A DNA stretch of 64,000 nt from contig JBKPEA010000003.1 in assembly GCA_046728175.1 (NCBI GenBank), forward strand, positions 3,517 through 67,516, in the 5' to 3' direction. The notes beneath the pieces were generated by a model, which had not been told where the DNA came from, made no database searches, and saw nothing but the letters and a program-made list of their open reading frames with translations. Below, piece by piece: positions 1 to 64,000 of the stretch. Source of the DNA: Thermodesulfobacteriota bacterium (lineage in GTDB: Bacteria; Desulfobacterota; Binatia; Binatales; Binataceae). The stretch's first letter is position 1, and the number at the start of each line of letters is the position of its first letter. Made by a program: the position numbers and the translations under genes.

Positions 1-560
1 TGGAGGCTCCAGCAGCAAGGATTCGATTTTACCTATGACAAACGATTGTACGACCGGCTGCGCGCCGGTCAGGCTCGAGGGTACGAGAGCACCTCTATGC
101 CGGGCTTGATTACCAGAATAAACTGGCCGGCTTTCTGGAAAACCATGACGAGCCGTGCGCGGCAGCAATCTTTGCGCCAGACGTTCATGAGGCCGCGGCG
201 GTAATAACGTTTCTATCTCCCGGGCTGCGTTCCTTTCACCAGAGACAATTCCGGAGTCGGCGCAAGCGCATCTCACCCCATCTGGGGCGACCTCCGGTGG
301 AACCTGTCGACGAACAATTGGCAGGATTTTACAAGAAGTTGCTTGGCGTGCTGCGCGAGCCGGTTGTGCGCGAGGGCACATGGCACCTGCTTGAGTGCAT
401 CCCCGCCTGGGAGGGCAACTGGACATGGGACTGTTTCCTCGCGTTCGCTTGGGAGAACGAAAAAGGTGAGCGGTGTTTGGTCGCAGTGAATTTTGCGGCG
501 AACCAGAGCCAGTGCTATGTCCGACTGCCATTTGGGAATCTCGCCGGTATTCAATGGTGA
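1..560 (+). pseudogene. GH13 alpha-amylase-family glycoside hydrolase, 3' fragment entering from the left edge, with an apparent 1-nt frameshift at G-run 79-81
   Basis: Frame 1 (1-78) reads WRLQQQGFDFTYDKRLYDRLRAGQAR. Frame 3 (81-560) continues VREHLYAGLDYQNKLAGFLENHDEP (the FxENHDE-type GH13 motif) through to GNLAGIQW and the stop at 558-560. The listed ORF 297-560 is only the Met-started tail of this frame. Confidence 0.6.
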
Positions 561-1077
561 CTTCAAGATCGGCTGGAGGGATCCCTCTATGAACGAGATG
601 GAGCGGATCTGCATTCCCGGGGGTTGTATCTGGACGCCCGACCTTGGCAAGCATCGGTTTCCGTGCTCGCGAGATCCTAATCTGAGTCTTAACCAGGCCG
701 GGCGCCTTCCACATTGGCCTGAGCGACCCACTGAGGGTAATTCGATGTCTTTAGCCAAAAAATGTCAGGCTCGAGGGCAATGACTTCTTCGCGTTCCAAA
801 GCGATCGGCTGAAAACTTTAAGTCCACAAGAATAGTCTCAGGCTTGACCTTTGATGTGGATAGTGCTTTCAGGATATGCGAAGTTGACGAGTCCGGGAAT
901 TAACACTTCGTGGTCCTAGGCTCCATGCCTGAGCGATTTCCCTTGCGAAGGACAATTGATAAGGAAGGGCACAGTAGATGGTTCGATCTCCGAGACAATA
1001 CTAGCGGAAAATTTCAACCATTGGATTACGCGCAGATAGAGTAACAGTCGAGAGCCGAACTAGAGGAGATTTCCAAT

Positions 1078-1587
1078 ATGTCACGCGAACATGCTGTTTT
1101 GCGGCTAATAAGTAGTTCCATCTTACGACTGGTCATTGTGACATTCGCGATCTCTGTTGGGGTTACCAGCGCAAGCGCCCAGAACGGTGCTCCATACATC
1201 TATCCCTCGAAAGGGCAGACCCCGGAGCAGCAAAACAAGGATCGATATGAATGTAGTCAGTGGGCCATAAGTCAGAGCGGATTCGATCCCAGTAGACCTC
1301 CGACGACTTCCTCGAATGCGCAGCAACCTCAGGGTCAAGCAGTTCGCGGGGCGGGCCGCGGTGCGGCCGCCGGCGCGATTGGCGGAGCAATTGCCGGCGA
1401 TGCGGGTACTGGCGCCGCCGCCGGTGCGGCAATCGGGGGGGCGGCTGGTGGAATCCGCCGCCGCCGAGCAAAGAAGGAGGCGCAGCAACAACAGGCAGAA
1501 GCTCAAGCGGCAGCGGCCAGCGGTCAAGATGCATACAATCGAGCGTTTGCGACTTGCCTACAAGGGCGCGGCTATACAGTCAATTGA
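1078..1587 (+). CDS. glycine-zipper (YMGG-like) secreted/membrane-associated protein
   Basis: Hydrophobic signal-like N-terminus (LVIVTFAISVGVTSASA). Gly/Ala zipper GAAAGAIGGAIAGDAGTGAAAGAAIGGAAGG. Flanking Cys motifs DRYECSQWA and AFATCLQGRGYTV. GAGGAG lies about 9 nt upstream of the ATG. Confidence 0.8.
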   Translation: MSREHAVLRLISSSILRLVIVTFAISVGVTSASAQNGAPYIYPSKGQTPEQQNKDRYECSQWAISQSGFDPSRPPTTSSNAQQPQGQAVRGAGRGAAAGAIGGAIAGDAGTGAAAGAAIGGAAGGIRRRRAKKEAQQQQAEAQAAAASGQDAYNRAFATCLQGRGYTVN

Positions 1588-1868
1588 GTGCGGCGAGTCA
1601 GGCAACTTACGCTAAGCGACCGGGTTCGCGAACACGGATTTCATTGAGGGCGGCCAGACGCAAGGGCCCAGTTGCCGCAGCGCTTTGCATTAAACTGACA
1701 ATACGCCTGTCGAGCATTACTTTAAAGGATCTGAAAGACACTGGCACTTCGCGAACTGCTTTCCACCCATCAATTTTTAAGCAGGTACGTGCTCAAGTTC
1801 GGCTTTTAGATCCAACGTACGTTGCCGAGCAGCCTAGGGGCGCAAATGCCGAGGTGGCGTGGAGAACG

Positions 1869-1910
1869 CGAGGATGCTGAAAACTCTGTTGGCAAGGCGC
1901 AGCATCCTCG
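1869..1910. terminator. 11-bp perfect hairpin (cgaggatgctg / cagcatcctcg, 20-nt loop) just downstream of the minus-strand crotonase gene
   Basis: Arms at 1869-1879 and 1900-1910 are exact reverse complements. There is no U-tract, so function as an intrinsic terminator is uncertain. Confidence 0.3.
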
Positions 1911-1924
1911 CTCTCGTGGATTCG

Positions 1925-2827
1925 TCAGCTATACTTGCGCTCGGTCCACCACGGGAAATACGCGGGCATCCCGGTCGATACGCGATCCGGGAAATTTGGC
2001 GCTCGTTTCTCCAGAAATGACATGACCCCCTCGCGGGCGTCGGCCGATGAGCCGCGCGCGTAGATGCCGCGGCTGTCGATCTTGTGTCCCTCCATCGGAT
2101 GGTCCGCGCCAAGCATTTTCCAGAACATCTGGCGGATCAGGGCGACTGAGATCTGCGAGGTGTTGTCTGCGATCTCACGGGCCAACGCGCGGGCTGCCGG
2201 AAGCAGTTCGTCGGACTTATAAAGTTTTTTCACCAGTCCACCTTCGAGCGCTTCCTGTGCGGAAAACACGCGCCCGCTGAAGGACCATTCGAGGGCCTGC
2301 GATATTCCGACGATGCGTGGCAGAAACCAGCTTGAACACGCTTCCGGAATCAGGCCGCGGCGCGCGAACACGAAGCCGAACCGCGCGTTCTCCGAGGCGA
2401 GCCGGACGTCCATCGCAAGCTGCATGGTTACGCCCACGCCTACGGCCGGACCGTTCACAGCTGCGATGACCGGTTTCAGACAGTCGAAGATGCGCAGCGT
2501 CAGCAGGCCGCCGCCGTCGCGAATTGATTCGTGGCTCCAATCGACGGTGCCATCGGGCTTTAGGTGGGGTTTGCGATCCGGGCGATCTTCGCGAGCTTCG
2601 TAGTTGAAGGTGTTGGCTCCGGCCGACAGGTCGGCACCGGCGCAGAAGCCGCGCCCCGCTCCGGTCACGATGATCGCGCGCACCTTGTCGTCCGCGTCGG
2701 CCCGGCCAAACGCATCGATCATCTCATTCATCATCTCGCCGGTGAAGGCGTTGAGCTTCTCGGGGCGATTGAGAGTGATGGTCAGGATATTCTCCGCGAC
2801 CTCATAGAGGATGGTTTGATAAGGCAT
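1925..2827 (-). CDS. enoyl-CoA hydratase/isomerase (crotonase) family protein
   Basis: N-terminus ILYEVAENILTITLNRPEKLNAF and oxyanion-hole region VTGAGRGFCAGADL are typical of the crotonase fold. 300-aa intact ORF. Confidence 0.9.
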   Translation of the reverse strand: MPYQTILYEVAENILTITLNRPEKLNAFTGEMMNEMIDAFGRADADDKVRAIIVTGAGRGFCAGADLSAGANTFNYEAREDRPDRKPHLKPDGTVDWSHESIRDGGGLLTLRIFDCLKPVIAAVNGPAVGVGVTMQLAMDVRLASENARFGFVFARRGLIPEACSSWFLPRIVGISQALEWSFSGRVFSAQEALEGGLVKKLYKSDELLPAARALAREIADNTSQISVALIRQMFWKMLGADHPMEGHKIDSRGIYARGSSADAREGVMSFLEKRAPNFPDRVSTGMPAYFPWWTERKYS

Positions 2828-2963
2828 CGATGATTCTCTCCCGAAGCGGACTCTATCACGTCCGCCGTTACCGTTAACTCTTGCGCTTCTGCTAGATTTG
2901 CCCTTTTGTTAAACGCCCGTTTAGCTCGTATCAAGGACTCTGCGGAAGCAAAGGAGAACCACC

Positions 2964-4241
2964 GTGGATTTCGAAATTCCCGCCGATATCAAGGCCTACC
3001 TGAAGGAACTCGACGCCTTCATCGAAAAGGAAATCAAACCGCTTGAACGCGAGAACGACAACATCCGCTTCTTCGACCACCGCCGCGAGTATGCGCGCAC
3101 CGATTTCGAGCGCGACGGGCTTCCCCGCCACGAATGGGAGGCGCTGCTGGTCGAGATGCGCAGGCGCGCCGACAAGGCCGGGCACTGGCGCTACGCCCTG
3201 CCCAAGGAATACGGGGGCAAGGACGGAACCAACCTGGGAATGGCAATCATCCGCGAATACCTGGCCGCGAAGGGACTCGGCCTGCACAACGATCTGCAAA
3301 ACGAAAGCTCGATCGTCGGCAACCTGCCGACCGTGCTGATGTTTCGCGACTTCGGCACCGAGGAGCAAAAGAAGAAGTTCATCCCCGGAATCCTGGATGG
3401 CTCGATTCGAATCGCTTTCGGACTGACCGAGCCGAATCACGGTTCGGACGCGACCTGGATGGAAACGCGCGCGACCCGCGACGGCGATGGGTGGCGAATC
3501 AACGGCGCCAAAATGTGGAACACCGGACTGCACGTGGCGACCCACGATTTCATTTTCGCGCGCACCTCGGGCAAGGACGGGAGTCCGCGCGGCATCACCT
3601 GTTTCATCGTTCCGACCAAGAGCGAGGGCTTCAAGATCGAAGAGTATCTGTGGACCTTCAACATGCCGACCGACCATCCGCGCGTGTCGTTCAAGGACAT
3701 CTACGTGCCCGCGGGCGAGCATCTGGGCGATCCGGAAAACGGACTTGCGGTCGCGCAGCATTTCGTCCACGAAAACCGGATCCGGCAGGCCGCCTCGTCG
3801 CTAGGCGCCGCGCAATTCTGCATCAACGAGTCGGTGAAGTACGCCAAGGAGCGCAAGCCGTTTGGCAAGGCACTCGCGGTCAACCAGGCGATTCAGTGGC
3901 CGCTGGTCGAGCTGCATACCGAAGCCGAGATGCTACGGACGCTGATCCATAAGACCGCGTGGCAGATGGACCAGATGCCGAAGCCCGAGGTGGCGCTCAA
4001 AATCTCGGACAAGGTGGCGATGTGCAACTACCGGGCGAACCGGCTGGTGTGTAATGCGGCTGACCGTGCGATGCAGGTGCACGGCGCGATCGGATATTCG
4101 CGCCACAAGCCCTTCGAGCACATCTTCAGGCATCATCGTCGCTATCGAATTACCGAAGGCTCCGAGGAAATCCAGATGCGGCGGGTGGCGCAGTACCTGT
4201 TCGGGTTCTTCAAAGACGGACGGGTCCCTGCGGAGGGTTGA
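2964..4241 (+). CDS. acyl-CoA dehydrogenase family protein
   Basis: 425-aa ORF with ACAD-like layout (FGLTEPNHGSDA, C-terminal ITEGSEEIQ). Divergent from the crotonase gene. Confidence 0.9.
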   Translation: MDFEIPADIKAYLKELDAFIEKEIKPLERENDNIRFFDHRREYARTDFERDGLPRHEWEALLVEMRRRADKAGHWRYALPKEYGGKDGTNLGMAIIREYLAAKGLGLHNDLQNESSIVGNLPTVLMFRDFGTEEQKKKFIPGILDGSIRIAFGLTEPNHGSDATWMETRATRDGDGWRINGAKMWNTGLHVATHDFIFARTSGKDGSPRGITCFIVPTKSEGFKIEEYLWTFNMPTDHPRVSFKDIYVPAGEHLGDPENGLAVAQHFVHENRIRQAASSLGAAQFCINESVKYAKERKPFGKALAVNQAIQWPLVELHTEAEMLRTLIHKTAWQMDQMPKPEVALKISDKVAMCNYRANRLVCNAADRAMQVHGAIGYSRHKPFEHIFRHHRRYRITEGSEEIQMRRVAQYLFGFFKDGRVPAEG

Positions 4242-4274
4242 GCACCTCCGCGAAGGAGCAATCAACGATCATCG

Positions 4275-5282
4275 ATGGGTAACGATTCCACCGCAACTTT
4301 GCTTCAACGCGCGATAGCGCGCCACATGGGCGAGCCTGGCACCGTTTATGACCTGCAGCAGTTGACCGGGGGCGCGAACCGAACCACCTGGTCGTTCGAT
4401 GCCGACACCGGCGCCAGCCGCCAGAGACTGATCATGCAGCTGTCGGCGGCCGCGCCGGACGATGTGCCGCATCCGCTCGCGGAAATCTCGCCGCATCCGA
4501 CCGCCGAAGAAGGCGCCTGGCTCATGATGGCGGCAGTGAAGGCCGGCGTGCCCGCGCCGAAGATCCGCGCGATCCTGGAAACCTCGGATGGGCTGGGGCC
4601 CGGCTACATAACCGAGCGGGTCGATGGCGAGACGCTGGCGCCCAAGATTCTGCGCGAGGCGGCATTCGCGCCGGCGCGCGCAAAAATGACGCACCAGGCG
4701 GGAGAGATCCTCGCCCGGATTCACAGCATCCCCCTCTCGGAAGTCCCCTTTCTCAAGGGCCAGACCGCCGAAGAGATGATTGACGCGCAGCGTAAAGTGG
4801 TCGACTTCTACGACCTTCATCTCCCGGCGATCGAGTGGGGGCTGCGATGGGCCGCGGACAATGTACCCAACCGGGCGCGGCGCACCGTGGTGCACGGAGA
4901 CTTCCGCATCGGCAACATGATCGTGGGCGAGAACGACGGCATCCGGCTGGTGCTGGATTGGGAAATAGGCCAGGCCAGCGACCCGATGCAGGATCTGGGG
5001 TGGCTGTGCGTTAAGACCTGGCGCTTTGGCGGCAAGTATCCGGTCGGTGGATTCGGCAGGCGCGAGGATCTGTTCGCGGCTTACGAGAAGGCCGGCGGCC
5101 AAAGTGTTGACCCGGTGCACGTCCGCTTCTGGGAAGCATTCGGCAGCGTCAAATGGGCCGCCGGATGTCTTCGACTCAGCATGCGCGGAATCGAGGAGAT
5201 GGGAGTAGAGCGCTGCGCGATCGGACGCCGGATCGAAGAACCATTGTGGGACTTTTACGAATTACTCGAGGGCCGCGATTAG
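4275..5282 (+). CDS. phosphotransferase (APH/choline-kinase-like) family protein
   Basis: Catalytic loop VVHGDFRIGNMIV and DWE motif. Typical partner of ACAD genes. Confidence 0.85.
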   Translation: MGNDSTATLLQRAIARHMGEPGTVYDLQQLTGGANRTTWSFDADTGASRQRLIMQLSAAAPDDVPHPLAEISPHPTAEEGAWLMMAAVKAGVPAPKIRAILETSDGLGPGYITERVDGETLAPKILREAAFAPARAKMTHQAGEILARIHSIPLSEVPFLKGQTAEEMIDAQRKVVDFYDLHLPAIEWGLRWAADNVPNRARRTVVHGDFRIGNMIVGENDGIRLVLDWEIGQASDPMQDLGWLCVKTWRFGGKYPVGGFGRREDLFAAYEKAGGQSVDPVHVRFWEAFGSVKWAAGCLRLSMRGIEEMGVERCAIGRRIEEPLWDFYELLEGRD

Positions 5283-5296
5283 CGCGGCAAGTTCTC

Positions 5297-5653
5297 ATGC
5301 CACTGAGTACACCGAAAGCGACCATTCTGCTGCAGGCTGCGGTCAAGTATCTGGAAGAGGAGTTGATGCCAGCCTTGACCGGCTACCATCGATTCAAAAC
5401 CCGAGTGACCGCGAACGTGCTCAATACGGTTCGGCGCGAGTTGGAGATGCGCGGGACGCAAGCCGCCGCCGAGCGGAAAAGGCTCGCTGCCCTGCTGGGT
5501 CACGACGGCGAGGTCGAGGAGCTGAGCCGCGAGCTCGCCCAAAAGATTCGCGACGGCGGGGTCGCGCTGGACGATCCGAAACTGCGCACTCACATCAGCC
5601 AGTCGCTGCACGACGCGCTCGCGATCAACAACCCGAAGTGGTTTGAACGGTAG
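5297..5653 (+). CDS. DUF6285-like small helical protein (conserved partner of the ACAD-associated kinase)
   Basis: The listed ORF 5153-5653 overlaps the kinase gene out of frame. The internal ATG at 5297 starts just after the kinase stop (5282). The product MPLSTPKATILLQAAVKYLEEELMP resembles the small proteins found after these kinases. Confidence 0.6.
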   Translation: MPLSTPKATILLQAAVKYLEEELMPALTGYHRFKTRVTANVLNTVRRELEMRGTQAAAERKRLAALLGHDGEVEELSRELAQKIRDGGVALDDPKLRTHISQSLHDALAINNPKWFER

Positions 5654-5719
5654 AGAGCAGTCCCGGCAAGATGCCGCCGGAAGGGCCACCCCCAACAGAG
5701 AGCCGGCCAAGCTCGCGGA

Positions 5720-5950
5720 TCAGATGCCGAGCAGCTTGCGCAGCTGGACCGGACTGAACCCGACCACCGACTGGTCGCCCACCCGAATTACAGGGACGGC
5801 GCGGAATCCAGTGTTGATAAGCTCGTCGCGGGCCGCGGGATCGTCACCAATGTTCCGTTCCACGAACGGAATGCCGTGCTGCAAGAGAAAGCTCATCGCG
5901 GCGTGGCACGCCGATCAGCCGTGGCTGGTGAAAATCGTTACTTGTGGCAT
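5720..5950 (-). CDS. glutaredoxin/NrdH-like thioredoxin-fold selenoprotein (UxxC), in-frame UGA at 5915-5917
   Basis: Hand translation: MPQVTIFTSHG-[TGA]-SACHAAMSFLLQHGIPFVERNIGDDPAARDELINTGFRAVPVIRVGDQSVVGFSPVQLRKLLGI*. The TGA occupies the first-Cys position of CxxC. GAGGA sits 5-6 nt before the ATG. selB and a Sec-type selD are in the same window. The gene is absent from the ORF track because both halves are under 60 aa. Confidence 0.7.
5899..5913 (-). other. candidate SECIS-like hairpin starting 1 nt after the UGA of the Grx-like gene
   Basis: The mRNA reads UGA-U-CGGCGU-GCC-ACGCCG, a 6-bp GC-rich stem with a 3-nt loop. It is shorter than, and sits closer to the UGA than, the fdhF-type SECIS, so this is only a candidate. 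Confidence 0.3.
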
Positions 5951-6325
5951 GTAAGTCCTCGGTTGGCACCGCCGCCTGGACAAATGCATCCGTGGCAGTC
6001 GCGGATCATTTTGCGAAGCGTGCGGCGCCGCCCTTGCAGGCGCACGATTTCATCCGTCATTTGGGAAAGCTTGGCCTCTGCCTTGCGGATAATGGGTCCG
6101 CATTCCCAGGTCGACTTTACTCCCAGCGTGAGCAGTTCCTGTATCTCACGCAGGGAGAAGCCCAACCCTTTCGCATCCTTTACAAACCGCAACCGGTCAA
6201 TCACCTCGTCCGAGTAGTTTCGATAGCCGGATACCGAGCGGCCGCCCTATCAAGCCTTTGCGCTCATAGAAGCGCAGGGTATCGACGCTGACCCCGGTCC
6301 TGTGCGCTAGCCGTCCAATCGTCAT
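5938..6325 (-). pseudogene. MerR-family (heavy-metal/redox-responsive type) transcriptional regulator with an apparent frameshift near 6236-6249
   Basis: From ATG 6325 the frame reads MTIGRLAHRTGVSVDTLRFYERKGLIG, then runs into a stop. A shifted frame continues RSVSGYRNYSDEVIDRLRFVKDAKGLGFSLREIQELL to RDCHGCICPGGGANRGLTCHK*. The span is 388 nt, not a multiple of 3. The listed ORF 5938-6204 is the C-terminal part only. Confidence 0.7.
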
Positions 6326-6334
6326 TGGTTTACA

Positions 6335-6366
6335 ACCATAAACCTTGGAGTATAGTCCTGGGTCAA
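6335..6366 (-). promoter_or_regulatory. MerR-type promoter: TTGACC, 19/20-nt spacer containing an imperfect dyad, then TTATGG/TATGGT
   Basis: The minus strand reads cTTGACCcaggactatactccaaggTTTATGGTtgtaaaccaATG. The dyad is ACCCAGGACT-AT-ACTCCAAGGT (6363-6342), symmetric at 7 of 10 positions. The -10 element lies about 10 nt from the merR-like ATG. Confidence 0.5.
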
Positions 6367-6488
6367 GATCAAAGAAGTCGTTGATAGCCTATTCTAACAG
6401 CAATTTGCGTCGTATAAAGTAGGAGAGCTGATCCGGTGGCGCGGCCGGCCGCGGGTTGTTAGCTAATTTGCGGAAACTCCGGGGTTGA

Positions 6489-7637
6489 ATGGAAGCTGAA
6501 TCAGCTACAAACCAAGGGACGGACCTGAGCTTCGAGCTGGGGCCAGACTCGTCACTGATCATCCATCTGACTGGAAGCTGGCGGATGCATCACGGGCTTC
6601 CATCGGTTAGCCGGGTGCTACACGAGGTCGATCAGGCTAAACCCCGGTGCATCGGGTTCGACACGAGCCGGCTTGGCGCCTGGGATAGCGGCCTACTCAC
6701 CTTTGTAGCGCGCACCACCGAACTTGGCCGATCGCGCAATATTCCCGTCGCCCTTGACGGCCTGCCCGAGGGACTCGTTCGGCTGGTCGAGCTGGCCGAA
6801 GCGGTACCCGAGAAGAAGGACGCGCGGGTAAAGACGCTATCCGCGCCACTGCTCCAGCGGGTTGGCACCGCGACCATCAACTACGCCGAGGGCACCGAAG
6901 ATTTTCTCACTTTTCTGGGTGGCGTGGTGATCGCGATCGGGCGGATGTTCAAAGGCCAGGCCCGCTTTCGGAACAGCGACCTGATGATCGAAATCCAGGA
7001 CAGCGGCGTCAACGCCTTGGGCATCGTGGCGATGATCAGCTTCCTGGTTGGAACCATCCTGGCATTTATGGGCGCGGTACAGCTCCAGCAATTCGGCGCG
7101 CAAATCTACGTGGCGGACCTGGTTGCGATAGGCATTGTGCGAGAGATGGGCGCGATGATGACCGCGATCATCATGGCCGGCCGCACCGGGGCTTCCTTCG
7201 CGGCGCAGCTCGGGACCATGAGGGTAACCCAGGAAATCGACGCGCTCACGACCATGGGAATTTCGCCGATGGAATTCCTGGTGCTGCCGCGCGTAGTCGC
7301 ACTCATCCTGATGATGCCGCTGCTGTGCGTGTTCGCGAATCTTTTTGGGGTCATGGGAGGAGCCTTCGTCGGAGTGGCAATGCTCAAGATCGCACTGTCG
7401 ACTTTCCTGCGCGAAGCTTGGAACGCATTGACTCTCGGCAATCTGTTTGGCGGTCTCTTCAAAGCGATGGTCTATGGCGTAATAATCGCGATCTCGGGAT
7501 GCCTCCGGGGTTTCCAATGCGGCCGCAGCTCCTCGGCGGTCGGCGACGCTGCCACCCGGGCGGTGGTGACCGGAATCGTGTGGATCGTCGTTGCCTGCGG
7601 CATTATGGCCTTTCTATTCAACCTGCTGGGAATTTGA
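6489..7637 (+). CDS. MlaE/YrbE-family ABC transporter permease with an N-terminal STAS-like domain
   Basis: The C-terminal 250 aa is polytopic with an MlaE-like sequence (GIVREMGAMMTAIIMAGRTGASFAAQLGTMRVTQEIDAL). The first ~120 aa look like an anti-sigma-antagonist/STAS fold. Confidence 0.85.
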   Translation: MEAESATNQGTDLSFELGPDSSLIIHLTGSWRMHHGLPSVSRVLHEVDQAKPRCIGFDTSRLGAWDSGLLTFVARTTELGRSRNIPVALDGLPEGLVRLVELAEAVPEKKDARVKTLSAPLLQRVGTATINYAEGTEDFLTFLGGVVIAIGRMFKGQARFRNSDLMIEIQDSGVNALGIVAMISFLVGTILAFMGAVQLQQFGAQIYVADLVAIGIVREMGAMMTAIIMAGRTGASFAAQLGTMRVTQEIDALTTMGISPMEFLVLPRVVALILMMPLLCVFANLFGVMGGAFVGVAMLKIALSTFLREAWNALTLGNLFGGLFKAMVYGVIIAISGCLRGFQCGRSSSAVGDAATRAVVTGIVWIVVACGIMAFLFNLLGI

Positions 7638-7640
7638 CCA

Positions 7641-8453
7641 GTGAGCGCGTCGACCACAACTCGCTCCGCGGTAACCCATGGGGTAGTGGGCGAGCCGCAC
7701 ATAATCGTGCGGGACCTCACGATGGCATTCGGCGATTTCGTGCTGATGCGCGATCTTAACTTTACGGTGAAGAGGGGCGACGTGTTCGTGATAATGGGCG
7801 GCAGCGGCTGCGGCAAGAGCACGCTGCTCAATCATCTGATAGGCCTGCTGGAACCCGCCAAGGGTGAGCTTTTCTACCAAAATTTCAACTTCACTAAGGC
7901 GCCGCCCGAGGCCCGCGAGCGGATGTTGCGACGGTTTGGCGTGCTCTATCAGGGCGGTGCGCTGTGGAGCTCCATGACTCTGGCACAAAACGTCGGTCTT
8001 CCGCTCGAAGAGTTCACCGATCTGTCGTCCAGAGAGATTCGCGCGATCGCCTCGGTCAAGCTGTCTCTGGTCGGGCTGCGCGGGTTCGAAGACTACTATC
8101 CGAGCCAGATAAGTGGCGGTATGCAGAAGCGCGCCGGGCTCGCGCGCGCCATGGCGCTCGATCCGGAGGTGCTGTTCTTCGATGAGCCGTCGGCGGGTCT
8201 CGATCCGATCAGCTCGCGCCTGCTTGACGATCTGATCCTGGAACTACGTGACGGACTCGGGGCGACGGTAGTGGTCGTTACGCACGAACTGGCGAGTATT
8301 TTCACCATCGCAAATAACAGCATCTTTCTCGATGCCGAGACACGGACCATGATAGCGAGTGGTGACCCCAAAGAATTGTTGGAGCATTCGCCGGACCCGA
8401 AGGTGCATCGCTTCCTGACGCGCGCGGCCGACGACCAACATCCAGGTAACTAA
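7641..8453 (+). CDS. ABC transporter ATP-binding protein (MlaF-like)
   Basis: Walker A GGSGCGKST, signature ISGGMQKRAGLARA, Walker B LFFDEP. Confidence 0.9.
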   Translation: MSASTTTRSAVTHGVVGEPHIIVRDLTMAFGDFVLMRDLNFTVKRGDVFVIMGGSGCGKSTLLNHLIGLLEPAKGELFYQNFNFTKAPPEARERMLRRFGVLYQGGALWSSMTLAQNVGLPLEEFTDLSSREIRAIASVKLSLVGLRGFEDYYPSQISGGMQKRAGLARAMALDPEVLFFDEPSAGLDPISSRLLDDLILELRDGLGATVVVVTHELASIFTIANNSIFLDAETRTMIASGDPKELLEHSPDPKVHRFLTRAADDQHPGN

Positions 8454-9431
8454 ATGGGCAAGAAAGCCAATCCAACCATGGTTGGGGCCTTCGTACTGGG
8501 CTCCCTCGCAATCGTAATCGCCGTAATCATCGGATTGGGATCAAGCCACCTGTTCAGGCGGGAACATAAGTTCGTCATGTTTTTCAGCAGCGACGTGAAC
8601 GGTCTGAACATAGGTGCGCCGGTCAAGTTTCGGGGCGTCGAAATCGGCTCGGTGACCAACATCCTGTTGAGCCTCGGCGGCCTCGGGGGCAGCGGCATAC
8701 AACAGACCGGGCAGATACGAATCCCGGTTATAATTCAGCTCGATTCGCGAAAACTCTTCGCGCGCGGCGCTGAACTTGACCTTGACGACCCGCAGCAGAT
8801 CGCGGCCACCATCCAACTTGGCTTGCGCGGCCAGCTTAAGACCGAAAGCCTGCTGACCGGGCTCGCCTACATCGACCTCGACATGCATCCCGACACGCCG
8901 GTCAAGTACTACCTGGGGCGCAACTCCCCCTATCCGGAAATTCCGACGATCCCGACCCAGCTCGAGCAAGCACAGACCGCAATCATCCGGATCATGGCGG
9001 CTCTCGAAAAGGTTGACTTCGATAAGCTGACAACGAGCTTCACGCGGACCGCAAATTCGATCAACGACCTGGTCAAGTCCCAGCAGGTGCGCGAGACCCT
9101 CGTATCGCTGAACCAGGCCGCAATCGCCTTGAACGCGACCGCGCAAAGCATCAGAAAAACCAGCGATGACTTGAGCAGGCAGGTCGAGCCGGCGGCGGAA
9201 GATCTGCGCAAGACCACGGCGTCCGCACGGGCCGCCCTGAAAGAGGCCCAGGATACCCTGGTCGCAGTGCAGAGCACCCTGGGACCCGGCTCTCCCGTGG
9301 ACTATCAACTCACCCAAACTCTCGAGCAGACCGGTGATGCGGCCCGCTCGCTGCGCCAGCTGGCCGACTATCTGCAGCGTAACCCAAGCTCGGTGATTCG
9401 CGGCCGCTACGCGGGGGACAGCGGCCAATGA
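8454..9431 (+). CDS. MlaD/MCE-domain substrate-binding protein
   Basis: N-terminal TM anchor, MCE core (FFSSDVNGLNIGAPVKFRGVEIGSVTNI) and a long helical C-terminus. The start abuts the ATPase stop. Confidence 0.85.
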   Translation: MGKKANPTMVGAFVLGSLAIVIAVIIGLGSSHLFRREHKFVMFFSSDVNGLNIGAPVKFRGVEIGSVTNILLSLGGLGGSGIQQTGQIRIPVIIQLDSRKLFARGAELDLDDPQQIAATIQLGLRGQLKTESLLTGLAYIDLDMHPDTPVKYYLGRNSPYPEIPTIPTQLEQAQTAIIRIMAALEKVDFDKLTTSFTRTANSINDLVKSQQVRETLVSLNQAAIALNATAQSIRKTSDDLSRQVEPAAEDLRKTTASARAALKEAQDTLVAVQSTLGPGSPVDYQLTQTLEQTGDAARSLRQLADYLQRNPSSVIRGRYAGDSGQ

Positions 9432-10039
9432 AACAACACATAATAGTAATCTTGGCGCTGTGCACGATTACGATTGCGGGTTGCCTCTCCCCCCGGCGCG
9501 ACAACTCGAAGTTCTTCGTGCTCTCTCCGGTGGGTGCCGACCCGGCGAGTGTAGGCTCCCGCCAGATCCTGGTTGGACTCGGCCCGATCAAGATGCCCGC
9601 GTACCTCGATAGACAAGAGGTCGTCACCCGCGTCGCACCGAACCGGCTCGAATTGTCCGGCGAGGACCGCTGGGCCGAGCCCTTGGACTCTGATTTTACC
9701 CGGGTACTCGCCCAGAACCTTGCTTCCGATCTAGGGACTCAGCGCATAACCTTTTACCCCTGGTACAACACCACGGTCGTGGACTACCAGGTCAAGGTCA
9801 ACGTGTACCGGTTCGAGAGCGACAAAGACGGCAAGGTCGAGCTGACCGCTCATTGGCAGGTGCTGAGCGGAACCGGAAAACTGTTGGTCGTGCGCGATTC
9901 CAGCTATACGGAGACGGCCAAGCCCGGCGACTCGTCTGATTCCGCGGCTGCCATGAGCCGGGCGCTCGGCCGTCTGTCGCGGGAGATCGCCTCGGCACTC
10001 GAAGCCACCCCCACGAATACGGCGGCTGGATCGGCCTGA
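9428..10039 (+). CDS. PqiC/YmbA-like (ABC-type transport auxiliary) lipoprotein
   Basis: Lipobox TIAGC after a signal peptide. 4-nt ATGA overlap with the MCE gene. Size and position fit the auxiliary lipoprotein of Mce/Pqi systems. Confidence 0.7.
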   Translation: MKQHIIVILALCTITIAGCLSPRRDNSKFFVLSPVGADPASVGSRQILVGLGPIKMPAYLDRQEVVTRVAPNRLELSGEDRWAEPLDSDFTRVLAQNLASDLGTQRITFYPWYNTTVVDYQVKVNVYRFESDKDGKVELTAHWQVLSGTGKLLVVRDSSYTETAKPGDSSDSAAAMSRALGRLSREIASALEATPTNTAAGSA

Positions 10040-10052
10040 GGTCAGGAGCCTT

Positions 10053-11015
10053 TCAGCCGAGATTCAGGTCCTCGTAGACGGCATCGATCGCCGCGGTGAT
10101 CCTCGCGTCGTGCCTGGCGGGAGCCGCCTCCAGCATCCCGTTGAAAACCAGGGCGACCGCAAGACCATATTCGGGATCGGCAAAGCCTACCGAGGATACG
10201 TAGCCCGCGTGGCCAAAGGCGCGCGGAGAGCAACGGCTTCCGTACCAGGCGGCCGCCCGACCGTAATGCTTGGAATCGATTACGAAACCCAATCCTCGGT
10301 CGAGGGGAAAATCGAAAATTCGATCTTTGAGTCCAACCGTATGGCGGGCGATCAGAGTTTCGAGCGTCTCCCCGCTGATGATGTCGCGGCCTCCGTCGAG
10401 CAACGCTTCATAGAAACGGCCCAGCTCGCGAGTCGGGCCGCGGCCGTTGCCGCCGGGGCGGCAATTCGCCAACGCCTCGCGAGAATCGCGAAAATACTTG
10501 TACATGTGAGGGATGGGTAGCGCGTTGCCATCGGCAAAGTGCATCGGCACGATGCGATCGCTGAAATCATCGTATCGCTCCACGGGCATGCCCAGCCACG
10601 AGTGGTTCATGCCGAGCGGTTCGAAAATCGCTTCCCGCACGTAGCGATGATAGGGGCGGCCATCTAGACGCCGAACGATTTCGCCCAGCACATACCATCC
10701 TGAGGCGACGTGATACCCGCAATCGCGACCCGGTATCCATCCGGGTTCCAGCGGCGCATCGCAAATCTCCGCGATGATCTTCTCCCAGGGATCATAGCTC
10801 CAGGCGCCCACCGCTCTGGGAAATCCACCGGTGTGAGTCAGGACGTGGCGGATAGTGATCGGCTCCTTGCCCTTGATACCGAACTCGGGGATGTACTTCG
10901 CGACCGGGTCATCGAATGCAAGCCGGCCTCTATCCCGCATCTGGCCAATCGCGACCGCAGTTACCGGCTTAATCGCTGACATCCACAGCATCAGGTGATC
11001 CTGGCGCATGGGCAC
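10053..11015 (-). CDS. serine hydrolase (beta-lactamase/transpeptidase-like); the true start is probably upstream of the listed GTG
   Basis: The SxxK motif (MSAIKPVTA) is only ~13 aa from the GTG start. The same frame stays open to 11162 and encodes fold-consistent sequence (TRTIQNIESGIAANLHLGAQLYVSRHGHTIADLGLGEA), but contains no ATG, GTG or TTG. Confidence 0.8.
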   Translation of the reverse strand: MPMRQDHLMLWMSAIKPVTAVAIGQMRDRGRLAFDDPVAKYIPEFGIKGKEPITIRHVLTHTGGFPRAVGAWSYDPWEKIIAEICDAPLEPGWIPGRDCGYHVASGWYVLGEIVRRLDGRPYHRYVREAIFEPLGMNHSWLGMPVERYDDFSDRIVPMHFADGNALPIPHMYKYFRDSREALANCRPGGNGRGPTRELGRFYEALLDGGRDIISGETLETLIARHTVGLKDRIFDFPLDRGLGFVIDSKHYGRAAAWYGSRCSPRAFGHAGYVSSVGFADPEYGLAVALVFNGMLEAAPARHDARITAAIDAVYEDLNLG

Positions 11016-11143
11016 ACCGCTGCGCGCCTCGCCGAGACCAAGGTCCGCGATCGTGTGACCGTGGCGCGATACGTAGAGCTGTGCGCCGAGATGCAGGTTC
11101 GCGGCGATCCCACTCTCGATGTTCTGGATGGTGCGCGTCAGAT

Positions 11144-11530
11144 TTAATTGCGTCGCGATCGGTCAACTCCCGCCTTGGTTCGCATGCTGACTTCGTCCCA
11201 CAAATTGATCTGGTAGCCGTCGGGGTCGGCCAGCTCCGCGCCGTATCCCCAAAGCTTCTGCGGGGCACTTATGAACTTGATGCCCTTGCGCGCCAGTTCG
11301 CGATGTTTCCGATCAACATCTTTGACCTGAATGACCAGGGTGCATTTTGCCCCCGCAATCTTGTCCGCAACCTGGTTCAGGAAAATCGTGAATCCCGCCT
11401 GATCCTGGATCGCGATGGTCTTGGTCTTGGGATTTTCGAACTCGACCTTGAATCCCAGAGTTTTCAGATACCAATCACGGGACCTTTTGCAGCTCGCGAC
11501 TGGCAGCGCCAGGTGATCGAATTTCAACAT
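11144..11530 (-). CDS. VOC (glyoxalase/bleomycin-resistance/dioxygenase) family protein
   Basis: MLKFDHLALPVASCKRSRDWYLKTLGF is a typical VOC N-terminus. AGGAG lies upstream of the ATG at 11530. The longer listed ORF (to 11608) would overlap the GNAT gene. Confidence 0.8.
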   Translation of the reverse strand: MLKFDHLALPVASCKRSRDWYLKTLGFKVEFENPKTKTIAIQDQAGFTIFLNQVADKIAGAKCTLVIQVKDVDRKHRELARKGIKFISAPQKLWGYGAELADPDGYQINLWDEVSMRTKAGVDRSRRN

Positions 11531-11555
11531 CGTGGCTCCTGTTTCCGCGCACGGC

Positions 11556-12233
11556 TCACAGGGTGCGCTTGAAGCGGCGCAGGCCGGGTGACCCACAGGC
11601 GGCTCCATGATCGGGATGACGCTTTTCGGCCTCGAAGCTAAATCCGGCCTTTGCGTACGCGTGCTCGGCCGGGTCGTTGCCGATCAGAAAGGTAATCTGA
11701 GCCTCGCTGAATCCTCGCCTGCGCCCTTCAGCGAGCGCGTGTTCTATGAGGATGCCGACGAGCCCCCGGCCCCGGTATTCCGGCAGCGTCGCGACATTCT
11801 CGATGGTCCAGCGGTTGTCGTCCCCTGGCAGAATGCAGGTGAAAACGTAGGCGCCCCGCTGCCACATCGTCTTGAGTTCCGCCTCGCTCCATTGGTAACT
11901 CGCAACGACCTCCGTCATCGCCTTCTCGGACAATGGATATCCGTCCCCGGCCCTAAACCGGCACAGCGCCGACGCCGGCTTGCCATCGACCTCGGCGATC
12001 AAGAACAGCGAGTAGTGCCACCATGACGGGGTCTCAGCGAGAACCAGCCGCCGCACAAACTCGAGGCACTCCGCTTCAGGACGCGCCAGCATGATGTCAA
12101 ACCAACCCTTCTTGAGGTGGGAGCGCATGGCCGCCTGAATGGTCCACGCGACGAACTCCGCGTCAGCCGCGGTTGCCGGTCGAATCGTTGGCTCGCTCAA
12201 CCCTGGGCACCTCCGTCCAAAGGCCCGGGGCAA
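11556..12233 (-). CDS. GNAT-family N-acetyltransferase
   Basis: Acetyl-CoA-binding region NVATLPEYRGRGLVGILIEHALAEGRRRG. The listed start is TTG, so the exact start is uncertain. Confidence 0.75.
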   Translation of the reverse strand: MPRAFGRRCPGLSEPTIRPATAADAEFVAWTIQAAMRSHLKKGWFDIMLARPEAECLEFVRRLVLAETPSWWHYSLFLIAEVDGKPASALCRFRAGDGYPLSEKAMTEVVASYQWSEAELKTMWQRGAYVFTCILPGDDNRWTIENVATLPEYRGRGLVGILIEHALAEGRRRGFSEAQITFLIGNDPAEHAYAKAGFSFEAEKRHPDHGAACGSPGLRRFKRTL

Positions 12234-12364
12234 GCGTACAATGGGGACCGGACGAGGTCATCACTTGAGCTAACCGCCGAAAAGCGCGGAAGGTTACGGT
12301 GGCGGGTTGTACCTGGCCCCGCGGGCGCATATTTAAGAAAACTATTTCATCCAAAAGGTAGCCG

Positions 12365-13168
12365 ATGGATACCCACGAATTTCAGACGATCAGAGCCAAG
12401 GTGGAGGGCCCTCTCGGACGGCTCACCCTCAATCGACCGGACCGATTGAACGCGATCGGCGCGACCATGCTTCAGGAACTGGCCGAGGCGGCGCGGTGGT
12501 TTGATACGCAGCGCGATCTGCGGGTCGTAATCATGAGCGGTGTGGGGCGGGCATTCTGCGCCGGAGCGGATTTGAAAGATCCCCCCGCGGCCGGACAGCT
12601 GGGCAGCGACAAGAGTTGGTTGTTTCGGCGCGAGGCCGGGCAATACGGACTGCGCGCCGCCGACGCGCTCGAGCAGATGCGCGCGGTGACCATCGCTCAG
12701 GTGCAAGGCTATGCGGTCGGAGGCGGAGTGGTGCTCACCGCGGTCTGCGATCTGCGCGTAGTGGCGGACGACGCGTGGTTCTTCATTCCGGAAATCGATC
12801 TCGGGCTGCCGCTGTCCTGGGGTGGAATTCCCCGTCTGGTGCGCGAGATCGGGCCGGCTATGACCAAGGAATTGGTCATGACGTGCCGGCGTTTCGGAGC
12901 GGCGGAAGCAAAGGCTTTGGGGTTCGTCAATCGCGTGGTCCCGCCGGCGCGGCTCGCGGCTGAGGTCGAAGAGCTTGCCCGCGAATTAATCGCCAAGCCT
13001 TCCGTACCGGTGGCGATAACCAAGGAGCACGTGAACGCGGTCACACGCGCGGCCAGCGCGGGTCTCACCCCGTACGCCGACGGCGACGTGCTGATGTCGA
13101 CCGTGGGCGAGGAGGAATCGCGCGCCGCGGCCCGTGCCTACCGCGAAAAGATTCTCGGCAAACGCTAA
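12365..13168 (+). CDS. enoyl-CoA hydratase/isomerase family protein
   Basis: LTLNRPDRLNA and GVGRAFCAGADL crotonase motifs. Confidence 0.9.
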   Translation: MDTHEFQTIRAKVEGPLGRLTLNRPDRLNAIGATMLQELAEAARWFDTQRDLRVVIMSGVGRAFCAGADLKDPPAAGQLGSDKSWLFRREAGQYGLRAADALEQMRAVTIAQVQGYAVGGGVVLTAVCDLRVVADDAWFFIPEIDLGLPLSWGGIPRLVREIGPAMTKELVMTCRRFGAAEAKALGFVNRVVPPARLAAEVEELARELIAKPSVPVAITKEHVNAVTRAASAGLTPYADGDVLMSTVGEEESRAAARAYREKILGKR

Positions 13169-13203
13169 GCCGTCGCGGCCGCGGCAGCACGACGGATGCG
13201 ACG

Positions 13204-16200
13204 ATGCTTCAGCTCCACTACGCGAATTGCTTTGAAAATCTGCTTGGGCCGCTGGCGCAGGCCGTTGAGCTAGATCAGCGGCGGGACCCACTCGCAACGC
13301 TGCCAATTATCGTTCCCAACCGCGCGGTCGAGCAATTCGCGAAATATGGAATCGCGGAGCGGCTCGGAGTCGCGGCCAACCTCGCGTTCCCGTTTCTGCG
13401 CCGTTATCTGGCCCGCATTGCAGAGCAGGCCGACTCAAGCATCCGGGTGCTCGAAGTTCCGCACTTGCAGGTCGCGCTATTCCAGTGCCTGCGCAGCGAC
13501 GCGCATCTCGACGGGTTGCGAGCGGTTCGCGAATACTTTGCGGCGGCCAACCCCGCCACTGACGCTTTAGGAGAACTGCGGCTCTTCGAGCTGGCCGGCC
13601 GGGTAGCACACCTGTTCCAGGAATATTCGATTTCGCGAAGCGGGATGCTCCACGCGTGGAATTCGGGAAGCTCGCCTGCAAGGTCGGACGAGGAGCTCTG
13701 GGAGCGAACGCTGTGGACCCTGGTTTTCGACCGCGAGCGAGCCGCGCTTGGCGCCCCCCTGGCCTTCGACACCGAGCATCGGTGGATGCTTCTGCCGCAG
13801 GCGCTCGCCGCGATTCCCGATAGCCGCCTGCGCGACGTGCTCCCGCCCGTGCTCCATGTTTTCGGCCTCGCGTCGCCGGGCCGTGTTTTCCTGGAGATCT
13901 TCGCGCGCGTGGGCAGACTCGCCGACCTTTTGGTCTATGCGCTGAACCCGTGCATGGAGTTTTGGGAAGACGTCGATGATTCATCGGCGGCCCGTGCTTC
14001 GACCTGGCGCCGCCGCGCGGAAAAGGTGGGCACGGCGCTCGAGGACGGCGAGGACCCCTTTGACCTCGCAACCCCGAGCGACACACGGGCGCTGCAGCTG
14101 TGGGGACGGCCGGGTCGCGAATACATCCGGATGCTCAATGAACTGACCCAGTGTGATTTTCAGCCGCACTTCACGCACGTCGGGGGCGCGTCACTTCTGG
14201 CGCGTCTGCAAGAAGACATTTTGGTGCGCGCGGCGAGCGCTCCCGGCGACCGAAAGAACCGGGTAGAACCACGGCCCCAGAGTATTCGCTTCATCGGCGC
14301 GCCCGGGCTCCGGCGCGAGGTAGAGATCATCGCCAACGAAATTCTCCGGGTGGTCTCCGATGCGGAAGGATCCGGCTACTCGCCGTTGCGGTTTCACGAG
14401 GTGGCGGTTCTGGTTCCCGATGCGGTGGCCGACGCTTATCTGCCGCAGATCGAAAGCGTGTTCGCTTCGCAGTTCGCCATTCCAGTTGAAATAGCCGGGC
14501 GGCAGTTTTACCGATGCCGAGCCGCGGAGGCGCTCGCGCTGCTGATCAAGTTTCCGCTAGGGCGAGCGACGCGCGCGGAAATCCTGCGCCTCCTGACTCA
14601 CCCCGTGATTGCCGGCACCGAGGGCGAGCTGGATATCGATCGCCTGAGCGCGTGGTGCGAGGAACTGGGGGTTTTCTTCGGGGTGGATGCGAGCGATCTA
14701 GCCGACACGTACGTGCCGGCCAACCTTTTTCAATGGGATCAGGCCCTGACGCGCATTACCTTGGGCGCCTTTATGGAGGGCGGCCTGGGCGAAGGTCACA
14801 ATCTATATCAAAGCGAGTCGGGTGCATTACTGCCGTTAACTCTGCTGCAGGAGGAGGTCCCGGCGGCGGCGCGCTTTCTCAAAACCGCGCGGACCCTTCT
14901 GGCCGACACGCGCGAGATCCGATCGCATCGCCTCTCGCTGTCGGATTGGGCTTTCCTGCTCGCCGAGCTCATTGGCACCTATGTTCAGGCCCGCGATCCC
15001 GAGGATCAGTCGTTTCGCGACCAATGCTTCGAAATTCTTGAGGCGATGGGCTCGCTCCGGACCGATCCGGTCAGCTATGAGGTCGCCCATTCCTTCGTAA
15101 GCGCCTCGCTCTCGGAGCGCGCTGCCCGGCAAGGCGGGTTTTCGGGTCGTGGGGTCGCAGCCGGCTCGCTTGGGACCCTTCGCGCGCTGCCGTTTCGGGC
15201 GATCTTCGTGATGGGCATGAACGAGGTGGCCTTTCCGGAACGAGATCGTCGCGAGCCGACCGACCTTCGGCTTGCGCGCCGCCACCCGGGTGACATCAGT
15301 CCGCCAGAGCGCGACCGCTACTTATTTCTGGAATCGATTCTGGCGGCACGCGAGCGAATCGCTTTTTCATGGGTCGAGCGCGATCCGCAGACCGGAGATC
15401 GACTGGAGCCTTCCACCACGGTGCGTGAGCTTCAATCTATCCTGCGAGGTTACCTGGACACTCCGCAGCAGCTTACCGAGCTGACGACCTTCCATCCGGT
15501 AAGCAGCTACGACCCCGACTACTTTCCCGATCTGGCGGCCGTCGCGCGGCCGGATTCCAGTGCGCGTCGTGACCTCGTGAGCTTTGACTCGGCCGCACGC
15601 TGCGGTGCCCGGATGCGTCGACTGCGCGAGCATCTAGCCGTGGGTTCTCAAGACCACATATTGCCGGCGCGAGCTGCGCTCCTGGAGAGACTTGACCCGG
15701 GCGTACGCGCACGTCTGGCGGAAAGTCTCGGATCCTTCGAATTGCCGATCAAATCCGTGTCAAACGCCGACGAGCTCGATTTACCCCTGGCCGCGGTACG
15801 GCGTTTCCTCGAGTGCCCCCTCCAGGGCGCGGCGAGATATGCGCTGGGGATGGTGGAGGATGACGGTCCGCCGGAGGATGCGGTCGACGAGCCAATCGCG
15901 CTGTCGAGACTCGATCATGCCCTGATTTTGCGCGAAGCATTCTGGACTGCCCGGGGTAAGCCGGAACTTTTCGTAGATGCTTACCGAGAAGCAATCGCCA
16001 CCGCGCAAATGAAGGGCGCCGCTCCTGCGGGGCCCTTCGCCGACGCCGCGATCGAGGCTGATTGCAAGCGCTTCGCGCGATGGTGCCGCGAACTGGATGC
16101 CAAGCGCCGCGACCTGGGCGAATGGCGAGTTTTCAGGATGGGCCGTGGCACCGAATCTTCCCGTGCCGACCGGGTCTTGCCGCCGTTGCGCCTTGATGTT

Positions 16201-16770
16201 TGCGCTATCGATCGCGAGGGTCGGGTGTTGGTTCGCAAAGTAAATCTGCATGGGTCGCTGGGAGCTTTTTCCCCGGCGCTCGACAGTTCGCTACGCCTGG
16301 TCACCCGCTCCAAGCCGAAACCGCAGGACTTTCTCGAACTGTTCATCGCGGCAATCGCACTGCGCGCCGCCGGTGAGCCGGTCGCGAAGAGGTTCGAGGC
16401 GCTGGTGCTCGGCGACCCTGCGAGAAACTCAACCAAGGCGGCCCTTTGGAGCAGAGGGCTCGGCACGCCGGTGCCCGACGCGGCACGCGAGTACCTCGCG
16501 CAACTGGTCGGCGAAATGACAACCCGTGCCCACGACTATTTCCTGCCGATCGAGGCGGTCGCGGAGGCTCGTCGCGCGATCCGACGCGGCAAGGACGCGC
16601 TCGACCGCATCGACAATATCCGCGAAGGCTTCGGTTCCTGCGCCTCGGACTACGGCCCGGTCCGCAACGCTCGCGACTATGAGCCGCCGGATGAACACGA
16701 GGTCGCCGCCATCATTGGACGGCGTTTCCAGCCGGTCGAGGCGATTTTCGAAGGCCGGGACGACGGGTGA
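13204..16770 (+). CDS. recC: exodeoxyribonuclease V gamma subunit
   Basis: 1188 aa. The N-terminus MLQLHYANCFENLL...IVPNRAVEQF parallels RecC. It is immediately followed by RecB-like and RecD-like genes. Confidence 0.85.
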   Translation: MLQLHYANCFENLLGPLAQAVELDQRRDPLATLPIIVPNRAVEQFAKYGIAERLGVAANLAFPFLRRYLARIAEQADSSIRVLEVPHLQVALFQCLRSDAHLDGLRAVREYFAAANPATDALGELRLFELAGRVAHLFQEYSISRSGMLHAWNSGSSPARSDEELWERTLWTLVFDRERAALGAPLAFDTEHRWMLLPQALAAIPDSRLRDVLPPVLHVFGLASPGRVFLEIFARVGRLADLLVYALNPCMEFWEDVDDSSAARASTWRRRAEKVGTALEDGEDPFDLATPSDTRALQLWGRPGREYIRMLNELTQCDFQPHFTHVGGASLLARLQEDILVRAASAPGDRKNRVEPRPQSIRFIGAPGLRREVEIIANEILRVVSDAEGSGYSPLRFHEVAVLVPDAVADAYLPQIESVFASQFAIPVEIAGRQFYRCRAAEALALLIKFPLGRATRAEILRLLTHPVIAGTEGELDIDRLSAWCEELGVFFGVDASDLADTYVPANLFQWDQALTRITLGAFMEGGLGEGHNLYQSESGALLPLTLLQEEVPAAARFLKTARTLLADTREIRSHRLSLSDWAFLLAELIGTYVQARDPEDQSFRDQCFEILEAMGSLRTDPVSYEVAHSFVSASLSERAARQGGFSGRGVAAGSLGTLRALPFRAIFVMGMNEVAFPERDRREPTDLRLARRHPGDISPPERDRYLFLESILAARERIAFSWVERDPQTGDRLEPSTTVRELQSILRGYLDTPQQLTELTTFHPVSSYDPDYFPDLAAVARPDSSARRDLVSFDSAARCGARMRRLREHLAVGSQDHILPARAALLERLDPGVRARLAESLGSFELPIKSVSNADELDLPLAAVRRFLECPLQGAARYALGMVEDDGPPEDAVDEPIALSRLDHALILREAFWTARGKPELFVDAYREAIATAQMKGAAPAGPFADAAIEADCKRFARWCRELDAKRRDLGEWRVFRMGRGTESSRADRVLPPLRLDVCAIDREGRVLVRKVNLHGSLGAFSPALDSSLRLVTRSKPKPQDFLELFIAAIALRAAGEPVAKRFEALVLGDPARNSTKAALWSRGLGTPVPDAAREYLAQLVGEMTTRAHDYFLPIEAVAEARRAIRRGKDALDRIDNIREGFGSCASDYGPVRNARDYEPPDEHEVAAIIGRRFQPVEAIFEGRDDG

Positions 16771-19700
16771 TGGACCGCTACTACTGGCGACCGGATATCG
16801 TCGACCAGATTCCCCTGGACGGCCACTGCGTCATTGAGGCCAGCGCCGGGACTGGCAAAACCTTCACCATCGAACACCTGGTGGTCGAGATTCTGCTCAA
16901 CTCGGACACCCGCCTCGACCAAATCCTGGCGGTGACCTTCACGGAGAAAGCGGCCGGCGAATTGCGCGCACGCATCCGCGCGGCGATCGAAAAACCGCTT
17001 CATACTGAAATGGAGGCGGATCCGGGAACACGGGTACCGCTCGATCTCGAGAAGGCGGGACGGCTGGAACGCGCGCTGTTTTCTTTCGAACGCGCGCCGA
17101 TTCACACGATCCATAGCTTCTGCCATCGGATGCTGGGCGATTTTGCGGTTCTAAGTGGCACGCGTCTGAAGCTCGAAGTTGCGGATGCGCGAACGATGTT
17201 CCACGAGGCGTTCCGCTCGGAGCTGCGCGAGCACTTCGCAGGAGACGAATGGATGGGCCCGCTGCTCGAGGAATGGCTCGCCGATGATCGCGGCAGCGAT
17301 CGGTTGGAGGCCCTCCTGTTTGATGCCAATCAGCGCCACTATCTCGATTCGGACGCGTCCGCGGGAAACTCGGTCGCGGCCGATGAACTCGTGGCAAGTT
17401 TCGACGATTCGAGGCTCCGGCACGAACTGCCCCCGACCCGCGCGAAAGGTGCATCGTACTCGGATCTCGAAACCATCGCCGAGGCGATCAAACGTTCGGG
17501 CCACGATACGTTGCGTCTGCGCCGCGAACTTGATGCCCAGGTGCTCGCGCGAATAGCGGCGTTGCAGCACTTGCCCGGTTTGTCGCCGGAGACCCGGCGA
17601 TTCCTCAACGCCGTTGGGCGGGTGGAGTTCGCCGTGCCCTTGGAAGCGCGCATCATCGATAATTTTCTTCCTGCGGTCGCGCGGCGGCTCGATCGCATCA
17701 AGCGCGAACGCGGTGTTATCGATTTCGGCGATATGCCGCGCTGGCTATGGTCTGCGCTCGAAGGACCCCAAGGTCCCCGGCTGGCGACGATTTTGCGCGA
17801 ACGATTCCACGTCGGGCTGGTCGATGAATTCCAGGATACCGACGATCTTCAATGGCGTATCTTTCGGAGGATATTCGTCGAAGGGGTCGGCACGCGGTTG
17901 CTGGTAGTTGGCGATCCGAAGCAAGCAATCTATGGTTTTCGCGATGCGGACGTTTTTACTTACCTCAAAGCGAAAACCGAGCTGCTGGAAAAGCACGGTG
18001 CCGCCTTCGTTCCATTGGTCAAGAACTTCCGCTCGACCGCCGAGGCGATAGATGCCGTCAATCTGATTTTCGCGCCCACTCCAGCGCCGGCCTTTTTTGT
18101 GGACGGCGACATCCGCTACGACCATCCGGTCTCGTGCGGCTTCTCTTCGACCGGTGCAGACCAGAGTCGATCGCCGATAAAACCGATCTCGATCTTCAGC
18201 CTGCCTGCGGGCGCGAAGCTTCCGGCGCGGCGTTATCGTGCAATGCTCGGCAGGAAAATCGCAGCGAGCTTGAAGAATCTGCTCGACGGAAACCCGCCGC
18301 CTGGGGGCACCCGCCAGACTTCGTCAGGCGCGCCTGACGTTTTCGTGCTGACCCGCACCCTGATGGAAAGCCGCGAGATGGCCGGGTACCTGCGCGATGC
18401 CGGCGTCCGGTACGCGTTCTACAAGCAGGATGGTCTATTCAAGACTCGTGAGGCAGGCCACATCCTCGACCTGCTGCGCGCCATCGCGGAGCCGCATCGG
18501 CGCTCGCATCGTCTCAAGGCCTGGTCGACACCGTTTTTCGACGTAGCGCTACGCGAACTGCCGGGTCTCGAGGAGGTCGCGCCTACCCATCCGCTGATGG
18601 CGCGATTGCTGCAATGGAAAGCGCTTGGCGACCAGAGGCGGTTCGCGGAGCTGTTCGGCGCAATGCTTCATGAGAGCGGCCTGGCGGCGCGTGAGTTGCT
18701 GCTCGTGGATTCCCACAGAGAGCTGACCAATTACGAGCATGTTTTCGAGATCCTTCTGGAGAGAGCTTTCTCTGCCACTCCCGACCTTTTCGACCTGATT
18801 CAGATGCTTGCGAGCTGGGTGGATGGAGATGATCTACCGCCCGGCGAAAGTCCCGGGGTTCAGCGGCTCGAAAGCGAGCGCGATGCTGTTCAAATAATGA
18901 CGGTGCACAAGGCTAAGGGCCTCGAGGCGGATATCGTGGTGCTGTTCGGAGGATATGCGCACGCGCCGCCGGAACGTGATCGGGTGTCGGTGTTCCACAC
19001 CGACGGCGAAAGAAAGGTGATTGCAGGTCAGTCTGCTCGAAATGCGGCGAAGGAGCAGCTTACAAATGAAGAAAGCGCTGAAAACGAACGGCTGCTCTAC
19101 GTCGCTCTGACTCGCGCGAGAAAGAGACTTTACCTGGCAATGTTTCCGCCAGGAGCGACTCTGCGCAACCTCGACGGCTATTACCGCAAGTTGAACGAGC
19201 GGCTTAACGTGCTCGCGGCCGATAAGGGCGAATCTGGCAGCGGGTTTGAGAAACTGGTCGAGATAGTTCCGCTGCGCATGGGCACGGCCCGACCAGCGCA
19301 AGCGGAGTTGGCGAACGCCAACGCCGCCGGCTTCGAGGCTTTGCCCGAGGGGTTACTAAGTGACGACCAGGATCATCAGCTGGCGCGATCGCTTCGCGAG
19401 ATCGTGGCTCGTCACCGCGCACTTTCTATCGATTCCTACACCTCCCTACAGCGACGGGCCACGCTCGCCGACCAGGCAGACCCATCGATTTTCAAATATG
19501 ACGTCGACCCCGCCGGGACGGAGCCTCCGCCGCGTGACGAGCTGGGCGGCGGGCGAGCGGTGGGAGTCTTTCTGCACGAAGTAATCGAACGGCTCGATCT
19601 GCGCGCGCTGGCCAATGCGCCCGACTTCGAGACCTGGATGGCGAGGACTGAGGTGCGGGAGACAATCGCCGCGAGTGCGCGCCGCCATCAGGTGTCGCAG

Positions 19701-20234
19701 GCCGAGCCGGGGCTCGCGCGTGGAGCACAGATTGTATTTAACGCGTTGCGCTCGCCGCTGGCGCTGGGCAACGAAATCGTTCCGGCGTTGGTGAATTGTG
19801 AAGGCACCCGCGAGATGGAGTTTACCTTTCCGATTCCGGACCGAGACCATCCGCTACTTGGTGCGGGGTGCGGCGGCGCCTGGACCATCGACCGCGGGTT
19901 GCTGGTCGGATTCGTTGACTTCGTCTTCCGGTTTCGCGATCGGACTTATTTTGCGGATTGGAAGAGTGACCTCCTGCCTTCCTATGATGCGGCGACCATC
20001 GCCGCACACGTGTCCGATCACTATTTGATTCAGGCACGCATCTACACGGTGGGAATTGTCCGCTTGTTGCGGATTCACGGCCCGAGCGAGTACGAAGAGC
20101 GGTTTGGCGGTCTGGTCTATGTTTTCCTGCGCGGCGTTAAGCCGAATGGCGACGGCCGCGCGGGGGCCTATTTTCATCGGCCGAGCTGGGAGGAGATCGT
20201 CGGCTATGAGCGCGATCTGATGACGGCGGGGTAG
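16770..20234 (+). CDS. recB: exodeoxyribonuclease V beta subunit (UvrD-type helicase plus PD-(D/E)xK nuclease)
   Basis: Walker A ASAGTGKTFT, helicase motifs (VDEFQDTD, TVHKAKGLE) and a C-terminal nuclease region (GFVDFVF...ADWKSD). TGATG overlap with recC; a GTG at 16767 is an alternative start. Confidence 0.9.
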   Translation: MDRYYWRPDIVDQIPLDGHCVIEASAGTGKTFTIEHLVVEILLNSDTRLDQILAVTFTEKAAGELRARIRAAIEKPLHTEMEADPGTRVPLDLEKAGRLERALFSFERAPIHTIHSFCHRMLGDFAVLSGTRLKLEVADARTMFHEAFRSELREHFAGDEWMGPLLEEWLADDRGSDRLEALLFDANQRHYLDSDASAGNSVAADELVASFDDSRLRHELPPTRAKGASYSDLETIAEAIKRSGHDTLRLRRELDAQVLARIAALQHLPGLSPETRRFLNAVGRVEFAVPLEARIIDNFLPAVARRLDRIKRERGVIDFGDMPRWLWSALEGPQGPRLATILRERFHVGLVDEFQDTDDLQWRIFRRIFVEGVGTRLLVVGDPKQAIYGFRDADVFTYLKAKTELLEKHGAAFVPLVKNFRSTAEAIDAVNLIFAPTPAPAFFVDGDIRYDHPVSCGFSSTGADQSRSPIKPISIFSLPAGAKLPARRYRAMLGRKIAASLKNLLDGNPPPGGTRQTSSGAPDVFVLTRTLMESREMAGYLRDAGVRYAFYKQDGLFKTREAGHILDLLRAIAEPHRRSHRLKAWSTPFFDVALRELPGLEEVAPTHPLMARLLQWKALGDQRRFAELFGAMLHESGLAARELLLVDSHRELTNYEHVFEILLERAFSATPDLFDLIQMLASWVDGDDLPPGESPGVQRLESERDAVQIMTVHKAKGLEADIVVLFGGYAHAPPERDRVSVFHTDGERKVIAGQSARNAAKEQLTNEESAENERLLYVALTRARKRLYLAMFPPGATLRNLDGYYRKLNERLNVLAADKGESGSGFEKLVEIVPLRMGTARPAQAELANANAAGFEALPEGLLSDDQDHQLARSLREIVARHRALSIDSYTSLQRRATLADQADPSIFKYDVDPAGTEPPPRDELGGGRAVGVFLHEVIERLDLRALANAPDFETWMARTEVRETIAASARRHQVSQAEPGLARGAQIVFNALRSPLALGNEIVPALVNCEGTREMEFTFPIPDRDHPLLGAGCGGAWTIDRGLLVGFVDFVFRFRDRTYFADWKSDLLPSYDAATIAAHVSDHYLIQARIYTVGIVRLLRIHGPSEYEERFGGLVYVFLRGVKPNGDGRAGAYFHRPSWEEIVGYERDLMTAG

Positions 20235-20241
20235 CTTTGGC

Positions 20242-22341
20242 GTGGATGGGGCGCACGACAAATACCAGCGACTGGCCTTGCGCGGCGCGTGGCGCCGATT
20301 TGAGATTTCTGGCGGGGGGCGAACCGGTGAACTCGAAAACCGGCTGCGTGGGCTGGAGGAAAAGGTTGGAGACCTCAACCTCGAGCGCGACACGGTTCAT
20401 CTGGCGGCGGAATTAGCGGCGCTGGAGCCGAATCTGGACGATGACGCGCGCTTCGCGTTGATCGTCTTGACCATCGTGACGCTGGCCGCACTCGCTCAGG
20501 GCAGTACCCGTTTTCCGGTCACCGGCGAGATCTCTCGCGAGCCGATGCATCACATGCTCGGTGCCCTGATCGGGACCGACGCCGCCGCAAGCGAGAACAT
20601 TCGTCGTTCGATACAAGACCTGCTTCTCAACCGGCGGGTCGCCAAAGTAATCGGCGGTAGGGAACTGGATCGGACGCCCTTGCTGTTTCTTGAGCCGTTC
20701 ATTTCACACGCGAGGTCACGCGCCCTCGAAAGGCGGCTGGTGGACGGTATCACGGCGCGGCGAAAACGCGCGGAGCCTTTCGAGGCGGCGTGCATCCAGC
20801 GCGCACTAGATGATGTCATCGAACGACCGGCCTTCGCCAGCGACGCGTGTATCGAACTCTCCACCGAGCAGCTAAGCGCGGTCCGAACCGCGGTTGGCTC
20901 TCCGCTGGCGCTGATTTCGGGGGGGCCCGGGACCGGTAAGACGTCGATCGTGGTAGCGATCCTTCGGGTACTCGCGCGGCTTAAAGTGCCGCCCCGCGAA
21001 ATTACGCTCGCCGCGCCCACCGGGCGCGCAGCGTTCCGCCTGCGCGATGCGGTGACCGCGTCGCTGGTGCGGATTGCCACACCATCGGCAGAAGATGGGC
21101 AGCTTTTGGTGGCGGCCCTCGATGCCGTGACGGTTCATCGGCTGCTCGGCTATTCCCCCGATCGCGGGATATTTCTTCACCATCGCAACAATCCGATCGC
21201 GGCGCGCGCGGTGATCGTTGACGAAGCTTCGATGCTCGACCTCGCGATGATGGAACGCCTGGTCGGAGCAGTAGGAGCCGAGGCGCAACTCGTATTTCTG
21301 GGCGACGTTGATCAATTGCCGTCGGTTTCCGCGGGTGCGGCGTTCCGCGATCTGGTCCCGCTGGATCGCGTCCATCCGCTCTCCAACTCAAGCGTACGGC
21401 TGACGCGCAACTATCGAACCCCGAGCAGTAGTCCGAGCGGCGTTGCGATCGTCGAGGTATGTCGGCGCATCAACGCGGGCGACCGGACGCTGGCATCGGG
21501 GGCTGATTCGGCGGGAAGACACGCGCCACAGGTGCGATCGAAAGTTGACGAGATTGAATTCAAAGGCGTGGAGCTGTTGTCTACTCCGCCTTGGGGGCTA
21601 GATGAGTTTTTGGATCGATGGGAGCGCGAGCAGGTCGTTGGGGAGGCCGCAATCGATTCCCTAGTCAACCGTGAGTATGCGATCAGCGACGCAACCGTTT
21701 CCGAGGAGGATCGCAGGAGCCTGACGCGGTTATGCGACTACCGGGCCAGAACCAGGATCTTGTGTGCGACGCGTGTGGGGTTGTCGGGCTCGGATGCGAT
21801 CAACGCGCGCATGCATCGCCGGTTTTTGCACGACCGAGCGGGACGAAGGATACGCGTAGCACCGATGATCGCAGGGGACCCGGTAATCGTCGTGCGCAAT
21901 GACTACGACCGGTCGCTGTTCAACGGCGATCAGGGTGTGGTTGTCAATGCGCTCGATTCCGACGGAGGGCGGTACGCTGCGGTGCTCTTTGTTAGGGAGG
22001 CCGATTTTGCAGTGTTTCGCCTCGATATGCTAGGCGACCTGCTCGAACTGGGTTATGCGACGACCGTACATAAGGCGCAGGGCTCCGAGTTCGATATTGC
22101 CGCCGTCATGCTTCCCGAGCGCGATCTGCCTGTGCTTACGCGCGAACTGCTCTACACGGCCGTGAGCCGATGCCGCAGCGGGGTGGTTATTGTGGGCGAG
22201 CCCAGCCTGCTGGTGGCCAGCATCGCGCGAAAGGCGGAAAGATATTCTGGTGTTGCGGCCGAGTTAGCAGCGCGGTTTTCGCCTGCGGGTCCGCAGCAGC
22301 TGGAATTGCCTCTACCTGGTTCTCGTTCCCGCGATCCATAG
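20242..22341 (+). CDS. recD: exodeoxyribonuclease V alpha subunit
   Basis: Walker A SGGPGTGKTS, Walker B VIVDEASMLD and a C-terminal TVHKAQGSEF motif. Third gene of the recCBD operon. GTG start; the N-terminal extent is uncertain. Confidence 0.85.
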   Translation: MDGAHDKYQRLALRGAWRRFEISGGGRTGELENRLRGLEEKVGDLNLERDTVHLAAELAALEPNLDDDARFALIVLTIVTLAALAQGSTRFPVTGEISREPMHHMLGALIGTDAAASENIRRSIQDLLLNRRVAKVIGGRELDRTPLLFLEPFISHARSRALERRLVDGITARRKRAEPFEAACIQRALDDVIERPAFASDACIELSTEQLSAVRTAVGSPLALISGGPGTGKTSIVVAILRVLARLKVPPREITLAAPTGRAAFRLRDAVTASLVRIATPSAEDGQLLVAALDAVTVHRLLGYSPDRGIFLHHRNNPIAARAVIVDEASMLDLAMMERLVGAVGAEAQLVFLGDVDQLPSVSAGAAFRDLVPLDRVHPLSNSSVRLTRNYRTPSSSPSGVAIVEVCRRINAGDRTLASGADSAGRHAPQVRSKVDEIEFKGVELLSTPPWGLDEFLDRWEREQVVGEAAIDSLVNREYAISDATVSEEDRRSLTRLCDYRARTRILCATRVGLSGSDAINARMHRRFLHDRAGRRIRVAPMIAGDPVIVVRNDYDRSLFNGDQGVVVNALDSDGGRYAAVLFVREADFAVFRLDMLGDLLELGYATTVHKAQGSEFDIAAVMLPERDLPVLTRELLYTAVSRCRSGVVIVGEPSLLVASIARKAERYSGVAAELAARFSPAGPQQLELPLPGSRSRDP

Positions 22342-22403
22342 GCCTCGGGCTGGCGTCCTGGTTTTCAGAACTGACTGAGCGGACAGCTAGGCTGGTGACC
22401 ATC

Positions 22404-23394
22404 TCAGACCGCCTTTATCCAAGGCAGGTTCGACGCGGCGATCATTTCGGCGAGCGTGGCTGGGTCCTGGTGGTATTTTCGCGGTGCCGCTTTCACATCG
22501 AGCTCTGCAGCGATTTCGTCGATCGCATCCGGGCAGTAGGCATATTCGCGTATGCGGGCGATTGCTCGATCTTGTTCTTCAAAACGATTCACCCCCGCCA
22601 ACACTTGCTCGGAGCCCTGTTCATCCCAGGTAATGACAATCCACTCGCCGTGATAGAGGAGCGCCTCGGACCTGAACGAGGGGTGCGAAAGCCATGCACG
22701 GACCCAAATCATCTTCTTGCCGCGCTCGCCGCCCACCCCAGGCACGTCGAGGGTCGCGTTCCCCAGCAACAGGTCCGTCATTCCGTCAACGTCACGCGCA
22801 TTGAATGCCGCAACCACCCGATCGATTAATTCCTTTGACGGGGCGCGCAGCGAGGCATGGCTTTCGTGTGACGTCTCCTGCAGGTTTATGCGTCCACGAT
22901 GAAGCGCTGACTTGACCGCCCCCCACGGTGGTCGACAACAGCACGGCAATCTCTTCGGCGGTAAAATCGAAAATGTCCTCGAGCACGATGGCCGCGCGCT
23001 GCTGCGGCGAGGCCTGAGTAAGCAGCTTCGAAACCGCTTCGCGCGTTGAGACTGCCTGCTCCGGCGTGGGTGAGGGCGCGGGAACAGCCGGCTGGCCAAA
23101 GCTGACTTCATTGCGGCGAAGCTGGTCAATCCAGAGATTGGTCGCGACTCGGAATAGGTAAGCGCGCGTGTCTTTCACCCGGCTGCTGTCGCCATAGAGA
23201 TCGCCCCGCCCTATGGCACCGAAACCTCGAAGCAAGGTTTCCTGTAGCAGGTCTTCCGCTTCCCACACCTCGCCCGTGAGGCGGCGACAATACCGATACA
23301 GGGCCGGGCGAACCGGCTCGATCGTGTCGACATATGTGAACCAAGCGGTTCGCAGTTGCTGGGCCATCTCGTCGGATGCAGGCTGGTGGCTCAT
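22404..23394 (-). pseudogene. ECF sigma factor of the SigJ/ECF41-like type (sigma2-sigma4 plus a C-terminal SnoaL/NTF2-like domain), interrupted by a +1 frameshift in a 6-nt G/C run
   Basis: The ORF from ATG 23394 encodes regions 2 and 4 up to AEEIAVLLSTTVG, then goes out of frame. ORF 22404-23129 resumes AVKSALHRGRINLQE (the region 4.2 helix) and continues through an NTF2-like domain. The junction is the C-run 22919-22924. The 991-nt span is 3n+1. Confidence 0.75.
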
Positions 23395-23798
23395 TATGCG
23401 AGTCCTCCAGAAAATAGGACGGCGGGGTCCCCCGAAAAGATAGCGGGCTCTGAGCGATCTCGGGTTCCGAGGGTCGGAGTTACGGACCGGCCCTAAACCT
23501 CCTGTCTCTTGAGGCGCGGCCATGCGATTTTGCCCGCGGTTTCAGAAGAGACCCCGAGGCAGCCCGAGGGTCGAGCTTTCCGCGGGCTCGACACGTGCCT
23601 GAAACCTCGATGACACAGGAGCGTCATCGCCTTCTAGTATATAGGCAATTGCATCCGGTATGGGCCCCGTCCAGAGCGGCTCAATTTCAGGACTGGCGGC
23701 CAATTCGCGGTATCGAGCGAGGCCTTGTATTGTCGACAGCGATCAGTGGCATCGGCTTGCATCCTGTATTTTAAGCGATCACAGCCTCCACTAATGAG

Positions 23799-25874
23799 GT
23801 GACAGCCGTGGCGAACTCACAGATCGATCAGTTGTGCATCAATACGATCCGCACTCTGTCCATCGATGCGGTCCAGCAGGCCAACTCCGGTCATCCGGGA
23901 ACCCCGATGGGAATGGCGCCCTTGGTCTATTGCCTTTGGCAGCGTTTCCTGCGGTTCGATCCGAAGGATCCGATCTGGCCTAACCGGGACAGATTTGTGC
24001 TATCTGCCGGGCATGCGTCGATGCTGCTCTACTCGATGCTGCATCTGGCGGGAGTGGTCGCGGTCGACCCGCAATACGAGATAGTAGGCAGACCGACCGT
24101 CTCGCTCGATGACATCAAACATTTTCGCCAGCTCGACAGCCGTTGCCCTGGTCATCCGGAGTATCACTGGACTTCCGGCATCGAGACGACCACCGGGCCC
24201 CTGGGGCAGGGCGTCGCGACCAGCGTCGGGATGGCGATCGCCGGGCTCTGGCAAGCGAATCATTTCAACCGCCCCGATTTCGAGATGTTCAACTACAACG
24301 TCTACTCGCTATGCGGCGATGGTTGCATGATGGAGGGCGTCTCGAATGAGGCCGCGTCGCTGGCCGGCCATTTAAAGCTTCCCAACCTGTGCTGGATCTA
24401 CGACAACAACCACGTAACCATCGAAGGCCACACCGATCTCGCCTTCAGCGACGATGTTGCGACACGCTTCATCGGCTACGGATGGAACGTCACGCGCGTC
24501 GGCGACGCGAACGACCTCGAAATGCTCGAACGCGCGCTCCGCGTATTTCTGGACACCAACGACCGCCCGACCCTGATCATCGTCGACAGCCATATCGGAT
24601 ACGGGTCACCGCACAAGCAGGATACGAGCGCCGCCCACGGAGAGCCGCTCGGAGAAGAGGAAATCAAGCTGGTCAAGCGCAACTACGGATGGCCGGAGGA
24701 TGCGAAATTCCTGGTGCCGGACGGAGTACGCCAGAACTTTGATGCGAACGTTGGCAAGCGCGGTCATCAGTGCAGCTCCGAGTGGAAGGGCAAGCTTGCG
24801 CAGTACGCAACCAAGTTCCCCGACCTGGCCGAGCATATTCATCGGATGCAGCGGCGCGAGCTGCCCGATGGATGGGACAAGGAAATTCCGAGTTTTCCCC
24901 CGGACTCGAAGGGGATCGCGAGCCGCGACTCCTCGGGCACGGTCCTCAACGCAATCGCGAAGAATGTGCCTTGGGTGATGGGTGGCGCCGCCGACCTCTC
25001 GCCCTCCACCAAAACGCGGCTTACCTTCGCGGGGGTCGGCGATTTCAATGCCACCAACCGTAGCGGTCGAAATTTTCATTTCGGAATCCGCGAGCACGCG
25101 ATGGGCGCGGTACTCAACGGGATGGCGCTGAGCAAGATCCGTCCCTTCGGTAGCGGCTTTCTGATCTTCAGCGACTATTGCAAGCCCGCAATTCGCCTCG
25201 CCGCGATAATGGAAGTGCCAGTCATCTATGTGTTCACGCACGATTCGATTGGGGTCGGCGAAGACGGCCCGACCCATCAACCGATCGAACAGATCATAGG
25301 ACTGCGCGCGATCCCGAACCTGATCGTGCTGCGGCCCTGCGATGCAAACGAGGTGGCTGAGGCATGGCGGGTGGTCATGCAATTGCAACACGAGCCCGCT
25401 TGCCTGATCTTGAGCCGCCAGGCACTGCCGACGCTCGATCGGACGAAATATGCGCCCGCCAGCGGTGTGGCCAAAGGCGCTTACGTCCTGGCTGACGCTG
25501 CCGGCGGCAAGCCCGAGGTGATCCTGCTGTCAACCGGAAGTGAAGTTTCACTCTGCGTCGAGGCATTCGAGAAGCTCAAGGTGGACGGAGTTCGCGCCCG
25601 GGTGGTGAGTATGCCGTCGTGGGAGCTCTTCGAACGGCAGCCGGAAACCTATCGCTCGCAGGTGCTGCCACCCGAGGTGCGGGCGCGGGTGTCGGTCGAG
25701 CAGGCATCGCTCGTAGGATGGTCCTATTATATTGGCGCGGGTGCACATGGAATCGGAATGCACACCTTCGGTGCGTCCGCGCCGTTAAAGGCGTTGCTGA
25801 AAAAATTCGGCTTCACTCCCGAGAAGGTCGTAGAAGCCGCCAAGGAAGCCATCGCCAGGAACGGGAGGATTTGA
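23799..25874 (+). CDS. tkt: transketolase
   Basis: QANSGHPGTPMGMAP ThDP motif, GDGCMMEG, and typical length (691 aa). Confidence 0.95.
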   Translation: MTAVANSQIDQLCINTIRTLSIDAVQQANSGHPGTPMGMAPLVYCLWQRFLRFDPKDPIWPNRDRFVLSAGHASMLLYSMLHLAGVVAVDPQYEIVGRPTVSLDDIKHFRQLDSRCPGHPEYHWTSGIETTTGPLGQGVATSVGMAIAGLWQANHFNRPDFEMFNYNVYSLCGDGCMMEGVSNEAASLAGHLKLPNLCWIYDNNHVTIEGHTDLAFSDDVATRFIGYGWNVTRVGDANDLEMLERALRVFLDTNDRPTLIIVDSHIGYGSPHKQDTSAAHGEPLGEEEIKLVKRNYGWPEDAKFLVPDGVRQNFDANVGKRGHQCSSEWKGKLAQYATKFPDLAEHIHRMQRRELPDGWDKEIPSFPPDSKGIASRDSSGTVLNAIAKNVPWVMGGAADLSPSTKTRLTFAGVGDFNATNRSGRNFHFGIREHAMGAVLNGMALSKIRPFGSGFLIFSDYCKPAIRLAAIMEVPVIYVFTHDSIGVGEDGPTHQPIEQIIGLRAIPNLIVLRPCDANEVAEAWRVVMQLQHEPACLILSRQALPTLDRTKYAPASGVAKGAYVLADAAGGKPEVILLSTGSEVSLCVEAFEKLKVDGVRARVVSMPSWELFERQPETYRSQVLPPEVRARVSVEQASLVGWSYYIGAGAHGIGMHTFGASAPLKALLKKFGFTPEKVVEAAKEAIARNGRI

Positions 25875-25935
25875 GAAGCCTCCAACGCGACGGCAGTCGA
25901 ACACTAACTCCTGGAGCGGTTAAGGAGAGACACCA

Positions 25936-26952
25936 ATGCAGATGGGCATGATTGGCCTCGGCCGAATGGGCGCGAACATGGTACGACGGCTGCTCAAGGG
26001 CGGTCACGAATGCATCGCGTTCGACATGAACAAGAGCGTAGTTGCGGAATTGGTCAAGGAGGGTGCGGTCGGCGCCGCATCACTCGATGAGTTGACCAGT
26101 AAGCTCAAAAAGCCGCGCGTCACATGGATGATGGTTCCGGCCGGGGTGGTGGAAGAGACCTTGGCGGACCTGAACAAACGCTTTGAGAAAGACGACATCA
26201 TCGTCGATGGCGGCAACTCCTACTACATCGACGACCTGCGCCGCGCGAAGATGCTGCGGACCAAGGGCATTCACTATGTCGATTCCGGCACCAGCGGTGG
26301 AGTGTGGGGACTCGAACGCGGTTATTGCCAGATGATCGGTGGCGAGCCCGACGTGGTGAAGCATCTCGATCCGCTGTTCAGCACACTGGCACCGCCGTTC
26401 GACTCGGCACCGCGCACGCCGGGCCGCGAAAAGTCGAAGCCGACCACCGCGGAACACGGCTACCTGCATTGCGGCGGCAATGGCGCGGGCCATTTCGTAA
26501 AGATGGTCCACAACGGAATCGAATATGGCATCATGGCTGCATACGCGGAGGGGCTGAACGTCCTCCATCACGCCAACGTCGGCAAGCTTAAGCAGGCGGC
26601 TGACGCGGAAACGACCCCGCTGCGCGACCCCGAGCACTATCAATACGATCTCAACCTGACCGAGATTGCCGAAGTATGGCGGCGCGGAAGCGTGATCGCA
26701 TCGTGGTTACTCGACCTTACGGCGCAGGCGTTGCTTGATGATCCCAAGCTTGAGAAGTTTGCCGGACGGGTTTCAGATTCGGGCGAAGGGCGCTGGACGG
26801 TGGATGCCGCAATCGATGAGGGCGTGCCGGCCTACGTTCTGAGCGCGGCGTTGTATGAGCGCTTCAGCTCGCGCGGCGCAGCTGACTTTGCGGACAAGCT
26901 GCTCTCGGCGATGCGCTATGAATTCGGCGGGCATTTGGAGAAGTCGAAGTAG
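25936..26952 (+). CDS. gnd: 6-phosphogluconate dehydrogenase, decarboxylating (short, Gnd-like form)
   Basis: Rossmann N-terminus MIGLGRMGANMVRRL, GGNSYY, and SGTSGGVWGLERGYCQMIGG. Confidence 0.85.
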   Translation: MQMGMIGLGRMGANMVRRLLKGGHECIAFDMNKSVVAELVKEGAVGAASLDELTSKLKKPRVTWMMVPAGVVEETLADLNKRFEKDDIIVDGGNSYYIDDLRRAKMLRTKGIHYVDSGTSGGVWGLERGYCQMIGGEPDVVKHLDPLFSTLAPPFDSAPRTPGREKSKPTTAEHGYLHCGGNGAGHFVKMVHNGIEYGIMAAYAEGLNVLHHANVGKLKQAADAETTPLRDPEHYQYDLNLTEIAEVWRRGSVIASWLLDLTAQALLDDPKLEKFAGRVSDSGEGRWTVDAAIDEGVPAYVLSAALYERFSSRGAADFADKLLSAMRYEFGGHLEKSK

Positions 26953-26993
26953 GTAGTGGCCGCTGCTCTGGCCAACCAGGTACATCGACCTGA

Positions 26994-27017
26994 CCTCTTA
27001 CCGAAACGGGCAAGAGG
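26994..27017 (+). terminator. hairpin after gnd (cctctt...aagagg with an inner ccg-aaa-cgg)
   Basis: A 6-bp outer stem plus an inner stem, located 40 nt after the gnd stop. No U-tract. Confidence 0.25.
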
Positions 27018-27127
27018 CCGGGGAGCTTTGGATTCCTACGCTTCCGGTTCGCCTCTCTTTTGACGGAAGACAGCAGCGGTCAGTTGATTGCAAAGAACCG
27101 TGATGCAACGGGAATAGGGAAAGACGC

Positions 27128-28663
27128 ATGGCGATTGCACACGAGAGTCCCCTCACTACAGCTGCCAAAGCGCGCGCCGGTGACCCGTGCGTCGTGGTGA
27201 TTTTCGGAGCAGCGGGCGATCTTACCAAGCGCAAGTTGGTTCCCGCGCTCTACAACCTGCTGATGCAAAAGCTGCTACCCGACCGGTTTGCGGTGGTTGG
27301 AGTGACTTCCGCCGAATATTCGGATGCTCAATTTCGCGAAAAGCTCTCAACCGATATCCGCGAATTCGCCACCACCAAGGTGGACGACCAGCTGTGGAGC
27401 TGGTTTGACGAACGCGTGCACTACGTGGCCGGCGATTTTAACGACGCGAATCTATACCAGAAGCTGAAAGCGTCGCTGGCGGCGGTTGACAAGGAGCAAC
27501 ACACGTCCGGAAACTTCCTCTTCTATCTCGCGACCGCGCCGCAGTTTTTCGGCGAGATAATCGGCCAGCTTGGTCGCGCCGGGCTTACCACCGAGGCAAA
27601 CGGCCAGTGGCGCCGCGTGATTATCGAAAAACCGTTCGGCCGCGACCTCGATTCGGCGCGCGCACTCAACAAGGAAATCAAGAAGACCCTGGATGAGGGC
27701 CAGATCTACCGCATTGATCATTACCTCGGCAAAGAGACCGTGCAGAACATGCTGGTGTTCCGGTTTGGCAACGGAATCTTTGAGCCGGTGTGGAACCGCC
27801 GCTATATCGACCACGTGCAGATAACCGCCGCCGAGACGGTCGGGGTCGAGCTGCGCGGCGGCTACTATGATCAATCGGGGGCGCTGCGCGACATGGTGCC
27901 CAACCACACGCTGCAGCTGGTCGCGATGACCGCGATGGAACCGCCGATTTCGTTCGACTCCGAAGCGGTCCGGGATGAGAAAGCCAAGGTCTTGCACGCG
28001 ATCCAGACCCTCTCGCCGGAAGCGGTTCTAACTCACGCGGTGCGCGGTCAATACGGTCCTGGAACGACGGACGGCAAGCGCGAGCCCGGCTACCGCACGG
28101 AAGCGCAGGTCAATCCGCAATCCTCGACCGAGACTTTCGTGGCGGTGCAGCTGGCGATCGATAATTGGCGATGGGCGGGGGTGCCGTTTTATGTCCGGAC
28201 CGGCAAGCGGCTGGCGAGGCGGGTTACCGAAATTGCGATTCAGTTCAAGCGCGCGCCCAAGCTGCTGTTCCAGGAGGCCGGCATAGACGAGATGTCCGCC
28301 AACATGGTGGTGATGCATATCCAGCCGGACGAGGGAATCTCGCTACGCTTCAGCGCCAAAGTTCCGGGGCCGACCGTGACGCTGGGCGCGGTCAACATGA
28401 ACTTCGAATATTCGCAGTACTTCGGCGCGGCACCGGCCACCGGATACGAGACACTGCTGCTCGACTGCATGATCGGCGATCCGACGCTGTTTCAGCGCGA
28501 CGACATGGTCGAAGCGGGATGGAGGGTGGTGGAACCAATCCTCGATGTATGGAAAGCACTGCCGCCGCGGGATTTCCCGAATTACGCGTCGGGCACCTGG
28601 GGTCCGTCCGAATCGGATCATCTGTTGGAACGCGAAGGCCGTCACTGGCGCGTCATTGGCTAA
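27128..28663 (+). CDS. zwf: glucose-6-phosphate dehydrogenase
   Basis: [13 protein letters not shown] dinucleotide motif and the RIDHYLGKE active-site motif. Confidence 0.95.
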
Positions 28664-29649
28664 TGATCCTCGCGGGTGATATCGGCGGGACTCACGCACG
28701 AATCGCCACTTTCAACCTCGACGGCGGGCGGGTCAGGCTCGTCAGCGAACAAATCTATCCCTCGCACGAGCATCAGAATCTCGAAAGTGCGCTCCGCGCG
28801 TTCCTGACCACTCATCACGTAACGGCGACCACGGCGTGTTTCGGCGTTGCGGGACCGGTGCGCAAGGGAATTGCGGTTCTGCCCAATCTCGGATGGACCG
28901 TGGATGCATCGTCGCTTGCGCACGAGATCGGAATCGAACGCGCCGGCGTCATCAACGATCTCGAAGCCAACGCCTACGGTATCGCTGCGCTCGATGCTTC
29001 CGACTTAAGCGTCATCAACCGTGGTGCTGCGGATACAACCGGCAATGCGGCCGTTATCTCCGCTGGAACCGGCCTAGGCGAGGCGGGCCTCTACTGGGAC
29101 GGAAAAATCCTGCGGCCCTTTGCGTGCGAGGGCGGTCACGCCGATTTCGCGCCGACCGACCCGCTCCAGACCGAAATGCTCGGGTGGTTGCAGAAACAGT
29201 ACACGCATGTGAGCTGGGAACGTGTGCTCTCGGGCAACGGACTTTTCAATGTCTATCGCTTCCTGCGCGACACGGGGCGGGGCGAGGAACCGGCCTGGCT
29301 GACGGAAGAACTGAAGCATGACGACCCGCCCCCGGTCATCACCAGAGCGGCGCTAGAAAAAAGGTCGCCGCTATGCGAAATGGCGCTCGATCTGAATATC
29401 GTCCTGTTGGGCGCCGAGGCCGCGAACCTCGCGCTCAAGATCATGGCCACCGGAGGTGTTTACCTGGGCGGCGGGATTGCTCCGCGCATTCTCAGCAAGC
29501 TTAAAGAACCAGCCTTCATGGGCGCATTCACCAACAAAGGACGGATGAGCAATATGTTAAGCGCGATACCCGTCAAGGTCATCCTCAACGACAGCGCCGC
29601 CTTGTTGGGCGCGGCCCGCTGCGCCGCACTAACGGCCGGATTGCTCTGA
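28663..29649 (+). CDS. glk: glucokinase
   Basis: [18 protein letters not shown]-binding N-terminus. The start overlaps the zwf stop (TAATG). The listed ORF 28165-29649 carries a spurious 5' extension inside zwf. Confidence 0.9.
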   Translation: MILAGDIGGTHARIATFNLDGGRVRLVSEQIYPSHEHQNLESALRAFLTTHHVTATTACFGVAGPVRKGIAVLPNLGWTVDASSLAHEIGIERAGVINDLEANAYGIAALDASDLSVINRGAADTTGNAAVISAGTGLGEAGLYWDGKILRPFACEGGHADFAPTDPLQTEMLGWLQKQYTHVSWERVLSGNGLFNVYRFLRDTGRGEEPAWLTEELKHDDPPPVITRAALEKRSPLCEMALDLNIVLLGAEAANLALKIMATGGVYLGGGIAPRILSKLKEPAFMGAFTNKGRMSNMLSAIPVKVILNDSAALLGAARCAALTAGLL

Positions 29650-29656
29650 TTCTCTC

Positions 29657-29706
29657 CCCGCCCTGGGGCGGGTCCGGGCGGCTGGAAAAAAGGACCGACC
29701 AGCCGC
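29657..29706. terminator. two GC-rich hairpins between convergent glk and the MFS gene
   Basis: cccgcc-ctgg-ggcggg (29657-29672) and gcggctgg-N13-ccagccgc (29678-29706). An A6/T6 run lies in the second loop. Confidence 0.4.
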
Positions 29707-29802
29707 GTCCCTCCGAGCACTTCGACGATTGGTTTGTCCGAGCAGCGTCTACGTTGGTCCTCGGGTAGAACAGGTGGCCAAATCGGGCTCGGATCTCCGC
29801 GG

Positions 29803-31584
29803 TTAGGCCGCGCCATCCAGATGGGCGCGGATAGCAGCGGGTGGCACTCTGCCGGCACTCAAGCGCAGAGCGGCGCTGATACGCAGGAGGTGGAACACGA
29901 AAACTGCCAGCGCGAAGCCCGCGGCGACCACGCTGAGCGACGCGAGTGCTCCTGGGTCGGTTCCGGGGGCGCGGGCGCACGAGATGGCGTAGATCGCAGC
30001 TAACACCGACAACGCGATCGCGCTGGCGGCGGACACCAGCACGTCGCGTAGTGAAGAAAGTCCACGCTTATTCAGATGGCGGCGTAATTCGCCAGCAGAA
30101 AAGTTATCCAGGAACCATCCGGTTGCTTCGTCCACCGGACCCGCTTGTGGAGGAGGTACGGTCCGCGCGGTGAGTGGATCGATCGCATCGAGACCCTGTG
30201 CATGCCGATCGACACCCTCGAGTATCGCGCGATGGACCTTCTCCGTGATGGGAAATCGCCACGCAATCATAAACGACAGCACCGCGCACAAGGCCGGCAA
30301 CAACGCGAACATCCCCTTGATTGCAAGTATCACTTCCGACGACTGCACCGCGTTGGGCACGTAACCGAGTTCTCCCAGAATCGCGATGGGGACGACCGCG
30401 CTGGGAATCGCGACAAACTTCGGGAGGATGCTCCAGAACGCGGTGTACTGCGCCTCGCGTCGTTTGCCGGTATACAACTCGTCGTAGTCGATCACATCGG
30501 CCTGCATCGAGGGCCCCAGAAACAAGCCCGCGCCGAATGCGGCACCTGCCCAGGAAATCAGGACCATCAAGGCGGTCGTGTCGCCTTTGCCGAGAAAGAA
30601 CATGGCCCCCCCGCCGGTCACGTTCATCGCGAAGCTGGCGAGCCACGCGGGAAGCTTGCCCCAGCGCCGGGCCGCGGCGACCCACAACGGCAGGCACAGG
30701 AAGCCGACGCCGAAGTAGCCAAGCAACTCAAACGAAAGCCACAACCCGGGGTCTTTCGGCTGCAGCACGTAGGCGTTGAAGAAGGGCAGCAGGGTCGCCG
30801 GAATCGCCCCGGTGATCGACGACACGACGTAGCTGGCGAGCAGGATGATGAACGGGCGGTTGCGCAGCGCGCGTCTTACTCCGGGTACAAATGGATTGGA
30901 TTCGCGCACCGAAAAGTCGGGACGCTCGCGGACCTGCCACGCCAACAGCCAGTATAAGACGGTGAGAATGATCGCGAAGGTGACTCCCAGCACACGAAAG
31001 ACATGCCGTTCGTCCCAGCCAAACGCTTTCATCATCACGCCTGGGGCGGCAGCCGCGACGATGGTGCCCAAAATGGTAAACGACTCGCGGACGCCGAACA
31101 GGCTAGAGCGTTCGTGGTAGTCGAGAGTGAGTTCGGGACCGAGCGCGTAGTGCGGCAGGTTGTAGATCGTATGAAATATGAAATACAGCGTGAAGGTGAC
31201 GCCGAACCAGATCGCCGCCTGGTCGACGGTCAGGTGCTGCGGCGGACTCAGCATCTTCCAGAATGCAAAGCCGCAAAGCGGCGCCCCCAGGATGAGATAC
31301 GGACGGCGGCGGCCGAGACGGGTGCGGGTCCGATCGGAAATCCAGCCGACGATCGGATCGCTGATGGCATCGAGCGAGCGCGCCCCAGCGATCGCGATAG
31401 CCAGGAAGCCGAGCGGCACCAGGACCACATCGGCATAGAACTTGGGCATGTTGACGAGAATCGGAATGATGAGCGCGGCGCCGGCGAAGTTGGGGGCACC
31501 GTAGAGAAGCTTGATTTTCCAGGAAAGGCGTTCGGAATTGACTCGCGGCGCTTGAACGTCCACCGCGGTTTTCTGGATAGCCAT
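29803..31584 (-). CDS. MFS transporter, glycoside-pentoside-hexuronide (MelB-like) family, with a C-terminal extension
   Basis: Motif SDPIVGWISDRTRTRLGRRRPY. About 12 TM core, followed by a ~130-aa tail containing two more hydrophobic segments. Confidence 0.85.
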   Translation of the reverse strand: MAIQKTAVDVQAPRVNSERLSWKIKLLYGAPNFAGAALIIPILVNMPKFYADVVLVPLGFLAIAIAGARSLDAISDPIVGWISDRTRTRLGRRRPYLILGAPLCGFAFWKMLSPPQHLTVDQAAIWFGVTFTLYFIFHTIYNLPHYALGPELTLDYHERSSLFGVRESFTILGTIVAAAAPGVMMKAFGWDERHVFRVLGVTFAIILTVLYWLLAWQVRERPDFSVRESNPFVPGVRRALRNRPFIILLASYVVSSITGAIPATLLPFFNAYVLQPKDPGLWLSFELLGYFGVGFLCLPLWVAAARRWGKLPAWLASFAMNVTGGGAMFFLGKGDTTALMVLISWAGAAFGAGLFLGPSMQADVIDYDELYTGKRREAQYTAFWSILPKFVAIPSAVVPIAILGELGYVPNAVQSSEVILAIKGMFALLPALCAVLSFMIAWRFPITEKVHRAILEGVDRHAQGLDAIDPLTARTVPPPQAGPVDEATGWFLDNFSAGELRRHLNKRGLSSLRDVLVSAASAIALSVLAAIYAISCARAPGTDPGALASLSVVAAGFALAVFVFHLLRISAALRLSAGRVPPAAIRAHLDGAA

Positions 31585-31601
31585 GTTGTGCTGACAGCAG
31601 T

Positions 31602-31625
31602 GCGGGAGGCTTACCCGCCTCCCGC
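31602..31625 (-). terminator. 9-bp perfect GC hairpin (gcgggaggc-ttaccc-gcctcccgc) downstream of the amidase gene
   Basis: The arms are exact reverse complements. Located between the amidase stop (31722) and the MFS start (31584). No U-tract. Confidence 0.35.
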
Positions 31626-31721
31626 GGGATTAAATTAACCACAAAGACCCCCCGGCACCAAGAAAGGAAAACCCAACGCGGGTCCTATCCTCCCTGAGGT
31701 CTTTGTGCCTTGCCGTTACTT

Positions 31722-33125
31722 TTATTGATCGAAGAGCGGCGGGCGCCTGTGCTTCCAGGGGCACGCGGTCTCGTAAGCCGCCGCGAGCGAAAGAAGCTCG
31801 AACTCGCCATGCTGCCGACCGACGATCTGTAGTCCTATCGGAAGACCGGCGCTCGAGACGCCTGCCGGCACCGTGATCGCGGGCTGGCCGGTCGCGTTGA
31901 ACGGGTACTCGAATGCGATCCAGGTCCAGAGCTCGTCCAGGTAGCGATCGGGCCGCGACGGAAAGGTGCCGTTGCGCATTGCCGGCCTCGTCATGGTCGG
32001 AGTCAGCAGCGCATCGTAGGGGTCGAGCCACTCCACGATGGTTCGCGCGGTGTTGTGCATCACCGCCACGAGGTTGACGTATTCGGCGGCCGTGAGCCTG
32101 TGACCCTCGCGGAACATCTCGCGAACCACCGGATCGACCCACTCCATGTTGGTGATGGGAATGGCGGCGATTCCCACGCAGATGAGCGAGCGCGCGCAAT
32201 CGAGCAGCAGCGCGCCGGGATCCAGATCTATGGTTTCGACACCGTGTCCCATCTCGCGCAGCGCCGTGCATGCGGACTCAAACGCCAGAGCGACGTCGGC
32301 GTCGACCGGACCGAGCCTGGTTTCGGCGATTGCGGCCAACCTGAGTTTGCGGGGCACGAACCCGACCGCCTCGACAAATGGGCGCTCGGGAGGCGGCGCC
32401 CAGTACGGATCCCCGACCACCGGGCCCGCCAGCACATCGAGCATGAGCGCGGCATCGCGCACGGTTCGGGCGATCGGTCCGCGGGTAGCAAACCCACCCC
32501 ACGCTTCTCCGCGAAACGGCGCATAGCTGAGGCGGCCGCGCGAAGGTTTGAGGCCTACCACGCCGCAGTTGGAGGAGGGCCCCCGAATCGATCCTCCCCC
32601 GTCGCTGCCTTCGGCGAGCGGTCCCAGCCCCGCGGCCACCTGTGCGGCGGCACCGCCACTGGAACCGCCGGCATTATGGTCGAGATTCCATGGATTGTGT
32701 GCGGTGGGACACAATCCGCCCTCGGTGGTCGGGCGCCCGCCGAACTCAGGCGTGCTGGTCTTGCCCAGCAGGATGCCGCCGGCTTCGCGCAACTTGACCG
32801 CGATTACAGCATCGTCCGCCGGTTGTGCGGTCGCGTAGTTACGCGAGCCGCTGGTGGTGATGATGTCCTTGGTCGGCGTGAGATCCTTGAGCGAGTAGGC
32901 GATGCCATACAGCGGCATCGAGCCCGCCCTGGCGCGGTCAGCTTCGATGCGCTGCGCATCGGCCAGGGCGCGCTCCGCGGCGACCGTCATATAGGCGCCC
33001 AGCGTCGGGTTGTGGCGCGCGATGCGGGCGAGGAAAAACTCAGCAACTTCCCCAGGGCGTAGATCGCCGTGGCGCACCATCTCGCGCAGTTCCCACGCCT
33101 CGATGAATGGATCGAAAGCGGCCAT
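31722..33125 (-). CDS. amidase (amidase-signature family)
   Basis: AS signature GGSSGGAAAQVAAG...GSDGGGSIRGPS. Confidence 0.9.
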   Translation of the reverse strand: MAAFDPFIEAWELREMVRHGDLRPGEVAEFFLARIARHNPTLGAYMTVAAERALADAQRIEADRARAGSMPLYGIAYSLKDLTPTKDIITTSGSRNYATAQPADDAVIAVKLREAGGILLGKTSTPEFGGRPTTEGGLCPTAHNPWNLDHNAGGSSGGAAAQVAAGLGPLAEGSDGGGSIRGPSSNCGVVGLKPSRGRLSYAPFRGEAWGGFATRGPIARTVRDAALMLDVLAGPVVGDPYWAPPPERPFVEAVGFVPRKLRLAAIAETRLGPVDADVALAFESACTALREMGHGVETIDLDPGALLLDCARSLICVGIAAIPITNMEWVDPVVREMFREGHRLTAAEYVNLVAVMHNTARTIVEWLDPYDALLTPTMTRPAMRNGTFPSRPDRYLDELWTWIAFEYPFNATGQPAITVPAGVSSAGLPIGLQIVGRQHGEFELLSLAAAYETACPWKHRRPPLFDQ

Positions 33126-33128
33126 CGA

Positions 33129-33893
33129 CTAGGTCGCCGTGAGACCGCCATCCACCGACATCGAAGTGCCGGTTACAAACGACGCGGCGTCGGAGCAGAG
33201 CCACGCGACCGCCTCGGCAATCTCGGCGGGACGAGCCTTGCGCCCGATGGGTTCCACCTCGTCGAGCCGCGCGGCGAGTTTGGGCTTGCCGGCGACCATC
33301 CCTTCGACCAGCGGCGTGTCAACCACACCCGGGCATACGTCGTTGACGCGAATGCCGGCGCGTGCGTATTCGATGGCGGCGCACTTGGTCAGGCCGACCA
33401 CTCCATGCTTGGCCGCGGTGTATGCCGGCATGGAATGCGATGCGACCAGGCCGGCGGCGGAGGCGGTGTTGACGATCGCGCCCGGCGAACCTTGCGCCAG
33501 GAACTGGCGGATCTCCGCGCGCATGCAGAGCCATACGCCTTTCAGATTGACCGCCATGATGCGGTCCCATTCGTCTTCGGTGTAATCGGCGGTGCGGCAC
33601 TGGGTGCCGGCGATGCCGGCGTTGTTGAAGGCGCAATCGAGACGCCCGTAAAATTTCACGGCGGCCGCGACCAGCGCATCGGTGTCCGCGGCGCGGGCGA
33701 CATCGCAAGCGGCGAACTCGGCGGTGCCGCCCTGCTCGCGAATGAGGCGAACGGTTTGCGAGCCGGCTTCTTCGGAAACGTCAGCCGCAACTACCCGGGC
33801 GCCTTCCCGCACGAACACGAGGGATGCGGCGCGACCGATGCCCGATGCCGCACCGGTGATAATCGCAACCTTGCCGTCGAGAAGACCCGCCAT
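33129..33893 (-). CDS. SDR-family oxidoreductase
   Basis: TGAASGIGRA cofactor motif, NNAG, and the YTAAK catalytic motif. Confidence 0.9.
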   Translation of the reverse strand: MAGLLDGKVAIITGAASGIGRAASLVFVREGARVVAADVSEEAGSQTVRLIREQGGTAEFAACDVARAADTDALVAAAVKFYGRLDCAFNNAGIAGTQCRTADYTEDEWDRIMAVNLKGVWLCMRAEIRQFLAQGSPGAIVNTASAAGLVASHSMPAYTAAKHGVVGLTKCAAIEYARAGIRVNDVCPGVVDTPLVEGMVAGKPKLAARLDEVEPIGRKARPAEIAEAVAWLCSDAASFVTGTSMSVDGGLTAT

Positions 33894-34036
33894 CGTGATG
33901 CCTCCGGATTGTGGGGCAAGTTTGGCACCATTGAGAGAAATCTACCAAACCACCTGGTTTCCTCTCTCGGTCGCGGTCCTTAATCCCTACCGTTACACTG
34001 GGAGGGAATGGGGAACATAAGACCAAAGGCCAAGTT

Positions 34037-34073
34037 CTCCTGGCCGGGCACTTTAGTAGAATCCGGCCAGGAG
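34037..34073 (+). promoter_or_regulatory. 11-bp perfect inverted repeat (ctcctggccgg-N15-ccggccaggag) whose 3' arm contains the Shine-Dalgarno of the DUF2092 gene
   Basis: Arms at 34037-34047 and 34063-34073 are exact reverse complements. AGGAG (34069-34073) lies 8 nt before ATG 34082. Confidence 0.4.
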
Positions 34074-34081
34074 TTCAGACG

Positions 34082-34867
34082 ATGAACCTTCGCCAGGCGT
34101 TGCTTAAAGTCGCATGGGTAGTGCCCATCATTGTGGGCGTAGGTTGGAGCGCCGTCGCGGTCGCCCAATCGAGTGCTTCCGCGCCTCCACCGGCCCTGGA
34201 CCAGGCGGCGGACAAAATTCTGGCCAGAGCGTGCCAGACCCTGGGCGCGGCGGATGCGTTCAGCTTTCACGCCGACGTCATGTTCGACCAGGTTCTCCCC
34301 GGTGCAGTAAAGGTTCAGTACGGAGGAGCGATGGATTACGCGGTTCAACGGCCGGGCGAACTGGCGATCCTGTACCGAAGCGATCTGGGTGGCAAGGATC
34401 TATGGTACGGTAACGGTAGCCTTACGCTGTTCGATCCGAAGTACGCCATGTATGCGACGATCGCGGTCCCGTCGACGATCGACGCGATGCTCGACCAGGT
34501 GGCGGACAAGCAGGGATTGACGATGCCGCTTTCCGACCTCGTGTATTCAAACCCCTGCGCACGTCCGAAAAAAATTGCCGTCTACAGCGGCTATCTCGGA
34601 GTCCATCCGGTCGAAGGCGTGCCGTGCGATCATATTGCGCTTTCATCCAGCAAGGATGACTTCCAGATTTGGATCGAGCACACGGGGAAGCCGCTTCCGC
34701 GCAAGATCGTGATCAACCATCGCAGTGAACCGGGTTCGCCCGAATACATCGCGATCTTGTCGGGCTGGAAATTCCCGAAAGACATCGCATCAAGCCGCTT
34801 CCAGCCGCAGCTTCCCAAGGATGCTAAGCAGATAGCATTCATCAAAGCCGAGGAGGCAAAGCCATGA
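34082..34867 (+). CDS. DUF2092-like (LolA-fold) periplasmic protein
   Basis: Signal peptide, then sequence typical of DUF2092 proteins (FSFHADVMFDQVL...DLWYGNGSLTLFDP...QIWIEHTGKPLPRKIVI). Confidence 0.7.
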   Translation: MNLRQALLKVAWVVPIIVGVGWSAVAVAQSSASAPPPALDQAADKILARACQTLGAADAFSFHADVMFDQVLPGAVKVQYGGAMDYAVQRPGELAILYRSDLGGKDLWYGNGSLTLFDPKYAMYATIAVPSTIDAMLDQVADKQGLTMPLSDLVYSNPCARPKKIAVYSGYLGVHPVEGVPCDHIALSSSKDDFQIWIEHTGKPLPRKIVINHRSEPGSPEYIAILSGWKFPKDIASSRFQPQLPKDAKQIAFIKAEEAKP

Positions 34868-35658
34868 ATCGCACACGACGCAGTTCGGTAGGCTTGATAG
34901 CGAAGGTATTCCTGCTGGTCGGCGCGGTCGGCCTCGCCTATGCTCCCATCGCGTACTCCCGCGGCCGCTTCGGAGGCGGTGGGGGCCGCTTGGGGGGTGG
35001 CGGTGACGGTTTCGATCGCGGCAGTTTTGGCGGTGGCAGATCCGGCGGAGACAGGTTCGGCGAGCAGGGCCACCCGTCGAGCGGAGACTACGGGCACTCC
35101 TCCAGCGGAGACAACTGGCATCCGCCAAGCAGCGAATCGTCATCGGGTTCGAGTTCGCAGCATCAAAATGCCAGCAACGACTACAACACCTACCACCAGA
35201 ACCAGACGGCCGAGCAGCAGTCGCGCTACAACGAGGCCAACACCCTGCAGGAGAACCAGGAACAGACCGAAAAGCAGATGCACAACGAGACCATGAATAC
35301 GGTCAACAACACGGCCGGCGATTGGAACGGTGGCTACAATAACAGCGGTAGTTCGAGCACCGGCGAAGCGCTCGGCGCAGCGGCGTTGGGAATGACGGGT
35401 GGGATGGCGCTAGGCGAGATGATGAACAAGCCTCAGCAGAATCCCTACGCGTCGGCACCGCCTCCCGGATATGGTTCCTATCCACCTCCCAACTACGGTG
35501 GTGGCTACGCACCGCCCAGCTACGGCTACGGCGGCGGCTATCCTCAGCAAGGCGAATATCGGCCGCCGCAGCAGTACGGGTATCAGCAGCCGCCCCAGGG
35601 TTCTCAGCCCTATTACAACGGCAGCCAGGTGCAATACGCTCCGCCCGCCGGGCAGTAA
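34864..35658 (+). CDS. membrane-anchored low-complexity protein (G-rich, S/H-rich, N/Q-rich and P/Y/G/Q-rich segments)
   Basis: ATGA overlap with the DUF2092 gene. N-terminal TM/signal segment (LIAKVFLLVGAVGLAYA), GGGG runs, an N/Q-rich middle, a glycine-zipper-like GEALGAAALGMTGGMALG, and a PPxYG-type tail. Confidence 0.6.
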   Translation: MNRTRRSSVGLIAKVFLLVGAVGLAYAPIAYSRGRFGGGGGRLGGGGDGFDRGSFGGGRSGGDRFGEQGHPSSGDYGHSSSGDNWHPPSSESSSGSSSQHQNASNDYNTYHQNQTAEQQSRYNEANTLQENQEQTEKQMHNETMNTVNNTAGDWNGGYNNSGSSSTGEALGAAALGMTGGMALGEMMNKPQQNPYASAPPPGYGSYPPPNYGGGYAPPSYGYGGGYPQQGEYRPPQQYGYQQPPQGSQPYYNGSQVQYAPPAGQ

Positions 35659-35677
35659 TAGACCGTAGAGCGACAAA

Positions 35678-36841
35678 ATGCTGCGCAGCGAAGAGCGGGT
35701 CCTGACCACCCACGCCGGCAGCCTGCCGCGCACCGCCAGGCTCAAGAATTTATTGGTGCGAAGAAACCGCGGCGAGAACATCGACGTCGCGGAACTCGAG
35801 CGTGAGGCCGAGCAATCGACCCGCCGCGTCGTGGCCAAGCAACTGGAGGCCGGCATCGATATCGGCAACAACGGCGAGCAGCCCCGCGAGAGTTTCTTCA
35901 CTTACGTCCATGACCGGATGACCGGGTTTGGCGGGCGCAGCGAGCGGCAGTTCATGCGCGATATCGTGCAGTACCCCTCGTACCTGGAGAAGATGCGGCT
36001 CGGCGATCGGCAGATGGTCGATCTGATGCACGCGCCAATGGCGGTGGGGGAGGTTCGCTACCAGGATCGCGAGCCACTTAAGCGGGAATGCGCTGACTTC
36101 AAGCGCGTGCTGGCAGAACAGGGAAGGTCGTTCGCGGAGCCGTTCATGACAGCGCCATCGCCCGGGATCATCGCTACGGCGATGCAGAATCGACACTACG
36201 ACAGCCTCGAGAAATACGTGTTCGCGCTCGCCGATGCGCTGCGCGTCGAGTACCGGCATATCGTCGATAACGGTTTCGTGCTGCAGATCGATGCTCCCGA
36301 CCTTGCAATGGAACGTCACACTTCATTTGCCGATCGCCCGCTGAGCGAATTTATCGACTTCGTCGATATGACGATCGCCGCGATCAATCACGGCATCGAA
36401 GGACTCGCGGCGGACCGCGTGCGGCTGCATGTGTGCTGGGGAAATTACGAGGCACCGCATCACCTGGATGTCCCGCTCGAGGAAATCCTGCCGCACCTTT
36501 ATGCGGTGAATGCGGGAGGGTTGGTGCTGGAGGCGGCCAATCCACGCCATCAACACGAATACCGATGCTTCCGGTCAAATCCGCTGCCCGATCACATGCT
36601 CCTGGTCACCGGAGTCATCGACACGAAGACCAACTATGTGGAGCATCCCGAGGTGATTGCCGAGCGGCTGCAACGCGCGGCACATGCGGTCGGCGATCCG
36701 CATCGGGTAATTGCCGGGACGGACTGCGGGTTTGAGACCACGACCGGGCTCGGCGAGGTAGCGGAAGAGCTGGTTTGGGAGAAGCTAAAGGCGATGCGCG
36801 CGGGCGCGGACCTGGCGAGCAAAGTCCTGTTTGGCGGGTGA
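35678..36841 (+). CDS. cobalamin-independent methionine synthase II (MetE C-terminal-like) family protein
   Basis: N-terminus LTTHAGSLPRT, CWGNYE and the GTDCGF Zn-ligand region. 387 aa. Confidence 0.8.
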   Translation: MLRSEERVLTTHAGSLPRTARLKNLLVRRNRGENIDVAELEREAEQSTRRVVAKQLEAGIDIGNNGEQPRESFFTYVHDRMTGFGGRSERQFMRDIVQYPSYLEKMRLGDRQMVDLMHAPMAVGEVRYQDREPLKRECADFKRVLAEQGRSFAEPFMTAPSPGIIATAMQNRHYDSLEKYVFALADALRVEYRHIVDNGFVLQIDAPDLAMERHTSFADRPLSEFIDFVDMTIAAINHGIEGLAADRVRLHVCWGNYEAPHHLDVPLEEILPHLYAVNAGGLVLEAANPRHQHEYRCFRSNPLPDHMLLVTGVIDTKTNYVEHPEVIAERLQRAAHAVGDPHRVIAGTDCGFETTTGLGEVAEELVWEKLKAMRAGADLASKVLFGG

Positions 36842-36923
36842 AGACGTCCTCGGGCTGCGATGTGGCTCGCAGGGACACCGACGCACGGGAACTTTTGTTG
36901 TGTATTGTCGGTTGATCCGGCAG

Positions 36924-37391
36924 ATGCGGACAATACTGGCAACCAGTCCCACCCTTTTCGGCGCGCTGCTTCTGTGCATCACCAGCGCGCAAGCGGCAGC
37001 GAACCTTCAGCTTGCGCCGGACCTCTCTTTTAGTGACGACTCGAGCGGAAATTTTCCGATCGCCGGATCAGACCTGGCTGCCGGACCGGTGGCCGGAAAG
37101 GCCACGGTTATTTTCTTTGGCACATCTAACTGCTGGAACACTGCGCGCGAAGCTGAGCGGTTGGTTAAACTCTATCCGCAATATCAGGACCAGATTGATT
37201 TCGTTGTGGTCGATCTGAATCGCGTGTCCCCCGAACAGCAGGGATTGGTCTCCCGATACTATCGGGGTGCGATTCCCACCGTCGCGGTGCTGGATTCTAA
37301 AGGCAATCTGATCTACGACCGGGCGGGCGAAACCGCGGGCAACCGTGGGGACACGAGCAATCTGCAGAGGCTGCTCGATTCCGCGCACTAG
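36924..37391 (+). CDS. secreted thioredoxin-fold (TlpA-like) protein with a CxxT motif
   Basis: Signal peptide MRTILATSPTLFGALLLCITSAQA. VIFFGTSNCWNTA sits in place of WCxxC. cis-Pro region GAIPTVAVLD. The listed ORF start at 36831 would overlap the upstream gene. Confidence 0.7.
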   Translation: MRTILATSPTLFGALLLCITSAQAAANLQLAPDLSFSDDSSGNFPIAGSDLAAGPVAGKATVIFFGTSNCWNTAREAERLVKLYPQYQDQIDFVVVDLNRVSPEQQGLVSRYYRGAIPTVAVLDSKGNLIYDRAGETAGNRGDTSNLQRLLDSAH

Positions 37392-37400
37392 CGGGTTCAC

Positions 37401-37880
37401 TCAGCGCTCATGGCGCAGCCTGTCGCCTCCGCCGGCGGAAGGCGGCTTCATGCTTTGTCGGGCCTTGCTCACCGGGGAAACGATGCGCTTGGAGCGAGAC
37501 GCGGCGCGCGCAGCTTTCTTCATCGGAAGCGACATCTCGTACCCATCCTTGAGAATCGCGGTGAGCTGCTCCCAGTCGGGCTTGCTATCGAGCCGCACGC
37601 CGACCCAGCCTTTGTGACCCATGTACGGCGGCTTGAAGAAGCGCTTGGAGTCGGAGCTGATCAGAATCTCCTGCGCCATGGCGGGCGCCTTGACCCACAC
37701 GGCCACGTGACCGCTTTGGTGATGGTTGTTGTCGGTCATCGCGAACATCGGGCCGTTGACGACGCGAAAGGTGCACTCGCCCCACGCTTCCTTTTCTACC
37801 ACGTCACCGAGAGCGAGGCAGACGGCGCGCAGTTTTTTTATCGCGGGATTCGAGTCTTCGTACATTCGCGGATGTGCCAT
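37401..37880 (-). CDS. MmcQ/YjbR-family protein
   Basis: EAWGECTFRVVNGPMFAM...HKGWVGVRLD is typical of the YjbR fold. It carries a basic C-terminal tail. Confidence 0.75.
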   Translation of the reverse strand: MAHPRMYEDSNPAIKKLRAVCLALGDVVEKEAWGECTFRVVNGPMFAMTDNNHHQSGHVAVWVKAPAMAQEILISSDSKRFFKPPYMGHKGWVGVRLDSKPDWEQLTAILKDGYEMSLPMKKAARAASRSKRIVSPVSKARQSMKPPSAGGGDRLRHER

Positions 37881-37896
37881 GGGTGAATCTCCCTGG

Positions 37897-39462
37897 TTAC
37901 AGCATGAACGTGATTGGGGCGGTGGCCGTGATGGTCCAAGCGAACCACATCGATTCCACCAGCGCGATCAGCATCAGGTTGCGCGACGAGCTGTAGGCTG
38001 AGACCGCAAGGATTTCGACTGTCACATAGATCAGGACGAGGTTGGGCAGGATGAGCATCAGCACTCCCGGCAGCACCTGCAAGAAGATGCCTATCACCAG
38101 CATCACGATTATCAGCGCGCGACCGATCGTCGCACGAATCGTGGAAACGACCAGATCCCCGCGACGCAGCATGAATTCAAAGCCCAGCCAGAAAGGGAGC
38201 AGGAGCAAGGTTCCCACCACGGTGAAGATGAGCCGCTCGGGCGTCAGCGACAAAGTGTGGAGCGTAACCTGGTCCGCGACCTGGCACAGGTAGATGATCG
38301 TCATCACCAGCAAAGCGGCCAAGACGGTTGCGCCCAATCCGTCGCGCAAACGGCGCCATTTAAGCACCTCTGCCAGGATCAGGACGATTACGAGGATCAC
38401 GCCGGCGGTCCAGAACCAGGCCACTTGCACGTCGCCGACCGCCAGTGGAAAGAACGCGGTAGGAACGATCATCGCCACCAACGGCATGGCCGCCAGGAGC
38501 GCGATAACCAGAATCGCAAGTCCCGGCCATCCGCCGAGACCGCTGGGTCCCTCGGGCCATTCACCCGCGATTTCTCCGCCGATCTTGCCCAGTGGAATCA
38601 GCAGCACCACGAACAGCAGCAGGGCGAGAAGCGCCGCATTGCGGCGCGGCTCTCTCAGGTCAAGCTCACCCGTGCGCGCGGTTCCAAAGGCGCCGTCGAG
38701 CCATCTCACCATCGTCGCCGCAGCCTCAGGGGAATAAACAATCGTCACGTGATTCACCCGGGGAATCTGGATCGCCTCGACGGCGTTGCCCTGCGAGAAC
38801 TCGCCGTAAGTTTTTCCGAGTTCGATCTGTGGCACTCCGGCCAGGTGAGACGCTATCTCGGTGGAAACGGACGCAATGAAGGACGGGTCGTTTTGCGCGA
38901 AAATAAACAGCGCGTTCTTGGGGCGCTCGGGGCCGGTCAAGCTGAATCCGCCAGAAATCATGATCGCGCCCTTCAGGGCAGGGTCGACGGTAGCGTAATC
39001 GAGCACCGCGCCGGCGCCCATCGAATGCCCCATCACTGCGATTCGCGAGCCGTCGACCTTTTGATAACTGCGCAGGAAGTCGACCGCCTTCCTTACATCC
39101 GGCCGCAGCGCATCCGCATTCGCCAAGCCAGCGGGGAACGGATTGCGATTGGCGCCGTGTCCGCTGACATCGATGGCCAGCACGGCATAGCCGTTTTGTG
39201 CAATGCGTCGCGCGAGGGTGCTCATGAACTGGCGGTCGGCGGTAAACCCGTGCACCATCACGATAGCGGGCGGGCGATGCGCCGGTGGAAAAACGCGAAA
39301 GAACGGATTTCCTTCTCCCGGCAGATACAGGGTTGCCGGTTCCTGCCCCGGCAGGTTCACGAATTCATGCGCCGGGCCGCCCGCATCAAGTCGTGCCAGC
39401 CGCGCCACGGCCAACAGGAACAAGATCGCGACCACGAGTGCGAAGGTGTACAGCGGCCTCAT
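37897..39462 (-). CDS. alpha/beta hydrolase fused to a C-terminal polytopic membrane domain
   Basis: N-terminal anchor, HGFTADRQ, and nucleophile elbow GHSMGAG. About 250 aa of multiple hydrophobic helices follow. Confidence 0.8.
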   Translation of the reverse strand: MRPLYTFALVVAILFLLAVARLARLDAGGPAHEFVNLPGQEPATLYLPGEGNPFFRVFPPAHRPPAIVMVHGFTADRQFMSTLARRIAQNGYAVLAIDVSGHGANRNPFPAGLANADALRPDVRKAVDFLRSYQKVDGSRIAVMGHSMGAGAVLDYATVDPALKGAIMISGGFSLTGPERPKNALFIFAQNDPSFIASVSTEIASHLAGVPQIELGKTYGEFSQGNAVEAIQIPRVNHVTIVYSPEAAATMVRWLDGAFGTARTGELDLREPRRNAALLALLLFVVLLIPLGKIGGEIAGEWPEGPSGLGGWPGLAILVIALLAAMPLVAMIVPTAFFPLAVGDVQVAWFWTAGVILVIVLILAEVLKWRRLRDGLGATVLAALLVMTIIYLCQVADQVTLHTLSLTPERLIFTVVGTLLLLPFWLGFEFMLRRGDLVVSTIRATIGRALIIVMLVIGIFLQVLPGVLMLILPNLVLIYVTVEILAVSAYSSSRNLMLIALVESMWFAWTITATAPITFML

Positions 39463-39560
39463 CTAGTCACGCCCGAAGGTGCGCGCGAACACGACCCATC
39501 AACTCCGGCTTTGCGAGACAGCCTCTCCTCTAGAACGAGCGACCTTCCCGGCTGGCTCTC

Positions 39561-40616
39561 TCAGGCTTGCTCACCCTCGATGACGCAGGCCCGGGCTGCA
39601 GTCGGGACGATGTTGGTCAGGCGAAATCCTGCTCCTTGATAAAGTGCACGGAACTCCGCTTCGGACCTTTGCCGACCGCCGGTGCTCACTAGCATGTTGA
39701 CGTCGTTGAAAGCCGCGCCGCGGCTCTCGAGCGATTGGTCGATTCGCTCGGGGTAGACGCCCTCTACGAGCAGCAGTTTTGCGTTGGTGCCATCCATCGC
39801 GCGGTGGCAGGTTTTCAGGATCGCGATCGCATCGTCATCGTTCCAATCGTGGATCACGTGTTTCAGCAGGTATGCACCCGCGCCTCGCGGCACTTCTCTG
39901 AAGAAATCGCCGCCCACTGCTTCGCAGCGAGCCTCGAGGCCGGCATCGGCGATCCGTTTCCCGGCGCGCTCGGCGCTGGGGGGCTGGTCGAACACGATTC
40001 CTTTGAGAGCAGGGTTGCCTTTCAGGATTCCGATCAGCAACGCGCCGTTGCCGCCGCCGATATCGGCGAGTTTCCCGAACTTCGAAAAATCATATGCCGC
40101 GACCAACGCAAGCGCCGTTTGGGCGCTGAACGCAGCCATCGCCTCATCGAAGTTCGCGGCAGCCTGCGGATCTCCGAGCCCATCGAAGGCGCTCTTGGCA
40201 GCGGGTGAAAGCTTGCGAAAGGCAGGCTGACCGGTTTTAACGCAATATTCCAACTCGGCCCATGAAGCCTGGATTGCTTCGCCGGCAAACAGCAGGACCG
40301 CTGCGCGCATCGAACCCGGCGCGTCGCTGCGCAGCAAGTCCCCGAGCGGAGTGAGCGAAAACTTCCCACCCGCCTGCTCGTCGAAAATACCGGCGCTGGC
40401 GAGCAGGCGCATCACTCGGTTGAGGGAAGGTGGATGCGCGCCGAGCTCCGCGGCCACCTCCCGATAATGACGGGCGCCGTTCCTCAAGCAGTCTGGAATG
40501 CAGAGCTTGGTGGCAAGGCCAAGCGCCCGCGAAAGGTAGTGACCGGTGCCCATCATATAGAGCTGAATTTGCGGTGGTATCGATTCCACCGCGCTGGTTG
40601 CTGAGGATATCGACAT
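39561..40616 (-). CDS. class I SAM-dependent O-methyltransferase (Methyltransf_2 type with an N-terminal dimerisation/wHTH domain)
   Basis: SAM motif LADIGGGNGAL, and KHVIHDWNDDDAIAILK, typical of plant/actinomycete-type small-molecule OMTs. Confidence 0.85.
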   Translation of the reverse strand: MSISSATSAVESIPPQIQLYMMGTGHYLSRALGLATKLCIPDCLRNGARHYREVAAELGAHPPSLNRVMRLLASAGIFDEQAGGKFSLTPLGDLLRSDAPGSMRAAVLLFAGEAIQASWAELEYCVKTGQPAFRKLSPAAKSAFDGLGDPQAAANFDEAMAAFSAQTALALVAAYDFSKFGKLADIGGGNGALLIGILKGNPALKGIVFDQPPSAERAGKRIADAGLEARCEAVGGDFFREVPRGAGAYLLKHVIHDWNDDDAIAILKTCHRAMDGTNAKLLLVEGVYPERIDQSLESRGAAFNDVNMLVSTGGRQRSEAEFRALYQGAGFRLTNIVPTAARACVIEGEQA

Positions 40617-40640
40617 GACTGCTTCCTCTGGACCGCGTAG

Positions 40641-41111
40641 TTAGCCCTGTTGCTTGGCGATACTATCGAACCGCTTTTTCATTTCGTCGGCCGACACTTC
40701 CTCGATGCGAGTCGCCAGAAACCAGGAATGGCCGAACGGATCGCGGATTTGCGCACTGCGGTCTCCGTAGAACTGATCTTCGGGCGCGCGCTGTGAGGTT
40801 GCGCCGGCGGCCAGGGCGCGTTGGTAGACCGCATCGACGTCTTCGACCAGGAGATGAATCGAGACGGGTGGGCGTTCCGCACCCTTGGGACCGAAGTAGC
40901 CCATTTCCGGATACTCATCGGAGAGCATTATGGTGCCGCTGCCCAGCTTGAGTTCGGCGTGACCGATGCGGCCGCTTCCAGGTTCGGCAAAGCGCATCGT
41001 CTCCTTCGCGCCGAAGACGTGCTGGTAGAACTCGAGCGCCTTGGTCGCGTTCGCGACGCACAGGTATGGCGTCACTACGCTGACTCCCTCGGGAATTGGT
41101 TTTGCTGCCAT
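40641..41111 (-). CDS. VOC-family protein, PhnB-like (sixth VOC domain of the array)
   Basis: VTPYLCVANATKALEFYQHVFGAKE...HAELKLGS...YGDRSAQIRDPFGHSWFLA. AAGGAG lies upstream of ATG 41111. A TTG at 41162 is an alternative start. Confidence 0.8.
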   Translation of the reverse strand: MAAKPIPEGVSVVTPYLCVANATKALEFYQHVFGAKETMRFAEPGSGRIGHAELKLGSGTIMLSDEYPEMGYFGPKGAERPPVSIHLLVEDVDAVYQRALAAGATSQRAPEDQFYGDRSAQIRDPFGHSWFLATRIEEVSADEMKKRFDSIAKQQG

Positions 41112-41171
41112 GAATGATTCGCTCCTTTGCGAAGCACGGCGCGCATTGCGACGGCCGTGCAACCGCTCGCA

Positions 41172-41717
41172 TTACTGGTCCGCGTTTTCTTTGAACCAGG
41201 ACCGCTCCCGGTTGCGCATTTCCCGGGCCGGTACCGACTCGATTTTCGTTGAGAGCAACCACAGATGGCCGAACGGGTCCTGCAATCTACCCGCGCGTTC
41301 GCCGTAGAACTGGTCCTGGACCGGAAAGATTACTTTCGCGCCTGCCTCAATCGCCCGCTTCGCGATCGTATCGACGTCGTTGACTTCCAGATGAATGATC
41401 ACCGGAGAGCCACCCAGTGCTGAGGGGCTGGTCGCGCCGACGCCTTCCCATTCGTCTGCGAGCAGTATCGAAGCCTCACCGATTTTGATTTCGCAGTGCG
41501 CGATTCGGCCGTCGACGCTTTCCAGGCGAACCACTTCGATTGCGTCGAACGCGTTGCGGTAAAAGTCGACCGCCCGGGCCGCGTCCTTGATAATCAGGTA
41601 TGGCGTCGCGCGCGAGCCGGCCGATTGCGCAGGTTGAGAGGCTCTCGTCGCCGGTCTGGCCCGAAGCGCCTTGTGGCGTTTGGAAGCGGCTGGCCGTCTG
41701 CGCTTCGCCTTCTTCAT
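41172..41717 (-). CDS. VOC-family protein, PhnB-like, with a highly basic N-terminal tail
   Basis: MKKAKRRRPAASKRHKALRARP tail, then ATPYLIIKDAARAVDFYRNAFDA...YGERAGRLQDPFGHLWLLS. No alternative in-frame start exists downstream. Confidence 0.8.
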   Translation of the reverse strand: MKKAKRRRPAASKRHKALRARPATRASQPAQSAGSRATPYLIIKDAARAVDFYRNAFDAIEVVRLESVDGRIAHCEIKIGEASILLADEWEGVGATSPSALGGSPVIIHLEVNDVDTIAKRAIEAGAKVIFPVQDQFYGERAGRLQDPFGHLWLLSTKIESVPAREMRNRERSWFKENADQ

Positions 41718-41721
41718 CGTT

Positions 41722-43569
41722 CTAACGCCGCACGTCCTTGAGCGGCGTGGCGATGTACCAGATGTGGCCGAACGGATCTTTTACGCCGCCGCAGCGGTCG
41801 CCCCATTGCTTATCTGCCATCGGATCGACCATCTCGGACCCTGAGTCGAGCGCGCGCTGGAAAGCGGCGTCCGCATCGGGGACATACACGTAGAGATGCA
41901 GAGGGGTGCCGCCGAGCTGACGTGGAGTGCGCACATAGCCTTTGGCGACGTACTCCGCGGCATGCGGCATGGTTGCATCGCTCAGCATCACGCGCGTGCT
42001 ACCAATCGCAAGCTGGACATGACTTGCCTTGCCGTGCTCGACGTCGCGATGCAGCTCGGTCGCTTCGAACACCTTCTTGTAAAAGTCGGCGGCTGCTCCA
42101 GCATCTTCGCAGTACATGAACGGCATGATCGCGGCCGGTGAGGTGGGCGCGGCTTGCGGCACCGTCTGCGCGCTCACCGCCGCCCGTTTCTCGGGATGCT
42201 GGTGGGCTGCGATGTACCAGACGTTGCCGAAGGGATCGGTCACGCCGCTGGCCCGATCACCGTAGGATTCATCGCGCGGTGCGTAGAGCGATTCTGCTCC
42301 GGCCCGCAGTGCGCTCTGATAGGTAGCATCGGCATCCGCAACATAGAGGTGCAGGGCCGGCGGCATCGGCGGATACTCTCCGTGTGCCTCGCCCATCGCG
42401 ACTATCGAGTCGCCGATCCTGAGCTGTGCGTGCTGTACGACGCCCTGCTTATCGGCATGGAACTCAGCTTCCTCGGCACCGAAAGCCTCCTTCAGGAAGT
42501 CGATGAGCTTGGCTGCGCCCTTCGGATGGAGATAGGGAGTTACCGAACGCAGTTCCGGCGACCACGGTTCGGCCGTTTCCAGGCGCTTTGCGAGATACCA
42601 ATGATTGCCGAAGGGGTCTCTTATGCTCGCCTCGCGATTCCCGTAGTCCTGGTCCTGCGGACCACGGATCGACTCGGCGCCGGCCTCGAGGGCACGTTGG
42701 TAGGTCGCATCCACATCGTCGACGAACAGCCAGATCGCGGTCGGGTTCGGTTTGAATCGCTGGTTCGCATCGGCCAGTTCCACGACCGAGCCCGACACTC
42801 TCATCTCCGCATGGCCGATGGTTCCGTCCGGCTGATTGACCCGCATGACTTCCTCGGCGCCAAACGCACGCTTGAGGAAGTCGATGAGCTGTGCGGCGCC
42901 ATTCACCTGCAGGTATGGCGTGATGCTGTGATAGCCTTCGGGCTTTGGAACGGATTTGGCTTTTTCGGCAGCAACCGAGCGATCCCAATCCGCCTTCATC
43001 TGTTCGGGGGTGACATCGTGGTGGTGGGTCGCGACCATCCACACGTGCCCGAACGGATCGACGAACTTGCCGCGCCGGTCGCCATACGGGTAATCCTGCG
43101 GCGCTTCCAGCACTTTAGCGCCGCCCCGCTCGGCGCGCCGCGCGAAAGCATCGATGTCGTCGACATACAGATGCACGAATGCGGAAGAACCGCCGAGCGA
43201 ATCGGGACTCAGGTTGAAGTAGCGCAGCTCTTCCTCCGCGATCATGATGGGCGCATCGCCGATTTTGATTTCGGCATGCGCAATATGCCCGCTCGGATCC
43301 GCCATCCGCGACAGCTCAGTGGCGCCGAACGCACGCTTGTAGAAATCGATCGCACGCGACGCATCGCGAATCATCAAGTAGGGGGTCGCGATGCCGTGGC
43401 GGCGGCGCGCCGTGAGGGCGGCCTTGGAGGAGGTCGGCAGGGCGCTCTTTTTCAGGCTGGCCTTTAGCTGCATCTTGAACTCCTGGCGCGGCAGCCCGCG
43501 CAGCTCGCCCGCGATTTCGAGCAGCGCGGCGACGCCCGAATTCACGCGCGGGGGCCTGGCGTCTGCCAT
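41722..43569 (-). CDS. four tandem PhnB-like VOC domains preceded by a ~60-aa leader; possible ECF-sigma partner
   Basis: Four repeats of the (T/M)P(Y/F)(L/M)...DF(Y/L)K.(A/V)F(G/E)A...H(A/V)(E/Q)...DPFG(H/N).W pattern. ATG 43569 has GGAGG 5 nt upstream. A GTG at 43665 (listed start) would overlap the sigma gene by 17 nt. Confidence 0.8.
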   Translation of the reverse strand: MADARPPRVNSGVAALLEIAGELRGLPRQEFKMQLKASLKKSALPTSSKAALTARRRHGIATPYLMIRDASRAIDFYKRAFGATELSRMADPSGHIAHAEIKIGDAPIMIAEEELRYFNLSPDSLGGSSAFVHLYVDDIDAFARRAERGGAKVLEAPQDYPYGDRRGKFVDPFGHVWMVATHHHDVTPEQMKADWDRSVAAEKAKSVPKPEGYHSITPYLQVNGAAQLIDFLKRAFGAEEVMRVNQPDGTIGHAEMRVSGSVVELADANQRFKPNPTAIWLFVDDVDATYQRALEAGAESIRGPQDQDYGNREASIRDPFGNHWYLAKRLETAEPWSPELRSVTPYLHPKGAAKLIDFLKEAFGAEEAEFHADKQGVVQHAQLRIGDSIVAMGEAHGEYPPMPPALHLYVADADATYQSALRAGAESLYAPRDESYGDRASGVTDPFGNVWYIAAHQHPEKRAAVSAQTVPQAAPTSPAAIMPFMYCEDAGAAADFYKKVFEATELHRDVEHGKASHVQLAIGSTRVMLSDATMPHAAEYVAKGYVRTPRQLGGTPLHLYVYVPDADAAFQRALDSGSEMVDPMADKQWGDRCGGVKDPFGHIWYIATPLKDVRR

Positions 43570-43648
43570 GGTCGCCTCCACCGCCTGATCGAGCTGCTCG
43601 GTCGGGCTTCGCCTGGCCGTTTGGCTGCGATCGGCCCTTTGCCTTCGC

Positions 43649-44227
43649 TTAGCCATTCTGGTCACCCATCCGCAGGCGCAGATTCTGCAGCCCGCGAAAT
43701 TGAAGCTGCTTCACGGCGCCCTCGGTGCGCTTAAGTTGCTGGGCAATTTCGCGGATACTCCTTTCCTCGGCGAAACGCAGAGTGATTACGCGGCGCTGGT
43801 CGGAGGGCAGCCGGTCAACCATCCGGAACAGGCGCGCGCGGTTTTCGATTTCTTCCCAACAGGGCTCCCGGGGATCATCGGTGGGATCGAGCCGAGGTTG
43901 CCGCGCGGTTTTTTGCGACCGATCCACGATCTCGTTGCTTGCGATTTTGTAGAGCCATGCCGCGAACGGAACCCCGCGCCATTCGAAACGGCCGATATTC
44001 TTAAGCGCCAAATGAAATACCTCGGCGGTCAAATCCTCGGCTTCGTGGCGGTCTCCCACGCGGCGGACGATGAAAGCGTAGACGCGCTCGAAATTGCTTT
44101 CGTAAAGTTCGGCGAAGCGGCGCGAGTCGCGCTGCGCCGCCTCGATTTGGCGGCGTTCGTCAGCCGCCGCCGGGCTGACCTTCAATGCCGATGCCCTGCG
44201 CACCATCGTCCCAACGGTATAAACCAT
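43649..44227 (-). CDS. ECF-type RNA polymerase sigma-70 family factor
   Basis: Region 2 (FAELYESNFERVYAFIVRRVGDRHEAEDLTAEVF) and region 4 (LPSDQRRVITLRFAEERSIREIAQQLKRTEGAVKQLQFRGL). Confidence 0.9.
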   Translation of the reverse strand: MVYTVGTMVRRASALKVSPAAADERRQIEAAQRDSRRFAELYESNFERVYAFIVRRVGDRHEAEDLTAEVFHLALKNIGRFEWRGVPFAAWLYKIASNEIVDRSQKTARQPRLDPTDDPREPCWEEIENRARLFRMVDRLPSDQRRVITLRFAEERSIREIAQQLKRTEGAVKQLQFRGLQNLRLRMGDQNG

Positions 44228-44454
44228 CGGCCGGGGAAAAGGTTACGGCGTGAGCCACCTGCAAACTGCGGACTTTCCCGGATTTTCGTGAAGTGGCTTC
44301 GGCGAGTTTGTCCGATCGTCCCAGAAAAGATCTGCGCACCCCTGCCGAGCCGCCGGTCCGGCACGCTTAAGTCGCTTCTGGGAGGAGACACAAGCCGAGC
44401 ATTGCGGCTCGCCTCCGCAGAAAGGGAAAACCAAAGGTTACGATAGCTAAAATT

Positions 44455-45540
44455 CTAGCTACGCCAGGGCTCTACCAGAATTTTCGCATGGTGCTCCGGG
44501 GAACCCAGGTCTTCGAACGCTTGCGCTACGCCTTCCACGCCAACTTTGCCCGTGATGAGCGGGTCGCCGTTGATTTTGCCTTCCGCCAGGTTGCGTAGTG
44601 TATCGGCGAATTCCGTGGCCGAGTAGCCAAGCACGAATTGGATATTCAGCTCTTTGTTGATGCCGAACATCGGCTCGAAGGAGTCCTGCTCCATGCACAC
44701 CCCTGCCACCACCACGCGCGCGGCGGGCGCGGTCGAGGCCATGATCGAGTGAATTACCCCGGGAACGCCCACGCACTCGAAAACCACCTGCGGCCGTCGC
44801 GCCGGCCCTGGCATCCAGGGTGGCAGTGGCGGCGCGCTCTTCGGGTCACTATATACGGCCATCTCCTTCCAACTCTCGAAAGGAGATTGCTGTTTGGGAT
44901 CGGTCACCACGTCGGCGCCCATCTTCTGCGCCAGTTCGCGTCGGCGCGGCGAGAAATCCGCCGCGACGATCGGATGCTGGCCCTTGAGCTTGAGCGCCGA
45001 GATGACGGAGAGGCCGACGGGGCCGCATCCAATCACCAGCGGCACGTCACCCTTTTGAAGGCGCGCTTTTTCGACCGCGTGATAGCCAACCGCCATCGGC
45101 TCGGTGAGCGCGGCCCGCTCGGTGGAGAGGCCGTTGGGAACCTCCAGCAGCAGGCCTTCGGTCAGGCGCATCAATTCCCCGTAGCCGCCGGGATTGTCAT
45201 TGGAGTAGCCGACCGTCTCGACACCGGTCGGCCGAATCAGCACCGGCATCGCGCATGCGCGCTGTCCGGCTTTGAAGTGTTTTTGGGTGTTGGGTCCAAA
45301 GTCGACTATCTCGACGCAGAACTCGTGGCCCATCACGATGTCACGCTGCAAATCCATCACGAATGGGCCGCCGGAGCGCCGCGCGCCTTCGACCAGCTTT
45401 TCGGCATGCTTGAGCGTATGCAGGTCGGAGCCGCAAATTCCGCACGCCAGGGTCTTTACCAGGGCCTCGCCCGGGCCGGGGGCGGGGACCGGAACATCGT
45501 CGACGACGAGCTTTTTGTTTCGCATCACAGCAGCGCGCAT
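44455..45540 (-). CDS. zinc-dependent alcohol dehydrogenase (MDR) family protein
   Basis: MRAAVMRNKKLVVDDVPVPAPGPGEALVKTLACGICGSDLH. Rossmann motif VIGCGPVG. The internal ATG at 45540 is preferred over the listed 45612. Confidence 0.85.
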   Translation of the reverse strand: MRAAVMRNKKLVVDDVPVPAPGPGEALVKTLACGICGSDLHTLKHAEKLVEGARRSGGPFVMDLQRDIVMGHEFCVEIVDFGPNTQKHFKAGQRACAMPVLIRPTGVETVGYSNDNPGGYGELMRLTEGLLLEVPNGLSTERAALTEPMAVGYHAVEKARLQKGDVPLVIGCGPVGLSVISALKLKGQHPIVAADFSPRRRELAQKMGADVVTDPKQQSPFESWKEMAVYSDPKSAPPLPPWMPGPARRPQVVFECVGVPGVIHSIMASTAPAARVVVAGVCMEQDSFEPMFGINKELNIQFVLGYSATEFADTLRNLAEGKINGDPLITGKVGVEGVAQAFEDLGSPEHHAKILVEPWRS

Positions 45541-45585
45541 AGTTGAAACCTCCAATCGAATCCGAGCTACTGTAGCATTCACTTC

Positions 45586-45606
45586 CCTCCCTTTGTCCAA
45601 GGGAGG
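45586..45606 (-). terminator. 8-bp hairpin (cctccctt-tgtcc-aagggagg) between the nitroreductase and ADH genes
   Basis: Exact reverse-complement arms, 5-nt loop, no U-tract. Confidence 0.3.
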
Positions 45607-45709
45607 CCTCACGCCTGAGTTACGGCCCGTTCATCGCGGCGCACCCTGTGACCGTAAGCTGGCGCATGGCGCGCATCCATTTGCATGCGGTGCAGGCACT
45701 GGGGTGGGT

Positions 45710-46363
45710 TTACGGTCGTCGCTGCCAGGCATGTGACCAATGGCCGTCGTGGATTCTTGGCCAGACTGGCTTGCGGAATGGACGCTTGAAGCCCTCGGCC
45801 GGATAGCCCATCGGGATCAGCGCGATGAGCTGGTAGAGGTCCGGGACGCCGAGCAGCGCTCTGGTTTCGGCTTCGTGCGGCGAGAGCATCGTGGTCATCG
45901 CGGTGCCTACGCCGAGCGCGCGCGCCGCGAGCATCATCAGCTCGATCGCGGGAAATACCGACCCATAGGTAGCGCCGAAGTTGGTCAGGTCTTCGGGACT
46001 GCCGCGCACCACACGCATCTTGGGGCGATCCAGGAAGACTACGACGTGGGCCGGCACAATCGCCAGCGACGCGGAAAACTCATCGCCAACGTGTAACGCC
46101 TTCTGTGCGCGAGCCGAAAGCGTGGTTCGGCCGCGGATGATCGCGCTGTCCTTGTAGGGCACCCAGGCAAGCTCGTAAAGCTTCTGAATCTCACGGCGTG
46201 CAGCCGGATCGCGCACGATCACGAATTCCCATGGCTGGGCGTTGGAGCCCGAGGGTGCCATGTTGGCGGTTTCGAGAATTCGCTCGATGGTCGTCTGATC
46301 GAGCGGTCGATCCGAAAATCGCCGGACCGTGGGCATGGTGGTCGCGACTTCGAAGAAGTCCAT
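45710..46363 (-). CDS. nitroreductase-family (FMN-dependent) oxidoreductase
   Basis: MDFFEVATTMPTVRRFSDRPL...MAPSGSNAQPWEFVIV is a classic nitroreductase N-terminus. The listed longer start (46492) would overlap selD. Confidence 0.85.
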   Translation of the reverse strand: MDFFEVATTMPTVRRFSDRPLDQTTIERILETANMAPSGSNAQPWEFVIVRDPAARREIQKLYELAWVPYKDSAIIRGRTTLSARAQKALHVGDEFSASLAIVPAHVVVFLDRPKMRVVRGSPEDLTNFGATYGSVFPAIELMMLAARALGVGTAMTTMLSPHEAETRALLGVPDLYQLIALIPMGYPAEGFKRPFRKPVWPRIHDGHWSHAWQRRP

Positions 46364-46425
46364 TCGGCTCCTATCTTTGCCGTGAGATCCGCAATCCCCA
46401 CCCGCAGGACCAAGTCGCAACCGTC

Positions 46426-47499
46426 TTAGACGAGCTCCAGCGGTAAATCGCGGCGCGGTTCGACGCGGCCGACGATCGCGCCGTCGGTACATCCTGCCTT
46501 ATGCAGTTCAGCGAGCATCGCGACGGATTGCGATTCGGGTACCGAAATCAACAGTCCGCCCGAGGTTTGCGGGTCGAAAGCCAGCGAGACCATCTCCTCG
46601 GACACTTCGTCGGAGATTTTAACGTGCGGCGCGTAATATTCGCGATTGCGGGTGCCGCCGCCCGGGATCATTCCGGCGCGCACCTGTTCCAGCGCGCCCT
46701 GCAACAGCGGCAGGTCCGATTCCTCGAATACCAGGGTCACGTTGCTGCCGTCGGCCATCTTGAAGGCATGACCCATGAGGCCGAAGCCGGTCACGTCGGT
46801 TGCCGCATGCACCTCGTGGTTCAGCATGAGCGTCGCGGCACCGGCATTGAGCTGGACCATGGAATTGACGGCACTGGTGTAGTGCTCGGGGTTGAGCGCA
46901 TCGCGTTTGAACGCGGTCATCAGAACCCCAGTGCCCAGAGCCTTGGTCAGGAGCAGCGCGTCACCTACCCGGGCGCCGACGTTGCGTACTATCCGGCGCG
47001 GATCGATCACGCCGGTCACCGCCATCCCAAACTTGACTTCGTCGTCGGCCACGCTGTGCCCGCCCACCACGACCACGCCCGCTTCGCGTGCTTTTTCGGC
47101 ACCCCCGCGCAAAACCTCGGCCAGCAGTTCGCGGGGCAGCCCCGCTTGCGGCCAGCAGACGATATTCAAGGCACTCACCGGTCGTCCGCCCATCGCGTAA
47201 ACATCGGAGAGCGCGTTGGCCGCGGAAATCTGCCCATAGGTGTGCGGGTCGTCGACGACCGGCGTGAAGAAATCGACTGTACTCACGATGGCCAGGTCGT
47301 CGCGCAGACGAAACACTCCCGCGTCGTCGCCGGTGGCGATGCCGACCAGCAAATCGGGATGGCTCGGCAGGTCAAGCCGCGCCAGTACGTCTGCAAGGTC
47401 CGCCGGACCGAGCTTGCCGGCTCAACCCGCGGCTTTGCAGCGTGCCGTCAAGCGCACCAATTCCGTGCGCGACGGATTGTTGTCCTTGTCCCTGGACAT
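46426..47499 (-). CDS. selD: selenide, water dikinase (selenophosphate synthetase), selenocysteine-containing form; in-frame UGA at 47422-47424
   Basis: From ATG 47499 (GGAGGG SD): MSRDKDNNPSRTELVRLTARCKAAG-[TGA]-AGKLGPADLADVLARLDLPSHPDLLVGIATGDDAGVF. The G-U-x-G-K motif aligns with the E. coli SelD GAGC(17)GCK loop. The listed ORF starts at TTG 47352 and lacks this catalytic loop. Confidence 0.85.
47393..47421 (-). other. candidate SECIS region directly 3' of the selD UGA
   Basis: The mRNA reads UGA-GCCGGCAAGCUCGGUCCGGCGGACCUUGC. Two alternative 5-bp stems are possible (GCCGG/CCGGC, or GCAAG/CUUGC with a GGU-containing loop). Not validated against a model. Confidence 0.3.
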
Positions 47500-47533
47500 T
47501 GTCCCTCCATTTTCGCCCATCGAGAACTCCAAG

Positions 47534-49465
47534 TCAGCCCGTGCGAGCGCGCAGCCGTCGCTGGTCGCCGACGCGGGTCGTCACCCCGCTGTGATCAAAA
47601 TAGTCGAGCAACGCGATCGCAAATTTGCGCGATGCGCCCAGCAGATCGCGGTAAATCGCTGCGCTGATTTCCGTATGCGTGCCCAAATAGTCGACCAATC
47701 GGGTGCGGGCCGCATCGAGCGCGGTCCGGTCGAAGTAAAGCTCCGCCGCAATCTTAACCACCCGCCCCTCGCGTTCCATCGCCGCGAGCACGGTGCGGAG
47801 TTGCGCCGCAGCCCCGGGCCCGAGCCCTAGCTGTTCGGCCAGCTGCTTCAAATCGGGCGGTTGAAACTCCGCGCGAGTGAGCGCCGTTTCCACCCGGGCG
47901 CCGAGCTCCCCCGCGTCACCGCCCAGTGTGACCTTGTGACTCTTGACGCGCAGCAGATTCTCTTCGCGAACGATCTCGGCCTCGCGCCCGATACGATCGA
48001 CGATCGCGCGAAACGCGCGCGCGCTGACTTCATAGGGCAATCGTGTACGCAGGGATTCCATTTCGAGTCCGGCAGAGAGCGGCGCCGATTGGTGATGTGC
48101 GCCCAGCGTGGCAAGGGTGAATTTTTTAAGCTCCTCCCACTTGGAGCGGGTGGTAAAACCTTCCTCATCGCCCATCGAGAGCTTGATAAACCGGGTATCG
48201 GTTAACACACCTTCGATCTCCGCGAGTGGACGATTCATCAGGCAGGCGAGGCGGCCGGCGGGCAGGGCGAGACTTTCCTGGAGGTTGAGGAGTGCCTCAA
48301 CCGCCTCTGCGCCCAGCGATCCGCGGATGATGGCCAGGCGGTCGCGGTAGGCAGCCAGCGGCTTGCGCGAGCGGCGCGCGATCGGATTCAGGACGATTCC
48401 GCCGCCGAGCGTGCGGACGTTGGTTTCATCGCGAATGACGAACCGATCGCCGAACAAGAGCACCGCCGGTTGCTCGGTAACGATTTGCACCAGCCCGCGT
48501 TCCTTGGGCGGTAACTCGTCGCGCTCCTCGAGCAGAATCACCCGGCCCAAGATTTCGCTGGTCCCGACAAACAGGCGCAGCCGCGAATGGTTCTTGAGCG
48601 GGCGCTTGGCGGCGGGACGAATTTCCAGCCACGCGTCGAAGCGCGAGGTCGCGAAGTCCAAGCGGTCATCAGCCAGCACCTGCCCGCGCCGGAGTTCCAC
48701 CCGCTCCGGCCCGGCTAGGTTCAGCGCCACCCGCTGGCAGCGTCCCGCGCTCGGTACCGACTCGGAGTGGACCTGAACCCCACGCACGCGGACCTCTTCG
48801 CCGCCGGGCAAGACACGCAACTTCTGCCCGACGCGGACCTCCGCGCCCATCGCGGTGCCGGTTACGATGGTACCGTGGCCCTTGATTGCGAAGGCGCGGT
48901 CTAGCGGCAGGCGAAAGACTCCGGTTGCGCGGCGCGCATCAAAGCCAACCAGCTGACGAGCCATCTCGCTGCGAAGTTCCTCGAGTCCCGAGCCGGTAAC
49001 CGACGAGACCGCGATGATCGGCGCGGTGGCGAGTTGGGTACCGTCCGCCAGCAGCTCGATTTCGTCGCGCACTTCCTTCAGTCGATCCGCATTTACCAGG
49101 TCGGCCTTGGTGACCACGAAAATACCGCGGCTCACGCCGAGCAGGTGGAGGATGTCTAGATGCTCCTCGCTCTGCGGCATGACGCCATCGTCGGCGGCCA
49201 CGGTAAAGAGGACCAGATCGATTCCATGAGCGCCTGCGAGCATGTTGCGAATGAACCGCTCGTGACCGGGAACGTCGACCACCCCCGCCCGGGTGCCATC
49301 GGGCAGCGTGAAAAAGGCGAAGCCGAGATCGATTGAAATTCCGCGCTCCTGCTCTTCTTTGAGACGATCGGTCTCCTGGCCGGTGAGTGCGCGAATGAGG
49401 GCGGTCTTGCCATGGTCGATATGACCGGCGGTGCCGATGATCGCGTGGGCCACGGCAGATGGCAT
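47534..49465 (-). CDS. selB: selenocysteine-specific translation elongation factor
   Basis: [29 protein letters not shown] (G1), DVPGHERF (G3) and TKADL (G4), then a long winged-helix C-terminal half. 644 aa from ATG 49465. The 85-aa upstream extension in the listed ORF is R/P-rich and not SelB-like. Confidence 0.9.
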
Positions 49466-49682
49466 CGGGTGGAGCTTATCGCGGCGCACCGAATTTGGAG
49501 AAATGGTCGCACCCAACGAGCCCGCAACACGCCGCAGCCTTCTACACCAGAAAGACCTTCGAACACGGCTCGGCGGATACCTCTCCCGCTGCGATCCACC
49601 AAGACCCGGGTGCCCCGTAATCGGAGGCTTCGCCTGTGATCTTCGAACCGTGTAGACTTCCGTGTTTCGAGGTGGCTTAGGC

Positions 49683-50729
49683 GTGAAGACCGGGATTATC
49701 GGCGCCCGCGGGGCAGGCAAATCGACGGTCTTTCACGCGCTGACCGGACTGCCGCCGATTCCGGGCACGGCGGAAGGCAAAGCTCGCGGGCGGCCGGGAC
49801 AGATCAAGCTCGCCGATCCGCGGCTGGATTTCCTGGAAACGAGCTATGGGTCCAAAAAAAAGATTCCGGTCGAGCTAACGGTGCTCGACTTTGCGCCCAA
49901 TCCAAAGGAGCAGAAGGAGGGTGCCGCGCTCGACGTCAGCCTGATTCCGCTGATTCGCGACCTCGACGCGCTGCTCATCGTCATCGCACAATTTGGCGGG
50001 CTGAATCGGGACCTCACGCCGACGGTCGAGAGGATCGAGAGCGAGCTGGTCTTCGCCGATTTCGATCAGGCCGAGCGGCGGAGGGAGCGGATCAAGAAAG
50101 ACCGCAGTGCGAGCGATTTTGAAAAAGCCGCGCTGGAGAAAGTCATCAAGTGGCTGGAAGATGGAAAGCCGCTGCGGCTGATGGAGCTTTCGGCGCAGGA
50201 GCTGCAGACCTTTTCGAGCTTCGGCTTTCTGTCCCGCAAACCGGCGCTCGCAGTCGTAAACTCCGAGATGGAAGCGGGAGCGTCCGCGCTCACGAAGGCT
50301 GAACGCGACGCCATCCATGCGCGCGGCCTCGAGGTGTTCCGCCTGGCCGCCGCTTTCGAGTCGGAGCTGTGGGAGCTCGACGCGGCCGGGCAAAGCGAGA
50401 TGCTGCGTGAAGCCGGCCTGGAGGCGCCCGCGCGCGATCGTCTGATCACGGCGCTGTACAAGCACTTGGGGTTGATCACCTTCTACACCGCGGGCGAGCC
50501 GGAGGCGCATGGTTGGTCGCTGCGGCGTGGCGAAACCGCGCTGGAAGCCGCCGCGGAAATTCATAGTGATATCGCACGCGGATTCATCCGCGCCGAAGTG
50601 GTCAGCTATGAAGACTTCGCGGTGCTCAAGTCGGATGCCAAGGTCAAGGAGGCGGGAAAGCTGCGGCTGGAGGGCAAGGACTACGTGATGCGCGACGGCG
50701 ATATCATTCACATTCGCTTCAAAGTCTAG
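49683..50729 (+). CDS. ychF: YchF/OLA1-like P-loop GTPase/ATPase
   Basis: VKTGIIGARGAGKSTVFHALTG, and a C-terminal TGS/DUF933-like FYTAGEPEAHGWSLRRGETALEAAAEIHSDIARGFIRAEV. GTG 49683 is preceded by GAGGTGG. A GTG at 49662 is an alternative start. Confidence 0.8.
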   Translation: MKTGIIGARGAGKSTVFHALTGLPPIPGTAEGKARGRPGQIKLADPRLDFLETSYGSKKKIPVELTVLDFAPNPKEQKEGAALDVSLIPLIRDLDALLIVIAQFGGLNRDLTPTVERIESELVFADFDQAERRRERIKKDRSASDFEKAALEKVIKWLEDGKPLRLMELSAQELQTFSSFGFLSRKPALAVVNSEMEAGASALTKAERDAIHARGLEVFRLAAAFESELWELDAAGQSEMLREAGLEAPARDRLITALYKHLGLITFYTAGEPEAHGWSLRRGETALEAAAEIHSDIARGFIRAEVVSYEDFAVLKSDAKVKEAGKLRLEGKDYVMRDGDIIHIRFKV

Positions 50730-50733
50730 CTCA

Positions 50734-50785
50734 GCGAGCCCTTTGCCCTGACCTTCTTTGTGAAGAGATCGAGAGCAAAGGTCGC
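50734..50785 (+). terminator. imperfect long hairpin after ychF (gcga-gc-cctttgc ... gcaaagg-tcgc)
   Basis: Stems of 7 bp and 4 bp separated by a 2-nt bulge, with a 28-nt loop carrying a small inner stem. Starts 5 nt after the stop codon. Confidence 0.25.
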
Positions 50786-50899
50786 TGACCAGTTCCCCGG
50801 CCTATCATTGAAAAGACTCACGCGGGTCTGATTTAACCTCTGTTGTGCACTGCGGGCGGGGCGCATGGCGACGCGCCGCGACCTGCAGGCCGACACCAC

Positions 50900-53005
50900 A
50901 TGAATCAGCACGTCACCCGACAGATTCTCTGGAACATCCCGGTCCCCTTCATCGTCCTGATGTATGGGCTGCTGGTCGTGCTGATCGCCTGCTACGCGTG
51001 GGCGGCGGTCAAGTGGTTCAGGATGATCCGGTTGGGGGCCGCCGAGAATCGCCTCGACCAGCTTCCACAGCGGGTCTTTCTTGCGTTGCGTGATGCGTTT
51101 GGCCAGGGCTACGTGGTGCGCGAGTCGTGGGGCTGGATGCACTATGCGTTCTACGTCGGCTTCGTAGGATTGTTCATCGGCACCACCATCGTTCTGATCA
51201 ACAGCGATCTGCGTGAATTGCTCGCGCTGTTCGGGCTGAATCTCTACTTCTACTACGGCGACTTTTACCTGGTGTTCAAAGCCGCGATGGACACCTTCTT
51301 CCTGGTGCTTATCCTGGGGGTGCTGGCAGAGGGCGCGCGGCGCCGGGTGCGCAAGCCCAGCATCCTTAGCCCGACGCCGCCCGAGAAGGTCAACAACAAC
51401 CTGGAGAATCGGCTTGGCTACTGGTTCCCGATGACGATGATGGTGCTGGTCGCGATTACGGGCCTGATGCTCGAAGGCGCACGCATCAACGCGGCCCAGC
51501 CGCAGTTCACCGAATGGGCTTACGTGGGTCGCGTCATCGGCAGAATCGAGGGCGGGCTCGGCGCGGGCCCCACCTATCACCGCTGGCTCTGGATGGTACA
51601 CGTGCTGTTGGTCTACGTGCTGCTGGCGTGTTTTGCATTCACCAAGCTGCGGCACCTGGTTTTGGGACCGCTGAATCTGTTCTTCCGCAACCTCGGTCCG
51701 CGCGGCCGGTTGGCGCCCATCAAGGATTTCGAGAGTGCCGAGACCTTCGGCGTTTCGCAGGTGGAGCAGTACACCTGGAAGCAGTTGCTCGACATGTCGG
51801 CGTGCCTCGAATGCGGGCGCTGCACGATCAACTGCCCGACTGTGAACACCGGCAAGGTACTCAACCCGAAATTCCTGGTTATCGAACAGCGCGAACACCT
51901 GCTGCAAAAGGCGCCCGCGCTGCTCGCCGCGCGGGCGGCGACGGCCAACGGCGCGGGCACCGAGGCGCCGGCGTGGAGCGGCCCCGACATGATCACCCAA
52001 GTCGCGACGGAAGCTGCGGTGTGGGGTTGTACCTCCTGTGGATGGTGTGAAGAAGGATGCCCGGTCGGCATCGAGCATATCCAGCGCATCGTCGATATGC
52101 GTCGCTACCAGGTCCTGATGGAGAGCAAGTTTCCGACCGAAGCGACTAGCGCGTTCAAGGGGATCGAAAACCAGGGCAATCCCTGGGGTCTGGCGGCCGA
52201 GAAGCGGGCCGACTGGGCGCAAGGGCTTGAGATTCCGGAGATGGCCGAGGTTGAGAACCCGGCGGACCTGGACGTGCTGTACTGGGTCGGATGCGCGGGA
52301 TCGTACGATGAACGTAATCAAAAGGTGTCGCGCGCGTTTGCTTCGCTGATGAAGCAGGCCGGAGTGCGGTTCGGAATTCTCGGCAAAGAGGAAATGTGCA
52401 CGGGAGACCCGGCACGGCGCCTCGGCAACGAGTACCTGTACGCCACCGTGGTGCAGCAGAATGTTGAGACCTTAAATCGTTACAAGCCGCGGCGCGTCGT
52501 GACGCAGTGCCCCCATTGCTTTCACAATCTCAAGAACGAATATCCGGATTTCGGCGGTAACTATAACGTCATGCACGAGGCGGAATTTTTCGCCGAGCTG
52601 GTGCGGGCCGGACGCCTGAAACCCAAGGAAGTGTTGCGCGCGCGCGTCACCTATCACGATCCCTGCTACATGGCGCGACACAATCGCCAATGGGATGGCG
52701 CGCGCGAGGCACTGCGTGCGATTCCCGGTGCGGAAATCGCCGAGGTCGATCAGTCGAAGAATCGCACCTTCTGCTGCGGTGCGGGCGGTGGGTGCTTCTG
52801 GAAGGAAGAACACGAAGGGACCCGCATCAATCAGAAGCGTTTCGATCAGCTGAGCGAGGCGAAACCCGAGTGCGTCGCGGTCGGATGCCCGTTCTGCATG
52901 ACCATGATCGAGGATGCGGTGAAATCGCGTTCGCTGGAAGAATCGGTGCGGGTTCGCGACTTGGCGGAGATCATGGCCGAGGCAACCGGGGCACAAAAGA
53001 AGTAA
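50900..53005 (+). CDS. membrane-anchored (Fe-S)-binding oxidoreductase, HdrD/DsrK/GlpC-like with two CCG domains
   Basis: N-terminal ~5 TM helices. Two 4Fe-4S motifs, CLECGRCTINCP and CTSCGWCEEGCP. CCG-type Cys motifs (WVGCAGSYD, QCPHCFHNL, HDPCY, FCCGAGGG). Confidence 0.85.
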   Translation: MNQHVTRQILWNIPVPFIVLMYGLLVVLIACYAWAAVKWFRMIRLGAAENRLDQLPQRVFLALRDAFGQGYVVRESWGWMHYAFYVGFVGLFIGTTIVLINSDLRELLALFGLNLYFYYGDFYLVFKAAMDTFFLVLILGVLAEGARRRVRKPSILSPTPPEKVNNNLENRLGYWFPMTMMVLVAITGLMLEGARINAAQPQFTEWAYVGRVIGRIEGGLGAGPTYHRWLWMVHVLLVYVLLACFAFTKLRHLVLGPLNLFFRNLGPRGRLAPIKDFESAETFGVSQVEQYTWKQLLDMSACLECGRCTINCPTVNTGKVLNPKFLVIEQREHLLQKAPALLAARAATANGAGTEAPAWSGPDMITQVATEAAVWGCTSCGWCEEGCPVGIEHIQRIVDMRRYQVLMESKFPTEATSAFKGIENQGNPWGLAAEKRADWAQGLEIPEMAEVENPADLDVLYWVGCAGSYDERNQKVSRAFASLMKQAGVRFGILGKEEMCTGDPARRLGNEYLYATVVQQNVETLNRYKPRRVVTQCPHCFHNLKNEYPDFGGNYNVMHEAEFFAELVRAGRLKPKEVLRARVTYHDPCYMARHNRQWDGAREALRAIPGAEIAEVDQSKNRTFCCGAGGGCFWKEEHEGTRINQKRFDQLSEAKPECVAVGCPFCMTMIEDAVKSRSLEESVRVRDLAEIMAEATGAQKK

Positions 53006-53031
53006 CGGACAGAACTCCAAAGCTTGCGCAG

Positions 53032-53886
53032 ATGATTCTGTCTGGTCGTGCGAAAAGCTGCAGCGTTGTTATGGGCTTGGAACTTCATCCTTATAACCAC
53101 CGGTTTGAGTGGACGCCGGTACGAGGGCCGTTTCGGCGCATCACCCAGGCGCAGGCGGATTCCTTCAACCGGCGCGGGTTTTTCGTGTTGGAAAACGCGC
53201 TCGATTCGGAGATGGTCGCCCGCGCGATCGAAGCCATCCGGCCGTGGGAAGCGAAGGTGGAGGCGTCGTTGCGGGCTACCCCCGGCCGGCGGATGTTTAT
53301 CGCCGAGGCCGAGGGAATCAGCTTCACGGTCCATCTGGTAAAGCGCTCACAGGTGCTGCGCGAACTTTCGGCGGCGCCGGTTTTCGCAGACCTGTGTCAC
53401 GACCTGATCGGTCCCGACGTGCGCCTTTATTGGGACCAGGCGGTCTACAAAAAGCCCGAGTACCCGAAGCCGTTCCCTTGGCATCAGGACAATGGCTACA
53501 CCTATATCGAGCCACAGGCGTATCTGACCTGCTGGGTCGCTTTGAGCGATGCGACCGAACGGAACGGATGCCCGTGGGTCGTTCCGGGTGGGCATCTGCG
53601 GGGAACGCTAAAGCATCACCTGACCGAGCTCGGGTGGGTGTGCCGGGACGAAGATGGGCCGGAGGCTATTGCGGCGCCGGTGCATGCCGGCGGTGCGGTG
53701 GTACTCTCTTCGCTGATGCCGCATCGAACCGGACCCAACCTCACGCAGGAAATACGCCAGGCGTACATCCTGCAATATGCGCCCGAGGGGGCACGCGTGG
53801 CGGAATCTAACGCGCCGTGCAACGCGCCTGACCGCCAATACTTCGTGTTGCGGGGTGGCGCGCGAGTCGCGCCCCCACCGCTCTGA
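53032..53886 (+). CDS. phytanoyl-CoA dioxygenase (PhyH) family Fe(II)/2-oxoglutarate oxygenase
   Basis: FPWHQDNGY (the HxD facial triad region) and a later MPHRTGPN. The start is ambiguous (ATG 53032 or 53071). The listed ORF from 52690 overlaps the upstream gene. Confidence 0.8.
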   Translation: MILSGRAKSCSVVMGLELHPYNHRFEWTPVRGPFRRITQAQADSFNRRGFFVLENALDSEMVARAIEAIRPWEAKVEASLRATPGRRMFIAEAEGISFTVHLVKRSQVLRELSAAPVFADLCHDLIGPDVRLYWDQAVYKKPEYPKPFPWHQDNGYTYIEPQAYLTCWVALSDATERNGCPWVVPGGHLRGTLKHHLTELGWVCRDEDGPEAIAAPVHAGGAVVLSSLMPHRTGPNLTQEIRQAYILQYAPEGARVAESNAPCNAPDRQYFVLRGGARVAPPPL

Positions 53887-53951
53887 TCAGATATCCCGCA
53901 GCCTTCCGGAAACCTGAGCCTCAGGCGGCGTAGCTGCGGTTTTCACCGCGC

Positions 53952-54914
53952 TTATTGCTTCAAGTCCGCAAGAAACTCCAACAGTGCCGCGTTTACCTCG
54001 AGCGGCTTCTCCTGTTGGGTCCAATGCCCCGCGCCCTTGACCAGCACCGTTCTGCGCAGGTTGGGGACCCATTCCTTCATGCCTTCGGCCATCTCCGGGC
54101 GCAGGACTACATCGAGCTCGGCGGTAATCATCAGCGCCGGCTGAGTGATGCGCTGTGGGAGGCCCGCGCTGTCTTCCCAGTTCTGGTCGATATTACGGTA
54201 CCAATTTAGACCGCCACGAAAACCGGTCTTCGTGAACGCTCGCATGAAGACCTCGAAATCCTCGTCGGTGAGAAATTTGCCGTGCGGACGATCCGGAAGG
54301 CGGTCGAGAAGGCCCCCGCCGGCGGCGCCAAACACGCCCGGAGGGGCAGCGCGCATCGCGGCCGGGTCGAGCTTGGGCGGGTCCTGGTAGAAGCCGCGCA
54401 ACGTGCGCGACACCTCGCGCTCAAGTTCGGCCTCTGCAATCCCGGGAGTCTGGAAATAGAGAACATAGTGAAAATTGCCTCCGGCCATCTGCCGCATCAG
54501 CTCGGTTGGTTTCAGCGCGGCGCGCGGCAGGAAGGGCGTGTTGATGCCGACGACGCGCCCGATGCGCTCGGGAAACATGAGCGCCGCGTTCCACGCGGTC
54601 ATCCCGCCCCAATCGTGACCCACGATGGTGCAGGTGCGCAGGTTCAGCGCATCGAGCATGCCGATGATGTCGGCGGCGATTTGCTTCTGGCTGTACGCGC
54701 CAATCGGCGCCGGACAATCGGTGTCGCCGTAGCCGCGCTGGTCGGGCGCGATCGCGCGGAAACCGGCCTCGGCGAGCGCCTTAATCTGATGCCGCCACGA
54801 GTACCAGAGTTCTGGGAAGCCGTGGCACATTACGACCGGGCTACCCTCGCCGGACTCAGCCACGTGCATCTTGATTCGGTTGGTCTTTACGAAGTGATGC
54901 GTGATTTCGGGCAT
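53952..54914 (-). CDS. alpha/beta hydrolase, epoxide-hydrolase-like
   Basis: HGFPELWYSWRHQ (HGxP oxyanion motif) and nucleophile GHDWGG. GGAGGGAGG SD before ATG 54914. Confidence 0.85.
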   Translation of the reverse strand: MPEITHHFVKTNRIKMHVAESGEGSPVVMCHGFPELWYSWRHQIKALAEAGFRAIAPDQRGYGDTDCPAPIGAYSQKQIAADIIGMLDALNLRTCTIVGHDWGGMTAWNAALMFPERIGRVVGINTPFLPRAALKPTELMRQMAGGNFHYVLYFQTPGIAEAELEREVSRTLRGFYQDPPKLDPAAMRAAPPGVFGAAGGGLLDRLPDRPHGKFLTDEDFEVFMRAFTKTGFRGGLNWYRNIDQNWEDSAGLPQRITQPALMITAELDVVLRPEMAEGMKEWVPNLRRTVLVKGAGHWTQQEKPLEVNAALLEFLADLKQ

Positions 54915-55157
54915 CTCGGACCTCCCTCCTCGCGGGGCACCCAAATCATGCGCAAATCGGACGCGTGAGACCAGCGTGTTCGGCTCCGACGTCTTAAGAG
55001 TCGATCCTGATTGGGTTCATCACAAAGAGTACAAGGGCACGAAGCTGCGCACCTGCGACACATTCGCGAGAAAACCTTAAGGAGGGAGAGTCTCTGCGCT
55101 TCATCTGCGTAGCTGCGCTCGCGGTCGCTCAGATAGACATTGTGGACCCATAACGGT

Positions 55158-55187
55158 TTGACATTCCGCGGCGGTCCGCCTTATGTT
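55158..55187 (+). promoter_or_regulatory. sigma-70-like promoter TTGACA-N18-TATGTT (or N17-TTATGT)
   Basis: Consensus -35 at 55158-55163 and a near-consensus -10 at 55182-55187, about 45 nt upstream of the 55231 start. Confidence 0.45.
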
Positions 55188-55230
55188 CGAATGCTAATCT
55201 CAAAGTTCAGGAAGGGCGGAGGTGCCCACC

Positions 55231-55872
55231 ATGAGCCGTGATTTTGAATTCAAAGCGCTACTGCGCGCGTACCGAAGCGGAGTCATCAGCCAGCAGACTT
55301 TCGAGAGCGAAATCGCGATGCTCGAGAACGGCGGCAAGATGGCCACCGGCAACGGGGGCGGATTCAGGGCCTTCGGCCGCACCTACAAGAGCGAGCGCGA
55401 CGCTATAGTAAGCTTCATCGACAAAGTCCGCGCGGGCGAGGCGAACGGTGGACAGGCTTTCGCCGCGTGGGCTGAAGTCTGCACCACTGATTGCATCAAG
55501 ACCGGCATCCGCATGATCGCCGAGCGCGAGGCCTATCATTCGCGAGTATTCGCGAAGCGGCTGTCGGAACTGGGCGGCCAGCCGCGTGCGGAGAACACCG
55601 AAGACGGGCGCAAGTTCACTGCCTATCTTGGCGATCCAAACATCGCGGACAACGTGAAGCTGCTCAAATTTGTCGAGCGCGTGGGTAAGCCCGAGGATGC
55701 GATCAAACCGATCTGCGATTTCGTCGCGCTCATCAAGGAAGACCTGGGCACCAAGGAAGCGTTGCGACTGTTCGCCGAGGATGAACTGTCGTCGACGAAA
55801 TGGATCTACGAATCGTGCGCCGCGCTGAACGCTCCGGCGAACAAGTCCAAGGAGGACTCGGCCTCGATGTAG
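55231..55872 (+). CDS. hypothetical protein: SHOCT-like N-terminal helix pair plus a helical domain with a ferritin-like ExxH motif
   Basis: GGAGG lies 8 nt before ATG 55231. The N-terminus FEFKALLRAYRSGVISQQTFESEIAML resembles SHOCT. RAGEANGG...IAEREAYHSRVFAKRL...FAEDELSS resembles a diiron four-helix bundle. No confident family assignment. Confidence 0.6.
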   Translation: MSRDFEFKALLRAYRSGVISQQTFESEIAMLENGGKMATGNGGGFRAFGRTYKSERDAIVSFIDKVRAGEANGGQAFAAWAEVCTTDCIKTGIRMIAEREAYHSRVFAKRLSELGGQPRAENTEDGRKFTAYLGDPNIADNVKLLKFVERVGKPEDAIKPICDFVALIKEDLGTKEALRLFAEDELSSTKWIYESCAALNAPANKSKEDSASM

Positions 55873-55900
55873 GCGGGCGCTCTTCCCATGGAATTTAGGG

Positions 55901-55932
55901 AGCGGGACCGGAAACGGTCCCGCTCATTTTTT
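55901..55932 (+). terminator. rho-independent terminator (10-bp stem agcgggaccg-gaaa-cggtcccgct followed by caTTTTTT)
   Basis: Perfect GC-rich stem, GNRA-like tetraloop and a T6 run, 29 nt after the stop at 55872. Confidence 0.85.
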
Positions 55933-56084
55933 GTAGCCCGCGCGGGTCGCGCCGACATGTTGGTAGGGCCCGCCCTCACCAACGCTCGCGCCGCGCGCCT
56001 GTTGCCAGGCGAACGCTTCGATGATTTGGGCGGAGGCCGGGTGGCGAAAGCTGTTCGCCGTCACGCAAGAGTTGAAGCCCCGGG

Positions 56085-56858
56085 TCACTTCGCAGGAGGC
56101 GGCGCCGGTGCTGGGGCCTTGGCCTGGCCCGCCGGCGGCATTCCCAGGGTTCGCTGGGCGTAGCCCTTTGGCACCGTGAAGGTATCCGCCGCCAGGTTCT
56201 TGGCCTCGAGCTTGGTTACCTCGGTCTTGGTCGTCACCGGCTTCATCTTCGCCAGCTGTTGTTGAAGCCTCTGCGCCTGCTCCGGGGGCAGGTTCGGTAA
56301 TTTCATCGTGTTCATGTTAACCGTGGAGTCCGACGCCAGGGGGATGCCGTCGGGAGTATTGCTCTCCGGAACCACCGACTTAAGCTTCGTGGCCATCGCC
56401 TTCTGGAACGCGTTGAACTCCTTGGCGCCCGGCGCGCTGGTTGAGAAGCACTCGGTGACGGTGTAGTCGCCGCTCATCGATTGCCCGGTCCCCGTGTAGT
56501 CGGTGCATGAGTAGCCCAGCACCTTGCGGGTGGTGGTTCCCTTCTTGAAGTCCATCGCGCCGGCGGCATGCGCAACCGCCTGCGCCATCGGACCGGTGGG
56601 TGGAAACGGGAGCTGGAAGTAGCTGCTCTTGGAGGGATCGATCAGGTACATGACGCTGTTGTCCAGGTCGGTGATGATCTGGCGTTCGCCGGTAATCATC
56701 TTCTGCTTGTTGCCCTGAATCATGATGGTCTGTTCGCTCTTGCGCTCGCCAAACTGCCCGTTGGCGACTTGCTGCTGGGTAACCACCACCCCGGCTCGGG
56801 CAGGGAGCGTGGATAGGGCTACGGCTACTGCGGCCGCGGCAAATGAAAGCGTTTTCAT
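56085..56858 (-). CDS. secreted hypothetical protein (possibly DUF4412/LolA-like), Pro/Ala-rich C-terminus
   Basis: Signal peptide MKTLSFAAAAVAVALSTLPARA, beta-rich body, and a tail AKAPAPAPPPAK. Confidence 0.65.
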   Translation of the reverse strand: MKTLSFAAAAVAVALSTLPARAGVVVTQQQVANGQFGERKSEQTIMIQGNKQKMITGERQIITDLDNSVMYLIDPSKSSYFQLPFPPTGPMAQAVAHAAGAMDFKKGTTTRKVLGYSCTDYTGTGQSMSGDYTVTECFSTSAPGAKEFNAFQKAMATKLKSVVPESNTPDGIPLASDSTVNMNTMKLPNLPPEQAQRLQQQLAKMKPVTTKTEVTKLEAKNLAADTFTVPKGYAQRTLGMPPAGQAKAPAPAPPPAK

Positions 56859-56863
56859 GGCTG

Positions 56864-57910
56864 CTACTCTCCTTGCGCCTGTCGAACTTTTAGTACCTCT
56901 GCGGCCAGGATGTTGATGGCGTCGGTAGTATCTTGCCCTCTTTCTACAACGATTCGATGTATCATCAGGCTGAGCAGGCCGAGCAGCACCCAGACCATCT
57001 CCTTCACGCGCCGCAGAAACCCGATGGCAAACCCGACCCCGGCACGATAGCCCAGCATCGCGAGAATCAGAGCCTTGCCACCTTCCTGGCTGACGAGCTT
57101 GGCGGGAATCAGAAAGGTTGCACGCTCCAGCAGCAGGCCCACGCCGTCCACCAGCAATGCGAGGCGCAGCGAGTCCGGTTGATGAAGCAGGTACAGGAGC
57201 AGGTAAATTTCAATCGGCCCCAGACTCCAAGCCACCAAATAGCACAGGGTGGCAACAAAAAACCGCGTGCGATGCTTGGCGTAGAACTCCAGCAGGAGGC
57301 CGTCGGCCTCGTCTGCTGCGAGCCTGATTTGCTCGCTCTGAGCGCCACCGATGTGCAGACGGGTGGCGGCCCGCCATAGATGCGTAAACGGGCGCTTTTG
57401 CTGGACGAAAAAGAAGCCCACCGCCAGCAAAAGCGCGATCGCAAAGCCTCCCACGATGGGCCAAAACAAGCGGGCGCCGGCTGGAATCAAGTTCAAGGAG
57501 ACCAGGATCGCCAGCGTGATGAACCCGATCTGGCCGATCACCTCAGCCAGCGCGGCGATCACCACGGTGGCCAGGCCAAAGGACATCTTGAGCTTGTGCC
57601 GGACCATCATGGCCATCACGAATTGACCGCCTATTTGTGCCGAGGGCGTGATGTAGTCAATTGCCTCTCCCGCGATGCGGCTGAACAAGAGCTGCGCCAT
57701 TCCCAGCGAAGGCGGACAGTCGTAGATCGTGATGCGCCATCCGACCGTGTTCACGACGCGCGCAACGCCCTCGAGCGAAATGGTCAGCGCAAGACCCCAT
57801 CCCGCCAGCTGCAAATAGGAGAGGATCTGGGTGGGACCGAAGTGGGCCAGGAACCAGGCGTAAAAGACGAGCGAAAGAACGATAAGGATGGTTTCGACGC
57901 GGCGCATCAA
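56864..57910 (-). CDS. flippase-like (lysylphosphatidylglycerol-synthase TM region / UPF0104) membrane protein
   Basis: Polytopic. The motif FSRIAGEAIDYITPSAQIGGQ is typical of this family. Confidence 0.75.
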   Translation of the reverse strand: MMRRVETILIVLSLVFYAWFLAHFGPTQILSYLQLAGWGLALTISLEGVARVVNTVGWRITIYDCPPSLGMAQLLFSRIAGEAIDYITPSAQIGGQFVMAMMVRHKLKMSFGLATVVIAALAEVIGQIGFITLAILVSLNLIPAGARLFWPIVGGFAIALLLAVGFFFVQQKRPFTHLWRAATRLHIGGAQSEQIRLAADEADGLLLEFYAKHRTRFFVATLCYLVAWSLGPIEIYLLLYLLHQPDSLRLALLVDGVGLLLERATFLIPAKLVSQEGGKALILAMLGYRAGVGFAIGFLRRVKEMVWVLLGLLSLMIHRIVVERGQDTTDAINILAAEVLKVRQAQGE

Positions 57911-58135
57911 ACGAGGAAAGGCGCCGAAACCCCAAAAAGCGCGGCGCTATGATGCCATTGTTTCAGCGATGCGGTGCATGCGCAACCCAGCATCTCGCGT
58001 TGACAGTCGCTGGTACAGGAAGCGACAATTCGGCTAATTGATGAGAATGCTTCGTGCGATCGACGGCGAGCGATTCGAGACCTTCCGCTGCAGTTCGCCG
58101 CCGATTTCAGGACCGGGGGCAGGCTGAATCCCGCA

Positions 58136-58897
58136 ATGGGATTGCATCGGGTCATTCGCCGCTACCAAAAAAAAGGCGGCCGAGCCGCGTTCCGGTACCT
58201 GTGGCGGCTGCAGAAAAACAATCTTATCCGGGTGGCAAACCTGGTTGGACCAGCGCGCAGGCAGTGCCCGTGCTGCGGATGGAGCGGGATGCGTTTCCTT
58301 GACTACGCGGGCCACCGCCAGAACGGCATCATTTGCCCGCGCTGCGGCAGCCATCCGCGCCATCGGGCGCTGTGGACCTACCTGGCCGACCAATTGGCAC
58401 GTCTTGAGTCGGGAAGCGCGATCCTCCATCTCTCCGCCGAACATAACCTGATGCCGGTATTCAAGCGCCGTGACGACCTTCGCTACGTTACCAGCGATCT
58501 AAAGCTGAAAAGTGCGATGGTGCGCGCGGACGCCACGCACCTGCCGTTTCAGTCGAATTCGTTCCGGATGATTGTATCGAGCCACATGCTGGAACACATC
58601 GAGAACGATCGCGCCGTGATCGCAGAGTTCGCGCGGACCTTGACGCCGGGCGGGGAGGCGATCGTGATGGTGCCGACGCGGCCCGACTGGCGAATGGCCG
58701 GGACCCGGGAATTCGGCGCGCCGGACCCGCGGGAGGGTCATTGGCGGCTGTATGGATGCGATTTTACACAGCGCCTGCGGGCATCGGGACTGGAAGATCG
58801 CACGATACCGACGGCTGAATTGGCCTGCGCGGATACATGCGAACTGATGGACGACGCAATCTTCATCGCTCGCAAGCCTTTGCCCCATGCATCGTGA
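58136..58897 (+). CDS. class I SAM-dependent methyltransferase with an N-terminal Cys4 zinc-ribbon
   Basis: CPCCGW...CPRCGSHPRHR, then ILHLSAE...ADATHLPFQSNSFRMIVSSHMLEHI (Methyltransf_11-like). Confidence 0.8.
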   Translation: MGLHRVIRRYQKKGGRAAFRYLWRLQKNNLIRVANLVGPARRQCPCCGWSGMRFLDYAGHRQNGIICPRCGSHPRHRALWTYLADQLARLESGSAILHLSAEHNLMPVFKRRDDLRYVTSDLKLKSAMVRADATHLPFQSNSFRMIVSSHMLEHIENDRAVIAEFARTLTPGGEAIVMVPTRPDWRMAGTREFGAPDPREGHWRLYGCDFTQRLRASGLEDRTIPTAELACADTCELMDDAIFIARKPLPHAS

Positions 58898-59094
58898 TTT
58901 CGGACGACTGAGAGGTGGCGTTTCCGCGACCGGCTCAGCAACTCGGCACCTGCCGCGGGCTTTATAATAATTGGGCTGTCAAATGGCCCGAGATTTATAC
59001 AGGAGGCGCGTGGTAGCCGGTTGCCTCCATTTGGAGACCTTGGGGTCGGTTGCACAGGGAAATCTGTCGCGCGGGCGAAAGGTTGAGCACGCAG

Positions 59095-59847
59095 TCAGCC
59101 AGCACCCAGCATCGACTGGGCAACTTCCAGCGAGACCAGGCGCGCGATCAGGATGGCCAGGTACATCTGCCCCGTCACCGATTCCAAAACTGAAAGGGCC
59201 CGCGCGGCGTCAGAGCTGGGCGCGATATCGCCGAAGCCGGTCGTCGTGAGACAGACAAAGCTATAGTAGAAGAAATTGTGCATCGACATGAACATCGGCA
59301 AGGCCTGCGAATGGACGAGCAATACCCTGCTGAACGAACCGGGATGTTCCATCGCCACGACCGCGAACAAGAAGGCCCACGCCAGCCCCATCAGCAAGTA
59401 AGCGCAGATTGCCGCGCTGATCGTGTCCAGGGTGACGCGCTTGACGCTGAATAGTTCGCGCACCACGCCTACGATCGTGATGAAGATAAATGCGCTGGCG
59501 GACAAAGCGGCGAAGACCTCGAGTTCCGGAGTGCGATACCAATGAAGTACCCAGCGGGTCACGAACGCCGGCACCATCAGCAGTAGTCCTACGGTGAAGT
59601 AGGCCGGCGACAGATTCAGCGTGTATAGAGCGGCCAGTAGAACAAGCGAAATCGACGAGCTGGCGAGCCCCTGGGCGAGCCGGTGACCGGCGAACATCGG
59701 CTCCCCGACAATCATCAGCAGGACCAGGAACAGCAGCACCGTGTAGCGACCGGGCCAATTGCGCCGACGCAAGCCGAGCGCTTCCCACAGCCGATTGGAG
59801 TCGGGTTTCGGCGTCGCCTCTGGCTGGTGAACACTGGTCTCGGCCAT
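59095..59847 (-). CDS. potassium-channel-family protein
   Basis: Pore/selectivity-filter sequence LTTTGFGD preceded by several TM helices. Confidence 0.8.
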   Translation of the reverse strand: MAETSVHQPEATPKPDSNRLWEALGLRRRNWPGRYTVLLFLVLLMIVGEPMFAGHRLAQGLASSSISLVLLAALYTLNLSPAYFTVGLLLMVPAFVTRWVLHWYRTPELEVFAALSASAFIFITIVGVVRELFSVKRVTLDTISAAICAYLLMGLAWAFLFAVVAMEHPGSFSRVLLVHSQALPMFMSMHNFFYYSFVCLTTTGFGDIAPSSDAARALSVLESVTGQMYLAILIARLVSLEVAQSMLGAG

Positions 59848-59924
59848 GGCTGAGCGCAGAGTTTACTCCCTTGCCGCCCAATAGGCAGTGCGGATGATCC
59901 ACGAAAGCAGCCCCCTGGGCGCCC

Positions 59925-61430
59925 TCAGCGCGAGCCAACGCTCACCCGGCCCGACTCCACTCGCCATTCTTCGCGCGTGACGCGCCTCGCCAGTGGCTCG
60001 TCGTGCGTCACTATCACCAGAGCCCCTGGATATTCGGCGAGAGCATCCTCCAGGCGTTCGATGGCCGGCATATCGAGGTGGTTGGTCGGTTCATCGAGCA
60101 CGCACGCCCACACTTGTCGGCCGAGCCCATCCGCCAGCGCCAGTTTGCGCGCCTCGCCCGGAGATGGTGACTGAGAGGCGAGCACGCGGACCGGGTCCAG
60201 GCCTAGAGCGGCAGCGAGGGTAAGCACCCGCGAGCGGGACGCGGGGGGCAGACCGCGTATCGACTCAAGAATCGCAATGCCATCCTCGCAGGTCAGCTCT
60301 TGCGGCAAATGGAGAATACGGTCGGCGGGCAGATGGGACGCGGCGACCAACGCGTTGAGCAGGGTGGTCTTGCCCGCGCCGTTGATGCCCGCGACGCGGA
60401 TCTTGCTGTCACGATTCACGATCAGATGGACATCGGTCAGCACCGCTTCTTCACCGGCGCAGAGTCTGGCGGTGTCGAGAACGAAGATGCGACTGGCCGG
60501 AGCGGCTACGTAATCGACGAATATCGCGCGCCCTTTCTCCTTCACAAACCTGAATTGTTCAATGTCAGCCGAGACGCGGTCGATGCTCCTGCGCAGGACG
60601 GCGGCATCGCGCGAGAGGCGGCGCGACGCCATCTCCGCCTTCCCGCGCGCCAGCATGCTGGTCGCGTCGTGATCGCGGGGACCCTTCATCCGCTGCGCCG
60701 CGCCGGCGTTCCATTGGGATTCAGCGGAAATCGCCATGCGCCGCTTGTCGCCGAGGCGCCGCTTCAGCGTCGCGTGTTTTTCCTTGAGCCGCTCGTACTG
60801 ATGGTGACGTTCGCGCTCCTCGGCTTCCCAAGCCCGCTTCGCTTCACCATAGGCACCCCGCAAAATGTGCGCCGAACCGCTGTGAACCCTGATCGTGTAA
60901 GTCGTCAGGTTTTCCAGCAGGGTGCGGTCGTGCGAGACGACGATTCCGATTCCACGGAAACGAACCAGCGCCGCAAGCAACAGCTCGCGGGCGTCGGCGT
61001 CGAGATGATCGGTCGGCTCGTCGAGAATCAGTATCGACGGCTGCGCGGCAAGCGCGGCTCCGACCTGCCAGCGCTTGCGCTCGCCCGGAGAGAGGGTCGG
61101 CCAGCGTGGAAGGGCGCCCGGATCGAGCACCAATTCGCCCTGGATGCGGCGCGAGACGCGATCAGCCGCGGCGGCGAGGTTTTCGATCGCTCGCGTAAGC
61201 GTCTCCACGGTCTGCGCGCAAATCGCGATCGATGATGAGGGCGGATCGAGACGCACCTGGCCACCGGTCGGCCTAAGCTCGCCGGTTATCAGGCGCAGCA
61301 GGGTGGTCTTGCCGGCCCCATTGGCGCCGACGACGCCAGTCCATCCCGGCGCAAGCTGGAGGTTTACGTCACGAAGGATCGGAACGGAATCGGCGTACGA
61401 GAATGAAAGATCGACCAAATGCACGAACAT
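59925..61430 (-). CDS. ABC-F-type ATPase (two ABC domains, no TM domain)
   Basis: Two Walker A motifs (GANGAGKTT, GINGAGKTT), two signature/Walker B pairs (LSPGERKRW...LILDEPT; PSPGEARKL...VLDEPT) and a charged linker. Confidence 0.85.
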   Translation of the reverse strand: MFVHLVDLSFSYADSVPILRDVNLQLAPGWTGVVGANGAGKTTLLRLITGELRPTGGQVRLDPPSSSIAICAQTVETLTRAIENLAAAADRVSRRIQGELVLDPGALPRWPTLSPGERKRWQVGAALAAQPSILILDEPTDHLDADARELLLAALVRFRGIGIVVSHDRTLLENLTTYTIRVHSGSAHILRGAYGEAKRAWEAEERERHHQYERLKEKHATLKRRLGDKRRMAISAESQWNAGAAQRMKGPRDHDATSMLARGKAEMASRRLSRDAAVLRRSIDRVSADIEQFRFVKEKGRAIFVDYVAAPASRIFVLDTARLCAGEEAVLTDVHLIVNRDSKIRVAGINGAGKTTLLNALVAASHLPADRILHLPQELTCEDGIAILESIRGLPPASRSRVLTLAAALGLDPVRVLASQSPSPGEARKLALADGLGRQVWACVLDEPTNHLDMPAIERLEDALAEYPGALVIVTHDEPLARRVTREEWRVESGRVSVGSR

Positions 61431-61639
61431 GTAACTGCTCCACGGTTAGACGCGCAGCGGCGCCATCGCGCCGGCGCTGGGCGCCGAACATCGCAACCAA
61501 CGACACTAGAAGCAGTTAGTTCCGCACACCCGGTGACCTCTCTGGAAAATGGATATCGAAAGATTAATCGCTGGGGAGCAGCGCGTCAATCTGGGTGGAC
61601 TTTATATGGGAAGAAAGGCGTGACTGCGCCGCACATGGC

Positions 61640-62455
61640 TCACTTGGTTCGGCGATTGACGGCGGAGGACGGCGCTCTATCCAGCAGAGGAGCGCGCGCG
61701 ATCACGATGGGCTGATGGTAACCGGTCTGCGCCGGCATCAGCCACCTGATCTTTCCGAGGCCAACCCGGCGAAGGTGTTCACTGAGCTCACTGCGCAGGA
61801 GTGCGTGAGAGAGGCCGCCGTAGTGGCGAATCGTCCACCGGTCGCCGCTAGCGCGCACTATGAACAAATGCTGATCGTAGGTCCGGCCATCCCGATGCCA
61901 ATTCCAATGCTGGAATGCCAGGCGCACGTCGCCGGGTGCGGTGGAGAGCGCCTGGGGCGTGAAGGTGGGGTGCTCTTGCACGATGCGGTCGTAGTCGCGA
62001 ATCGATGCGATAAATAGCCCCCGCGGTTTGAGCCGCGCCTTGATGCTCCGGGCCGCCCGTGCCAGGTCGCGCGCCGTCATCATGTGCGCGAGCGAGTTGT
62101 CGCAGCAAATCACCACGTCGAATGTGCAAGCGACGGTGCGGCCGAGGTCGCGAAGGTCCGCGTGTACAAAGGCGAGTTGCGCTCCTCGCGATCGTGCTTC
62201 GCGGCGCGCCCGCTGCAGGGCGGGTCTGCTCAGGTCAGTTGCATAAAGCCGGTAACCCCGCAGCGCAAGACCGATCGCCTGGGTACCGATTCCGCACGCG
62301 CAATCGAGCAGGTCCAGCGGCGGTGCCCCAACCTCGCGGCGCACAATCCGATCGATCGCGCGCGCTTGCGATTCGATGGCCGCATTCCAGTCCGCATAAA
62401 TGAGATGGTAATCGCGTGCGAGTCGGTCGTAGAAACGACGCGCCGGATCTGGCAT
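61640..62455 (-). CDS. class I SAM-dependent methyltransferase
   Basis: LLDCACGIGTQAIGLA SAM motif I, with VICCDNSLAHM downstream. Confidence 0.85.
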   Translation of the reverse strand: MPDPARRFYDRLARDYHLIYADWNAAIESQARAIDRIVRREVGAPPLDLLDCACGIGTQAIGLALRGYRLYATDLSRPALQRARREARSRGAQLAFVHADLRDLGRTVACTFDVVICCDNSLAHMMTARDLARAARSIKARLKPRGLFIASIRDYDRIVQEHPTFTPQALSTAPGDVRLAFQHWNWHRDGRTYDQHLFIVRASGDRWTIRHYGGLSHALLRSELSEHLRRVGLGKIRWLMPAQTGYHQPIVIARAPLLDRAPSSAVNRRTK

Positions 62456-63061
62456 TCATACGCTCTGCGGCCGTTTGCCGTTGCCGTTGGCGAGACCGAA
62501 CAGGCGCCAGTGCCAATAGCCGCCGGTTGCTCCGCGCCGCTGTACGCGCCATCCCTGGCGCTTGAGGTGGCGGCCGATTAGCCAGTTGATCGTACCGTGC
62601 GCGACCACCGCGACCTTGTGATTGCTCGATGCGTACTCGGCCAGACGCCCGGCGGCGCGGCGTGAACGCGCCCGGGCCTGGTCAATCGATTCGGCTCTGC
62701 CGGCGTAACCGGCGACGTGGGATATGCGGGTCAGCATGACCCACACTTCGGTCGGCAATTCGATCATCGGGATCGGCAGATGGGGGAGCGGGACCTCGTC
62801 GAGCTCGGTGAGCTGCACCACCGGAAGGCCCCGGGCCAGACGCAACGCCGACTGGTAGGAGCGCGGCCGATTGCTCGAGAGGAACAGGGCTGAGCCGCTG
62901 GCAATTTCGATCAACTTTGGCGGAGGAGGACTGGCGGGGTCGAGTTCCGCCGCATCGTAATCCGCGATCCAGCTCTTGAACTCGCGATGGCGGCAGCGGC
63001 GCGGCCACGCGAGATTCGGGCGCCCGTGGCGCACCAGCAGGATTTGGCCGTTAAGCTGCAA
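62456..63061 (-). CDS. histidine phosphatase (phosphoglycerate-mutase-like) family protein
   Basis: ILLVRHGRPN catalytic RHG motif and a later VVAHG. The stop abuts the start of the methyltransferase gene. Confidence 0.8.
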   Translation of the reverse strand: MQLNGQILLVRHGRPNLAWPRRCRHREFKSWIADYDAAELDPASPPPPKLIEIASGSALFLSSNRPRSYQSALRLARGLPVVQLTELDEVPLPHLPIPMIELPTEVWVMLTRISHVAGYAGRAESIDQARARSRRAAGRLAEYASSNHKVAVVAHGTINWLIGRHLKRQGWRVQRRGATGGYWHWRLFGLANGNGKRPQSV

Positions 63062-63076
63062 CCAGCACCCCCATCG

Positions 63077-64000
63077 TCACAGACCCTTGGCGAAATCAAC
63101 CAGCAGCTGGTTGATCTGCTGGGGACGCTCCTGCTGAATCCAGTGGCCTGCGCCGGGAATGATCACTTGCCTGCGGCAATTGGGCATCGAAGCCGCGATT
63201 ATCTTGCTCGGGTCGCCTCCGATCATCTGGATTACCACGTCCTGCTCGCCCGCCGCGAACATCGAGGGTTGGAGAAGCTTTGCCCCGTCGAGAAATCCCG
63301 TCAGCTCCCAGTTTCGATCAAAGTTGCGATACCAGTTGATACCGCCGCGAAAGCCTGCGCGTTTGAACTCCCCGGCGAAAAACTCCAGATCCGCTTCTGT
63401 GAGCCACGGCGGCAACTTCTTTGGCGCGACCCCTGATTCGATGAACTTCTTGCTGCGCGGAAACAGGAATTGCCAGCGCTCCTCCGGCGGCGGATCGCCC
63501 GACGCGCCGTACAGCATCATCGCCATCGACCGCCGCGGGTCAGCATCGAGTTCCTTTTCAACTCGTCCCGGCTCCTGGAAATAGTTCTGATAGAAGTGCT
63601 TGTCGGTTCCTTCGAGCGCCTTCCACAGGATGCTGGGACGAACCGGACCTCGCGGAACGTAGGGTACGCTCAACAGCGCGCATGCGCGAAAGATGTCAGG
63701 ACGGAGCAGTGACGAATACCACGCGACTGGCGCGCCCCAATCGTGGCCCACGATGATCGCCTGCGACTCTCCGAGCCCGTTGACCAGCCCGACAATGTCG
63801 CCGACCAGATTGATGATGTTGTAGGAATCGATCGCCTCGGGCGCTTCGGTTTGTCCATAGCCACGCTGATCAGGCACCACCGCCCGAAAGCCCGCCGCGG
63901 CAAGCGCGGGAAGCTGGTGGCGCCACGAGTACCAGGATTCGGGCCAGCCGTGGCACATCACGACGAGCGGGCCCGAGCCCTGCTCGACGTAGTGCAGCTT
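63077..64000 (-). CDS. alpha/beta hydrolase, epoxide-hydrolase-like (5' end beyond the window edge)
   Basis: HGWPESWYSWRHQ and GHDWGA. The frame stays open to 64000 (..LHYVEQGSGPLVVMCHGWPE). Paralogue of 53952-54914. Confidence 0.85.
   Translation of the reverse strand, partial: KLHYVEQGSGPLVVMCHGWPESWYSWRHQLPALAAAGFRAVVPDQRGYGQTEAPEAIDSYNIINLVGDIVGLVNGLGESQAIIVGHDWGAPVAWYSSLLRPDIFRACALLSVPYVPRGPVRPSILWKALEGTDKHFYQNYFQEPGRVEKELDADPRRSMAMMLYGASGDPPPEERWQFLFPRSKKFIESGVAPKKLPPWLTEADLEFFAGEFKRAGFRGGINWYRNFDRNWELTGFLDGAKLLQPSMFAAGEQDVVIQMIGGDPSKIIAASMPNCRRQVIIPGAGHWIQQERPQQINQLLVDFAKGL

Follow-up and report, generated by a model that had tools for sequence, protein, structure and literature searches.

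Sec-containing glutaredoxins, which carry a UxxC motif within Pfam family PF00462, are a recognised prokaryotic selenoprotein family (PMC13188914; PMC1088965). One native selenoprotein is the glutaredoxin cGrx1 of Clostridium oremlandii (Clostridium sp. OhILAs; PDB 7c10), whose active site reads U-P-H-C (PMC7642778). According to the consensus bSECIS model, the element that follows the UGA has a loop of 3–9 nt with a G in the first two loop positions and an upper stem of 4–16 bp; the spacing from the UGA is 16–37 nt and the MFE is −7.5 kcal/mol or lower (PMC13188914). Redox proteins of bacteria exchange Sec and Cys dynamically (Zhang et al. 2006, PMC1794560).

The stretch of DNA analysed here, 64 kb at its full length and referred to below as the window, comes from a soil bacterium of the family Binataceae and contains a small redoxin gene interrupted by an in-frame TGA. 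The region 5720–5950 is very probably a genuine selenoprotein gene, encoding a dithiol-type redoxin of the glutaredoxin family, 76 residues long, in which Sec12 is specified by UGA. The features of the gene are as follows.

5720–5950, minus strand: redoxin gene of 76 codons with a predicted U-S-A-C active site, identified from the sequence, its translation, the Pfam match, the orthologues and the fold
5956–5960, minus strand: GAGGA, a Shine–Dalgarno-like site read directly from the sequence, with the ATG 5 nt further 3′
5915–5917, minus strand: in-frame UGA, the predicted Sec codon (codon 12, first redox residue), placed by the translation and the orthologue column

The start codon is the ATG at 5950–5948 and the terminal stop is the TGA at 5722–5720, both on the minus strand. 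With the internal UGA read as U, the product is MPQVTIFTSHG-U-SACHAAMSFLLQHGIPFVERNIGDDPAARDELINTGFRAVPVIRVGDQSVVGFSPVQLRKLLGI; its C-terminus is ...RKLLGI, without a C-terminal UGA. The longest conventional ORF at the locus (5720–5896) has 58 aa and, because of this, the gene is absent from the list of ORFs of at least 60 aa. The initial annotation had described a minus-strand frame that starts at ATG 5950 behind a GAGGA, is split by a TGA standing where the first Cys of CxxC belongs and is missing from the ORF track; the sequence reads exactly so, and the position of the TGA is confirmed by the Cys found in that column in homologues. Gene callers, as seen in NCBI and JGI records, give the 58-aa ORF for this gene and its relatives. 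A standard scan for sigma-70 promoters and terminators found no intrinsic terminator 3′ of the gene.

With Cys replacing the stop, the redoxin matches the Pfam glutaredoxin profile PF00462 with 58.8 bits (cut-off 22.9, E = 6e-16), and the match spans profile positions 1–60 of 60. The best-scoring NCBIfam models are NrdH (TIGR02194, 66.2 bits) and YruB (TIGR02196, 61.9 bits), both under their curated cut-offs of 85.75 and 88.55, which corrects the earlier description of the protein as glutaredoxin- or NrdH-like as regards NrdH. The UXX-star model NF041212 is likewise missed (46.4 bits, cut-off 66), and its C-terminal U-x-x-stop motif is absent. No nrdI, nrdE or nrdF gene was found near the redoxin gene, either in the window or in syntenic contigs, where the neighbours are merR, DUF6285, APH, acyl-CoA dehydrogenase and mlaEFD genes. 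The fold was modelled on P0001, a natural Cys homologue 92% identical to the window redoxin, for which the AlphaFold model has a pLDDT of 93.4. The modelled topology is that of a thioredoxin fold, β-α-β-α-β-β-α, and residue 12 is placed at the N-terminal end of helix 1. The complete small thioredoxin fold that had been proposed is borne out by this model, by Foldseek and by the full PF00462 coverage.

The closest characterised relative of the redoxin is cGrx1, which is both the best sequence match (phmmer E = 1e-14) and, as structure 7c10, the best PDB match (Foldseek TM 0.94, RMSD 0.9 Å, 40% identity over 75 columns). Both proteins are 75–84 residues long and have Sec, predicted in the case of the window redoxin, as the first residue of U-x-x-C in the homologous column; the C-terminal extension found in classical Grx3-type proteins is absent from both. 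They differ in the active site, U-S-A-C in the window redoxin and U-P-H-C in cGrx1, and in phylum, Binatota as against Firmicutes; in addition, only the window gene is preceded by a gene for a MerR-family regulator, and msrA was not seen among its neighbours, whereas cGrx1 is the reductant of a selenoprotein MsrA. Since Sec has been validated at the equivalent position of cGrx1, the window redoxin belongs to an already established selenoprotein family and is not of a new kind. It also shares PF00462, the UxxC motif, widespread Cys homologues and a stem-loop past the UGA with the Sec-glutaredoxins reported from the Sargasso Sea and later surveys, of which WP_010943784.1 is an example. The NrdH proteins of E. 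coli (1h75) and M. tuberculosis (4hs1) and the YruB-type proteins are also small and have the same fold (TM 0.86–0.87), but the NrdH motif is C-V/M-Q-C. The segments GFRAVPV and VGFSP of the window redoxin presumably resemble the GFRQLPV and WSGFRP regions of E. coli NrdH. To our knowledge, no NrdH is a selenoprotein; the portion of the literature retrieved for selenoprotein together with NrdH contained incidental co-mentions only.

Codon 12 was scored at 91 loci and is TGA in 16 of them (15 distinct sequences), TGC in 64, TGT in 10 and TGG in one, so that homologues have Cys in this column at 74 loci. The full-length homologues all have G-C-S/A-A-C, and Cys12 is invariant in the protein alignments. 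The TGA forms are 79–96% identical to the window, have independent sources, both assemblies and metagenomes (NCBI Binataceae MAGs among them), and share the motif MxxVTIFTNHG-U-[SAT]ACHAA. MAGs with a TGA form include GCA_036495685.1 and the assemblies to which JAFAHS010000255.1 and JAJPKP010000021.1 belong; Cys forms occur, for example, on JBKQNE010000276.1 and DATJWT010000361.1. All 15 distinct TGA-form sequences have an open and conserved in-frame stretch of 11 codons ahead of the TGA; among these codons, 13 extra synonymous codons stand against 10 amino-acid variants, which indicates that the region 5′ of the TGA is translated. The Shine–Dalgarno-like site is present at the same position as GAGGA or as one of the variants GAGGT, GGGGA, TAGGA and GGAGA. 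In the redoxin tree, the closest relatives of the window gene are TGA forms (Binataceae), several Cys forms (L003, L007/L024 and L005/L017) are nested among or sister to TGA forms and the deeper relatives are all Cys forms. This arrangement implies an origin of Sec from Cys followed by reversions, the number and direction of the switches being uncertain in a tree built on only 228 nt; the pattern is the usual one for bacterial redox proteins.

Two genes of the Sec machinery are located in the same window, as the initial annotation had stated, and both score above the curated cut-offs.

47534–49732, minus strand: selB, Sec-specific elongation factor (limits of the open frame; the SelB match begins at about 49441)
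about 46426–47499, minus strand: selD, selenophosphate synthetase (TIGR00476 match), itself a selenoprotein with an in-frame UGA

The selB product matches TIGR00475 with 354.6 bits (cut-off 242.25) and contains GTP_EFTU, SelB beta-barrel and SelB winged-helix 2 and 3 domains. The selD product matches TIGR00476 with 374.5 bits (cut-off 125); its in-frame UGA is at 47424–47422, in the context ...CKAAG-U-AGKLGPADL, and is followed by a canonical bSECIS-like hairpin, GGUCC-GGC-GGACC, the loop of which starts 17 nt past the UGA. Because selB and a Sec-dependent selD are encoded here, the cell must decode UGA as Sec in order to make selenophosphate. In the 64-kb window, ARAGORN found no tRNA or tRNA-Sec and no selA was seen. 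A genome-wide change of the code that makes UGA a sense codon is ruled out, as TGA is the commonest ordinary stop, ending 19 of 41 long ORFs, and also terminates the redoxin gene itself. A scan of the window for other TGA-split genes gave selD as the only convincing case; the scan is noisy in GC-rich sequence and did not re-flag the redoxin UGA, so that further cases may exist.

Three hairpins were considered in the coding sequence that follows the redoxin UGA.

5899–5913, minus strand: hairpin H1, directly 3′ of the UGA, the one described in the initial annotation (87.8% of cells paired)
5872–5908, minus strand: stem-loop H2, SECIS candidate found with RNAalifold (96.4% of cells paired)
5853–5871, minus strand: hairpin H3, with its loop 51 nt past the UGA (98.3% of cells paired)

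In the orthologues, the RNA past the UGA folds into a conserved structure, although this departs from the consensus bSECIS, and its excess of stability over synonymous recodings of the same protein is specific to the TGA forms. Evaluated with the codon usage of the family, the stability of the region has z = −2.5 in TGA forms and −0.15 in 71 Cys forms; with the codon usage of the window, the TGA forms are at −2.2 and the nested Cys forms at −0.6. RNAalifold places two helices, H2 and H3, 3′ of the UGA, with 97% of cells paired. Synonymous diversity among the TGA forms is 0.17 in codons 13–33 compared with 0.32 upstream and 0.40 downstream. Covariation was found at only one pair changed on both sides among the TGA forms; at 94% identity per column, the sequences are too similar for this test to be informative, and the structural evidence thus rests on conservation and on the recoding controls, uncorrected for shared ancestry.

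H1 is the 6-bp hairpin described earlier and does exist in the window; as a SECIS element, however, it is probably to be discarded. Two of its six pairs are broken in 5–6 of the 15 TGA forms, shuffles do not support it and it starts 1–2 nt past the UGA. A decoding ribosome is expected to unwind a hairpin lying within about 15 nt of the UGA, as H1 does. It is the least conserved of the hairpins and competes with the lower stem of H2.

In H2, an internal loop separates the lower stem from the upper one, which contains a bulged nucleotide and is capped by an apical loop 22–23 nt past the UGA, the canonical distance. The MFE of H2 is about −9, and its stability relative to synonymous recodings corresponds to z of about −1.8 to −2.0. 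The loop is CUUU, without a G, or GCUU in the RNAalifold register, and GACUUUA in three sequences (L021–L023); in the main clade, neither of the first two loop positions is clearly a G. H2 is also retained in the closest Cys forms. H3 has a perfect 8-bp stem, UUCCGUUC/GAACGGAA, with a G-U-G loop; the hairpin energy goes down to −10 kcal/mol and the mean sub-window MFE is −9.1. H3 is the feature that best separates TGA from Cys forms, with z between −2.9 and −3.3 in the former and between −0.65 and −0.74 in the closest of the latter; codons within it are biased in the TGA forms (Pro28 CCG and Arg32 CGG in 15 of 15, Val30 GTG in 13 of 15). Compared with the bSECIS model, H2 fits in spacing and lacks the loop G, whereas H3 has the stem and a G-U loop but, at 51 nt, is too far from the UGA. 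The SECIS elements of published Sec-glutaredoxins have a G-containing apical loop at 16–37 nt; in the window family, strict enumeration found no conserved uninterrupted hairpin 16–37 nt from the UGA that meets all bSECIS criteria. At gathering thresholds, an Rfam scan covering all of the window returned no match to a curated SECIS or other RNA family. With its 15 TGA forms, several Cys revertants nested among them and two adjoining conserved hairpins, neither of which fits the consensus model, this 228-nt gene constitutes a compact natural test set for SECIS rules.

The atypical character of both conserved hairpins bears on whether the UGA is read as Sec at all. It might be read through otherwise, or not only as Sec, with Cys entering via the Sec machinery or with near-cognate Trp or Cys, so that the product would be mostly a thiol enzyme; one relative (L042) does have TGG at codon 12. 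Cys can enter at Sec codons under selenium limitation. Such decoding is nevertheless improbable: selB and a Sec-dependent selD are present in the same window, the TGA occupies the nucleophilic redox position, where Sec is catalytically advantageous, as in cGrx1, and the TGA forms maintain an RNA structure of their own, for which leaky suppression would have no use.

The condition of the upstream gene raises the question of decay.

5938–6325, minus strand: merR-family regulator gene, upstream of the redoxin gene and overlapping it by 13 nt

Alignment with intact 130-aa orthologues shows that the window merR is frameshifted by a 5-bp deletion near 6237–6241, and an independent deletion of 1 bp is present in the merR of L015, the nearest relative; the window redoxin itself, although its gene is intact, has three private substitutions (N9S, S23L and A47T). 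The merR–redoxin operon of the window may therefore have undergone some decay, and since TGC becomes TGA by one mutation, the TGA could be a nonsense mutation in a decaying operon or a miscalled TGC. This is, however, very unlikely, and the orthologous sequences already largely refute the explanation. Fifteen distinct sequences, drawn from independent metagenomes and MAGs and as little as 79% identical to the window, have this TGA; the TGA-form genes are all full length, in frame and constrained on both sides of the TGA, and the RNA structure that follows the UGA is specific to such genes. Moreover, merR is full length in most of the other TGA forms with sufficient upstream sequence (e.g., L001, L002, L012, L014, L004 and L019).

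It is equally hard to credit that the UGA acts as a real stop, the product being the 58 residues from Met19, or an 11-residue leader followed by re-initiation. The 58-aa ORF is what gene callers predict, and Met19 is conserved in many family members; a protein beginning at Met19, however, would be unable to form the modelled fold, because strand β1 and the whole redox motif are missing from it. Codons 1–11 and 13–18 of the TGA forms are conserved like the rest of the gene, Met19 is replaced in two TGA forms (by R in L004 and by T in L018) and it has no ribosome-binding site, the preceding sequence being GCCACGCCGCG-ATG. The significance of a Sec-containing redoxin at this locus lies mainly in the correction of annotation: a clade of Binataceae genes has been deposited as 58-residue ‘glutaredoxin family protein’ fragments, where the actual product would be a 76-residue selenoprotein, and this affects selenoproteome censuses, both in soil bacteria and in the candidate phylum Binatota. 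In the part of the literature retrieved for Binatota and selenocysteine together, only a sponge-microbiome methane study was found.

For the Sec-containing redoxin, SelB carrying Sec-tRNA(Sec) would be recruited by the mRNA structure in the coding sequence just 3′ of the UGA, and Sec would then be inserted; the recruiting element may be the upper part of H2, the adjacent H3 with its G-U loop, or both. By homology, the protein would be a thiol/selenol-disulfide oxidoreductase like C. oremlandii Grx1. The selenolate would attack the oxidised substrate, Cys15 would resolve the selenenylsulfide and a reductase or a low-molecular-weight thiol would regenerate the redoxin.

A MerR gene is located upstream of the redoxin gene at 78 of 85 loci; by this synteny, merR and the redoxin gene form a conserved operon of two genes, in which the redoxin gene comes second. 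The regulator probably belongs to the heavy-metal MerR clade; an intact orthologue scores 90.6–109.9 bits against the MerR, CueR, ZntR and CadR models, in each case below the cut-off (143–168). Cys77 and Cys112 are present in each of 75 orthologues, most of which also have a third Cys at 115 or 116. The window merR has CxxCxC, but a SoxR-type [2Fe-2S] motif was rejected, because conservation does not extend to its third Cys. The pairing of the redoxin with a thiolate sensor of the MerR type is conserved and suggests a redoxin that responds to a specific stress; given the invariant Cys77 and Cys112 in a MerR operon, soft metals or thiol-reactive stress are the probable inducing signal.

A more extended and rather doubtful proposal links two ideas, a non-canonical two-part SECIS in which H3 binds SelB and a dedicated MerR/Sec-redoxin stress module. 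In the two-part element, H2 would be a folded spacer that brings the distal H3, at 51 nt, close to the ribosome; in the lineages that revert to Cys, H3 is lost and H2 persists. In the stress module, a soft metal or an electrophile would act as inducer, and a selenolate instead of a thiolate would be deployed on demand. If this is true, the MerR/Sec-redoxin pair would place a selenoprotein under regulation linked to metal sensing, in a system that switches between Sec and Cys across Binatia.

A candidate control region for the operon can be read directly from the sequence.

6335–6366, minus strand: putative MerR-type promoter/operator

It consists of TTGACC and TATGGT separated by a 20-nt spacer, with the dyad ACCnnGGA-N6-TCCnnGGT; the standard sigma-70 scan, which allows for spacers of 16–18 nt, misses it. 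This putative MerR-type promoter is nearly invariant in seven orthologues.

The redoxin gene is encoded on the minus strand, where the following elements can be read directly:

5960-5956, minus strand: GAGGA preceding the start codon
5950-5948, minus strand: ATG start codon
5917-5915, minus strand: in-frame TGA
5722-5720, minus strand: terminal TGA

The translation reads MPQVTIFTSHG, the in-frame TGA and SACHAAMSFLLQHGIPFVERNIGDDPAARDELINTGFRAVPVIRVGDQSVVGFSPVQLRKLLGI, followed by the stop. The largest conventional ORF at the locus comprises 58 aa (5720..5896), and the gene is therefore absent from the 60-aa ORF list. The initial annotation had described the split gene in just these terms, from the ATG, GAGGA and TGA to the frame and the absence from the ORF track. 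With Cys at the TGA position, the 76-residue product matches the whole length of the Pfam Glutaredoxin model (58.8 bits, cut-off 22.9, E = 6e-16). The top NCBIfam models, NrdH (66.2 bits) and YruB (61.9 bits), each score under their curated cut-offs, and assignment to either family is rejected by these thresholds.

Among 5.8 billion proteins searched, 87 relatives were recovered. Roughly 70 of them span the full length of 75-76 aa, with identities reaching 92% and G-C-S/A-A-C in every case; about 16 begin at the internal Met and are exactly 58 (or 55-60) residues long. Such short proteins are what gene callers would output on meeting a TGA. The proposal of a hidden selenoprotein gene is right in substance, public annotation having shortened both the gene and its orthologues to 58 residues. 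Homologues were expected to carry Cys or Sec in the redox column, and codon 12 was scored in the window and in 90 of 91 retrieved genomic and metagenomic loci (L031 was left out as too short): it is TGA in 16 loci (the window among them; 15 of the coding sequences are distinct), TGC in 64, TGT in 10 and TGG in one. The TGG locus, L042 (Ga0182024_10000037), has Trp at the redox codon (…FTNTG-W-SACH…); TGG is one mutation from TGA as well as from TGC, and the locus reflects either inactivation of this copy or an error in sequencing.

In every locus with TGA at codon 12 (TGA form), codons 1-11 form a conserved, open stretch in the same frame (MxxVTIFTNHG), with 13 extra synonymous codons versus 10 amino-acid variants. 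The closest relatives of the window are TGA forms (79-96% identity); their sources are independent of one another, and some are NCBI MAGs with the label Candidatus Binataceae. In neighbour-joining trees, the Cys forms (TGC or TGT) L003, L007/L024 and L005/L017 fall among or beside the TGA forms, and the deeper branches are all Cys; this pattern is the familiar Sec/Cys exchange. Genome-wide reassignment of TGA is excluded, as TGA closes 19 of the window's 41 long ORFs, more than any other stop, and also ends the redoxin gene itself. Decoding of the redoxin UGA as Sec is very probable.

The initial annotation also placed selB and a Sec-type selD in the window; both are present, with scores above the equivalog cut-offs:

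47534-49732, minus strand: selB open frame, with EF-Tu GTPase, SelB beta-barrel and winged-helix domains (354.6 bits, cut-off 242)
about 46426-47499, minus strand: selD, directly 3′ of selB (374.5 bits, cut-off 125)
47424-47422, minus strand: in-frame TGA of selD, in the motif …CKAAG-U-AGKLGPADL

The selD UGA is followed by the hairpin GGUCC-GGC-GGACC, the G-G loop of which begins 17 nt past the UGA; this is a canonical bSECIS-like (bacterial SECIS) hairpin. SelD is itself a selenoprotein and, since its gene is interrupted by UGA, the organism needs UGA recoding to make any selenophosphate. No tRNA gene or selA was found within the 64-kb window. The N-terminus of SelD would likewise be cut off by standard ORF calling.

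Single-sequence folding and an independent RNAalifold analysis of the 15 TGA forms agree on two neighbouring helices downstream of the redoxin UGA:

5908-5872, minus strand: H2, an extended stem-loop in which an internal loop separates the lower stem from an upper stem carrying one bulged nucleotide; apical loop 22-23 nt past the UGA
5871-5853, minus strand: H3, a perfect stem of 8 bp, UUCCGUUC/GAACGGAA, capped by a G-U-G loop; loop 51 nt past the UGA

Over H2 and H3 together, 97% of cells are paired. A both-sided change is seen at one pair only, and classical covariation is uninformative because the TGA-form sequences are 94% identical per column. The hairpin noticed earlier right after the UGA, H1, does exist at 5913-5899, but is less conserved than either H2 or H3. 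With the UGA in the A site, H1 would probably be unwound.

In a recoding control, each sequence was rewritten in synonymous codons, keeping the protein, according to family or window-genome codon usage.

Mean z (stability versus synonymous recodings); sequences are taken as they stand, ignoring shared ancestry
Whole region, family usage: TGA forms -2.5; all 71 Cys forms -0.15
Whole region, window-genome usage: TGA forms -2.2; closest/nested Cys forms -0.6
H2, family usage: TGA forms -1.95; closest/nested Cys forms -1.4; distant Cys forms +0.5
H2, window-genome usage: TGA forms -1.75; closest/nested Cys forms -1.1
H3, family usage: TGA forms -3.3; closest/nested Cys forms -0.7; distant Cys forms +0.1
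H3, window-genome usage: TGA forms -2.9; closest/nested Cys forms -0.65

H3 separates TGA from Cys forms most sharply, and codon choice, likewise compared without regard to ancestry, concurs: Pro28 is CCG in 15/15 TGA forms versus 8/17 Cys forms with the same residue, Arg32 is CGG in 15/15 versus 7/24, and Val30 is GTG in 13/15 TGA forms versus GTC in 47/53 Cys forms. Of the four nested Cys sequences that are distinct, three have lost the Pro28 pairing base. Synonymous diversity in the TGA forms, on the same footing, is 0.17 in codons 13-33 versus 0.32 upstream and 0.40 downstream; Cys clades have no consistent dip. The published bSECIS criteria call for a loop of 3-9 nt with G in its first two positions, a stem of 4-16 bp, a spacing of 16-37 nt and an MFE ≤ -7.5 kcal/mol (PMC13188914). 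H3 agrees with these in everything but spacing, and strict enumeration yielded no conserved hairpin combining all of them.

The AlphaFold model of P0001, a natural Cys homologue 92% identical to the window protein, has a pLDDT of 93.4 and beta-alpha-beta-alpha-beta-beta-alpha topology, with residue 12 at the N-terminal end of helix 1. Of PDB entries, 7c10 ("dithiol cGrx1") ranks first by sequence as well as by structure (E = 1e-14, TM 0.94, 40% identity), followed in structure by NrdH-redoxins (TM 0.86-0.87). The 7c10 protein, glutaredoxin 1 from Clostridium oremlandii, is natively a selenoprotein; its active site is U-P-H-C and it acts as a reductant of selenoprotein MsrA. For crystallography its Sec was replaced by Cys (PMC7642778). 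Sec-glutaredoxin (PF00462, UxxC) counts as one of the prokaryotic selenoprotein families with experimental support (PMC13188914) and was found ten times in a Sargasso Sea survey (PMC1088965). As its nearest characterised relative is this validated Sec-glutaredoxin, the window redoxin is not a new kind of system; it belongs to an already known kind of selenoprotein.

Upstream of the redoxin gene lie:

5938-6325, minus strand: merR, a MerR-family regulator gene, its 3′ end overlapping the redoxin gene by 13 nt
6366-6335, minus strand: putative merR promoter, TTGACC, 20-nt spacer, TATGGT, with the dyad ACCnnGGA-N6-TCCnnGGT

Of the 85 loci whose upstream sequence is long enough, 78 have a MerR orthologue directly before the redoxin gene and in the same orientation; the regulator and the small redoxin are a conserved two-gene module family-wide, Cys forms included. 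The intact 130-residue regulator scores best with MerR, CueR, ZntR and CadR (E = 1e-32 to 1e-26), missing every one of these equivalog cut-offs. Across 75 orthologues Cys77 and Cys112 never vary, and most have a third Cys at 115 or 116, a spacing that would fit the thiolate metal-sensing subgroup. The TTGACC-N20-TATGGT element, near-invariant among seven orthologues, looks like a MerR-type long-spacer promoter/operator; a standard scan (16-18 nt spacer) did not report it. It ends about 10 nt ahead of the merR ATG (6325-6323), so the merR transcript would be leaderless or near-leaderless. Compared with intact 130-aa orthologues, merR in the window has a 5-bp deletion near 6237-6241, which leaves its helix-turn-helix out of frame with the dimerisation/Cys part. 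A separate 1-bp deletion, about 10 nt from that site, occurs in the nearest relative, L015; the gene is intact in the remaining five orthologues of this alignment (L014, L012, L004, L001 and L019), and most other TGA forms have full-length MerR matches. The two deletions may reflect genuine loss of the regulator or errors of assembly.

Flanking genes are mlaEFD to one side and DUF6285, phosphotransferase and acyl-CoA dehydrogenase genes to the other, all on the opposite strand, and this synteny is kept in relatives. Elsewhere, unrelated to the redoxin, a glyoxalase/VOC-fold gene cluster on the minus strand (41172-43710 and 40641-41171) has four VOC-domain matches in one long open frame, adjoined by an O-methyltransferase and an ECF-type sigma factor.

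Follow-up and report, generated by a model that had tools for sequence, protein, structure and literature searches.

A conserved merR-redoxin operon of Candidatus Binataceae with a long-spacer MerR-type promoter, a probable selenocysteine codon and a frameshifted regulator gene

MerR regulators are the textbook example of activation by DNA distortion, and their usual cargo is a metal pump, a reductase or a drug transporter. Gram-positive mer operons place merR itself as the first gene behind the regulated promoter. Activators of the NmlR/AdhR type control a small set of redox or detoxification enzymes and no metal pump. Published structural work on the MerR family separates the sensors of divalent metals, which carry a Cys at the equivalent of position 77 in the regulator described below, from CueR, which has a Ser there. 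Among the redoxins, glutaredoxins with a UxxC site form an established selenoprotein family in which Sec stands in place of the N-terminal Cys (PMC9312934 and its table; PMC1088965). A literature search on MerR-glutaredoxin pairing and on selenoproteins of Binatota found nothing relevant.

The locus lies in a window of 64,000 nt, the whole stretch of DNA that was analyzed (GCA_046728175.1, contig JBKPEA010000003.1, positions 3,517-67,516, forward strand), from a Thermodesulfobacteriota bacterium (Binatia; Binatales; Binataceae). Binataceae is a family of soil bacteria, and Binatota is an uncultured phylum without genetics. Judged by comparison with its relatives, the locus is one copy of a two-gene merR-redoxin operon conserved in Candidatus Binataceae. 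The overall reading, in which a long-spacer MerR promoter, sensing at a Cys site, autoregulation and a Sec-redoxin cargo are combined with a regulator that is broken in this genome, is given a probability of about 70%. Comparisons drew on 73 Binataceae-family loci for the promoter (the 72 matching loci for distances between -10 element and start codon), 71 family sequences for the regulator cysteines and 68 non-family MerR loci for operator specificity. Adjacency was counted over 12 genome loci and over 87 loci with room for both genes.

The control region contains four predicted elements.

6361..6366, minus strand: -35 hexamer TTGACC; TTGAC[CT] in 72 of 73 family loci, at 1.86 bits per position versus 0.32 in the flank.
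6342..6363, minus strand: 22-bp pseudo-palindromic putative operator with the halves ACCCAGGACTA and TACTCCAAGGT; 8 of 11 positions symmetric.
6335..6340, minus strand: -10 hexamer TATGGT, 20 nt past the -35; T1, A2 and T6 nearly invariant in the family.
6326..6329, minus strand: predicted transcription start zone, 0-3 nt ahead of the ATG, placed by the usual distance from -10 to start.

As read from the DNA, this is a sigma-70-type promoter with an overlong 20-bp spacer and a 22-bp pseudo-palindrome in the ZntR/MerR operator register. The gap is 20 nt to TATGGT, or 19 nt if the -10 is read as TTATGG; either value falls within the 19-20 bp of MerR-type promoters, and the dyad is centered in the spacer. 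The operator 22-mer begins within the -35, of which it includes the final 3 nt, and occupies the spacer. Its symmetry is seen in a single register (shuffle p about 8e-4), which is also the only one in the family (mean 8.07 of 11). The initial annotation had proposed this promoter at 6366-6361 and 6341-6335 with a dyad in its spacer; the coordinates are confirmed, and the dyad is conserved across relatives. The long-spacer architecture stands 5' of the regulator at all 73 related loci, always with 20 nt; TTGAC[CT]-N20-TAnnnT is found in 72 of them, and the remaining locus has the -10 CAGGAT. Information content averages 1.86 bits per position in the -35, 1.60 in the spacer and 1.39 in the -10 (T1 1.89, A2 2.0, T6 2.0 bits) versus 0.32-0.34 in the flanks. 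TTGACY-N20-TANNNT has a single match in the 64-kb window, with 0.12 expected, and no further operator copy was found in the window with up to 3 mismatches allowed. In the family the operator is present as one copy per locus, always 5' of merR, and in none of the 68 non-family MerR loci.

Two other candidates for the main promoter, both from a generic sigma-70 scan, were rejected. TTTATA-16-TAGAAT (6418-6391, minus strand) is conserved in the closest relatives only. TTTACA-16-TATAGT (6329-6356, plus strand) overlaps the operator and is unconserved outside the near clade. Read on the plus strand, the 6418-6391 block contains TATAAA and may serve the divergent MlaE-like gene.

The closest described counterpart of this promoter is Escherichia coli PzntA, whose sequence and location 36 nt ahead of zntA were verified. 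The two share a -35 of the form TTGAC[CT], a 20-bp spacer and a 22-bp (11+11) palindrome that starts from the AC of the -35. Identity to PzntA is 23 of 32 positions for the far-clade consensus TTGACTCTGGACTATGGTCAAGGGTCTATCGT and 22 of 32 for the window promoter. Hg(II)-MerR promoters are likewise of the long-spacer dyad type, but with a spacer of 19 bp rather than 20 bp.

The regulator ATG (6325-6323) lies 9 nt past the -10, slightly closer than the approximately 10 nt first estimated, and the intervening "tgtaaacca" has no Shine-Dalgarno sequence, as had been noted. The distance is 6-10 nt in 66 of the 72 family loci, and the near clade as a whole lacks a Shine-Dalgarno sequence. Such short distances fit a leaderless or near-leaderless mRNA, in line with the earlier suggestion. 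Far-clade loci have GAGG between -10 and ATG, as would be appropriate for a leadered transcript that starts upstream.

merR and the redoxin gene (grx) are adjacent in 12/12 genome loci and in 83 of the 87 loci with room for both, so the pair looked for in relatives is indeed conserved. The merR stop codon TAA (5940-5938) lies beyond the grx ATG at 5950; the overlap that had been described is present, at 13 nt rather than 14. No third gene is conserved in the family loci, where neighbors vary by subclade and are mostly convergent, and in the window the gene downstream is convergent, in agreement with the claim that grx is the only cargo. The neighbors here are an MlaE-like gene (divergent) and a DUF6285 gene, without nrd genes. 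A co-directional ORF of approximately 190 aa follows grx in 23 far-clade loci only.

The redoxin gene and the features that bear on its decoding are as follows.

5720..5950, minus strand: NrdH-like glutaredoxin gene grx, 76 codons, G-U-S-A-C active site, stop at 5722-5720, Pfam Glutaredoxin PF00462.
5956..5960, minus strand: GAGGA Shine-Dalgarno for grx, inside the merR 3' end, 5 nt ahead of the ATG at 5950.
5915..5917, minus strand: TGA at codon 12, read as selenocysteine; in Cys-type homologs the aligned residue is the first Cys of CSAC.
5863..5917, minus strand: putative bacterial SECIS, a 20-bp interrupted hairpin starting at the UGA, MFE -22.7 kcal/mol.
47534..49720, minus strand: selB, for the elongation factor specific to selenocysteine, supporting context outside the operon; it scores 354.6 bits with TIGR00475 (cutoff 242.25) and has the wing and beta-barrel domains of SelB in Pfam.
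46426..47499, minus strand: selD with an in-frame TGA at 47424-47422 (AAG-U-AGK), supporting context; TIGR00476 358.9 bits (cutoff 125).

The product has a glutaredoxin domain (PF00462, 58.8 bits, cutoff 22.9) with a CxxC-type site. Its best NCBIfam match is NrdH (TIGR02194) at 66.2 bits, below the cutoff of 85.75, and its PDB matches are 7c10 (labelled "Glutaredoxin") and NrdH 1h75. It shares with NrdH and the UxxC Sec-glutaredoxins the thioredoxin fold, a length of 76 aa and similar CxxC/UxxC-H-A, GFRxxPV and xxGF motifs. It differs in lying outside an nrdHIEF context, in having (C/U)SAC rather than CVQC or CPYC and in being always paired with a MerR-type regulator. Cys-type relatives are also 76 aa long and read GCSAC, with (C/U)SAC conserved, and a GAGG or GGAG resembling a Shine-Dalgarno sequence stands at the same place before grx in relatives. 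By this comparison, the cargo was originally an NrdH-like redoxin with Cys, and the Sec form is a derived variant in one subclade. The initial annotation had called the pairing of a MerR regulator with a selenol enzyme unusual; this is overstated, as the conserved partner is the Cys redoxin.

The TGA at 5917-5915 is very probably a Sec codon. It aligns with a Cys, coding is conserved on both sides, a stem-loop lies downstream and Sec machinery is encoded in the window; a hairpin also follows the selD UGA. The hairpin persists in every Sec-type relative, its helix being kept in 94.5% of tabulated cells over 11 distinct Sec-type sequences, and mean folding energy is -24.8 kcal/mol for Sec-type versus -15.1 kcal/mol for Cys-type sequences. 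The helix shows no covariation, in a test that had no power: 13 of the 20 pairs never vary, and identity among the Sec-type sequences is 94%. A guanosine in the apical loop is usual in bacterial SECIS elements (PMC1088965). The MFE structure of the window has the apical loop CUUU, without a G, and L002-type relatives have GACUUUA; opening the top 3 bp would give an 11-nt loop with a G. Across the whole window, Rfam at gathering thresholds gave no match, including no curated SECIS family, ARAGORN reported nothing, tRNA-Sec included, and selA is likewise absent.

The regulator gene falls into two frames.

6197..6325, minus strand: merR-like 5' fragment (HTH frame), 42 codons, with a premature TGA at 6199-6197.
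6238..6242, minus strand: frameshift site; of the GCCGC-GCCGC in the intact allele a single unit is left, as an alignment that includes L081 shows.
5938..6237, minus strand: merR-like 3' part in the +1 frame, with wing, dimerization helix, C77 (WEC), C112/C115/C117 (DCHGCIC) and C128; TAA at 5940-5938.

The regulator had been taken for one continuous ORF, a reading that fails: the frame opened at 6325 stops after 42 codons, and the remainder (SVSGYRNY...WEC...RDCHGCICPGG...TCHK, ending at 5938) is in the +1 frame. Relatives show that the window lacks 5 nt beside 6242-6238, one copy of the GCCGC-GCCGC tandem, whose intact form at this site is GCCGCGCCGC. Joining the frames restores a MerR-family protein by Pfam (MerR_1 72.8 bits, cutoff 21.6; MerR 56.4, cutoff 28.2; MerR-DNA-bind PF09278 52.0, cutoff 25.4), whose N-terminal HTH and coiled-coil domains sit in different frames in the window. 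As aligned with relatives, the frameshift is a real loss-of-function allele, because the identical deletion is found in contigs of two other metagenome samples and an intact allele exists at 98.8% identity in a contig of yet another. The switch is therefore probably non-functional in this genome.

Both interruptions of the operon have other explanations. That the grx TGA is a true stop, leaving a pseudogene or only a 58-aa product from an internal ATG, would agree with the 58-aa products annotated by gene callers, with the window hairpin, which taken alone is not significant (z -1.6), and with the broken regulator of the same operon. Its chance of being right is nonetheless very small: the TGA takes the very place of the first Cys in the CSAC active site, and the reading frame of the Cys forms is kept over the 11 codons ahead of it. 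Twelve relatives of 79-93% identity share the TGA at that codon and contain no further stops. A 58-aa product would be without the active site, selB and a Sec-type selD are present in the window, and UxxC glutaredoxins are known selenoproteins (PMC9312934). On the Sec reading, the public 58-aa "glutaredoxin" calls are artefacts of the Sec codon. It is also improbable, if slightly less so, that the frameshift arose in assembly or sequencing and that the organism has an intact 130-aa regulator. The 5-nt deletion is the only lesion in the gene, its site is a GC-rich short tandem repeat, and a contig 98.8% identical to the window (L164) carries the intact 130-aa allele, all of which speak for an error. 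The same deletion, however, is found in L162, a 100% identical contig from a different JGI sample (3300079549), the same truncated 88-aa call stands on a 20-kb contig from a third sample (3300041966), and replication slippage, unlike short-read error, typically removes a complete 5-nt repeat unit. The public 88-aa "MerR" call for the 3' ORF (P0041) is on this reading an artefact of the frameshift. Programmed +1 ribosomal frameshifting at the GCCGC site, which would rescue the broken regulator, has a negligible chance and was rejected. The two frames do overlap such that a single +1 shift would join them, and a second relative, L083, is also frameshifted nearby, but its lesion is another one, a 1-nt deletion elsewhere. 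Both Arg of "RPRR" would be missing from the joined product, and one of them, R31, never varies in the family sequences sampled for alignment. A slippery or stimulatory motif is absent, and the intact allele at 98.8% identity points to a recent deletion rather than a conserved recoding site.

Assignment of the regulator to a subfamily was attempted with the repaired (frame-joined) window protein and the proteins P0001 and P0076. The HMM placement proposed earlier succeeds at the level of the MerR family, but none of the named MerR subfamilies, the metal-specific ones among them, is reached at its curated cutoff. The best NCBIfam matches of the regulator are MerR, CueR, ZntR and CadR. Scores are 100.3 (window), 105.6 (P0001) and 104.1 (P0076) bits for Hg(II)-MerR TIGR02051 (cutoff 150.85), 92.9-102.9 and 93.9-104.6 bits for the ZntR models TIGR02043 and NF007069 (cutoffs 167.95 and 143), 92.6-100.3 for CueR TIGR02044 (147.4), 83.0-86.3 for CadR/PbrR TIGR02047 (151.45), 53.4-59.4 for SoxR TIGR01950 (116.9) and 46-53 for NmlR (175).

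The Cys-rich C terminus had been likened to the metal ligands of known sensors. This stands for three residues, C77 (71/71), C112 (71/71) and C115/116 (70/71), which are kept across the family; C117 (12/71) and C128 (13/71) are clade-specific. The best solved structures are the Hg(II)-MerR proteins 5crl (Tn501) and 4ua1 (Bacillus), and Hg(II)-MerR is the top or near-top NCBIfam match. The regulator resembles Hg(II)-MerR in that three Cys, and no more, are kept across the family, and two of these align with Hg ligands (C77 with C82, C112 with C117). The third ligand of the Tn501 site (C82, C117, C126) has no counterpart in place, as the third conserved Cys follows C112 by 2-3 residues rather than 8, and no merA, merT or merP lies nearby. 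In MerR, ZntR, CueR and CadR generally, the third Cys is 7-9 residues past the C112 equivalent, and the geometry of the site may differ accordingly from that of known sensors. C77 is the equivalent of ZntR C79, but the regulator lacks the C114/C115/H119/C124 arrangement of ZntR and scores 93-105 bits against cutoffs of 143 and 168. ZntR also controls a P-type ATPase rather than a redoxin, and the zntR gene is unlinked, whereas the family regulator is first in its own, apparently leaderless operon. NmlR/AdhR activators resemble this system in having a small redox or detoxification set as cargo instead of a metal pump; however, NmlR-type proteins lack the metal-site Cys C77 and C112.

Among possible effectors, a thiophilic divalent metal (Hg/Cd/Zn/Pb type) is the most likely, a best guess and the weakest step of the reading. 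A possible, though doubtful, alternative is that the same architecture serves a sensor of redox or thiol stress, which would respond by a C112-x2-C115 disulfide or a SoxR-like Fe-S cluster and induce the redoxin, thereby restoring thiol homeostasis. The sole cargo is a thiol-disulfide oxidoreductase, no metal transporter, reductase or other metal-handling gene is found near the locus, and C112-x2-C115 is a CxxC motif. Like SoxR, a [2Fe-2S] redox sensor, the regulator is a MerR-family activator with a long-spacer promoter, and the C-x2-C-x-C of the window allele resembles the beginning of SoxR CX2CXCX5C; several subclades have four Cys in the loop (for example CGGCICSGC and CGGVCECAKC). On the other hand, C117 and C128 are so seldom retained that a four-Cys SoxR-like site is no family feature, and the Fe-S reading of CHGCIC was rejected as such. 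The fourth-Cys spacing is 10 here and 5 in SoxR, SoxR gives the weakest match of the sensor models, and it has no C77-equivalent Cys. The invariant C77, at a position that is Cys in divalent-metal sensors and never Ser in these 71 sequences, and an operator resembling the ZntR type argue for a metal instead.

A mechanism can be proposed by analogy with MerR, ZntR and CueR. A regulator dimer would sit on the spacer palindrome and bind the effector between C77 of one subunit and C112 and C115/116 of the other. Binding would reshape the spacer DNA and make the misaligned -35 and -10 elements usable for RNA polymerase. Translation of the leaderless transcript would give further regulator, a positive autoregulation, and through translational coupling also the redoxin. 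In the subclade of the window, Sec has very probably replaced the nucleophilic Cys of CSAC, with the UGA decoded by means of the hairpin that starts at the codon and of the encoded SelB and SelD. The 5-nt slippage deletion inactivates the regulator in this genome, and with the activator lost, only weak and unregulated expression of the seleno-redoxin is expected from the promoter.

A more far-reaching proposal, speculative and unlikely to hold in full, is that these proteins form a distinct Binataceae MerR subfamily with a minimal three-Cys site (C77'/C112/C115-116, with a loop of only 2-3 residues). Locally, the switch would control nothing but a single NrdH-like redoxin, thiol or selenol, made from an operon that is leaderless and activates itself. 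The redoxin itself would bind or reduce the inducing soft metal(loid) or selenium species, and loss-of-regulator alleles would segregate in natural populations of the Sec subclade. If this is true, the output of the switch would be a high-affinity CxxC/UxxC protein, not a pump or a reductase.

The entire conserved output of this operon is one small redoxin, unlike the usual MerR cargo. The module provides Binatota with a clean, phylogenetically supported operator and promoter that are directly testable in a heterologous reporter. Because its sensor site is reduced to three Cys with an unusually short loop, the family would be a natural variant well suited to studying the determinants of effector specificity among MerR regulators. 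Finally, Sec and Cys redoxins and intact and frameshifted regulators coexist in close relatives, which amounts to a natural experiment on the costs and benefits of selenocysteine and of regulation.

A long-spacer promoter with a central dyad lies ahead of the merR-like gene at the place where the initial annotation put it. This main structural inference holds: the arrangement is confirmed in the window and conserved across related loci in a single symmetric register. Its elements, with the downstream redoxin gene grx, are as follows.

6366-6361, minus strand: -35 element TTGACC, read from the sequence
6363-6342, minus strand: operator 22-mer, halves ACCCAGGACTA and TACTCCAAGGT, 8/11 symmetric positions
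6340-6335, minus strand: -10 element TATGGT, 20 nt from the -35 element (19 nt if the -10 element is TTATGG)
6325-6323, minus strand: ATG of the merR-like gene, 9 nt past the -10 element
5 nt before the grx ATG, minus strand: grx Shine-Dalgarno sequence GAGGA, read from the sequence
5950 (ATG) to 5722-5720 (stop), minus strand: grx, encoding MPQVTIFTSHG-TGA-SACHAAMSFLLQHGIPFVERNIGDDPAARDELINTGFRAVPVIRVGDQSVVGFSPVQLRKLLGI

There is no Shine-Dalgarno sequence in the 'tgtaaacca' between the -10 element and the merR ATG. A match to TTGACY-N20-TANNNT is expected 0.12 times in the 64-kb window and is seen once, the symmetry of the 22-mer is matched by 0.08% of shuffles of its own letters, and the window holds no second operator copy at ≤3 mismatches.

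The comparison covered 80 metagenome loci and 12 from GTDB species genomes, the latter labelled Candidatus Binataceae, 'delta proteobacterium' and similar; where a protein source is named, it is Binataceae or Binatus. Of the loci, 73 are complete at the 5' end and extend far enough upstream; 72 of these fit TTGAC[CT]-N20-TAnnnT, the remaining one has the -10 element CAGGAT, and the spacer is 20 nt in all. The start codon follows the -10 element by 6-10 nt in 66/72 loci. Information content averages 1.86 bits per position in the -35 element, 1.60 in the spacer and 1.39 in the -10 element (1.9-2.0 bits at T1, A2 and T6), compared with 0.32 in the 25 nt upstream and 0.34 in the 6 nt downstream. 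The dyad occupies one register, the 22-mer starting from the 'AC' of the -35 element, with a family mean of 8.07/11 and at most 5.2 in other registers. Each family locus has one operator, always ahead of merR, and none occurs in 68 non-family MerR loci. The Escherichia coli zntA promoter, CTTGACTCTGGAGTCGACTCCAGAGTGTATCCT, which is 100% identical in 5414/5426 complete E. coli genomes and lies 36 nt upstream of zntA, is alike in register, in its 11+11 length and in having a 20-bp spacer; it is identical to the window promoter at 22/32 ungapped positions and to the consensus of the more distant (far-clade) loci at 23/32.

Three loci (L012, L099 and L117) carry 88-103 nt inserted between the conserved promoter and the merR start. 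In L012, an ATG 8 nt past the -10 element opens a 27-codon ORF, possibly a leaderless upstream ORF, whose TGA overlaps the merR GTG (GTGA). Far-clade loci such as L004:2490-2500 have GAGG directly 3' of the -10 element (TATCGT-GAGG-ttcag-ATG), placed like a Shine-Dalgarno sequence and upstream of the expected transcript start; it would be usable only on read-through transcripts from a co-directional upstream gene.

A generic sigma-70 scan, which is blind to 20-nt spacers, reported two other sites.

6418-6391, minus strand: TTTATA-16-TAGAAT
6329-6356, plus strand: TTTACA-16-TATAGT, 10/12 matches, overlapping the operator

Both were rejected as family promoters, being conserved only among the nearest relatives, all with a divergent MlaE-like gene. 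A plus-strand TATAAA within the 6418-6391 block may serve that gene (ATG 6489), toward which the 6329-6356 site also points. Were the latter site active, repression by the regulator would be expected, as with MerR at the divergent merR promoter.

In 83 of the 87 loci with enough upstream sequence, grx directly follows the regulator gene, which bears out the proposed pairing. The overlap of the merR end with the grx ATG is 13 nt (5950-5938) rather than the 14 nt first described. The suggestion that the redoxin is the sole cargo also stands, as no third gene is conserved beside the pair in the compared loci. In the near clade (the window and its closest relatives), the pair is flanked on one side by a divergent MlaE/MlaF/MlaD-type transporter operon and on the other by a convergent DUF6285-APH-acyl-CoA dehydrogenase group; the far clade has different neighbours. 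A co-directional ORF of ~190 aa begins ~30 nt after grx in only 23 far-clade loci (e.g. L133:1752-2333); there, it may belong to the operon as a third gene. Neither metal pumps nor reductases were found near the pair. Elsewhere on the plus strand of the window, three consecutive large genes with RecC (Exonuc_V_gamma), RecB-like (UvrD helicase) and RecD-like (AAA_30/UvrD_C_2) domains look like a recBCD-type operon (13204-22341), and a pentose-phosphate/glucose cluster encodes transketolase, a 6-phosphogluconate dehydrogenase-like protein, glucose-6-phosphate dehydrogenase and glucokinase (23799-29649).

With U replaced by C, the grx product scores 58.8 bits against Pfam Glutaredoxin. Its best NCBIfam match is NrdH (66.2 bits, below the 85.75 cutoff), followed by YruB; among solved chains, 7c10 (labelled 'Glutaredoxin') and NrdH 1h75 are nearest. 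Homologs are of two kinds, 76 aa with GCSACH or annotated as 58 aa from an internal Met, and in the DNA of the shorter kind TGA stands precisely at the first Cys codon. The TGA form is found in the window and 12 relatives of 79-93% identity (L002, L081-L088, L090-L092); some equally close relatives (L001, L089, L093) and all more distant ones have the Cys form. For 11 codons upstream of the TGA, conservation continues in the reading frame of the Cys forms, and a 58-aa product would be without the active site. L099:1501-1719 has TGG (Trp) at this codon, which would abolish the active-site nucleophile.

From the UGA on, the window can form an interrupted hairpin of 20 pairs (-22.7 kcal/mol), by itself not significant (z -1.6). 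It is kept in all Sec-type relatives, with 94.5% of cells paired versus 24-54% when partners are slid; a covariation test of the helix was without power. The same 59 nt fold at a mean of -24.8 kcal/mol in 11 Sec-type and -15.1 in 68 Cys-type sequences, which are phylogenetically non-independent and differ in GC (0.64 versus 0.57). A guanosine in the apical loop is typical of bacterial SECIS elements (PMC1088965); the predicted loop here is CUUU, without guanosine. The window also encodes selenium machinery.

49720-47534, minus strand: SelB gene, TIGR00475, 354.6 bits (cutoff 242)
46426-47499, minus strand: SelD gene, directly downstream of selB, TIGR00476, 358.9 bits

Within selD itself, an in-frame TGA at 47424-47422 ('CKAAG-U-AGKLGP') makes this the window's second selenoprotein gene; ~20 nt past its UGA is the hairpin GGUCC-GGC-GGACC. 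Neither selA nor tRNA-Sec is in the window. The presence of selB and selD lends independent support to Sec decoding of the grx TGA, which is very probable; UxxC Sec-glutaredoxins are an established family of prokaryotic selenoproteins with experimental verification (PMC9312934, table; PMC1088965).

The regulator matches Pfam MerR_1, MerR and MerR-DNA-bind. NCBIfam MerR, CueR, ZntR and CadR-PbrR score near-equally (83-105 bits), none of them close to its curated cutoff (143-168), and SoxR (53-59 bits) and NmlR (46-53 bits) lower still; the ranking is the same for the window protein with its frame repaired and for intact near- and far-clade members. Among solved structures, Tn501 MerR (5crl) and Bacillus MerR (4ua1) match best, then CueR and CadR. 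Across 71 distinct family sequences, C77 and C112 are conserved in 71/71, C115/116 (C-x-G-(x)-C) in 70/71, C117 in 12/71 and C128 in 13/71. Conservation of the cysteines proposed as metal ligands is thus upheld for three of five (C77, C112, C115/116) and not for C117 and C128, and the SoxR-like look of CHGCIC in the window's allele was rejected as a family trait. C77 aligns with MerR C82 and CueR S77, and C112 with MerR C117 and CueR C112. Structural work on CueR and ZntR marks Cys at position 77 as a sign of divalent-metal sensors. The loop between the second and third cysteines, 2-3 residues versus 7-9 in MerR, ZntR, CueR and CadR, is a family peculiarity. A thiophilic divalent metal is the likeliest effector; the main rival, a redox or thiol-stress signal, seems rather doubtful.

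The regulator had been described as one continuous protein, but in the window it is split over two frames. The frame from ATG 6325 encodes MTIGRLAHRTGVSVDTLRFYERKGLIGRP... and ends after 42 codons at TGA 6199-6197, and the remainder follows in the +1 frame to TAA 5940-5938 (SVSGYRNYSDEVIDRLRFVKDAKGLGFSLREI...WECGP...RDCHGCICPGGGANRGLTCHK). Homologs are intact at 130 aa, with 'GLIxRPRRxxSGYRNY'. Alignment with the closest relatives places a 5-nt loss beside 6242-6238, where the tandem GCCGC repeat is one unit short (GGGCG-GCCGC-TCGG versus GGGCG-GCCGC-GCCGC-xxGG). A 7.2-kb contig (L162, JGI sample 3300079549) matches the window at 100% identity across 850 nt, deletion included, and a 20-kb contig (sample 3300041966) shares the 88-aa and 58-aa gene calls and the neighbourhood. 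Another contig (L164, sample 3300085324), 98.8% identical, has the intact GCCGCGCCGC, encoding ...GRPRRSVSGYRNY... Because deleted and intact alleles occur in ~99%-identical contigs from different samples, an assembly error is very unlikely and the frameshift is, on this sequence evidence, a real, recent loss-of-function allele. A programmed +1 shift could join the two frames, but it is unlikely, as the joined protein would be missing the 'RR' of RPRR, and R31 does not vary across the family alignment sampled. The loss-of-function reading leaves the regulator dead in the window's strain, and the working switch envisaged for this genome is not upheld. The 88-aa 'MerR' and numerous 58-aa 'glutaredoxin' database entries (P0041, P0208, P0210 and others) are truncated calls that result from the frameshift and the Sec codon.

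Position 6359 is A in the window, L162 and L164 and C in all other near-clade operators (CCCAGG versus CCCCGG). The symmetry count is unchanged, and the A is not linked to the frameshift, because the intact allele has it too. A Sec-type locus, L083:1122-1510 (Ga0306922_10121007), carries an independent 1-nt merR deletion ~10 nt from that of the window. Independent frameshift alleles thus number 2 among 10 Sec-type loci with complete merR and 0 among ~64 others, a difference that may stem from relaxed selection on the regulator in the subclade that uses Sec, or from chance.

By analogy with MerR, ZntR and CueR, a regulator dimer would sit on the dyad, and effector binding at C77', C112 and C115-116 would under-twist and kink the 20-bp spacer, allowing RNA polymerase to open it. 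Transcription would begin at or just before the merR ATG and yield both regulator and redoxin, giving positive feedback. In the window's strain, with its regulator dead, the promoter should give low, unregulated transcription; translational coupling to grx would be lost past the premature merR stop, with the grx Shine-Dalgarno sequence retained. Both halves of the system are of known kinds, the MerR-family sensor with its distortion-type promoter as well as the UxxC seleno-redoxin. What appears undescribed in the searchable literature is a regulator subfamily below every curated cutoff with a short three-Cys loop, a redoxin as the only conserved cargo of a MerR-type regulator, a conserved, predicted-leaderless and putatively self-activating layout, and the restriction of the merR-grx system to Binataceae.

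Follow-up and report, generated by a model that had tools for sequence, protein, structure and literature searches.

The window (the whole stretch of DNA that was analyzed, 64,000 nt) contains a run of seven minus-strand ORFs between positions 37401 and 44227. All seven were found at the coordinates given in a first-pass annotation, and the intergenic gaps of 4, 24, 98, and 16 nt listed there were correct. The ORFs encode an ECF sigma factor, a protein with four VOC domains, two stand-alone VOC proteins (V5 and V6), an O-methyltransferase (OMT), a membrane-fused alpha/beta hydrolase, and a YjbR/MmcQ-family protein (Table 1). Pfam searches, which that annotation had proposed as a check, gave scores above threshold for PF00903 in the VOC proteins and PF00891 in the OMT. 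No terminator-like site was found between the genes in the span 37401-44227, as the annotation had claimed; the sole minus-strand terminator-type match inside the span (40111-40097) is weak and lies within the OMT coding sequence. Terminator-type matches were not enriched (6, vs. 7.2 ± 3.3 in shuffled sequence), and the 98-nt gap before the membrane hydrolase gene is unstructured (z = +1.3). The upstream neighbors in the window are genes for a Zn-ADH, a nitroreductase, and an AIR-synthase-related protein; the downstream neighbors are a thioredoxin-like gene and a MetE-like gene. The seven co-oriented genes probably constitute one autoregulated operon of a Binatia bacterium, encoding a putative ECF sigma/anti-sigma pair. 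From the sequence, we infer transcription as a single operon, control by the sigma factor, and the type of ligand; we assume that transcription continues through the 98-nt gap.

Table 1. Features of the sigma/multi-VOC gene unit in the window.
Feature	Position	Strand	Remarks
ECF-type promoter, putatively autoregulatory	44218..44247	-	CGTAACCTTT-N13-GTTTATA, conserved
-35 element CGTAACCTTT	44247-44238	-	followed by 13-nt spacer
-10 element GTTTATA	44224-44218	-	conserved upstream of sigma genes
ECF sigma	43649..44206	-	Pfam Sigma70_r2 + r4; 185 aa
NTERM + four-VOC protein, putative soluble anti-sigma/sensor	41722..43656	-	644 aa; 1397 homologues
NTERM core, residues 19-70	43447..43602	-	three predicted helices, TEQLDQAVEATM ... 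VAALLEIAGELRGLP ... EFKMQLKASLKK
VOC D1, residues ~89-222	42991..43392	-	type with SP..LGG insertion
VOC D2 (~241-365) + D3 (~370-495)	42172..42936	-	pair in nearly all family members, any VOC count
VOC D4, residues ~510-644	41725..42129	-	motif WGDRCGG
V5, stand-alone VOC, 181 aa	41172..41717	-	PF00903, 53.3 bits
V6, stand-alone VOC, 156 aa (156/173-aa ORF)	40641..41111	-	PF00903, 56.7 bits
O-methyltransferase, SAM-dependent, natural-product/phenol type	39561..40616	-	PF00891, 140 bits, + PF08100
Membrane-fused alpha/beta hydrolase, 521 aa	37897..39462	-	Hydrolase_4; TM prediction
YjbR/MmcQ-family protein, 159 aa, final gene	37401..37880	-	PF04237, 48.6 bits

A search upstream of the sigma gene, suggested with the first-pass annotation, revealed a conserved site at 44247-44218. 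An unbiased bipartite k-mer count over 55 upstream regions recovered CGTAAC-N17-GTTTAT, and alignment showed that the distance from this motif to the sigma coding sequence is fixed in Binatia and Acidobacteriota. The window site scored 36.5 bits with a PWM and was the top match in 64 kb. Across 1.31 Mb there was one match per locus, always upstream of sigma; a search inside the unit revealed no second site. The loci scanned with the PWM were those used to train it, which is partly offset by held-out loci and a blind pattern scan: the promoter was also present at loci outside the training set (L081, L083, and L084), and in a blind promoter-first scan of metagenomes ~60 of 81 exact matches lay directly upstream of a sigma gene followed by a gene for NTERM, the N-terminal domain described below. 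At a few metagenome loci the promoter directly preceded truncated NTERM genes, which look like decay products. Homology between the window and locus L004 picks up again exactly at the -35 element. In nearly all loci the -35 element upstream of the sigma's own gene contains AAC, as is characteristic of autoregulatory ECF promoters, and we infer from this sequence pattern that the promoter is used by its own sigma factor.

The sigma start given previously, 44227, sits inside the conserved -10 element. On the basis of the promoter position, the start is more likely the ATG at 44206, which gives a protein of 185 aa; 44227 is probably spurious. The leader is thus very short, with the ATG 11 nt past the -10 element. 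For the multi-VOC gene, the most likely start is the ATG at 43656, as in its homologues, which gives 644 aa (vs. a 647-aa ORF) and an 8-nt overlap with the sigma stop.

The sigma factor matched Sigma70_r2 (PF04542; 56.9 bits), the region 4 families PF04545/PF08281 (48-50 bits, with 49.5 for Sigma70_r4), and the superfamily model TIGR02937 (90 bits; cutoff 42.9). It consists of sigma2 and sigma4 domains only, has a length within the 180-200 aa usual for the group, and is therefore an ECF (group 4) sigma factor. The best NCBIfam model was TIGR02952 (BldN family; 132.9 bits), and the closest solved structure was BldN (6dxo_A; E = 1.4e-21). The score is below the cutoff of 206.45 bits, and the protein has no N-terminal extension before region 2, indicating that it is not a member of the BldN-family equivalog (TIGR02952/ECF121). 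BldN itself has an N-terminal pro-sequence, which the sigma factor here lacks.

The second gene had been described as encoding four tandem VOC domains. Four such domains (D1 to D4) are present; however, the first ~88 residues are non-VOC and contain a separate conserved domain, here termed NTERM, that the description did not mention. PF00903 matched the protein in four stretches (176 bits; cutoff 20.6), placing it, together with V5 and V6, in the VOC superfamily. The label PhnB-like did not hold: PF06983 gave 22.3 bits (cutoff 24), and no stretch passed alone. The domains are of the PF00903/At5g48480-like type, although JGI names homologues "PhnB protein". Domains of this superfamily may also catalyze reactions or bind metals, a point against the sensor reading given below. 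All six VOC domains of the unit align throughout (28-47% pairwise identity) and share the motif from which their paralogy had been proposed; they are true paralogues, and the six-domain alignment places them in one VOC subfamily. V5 is 46.7% identical to D1, and a stand-alone VOC holds its position in L001, L002, and L004. Its supposed basic tail is a basic extension of ~35 aa that lies at the N-terminus.

A search with the multi-VOC protein revealed 1397 homologues at E <= 1e-10, of which the best 120 are multi-VOC proteins. In this family, two-VOC proteins consist of D2-D3, three-VOC proteins of X-D2-D3, and four-VOC proteins of D1-D2-D3-D4. Since D1 to D4 each have their own invariant residues across 51 orthologues, the four-domain array is, judging from the alignment, ancient and not a recent expansion. 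A D4-type domain also forms the C-terminus of the cupin-VOC hybrid partner from Candidatus Binatus. TM prediction revealed no TM segment in the multi-VOC protein, indicating that it is soluble. The AF2 model (mean pLDDT 83) contains four confident VOC domains, with pLDDT > 90 in D2-D3, and its secondary structure and Foldseek agree with the paired beta-alpha-beta-beta-beta modules of a VOC fold, with two-domain glyoxalase I folds as the top Foldseek matches (TMt 0.64). The pTM of 0.46 makes the inter-domain arrangement unreliable, and a release mechanism therefore cannot be read from the model. The domains do not appear to be glyoxalase I metalloenzymes: the metal tetrad (E. coli GloA H5, E56, H74, E122) was kept in none of the six domains in a MAFFT alignment that is approximate and unreliable in its C-terminal part.

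NTERM comprises ~70 residues with three predicted helices, placed by AF2 at residues 18-30, 40-51, and 58-71 (pLDDT 54-72) and joined by variable linkers; such moderate confidence would be expected of a region whose folding depends on a partner. The first linker is ~30 residues longer in a clade of 990-aa homologues. The conserved columns are L22, D23, L46, L52, L55, F60, and L64, and the core alignment lacks conserved Cys and His residues. Neither a Pfam search (best E-value 0.027; one member, unrelated family) nor a PDB sequence search (best E-value 0.17) gave a significant match. None of 22 NTERM sequences matched an anti-sigma Pfam family at E <= 10 and the HxxxCxxC motif is absent, which argues against a class I anti-sigma domain, including the zinc-binding ZAS type.

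An exhaustive NTERM profile search at E <= 1e-3 gave 576 clusters (50% identity), in which the domain is nearly always N-terminal. Among the top 149 NTERM proteins, 50 had VOC domains; the rest included proteins with cupin or TM+TonB_C and many short or fragmentary sequences. The modules behind NTERM are one to six VOC domains, one or two cupins, or TM+TonB_C, and L084 encodes a hybrid of the form NTERM-cupin x2-VOC. Of the 67 NTERM-VOC genes at 77 genome loci, 66 directly followed and overlapped (4-17 nt) an ECF sigma gene; the exception, L077, has no sigma gene. By contrast, no sigma gene lay immediately upstream of any of 12 complete multi-VOC genes lacking NTERM. All three non-VOC NTERM cases that were looked up had a same-group sigma (60-66% identity) upstream, with an overlap of 4-8 nt. 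The TM+TonB_C variant has the canonical layout of a membrane anti-sigma factor, with NTERM at the position of the anti-sigma domain.

This linkage to sigma in VOC, cupin, and TM+TonB_C proteins suggests that NTERM is most likely a sigma-binding anti-sigma domain and the VOC array a cytoplasmic sensor. The first-pass annotation had viewed the VOC proteins as an ECF-controlled battery. A single conserved ECF-type promoter does head the unit; however, the multi-VOC protein most likely serves, beyond any role as a regulated enzyme, as the sigma's own anti-sigma/sensor. It is distinctly unlikely that NTERM is instead an oligomerization, localization, or accessory domain of the first regulon gene, with sigma controlled transcriptionally or by an unlinked factor. 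Some ECF groups do lack anti-sigma factors (PMC7826278), sequence searches connected NTERM to no known anti-sigma domain, and its AF2 confidence is only moderate; however, the sigma link is specific to NTERM and not to VOC (66/67 vs. 0/12), NTERM also heads proteins with unrelated C-terminal parts, whose genes invariably follow and overlap a sigma gene of this group, and its TM+TonB_C form is that of a canonical membrane anti-sigma factor.

The proposed anti-sigma/sensor was compared with known systems. ChrR, the anti-sigma factor of Rhodobacter sigmaE, has an N-terminal anti-sigma domain and a C-terminal cupin; RsrA, that of Streptomyces sigmaR, is a zinc anti-sigma factor. Both are cytoplasmic, and their own sensor part answers a chemical signal. 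The architecture of ChrR parallels that of the NTERM-cupin members; however, ChrR and RsrA use a zinc-binding class I domain (HxxxCxxC), whereas NTERM has no conserved Cys/His and no Pfam anti-sigma match. The anti-sigma domain of RsbN has three helices with variable flexible linkers and does not resemble class I or II domains (PMC6101532). NTERM may be similar to this class III type, given that BldN is the nearest sigma factor of solved structure. As in RsbN of the BldN-RsbN pair (Streptomyces venezuelae, ECF121, 6DXO), three helices with variable linkers are predicted in the NTERM model; no sequence match was found between NTERM and 6DXO chain B. In the RsbN type, alpha3 sits clamped between sigma2 and sigma4, with alpha1-alpha2 resting on sigma4. 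RsbN spans the membrane once, carries a large extracytoplasmic domain, and had been regarded as Streptomyces-restricted, whereas the multi-VOC protein is soluble; the BldN regulon comprises chaplins and rodlins, which function in development. A literature search revealed no described anti-sigma factor with VOC domains.

The OMT matched both domains of small-molecule class I SAM O-methyltransferases above threshold (PF00891, 140 bits; PF08100, 44.6 bits), and its closest solved structures are CalO6 (4e-76), 6c5b, AlpH, and MmcR (2e-55). The hydrolase (Hydrolase_4, 64.3 bits; GHSMG nucleophile elbow) belongs to the alpha/beta-hydrolase fold and has one N-terminal TM segment and ~6-7 C-terminal TM segments; its C-terminal ~245 residues had no Pfam match. 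This ~521-aa family is conserved in Binatia and is also present in a paralogous sigma/NTERM-cupin-VOC cluster of Candidatus Binatus. The YjbR protein scored 48.6 bits with PF04237 (cutoff 30.1) and had no solved sequence relatives at E <= 0.01. Among solved structures, the VOC domains are closest in sequence to TioX (thiocoraline; 3ITW, E = 4.3e-10), which also matches by fold (Foldseek, TMt 0.75), and to the TnmS-type enediyne binders 5UMQ and 5UHJ (~1e-4). TioX and TnmS are non-enzymatic drug binders, grouped with the bleomycin- and mitomycin-binding proteins as drug-sequestering VOCs, and the VOC domains here likewise lack the glyoxalase I tetrad. The TioX/TnmS type differs in being single-domain homodimers encoded in producer clusters and having no regulatory domain, whereas four domains are fused here behind a sigma-linked head.

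Co-occurrence of these genes in relatives was confirmed: the order sigma, multi-VOC, VOC(s), OMT, YjbR was found in many Binatia genomes. Elsewhere in Binatia, most loci lack the hydrolase, and the unit closes with an MFS transporter gene after YjbR. Only sigma and NTERM-VOC are universal across phyla (Binatia and Acidobacteriota); the extra VOCs, OMT, YjbR, and MFS or membrane hydrolase are Binatia accessories. Because the accessory genes vary between lineages, the chemistry of the regulon is perhaps not uniform.

These data also bear on a natural-product cluster, in which the VOCs would confer resistance, the OMT would perform tailoring, YjbR would be MmcQ-like, and sigma would be the pathway regulator. 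The nearest solved OMTs are the biosynthetic enzymes CalO6, AlpH, MmcR, and CalO1, the nearest VOCs are TioX and TnmS, which protect producers from their own products, and the YjbR family also takes a name from MmcQ, the label used in the earlier annotation. Such a cluster is nevertheless highly improbable: PKS, NRPS, terpene, and other core genes are absent beside the unit both in the window and in L001, L002, L003, and L086, whose flanks all differ; the conserved unit is bounded by the promoter on one side and YjbR or MFS on the other; and the core pair is found in hundreds of soil Acidobacteriota without OMT or YjbR. Of the sensing/detoxification or tailoring system envisaged at first, the sensing/detoxification part fits the data, as the closest solved VOC and OMT relatives act on aromatic natural products and drugs, and tailoring is unsupported, as the annotated flanks contain no biosynthetic core.

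VOC proteins are also linked to an ECF sigma factor in M. tuberculosis SigG and Streptomyces ECF56, which control small, uncharacterized "detox-like" proteins, including glyoxalase/VOC-domain and hydrolase proteins (bioRxiv 10.1101/2020.01.30.927608). ECF56 sigmas differ in being regulated via a SnoaL-like C-terminal extension; their promoter motif, CGATGAGTT-N14-GGTC, is unlike CGTAACCTTT-N13-GTTTATA; and their VOC proteins are targets only, unfused to a sigma-linked domain. The control of glyoxalase-domain proteins by SigG would suit a sigma/anti-sigma pair whose VOC array, instead of sensing an external xenobiotic, reports an internal state (a reactive metabolite such as a methylglyoxal-type electrophile or a quinone, a metal ion, or oxidation/alkylation of the conserved D4 cysteine) in a general defense against electrophiles or oxidative stress. 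VOC proteins do include metal-dependent enzymes and glyoxalases (Pfam names), AhpC/TSA peroxiredoxin genes end related clusters (L001 and L084), and a thioredoxin-like gene abuts the window operon. The D4 cysteine (WGDRCGG) is nearly invariant in Binatia and is kept in the cupin-VOC hybrid; however, it is absent from all Acidobacteriota versions, whose universal core D2-D3 has no conserved cysteine. The missing glyoxalase I metal ligands (0/6 domains, approximate alignment) also argue against an internal-state sensor, and the OMT, the MFS or membrane hydrolase, and the TioX/TnmS-like VOCs fit the handling of organic compounds better. We therefore regard internal-state sensing as unlikely.

The unit is most likely a conserved soil-bacterial stress operon in which a sigma factor is paired with an apparently undescribed soluble partner, predicted to be an anti-sigma sensor. 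NTERM would bind sigma and hold it inactive, and the VOC array, with its universal core D2-D3, would be the cytoplasmic receptor. A small hydrophobic, aromatic, or electrophilic molecule, most likely a xenobiotic, antibiotic, or phenolic/quinone-type compound, would bind or modify the array and free sigma, which with RNA polymerase would transcribe its own operon from the short-leader promoter. Induction would raise sigma and anti-sigma together, providing feedback and added binding capacity. The two stand-alone VOC paralogues would sequester or convert the molecule, and the aromatic-type OMT would modify it; levels of YjbR and of the membrane-embedded hydrolase, whose place an MFS exporter takes in sister lineages, would rise as well. 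A possible second target is a GNAT-VOC-beta-lactamase-fold operon at a distance of 32 kb.

Tentatively, NTERM may represent a new anti-sigma family, either a fourth class or the first class III relatives outside Streptomyces, with VOC and cupin arrays as cytoplasmic receptors that act as both sensor and sink. If so, it would define a widespread modular pathway for sensing xenobiotics and antibiotics in the abundant soil phyla Acidobacteriota and Binatia, and would be the first signaling role for the VOC domain.

The seven minus-strand ORFs described in the first-pass annotation were borne out by a sequence check of the window, with corrections. Between the genes lie gaps of 4, 60 (or 9), 24, 98 and 16 nt, and the GC content is about 61-62%. 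The membrane fusion claimed for the hydrolase was confirmed: a single hydrophobic segment lies at its N-terminus and about six to seven lie towards the C-terminus, and no hydrophobic segment was found in the other six proteins of the unit. The six VOC domains aligned over their full length with 28-47% identity and do share the motif given in the first-pass annotation. The PhnB label (PF06983) given to them was dropped, its Pfam score being under threshold. Nothing terminator-like was found in the intergenic stretches, in agreement with the initial reading, and no structure was found in the 98-nt gap. The sole minus-strand terminator-like match within the unit is weak and lies inside the O-methyltransferase (OMT) coding sequence; such matches were no commoner than in shuffled sequence. 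The best relatives were Binatia metagenome-assembled genomes, and 'Deltaproteobacteria bacterium CP_BE_BS_27' was collinear with the window at 88-91% nucleotide identity.

Coordinates of features in the window and in related loci (L-numbers)
Sequence	Feature	Position	Strand	Remarks
Window	Sigma ORF	44227-43649	-	Pfam Sigma70_r2 + r4
Window	Multi-VOC ORF, 647 aa		-	Pfam PF00903 (VOC), four stretches
Window	Two stand-alone VOC ORFs, 181 aa and 156 aa	41172-41717; 40641-41111	-	Pfam PF00903, one apiece
Window	O-methyltransferase	40616-39561	-	Pfam PF00891 + PF08100
Window	Hydrolase	39462-37897	-	Pfam alpha/beta-hydrolase families
Window	YjbR	37880-37401	-	Pfam PF04237
Window	Sigma promoter, -35 element	44247-44238	-	
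Window	Sigma promoter, -10 element	44224-44218	-	
Window	WGDRCGG motif of fourth VOC domain	41746-41766	-	residues 618-624 of 644-aa protein
Window	Terminator-like match	40111-40097	-	
Window	Second promoter motif match	12298-12269	-	intergenic, upstream of GNAT gene
Window	GNAT acetyltransferase	12233-11556	-	
Window	VOC	11608-11144	-	
Window	Beta-lactamase-fold hydrolase	11015-10053	-	
Window	Weak ECF-like site	36887-36920	+	GGGAACTTTT-N-GGTTGAT
Window	Thioredoxin/AhpC-like gene	36831-37391	+	signal peptide
Window	264-aa protein	34864-35658	+	
Window	Counterpart of L004 extra DNA	44250-44452		about 200 nt
L004	Extra DNA	6224-8407		about 2.2 kb
L082	NTERM-TonB_C gene	260-1372		
L083	NTERM-TonB_C gene	672-1730		
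L084	Paralogous cluster	2842-10013		
L166	Exact promoter match	1099-1128		

The multi-VOC protein had been read as four VOC domains only, and a conserved head had been missed. The 647-aa ORF had 1397 homologues at E <= 1e-10. The best 120 of these were mostly 600-1000 aa long and, where named, were called 'VOC family' or 'PhnB protein'; every organism name given among them was Candidatus Binataceae. Because homologue N-termini show it, we place the true start at ATG 43656, giving a predicted protein of 644 aa. Its first ~70 residues (hereafter NTERM) are separate and strongly conserved, with the pattern QLDxAVExIM, a loop, IAAILRIAxDLRDLP and xDFKARLKxxL. AlphaFold2 modelling with a 51-sequence alignment gave four confident VOC domains, and in NTERM helices at residues 18-30, 40-51 and 58-71 with pLDDT 54-72. 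Values of that level are typical of regions that take up their fold upon contact with a partner.

A genome scan with one genome per species yielded 77 loci, all in metagenome-assembled genomes, from Binatia, many Acidobacteriota lineages and a few other phyla. These were annotated with HMMs made from the proteins of the window. An ECF sigma gene lay immediately 5' of the NTERM-VOC ORF in 66 of 67 cases, with frames that overlap or abut; the sole exception was on a 1.7-kb contig (L077) and has a degenerate NTERM. An adjacent sigma gene was found for 0 of 12 complete multi-VOC genes without NTERM. When 1.84 billion representative proteins were searched exhaustively with an NTERM profile, the domain turned up in 576 clusters (50% identity) at E <= 1e-3, at the extreme N-terminus in nearly all of them. 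Of the best 149 matches, 50 carried VOC domains; the remainder carried, among others, one or two cupin domains or a transmembrane segment with TonB_C, and many were short fragments. All non-VOC NTERM genes that we looked up (cupin in L081, TonB_C in L082 and L083) stood behind a sigma gene with overlapping frames, and these sigmas were 60-66% identical to that of the window. The L082 and L083 proteins, encoded directly downstream of a sigma of the same group, consist of NTERM, a glycine-rich linker, one transmembrane segment and TonB_C, and form a branch of the family that is anchored in the membrane.

By sequence comparison, NTERM is a conserved module to which various C-terminal parts, soluble or anchored in the membrane, are attached in exchange for one another, and which is apparently always co-translated with one sigma group. 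Anti-sigma domains are marked by just such constant pairing, and we infer that NTERM is one and binds sigma. The layout of the TonB_C variant is exactly that of a classical membrane anti-sigma factor. A main rival explanation is that NTERM is not an anti-sigma domain: the NTERM profile gave chance-level matches only against PDB sequences and Pfam, and on these searches it is not recognisable as an anti-sigma domain of class I or II. The closest solved structure to the sigma was BldN (6dxo_A, E = 1.4e-21), and the best NCBIfam model was that of the BldN family, under its cutoff (132.9 vs 206). BldN is a member of ECF121. The class III anti-sigma domain is defined by RsbN, the partner of BldN; it is composed of three helices with variable flexible linkers and had been regarded as restricted to Streptomyces (PMC6101532). 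As predicted, NTERM fits the same gross description but has no sequence similarity to RsbN, and may or may not belong to this class.

Some metagenome contigs (L147, L122 and L130) lack an intact sigma, and their promoter leads straight into NTERM-VOC genes that are truncated or fused; L147 has an in-frame fusion of the sigma N-terminus with NTERM helix 2. These contigs and L077 look like products of gene decay or of faulty assembly.

An unbiased bipartite k-mer count over 55 upstream regions revealed CGTAAC-N17-GTTTAT. Alignment gave the motif CGTAAC(C/T)TTT-N13-(G)GTTTATA, with CGTTATC as a variant among some Acidobacteriota; its spacing to the sigma coding region does not vary. Position 44227, originally taken as the sigma start, lies inside this promoter, as the position of the -10 element shows; the sigma probably starts at ATG 44206, 11 nt past that element. 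Many relatives have the same spacing, which points to a very short leader. A position weight matrix (PWM) from these sites found exactly one site of at least 17 bits per locus in 1.31 Mb, always upstream of sigma and absent from loci without NTERM and sigma. It also recovered loci outside the training set (L081, L083 and L084); the L083 variant reads CGTGACC...GTTATCC. As an independent test, metagenome contigs were scanned for exact copies of the pattern with no regard to the proteins encoded; about 60 of the 81 matches examined had the sigma and NTERM-VOC pair directly downstream. Two others preceded lone VOC genes and a few preceded NTERM genes that are truncated; the remainder look fortuitous.

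In the window scan, no second PWM site was found within the seven-gene unit. Nucleotide homology with L004 (88-91% identical) resumes exactly at the -35 element, which marks the upstream edge of the unit. In L004, the closest relative, the stretch from the Zn-dehydrogenase gene to the sigma promoter contains additional DNA. An exact promoter match in L166 stands directly before a single VOC gene of another subtype (150 aa), and in L095 one is followed by a gene resembling the second stand-alone VOC of the window and then by the sigma gene, which suggests that stand-alone VOCs are direct targets.

Elsewhere in the window, a second motif match (ACCGTAACCTTCCGCGCTTTTCGGCGGTTAGC) scored 24.4 bits, equalled in about 1 in 100 window shuffles. 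It precedes a GNAT acetyltransferase, VOC and beta-lactamase-fold hydrolase gene series that may be a second member of the regulon. A syntenic relative (L088, 81% protein identity) keeps the site at 26.6 bits, which is modest support only, because the whole intergenic region is fairly conserved. The weak ECF-like site scores 13 bits, the noise level for the PWM, and precedes a thioredoxin/AhpC-like gene with a likely start near 36924. This gene and the YjbR gene are convergent, with stop codons 9 nt apart. The 264-aa protein has an N-terminal hydrophobic segment followed by low-complexity sequence that is extremely rich in Gly, Ser, Tyr, Gln and Pro and includes runs of GGGG and repeats of YGGGYAPPSYGYGGGYPQQG.

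Across loci, the proteins carried 1, 2, 3, 4 or 6 VOC domains. Typing against the six domains of the window showed that the second and third domains (D2-D3) form a near-universal core with D1- and D4-type domains around it. Two Binatia contigs had the order sigma, multi-VOC, two to three single VOCs, OMT, (VOC), YjbR and MFS transporter, with a sigma/multi-VOC overlap of 4-8 nt; the locus of a distant 990-aa homologue kept sigma and multi-VOC alone. Among the annotated loci, the extra VOCs, OMT, YjbR and MFS were found in the Binatia clade only, and the membrane hydrolase only in the sublineage of the window (window, L004, L005/L086), where the MFS gene is absent. In Candidatus Binatus (L084 and L085), a paralogous cluster carries the same promoter (26 bits). 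It begins with sigma, an NTERM protein carrying two cupins and a D4-like VOC, and a VOC; then come an MFS gene on the opposite strand and a series of membrane hydrolase (same family), VOC, cupin and AhpC/TSA. As this cluster shows, one and the same partner protein can combine sensor modules of the VOC and cupin kinds, and the membrane hydrolase is a recurrent member of these regulons.

The best-supported reading of the seven-gene unit is an autoregulated ECF sigma/anti-sigma operon. What genes it contains, their conservation, the link between NTERM and sigma and the promoter motif are shown directly; transcription as an operon, binding of sigma, sensing of a ligand and the chemistry are inferred. 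NTERM of the soluble multi-VOC protein would hold sigma, and the VOC array, with D2-D3 as its core, would act as a cytoplasmic receptor whose binding of a ligand, or modification, releases sigma. Free sigma would raise its own expression and that of the anti-sigma, providing feedback and extra binding capacity, as well as that of the stand-alone VOC paralogues, OMT, YjbR and membrane hydrolase (MFS in sister lineages).

The solved sequences closest to the VOC domains were TioX, which binds thiocoraline, 5umq and 5uhj (TnmS-type), At5g48480 and Rv0577. The best fold matches were two-domain glyoxalase I structures; a glyoxalase I enzyme was rejected, as the metal ligands are not conserved in an approximate comparison. 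Another main rival holds that the signal is an internal electrophile, redox or metal instead of a xenobiotic. The cysteine of the D4 motif WGDRCGG, near-invariant in Binatia orthologues and present in the cupin-VOC hybrid, may serve that clade as a thiol sensor or take part in catalysis. Neither the Acidobacteriota versions nor the other five VOC domains have it; as a universal sensor it was rejected, since a residue restricted to the Binatia clade gives no account of the whole family.

The third main rival is a biosynthetic tailoring cluster. The closest relatives of the OMT were the aromatic natural-product methyltransferases CalO6, AlpH, MmcR and CalO1; core biosynthetic genes are absent beside the unit here and in related loci with annotated flanks, and this explanation was rejected. 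The hydrolase domain is similar to cutinase/dienelactone-hydrolase-type esterases, and the fusion protein as a whole belongs to a family conserved in Binatia. No solved sequence relative of YjbR was found.

ECF sigma factors are a major signalling route of bacteria, and the regulatory logic proposed here is ordinary: an ECF sigma, a co-transcribed anti-sigma and autoregulation. The putative sigma-binding head, by contrast, had gone unrecognised and is joined to a new kind of putative sensor module, in a family that occurs widely among soil phyla that have received little study. Full-text searches found no anti-sigma factor linked to VOC, glyoxalase or PhnB domains. Soluble anti-sigma factors are recognisable only if they resemble known ones, and unlike ones would be missed (PMC7826278). 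The main text of this ECF reclassification paper leaves glyoxalase, VOC and cupin unmentioned; the ECF Hub may already list such context.

Through this locus a large family of N-terminal domains linked to sigma genes, hitherto without annotation, comes to light: the 576 clusters found here, together with a promoter motif that is defined and ligand-binding modules that can be exchanged (VOC, cupin, TonB_C). If the proposed role of NTERM is true, a function would be assigned to many 'VOC family / PhnB' proteins of uncultured soil bacteria, and the structural range of known anti-sigma domains would be widened. The unit would also provide a compact set of sigma, anti-sigma and promoter with which inducers could be screened, helping to find the chemicals that these organisms sense and to build orthogonal, ligand-responsive switches.
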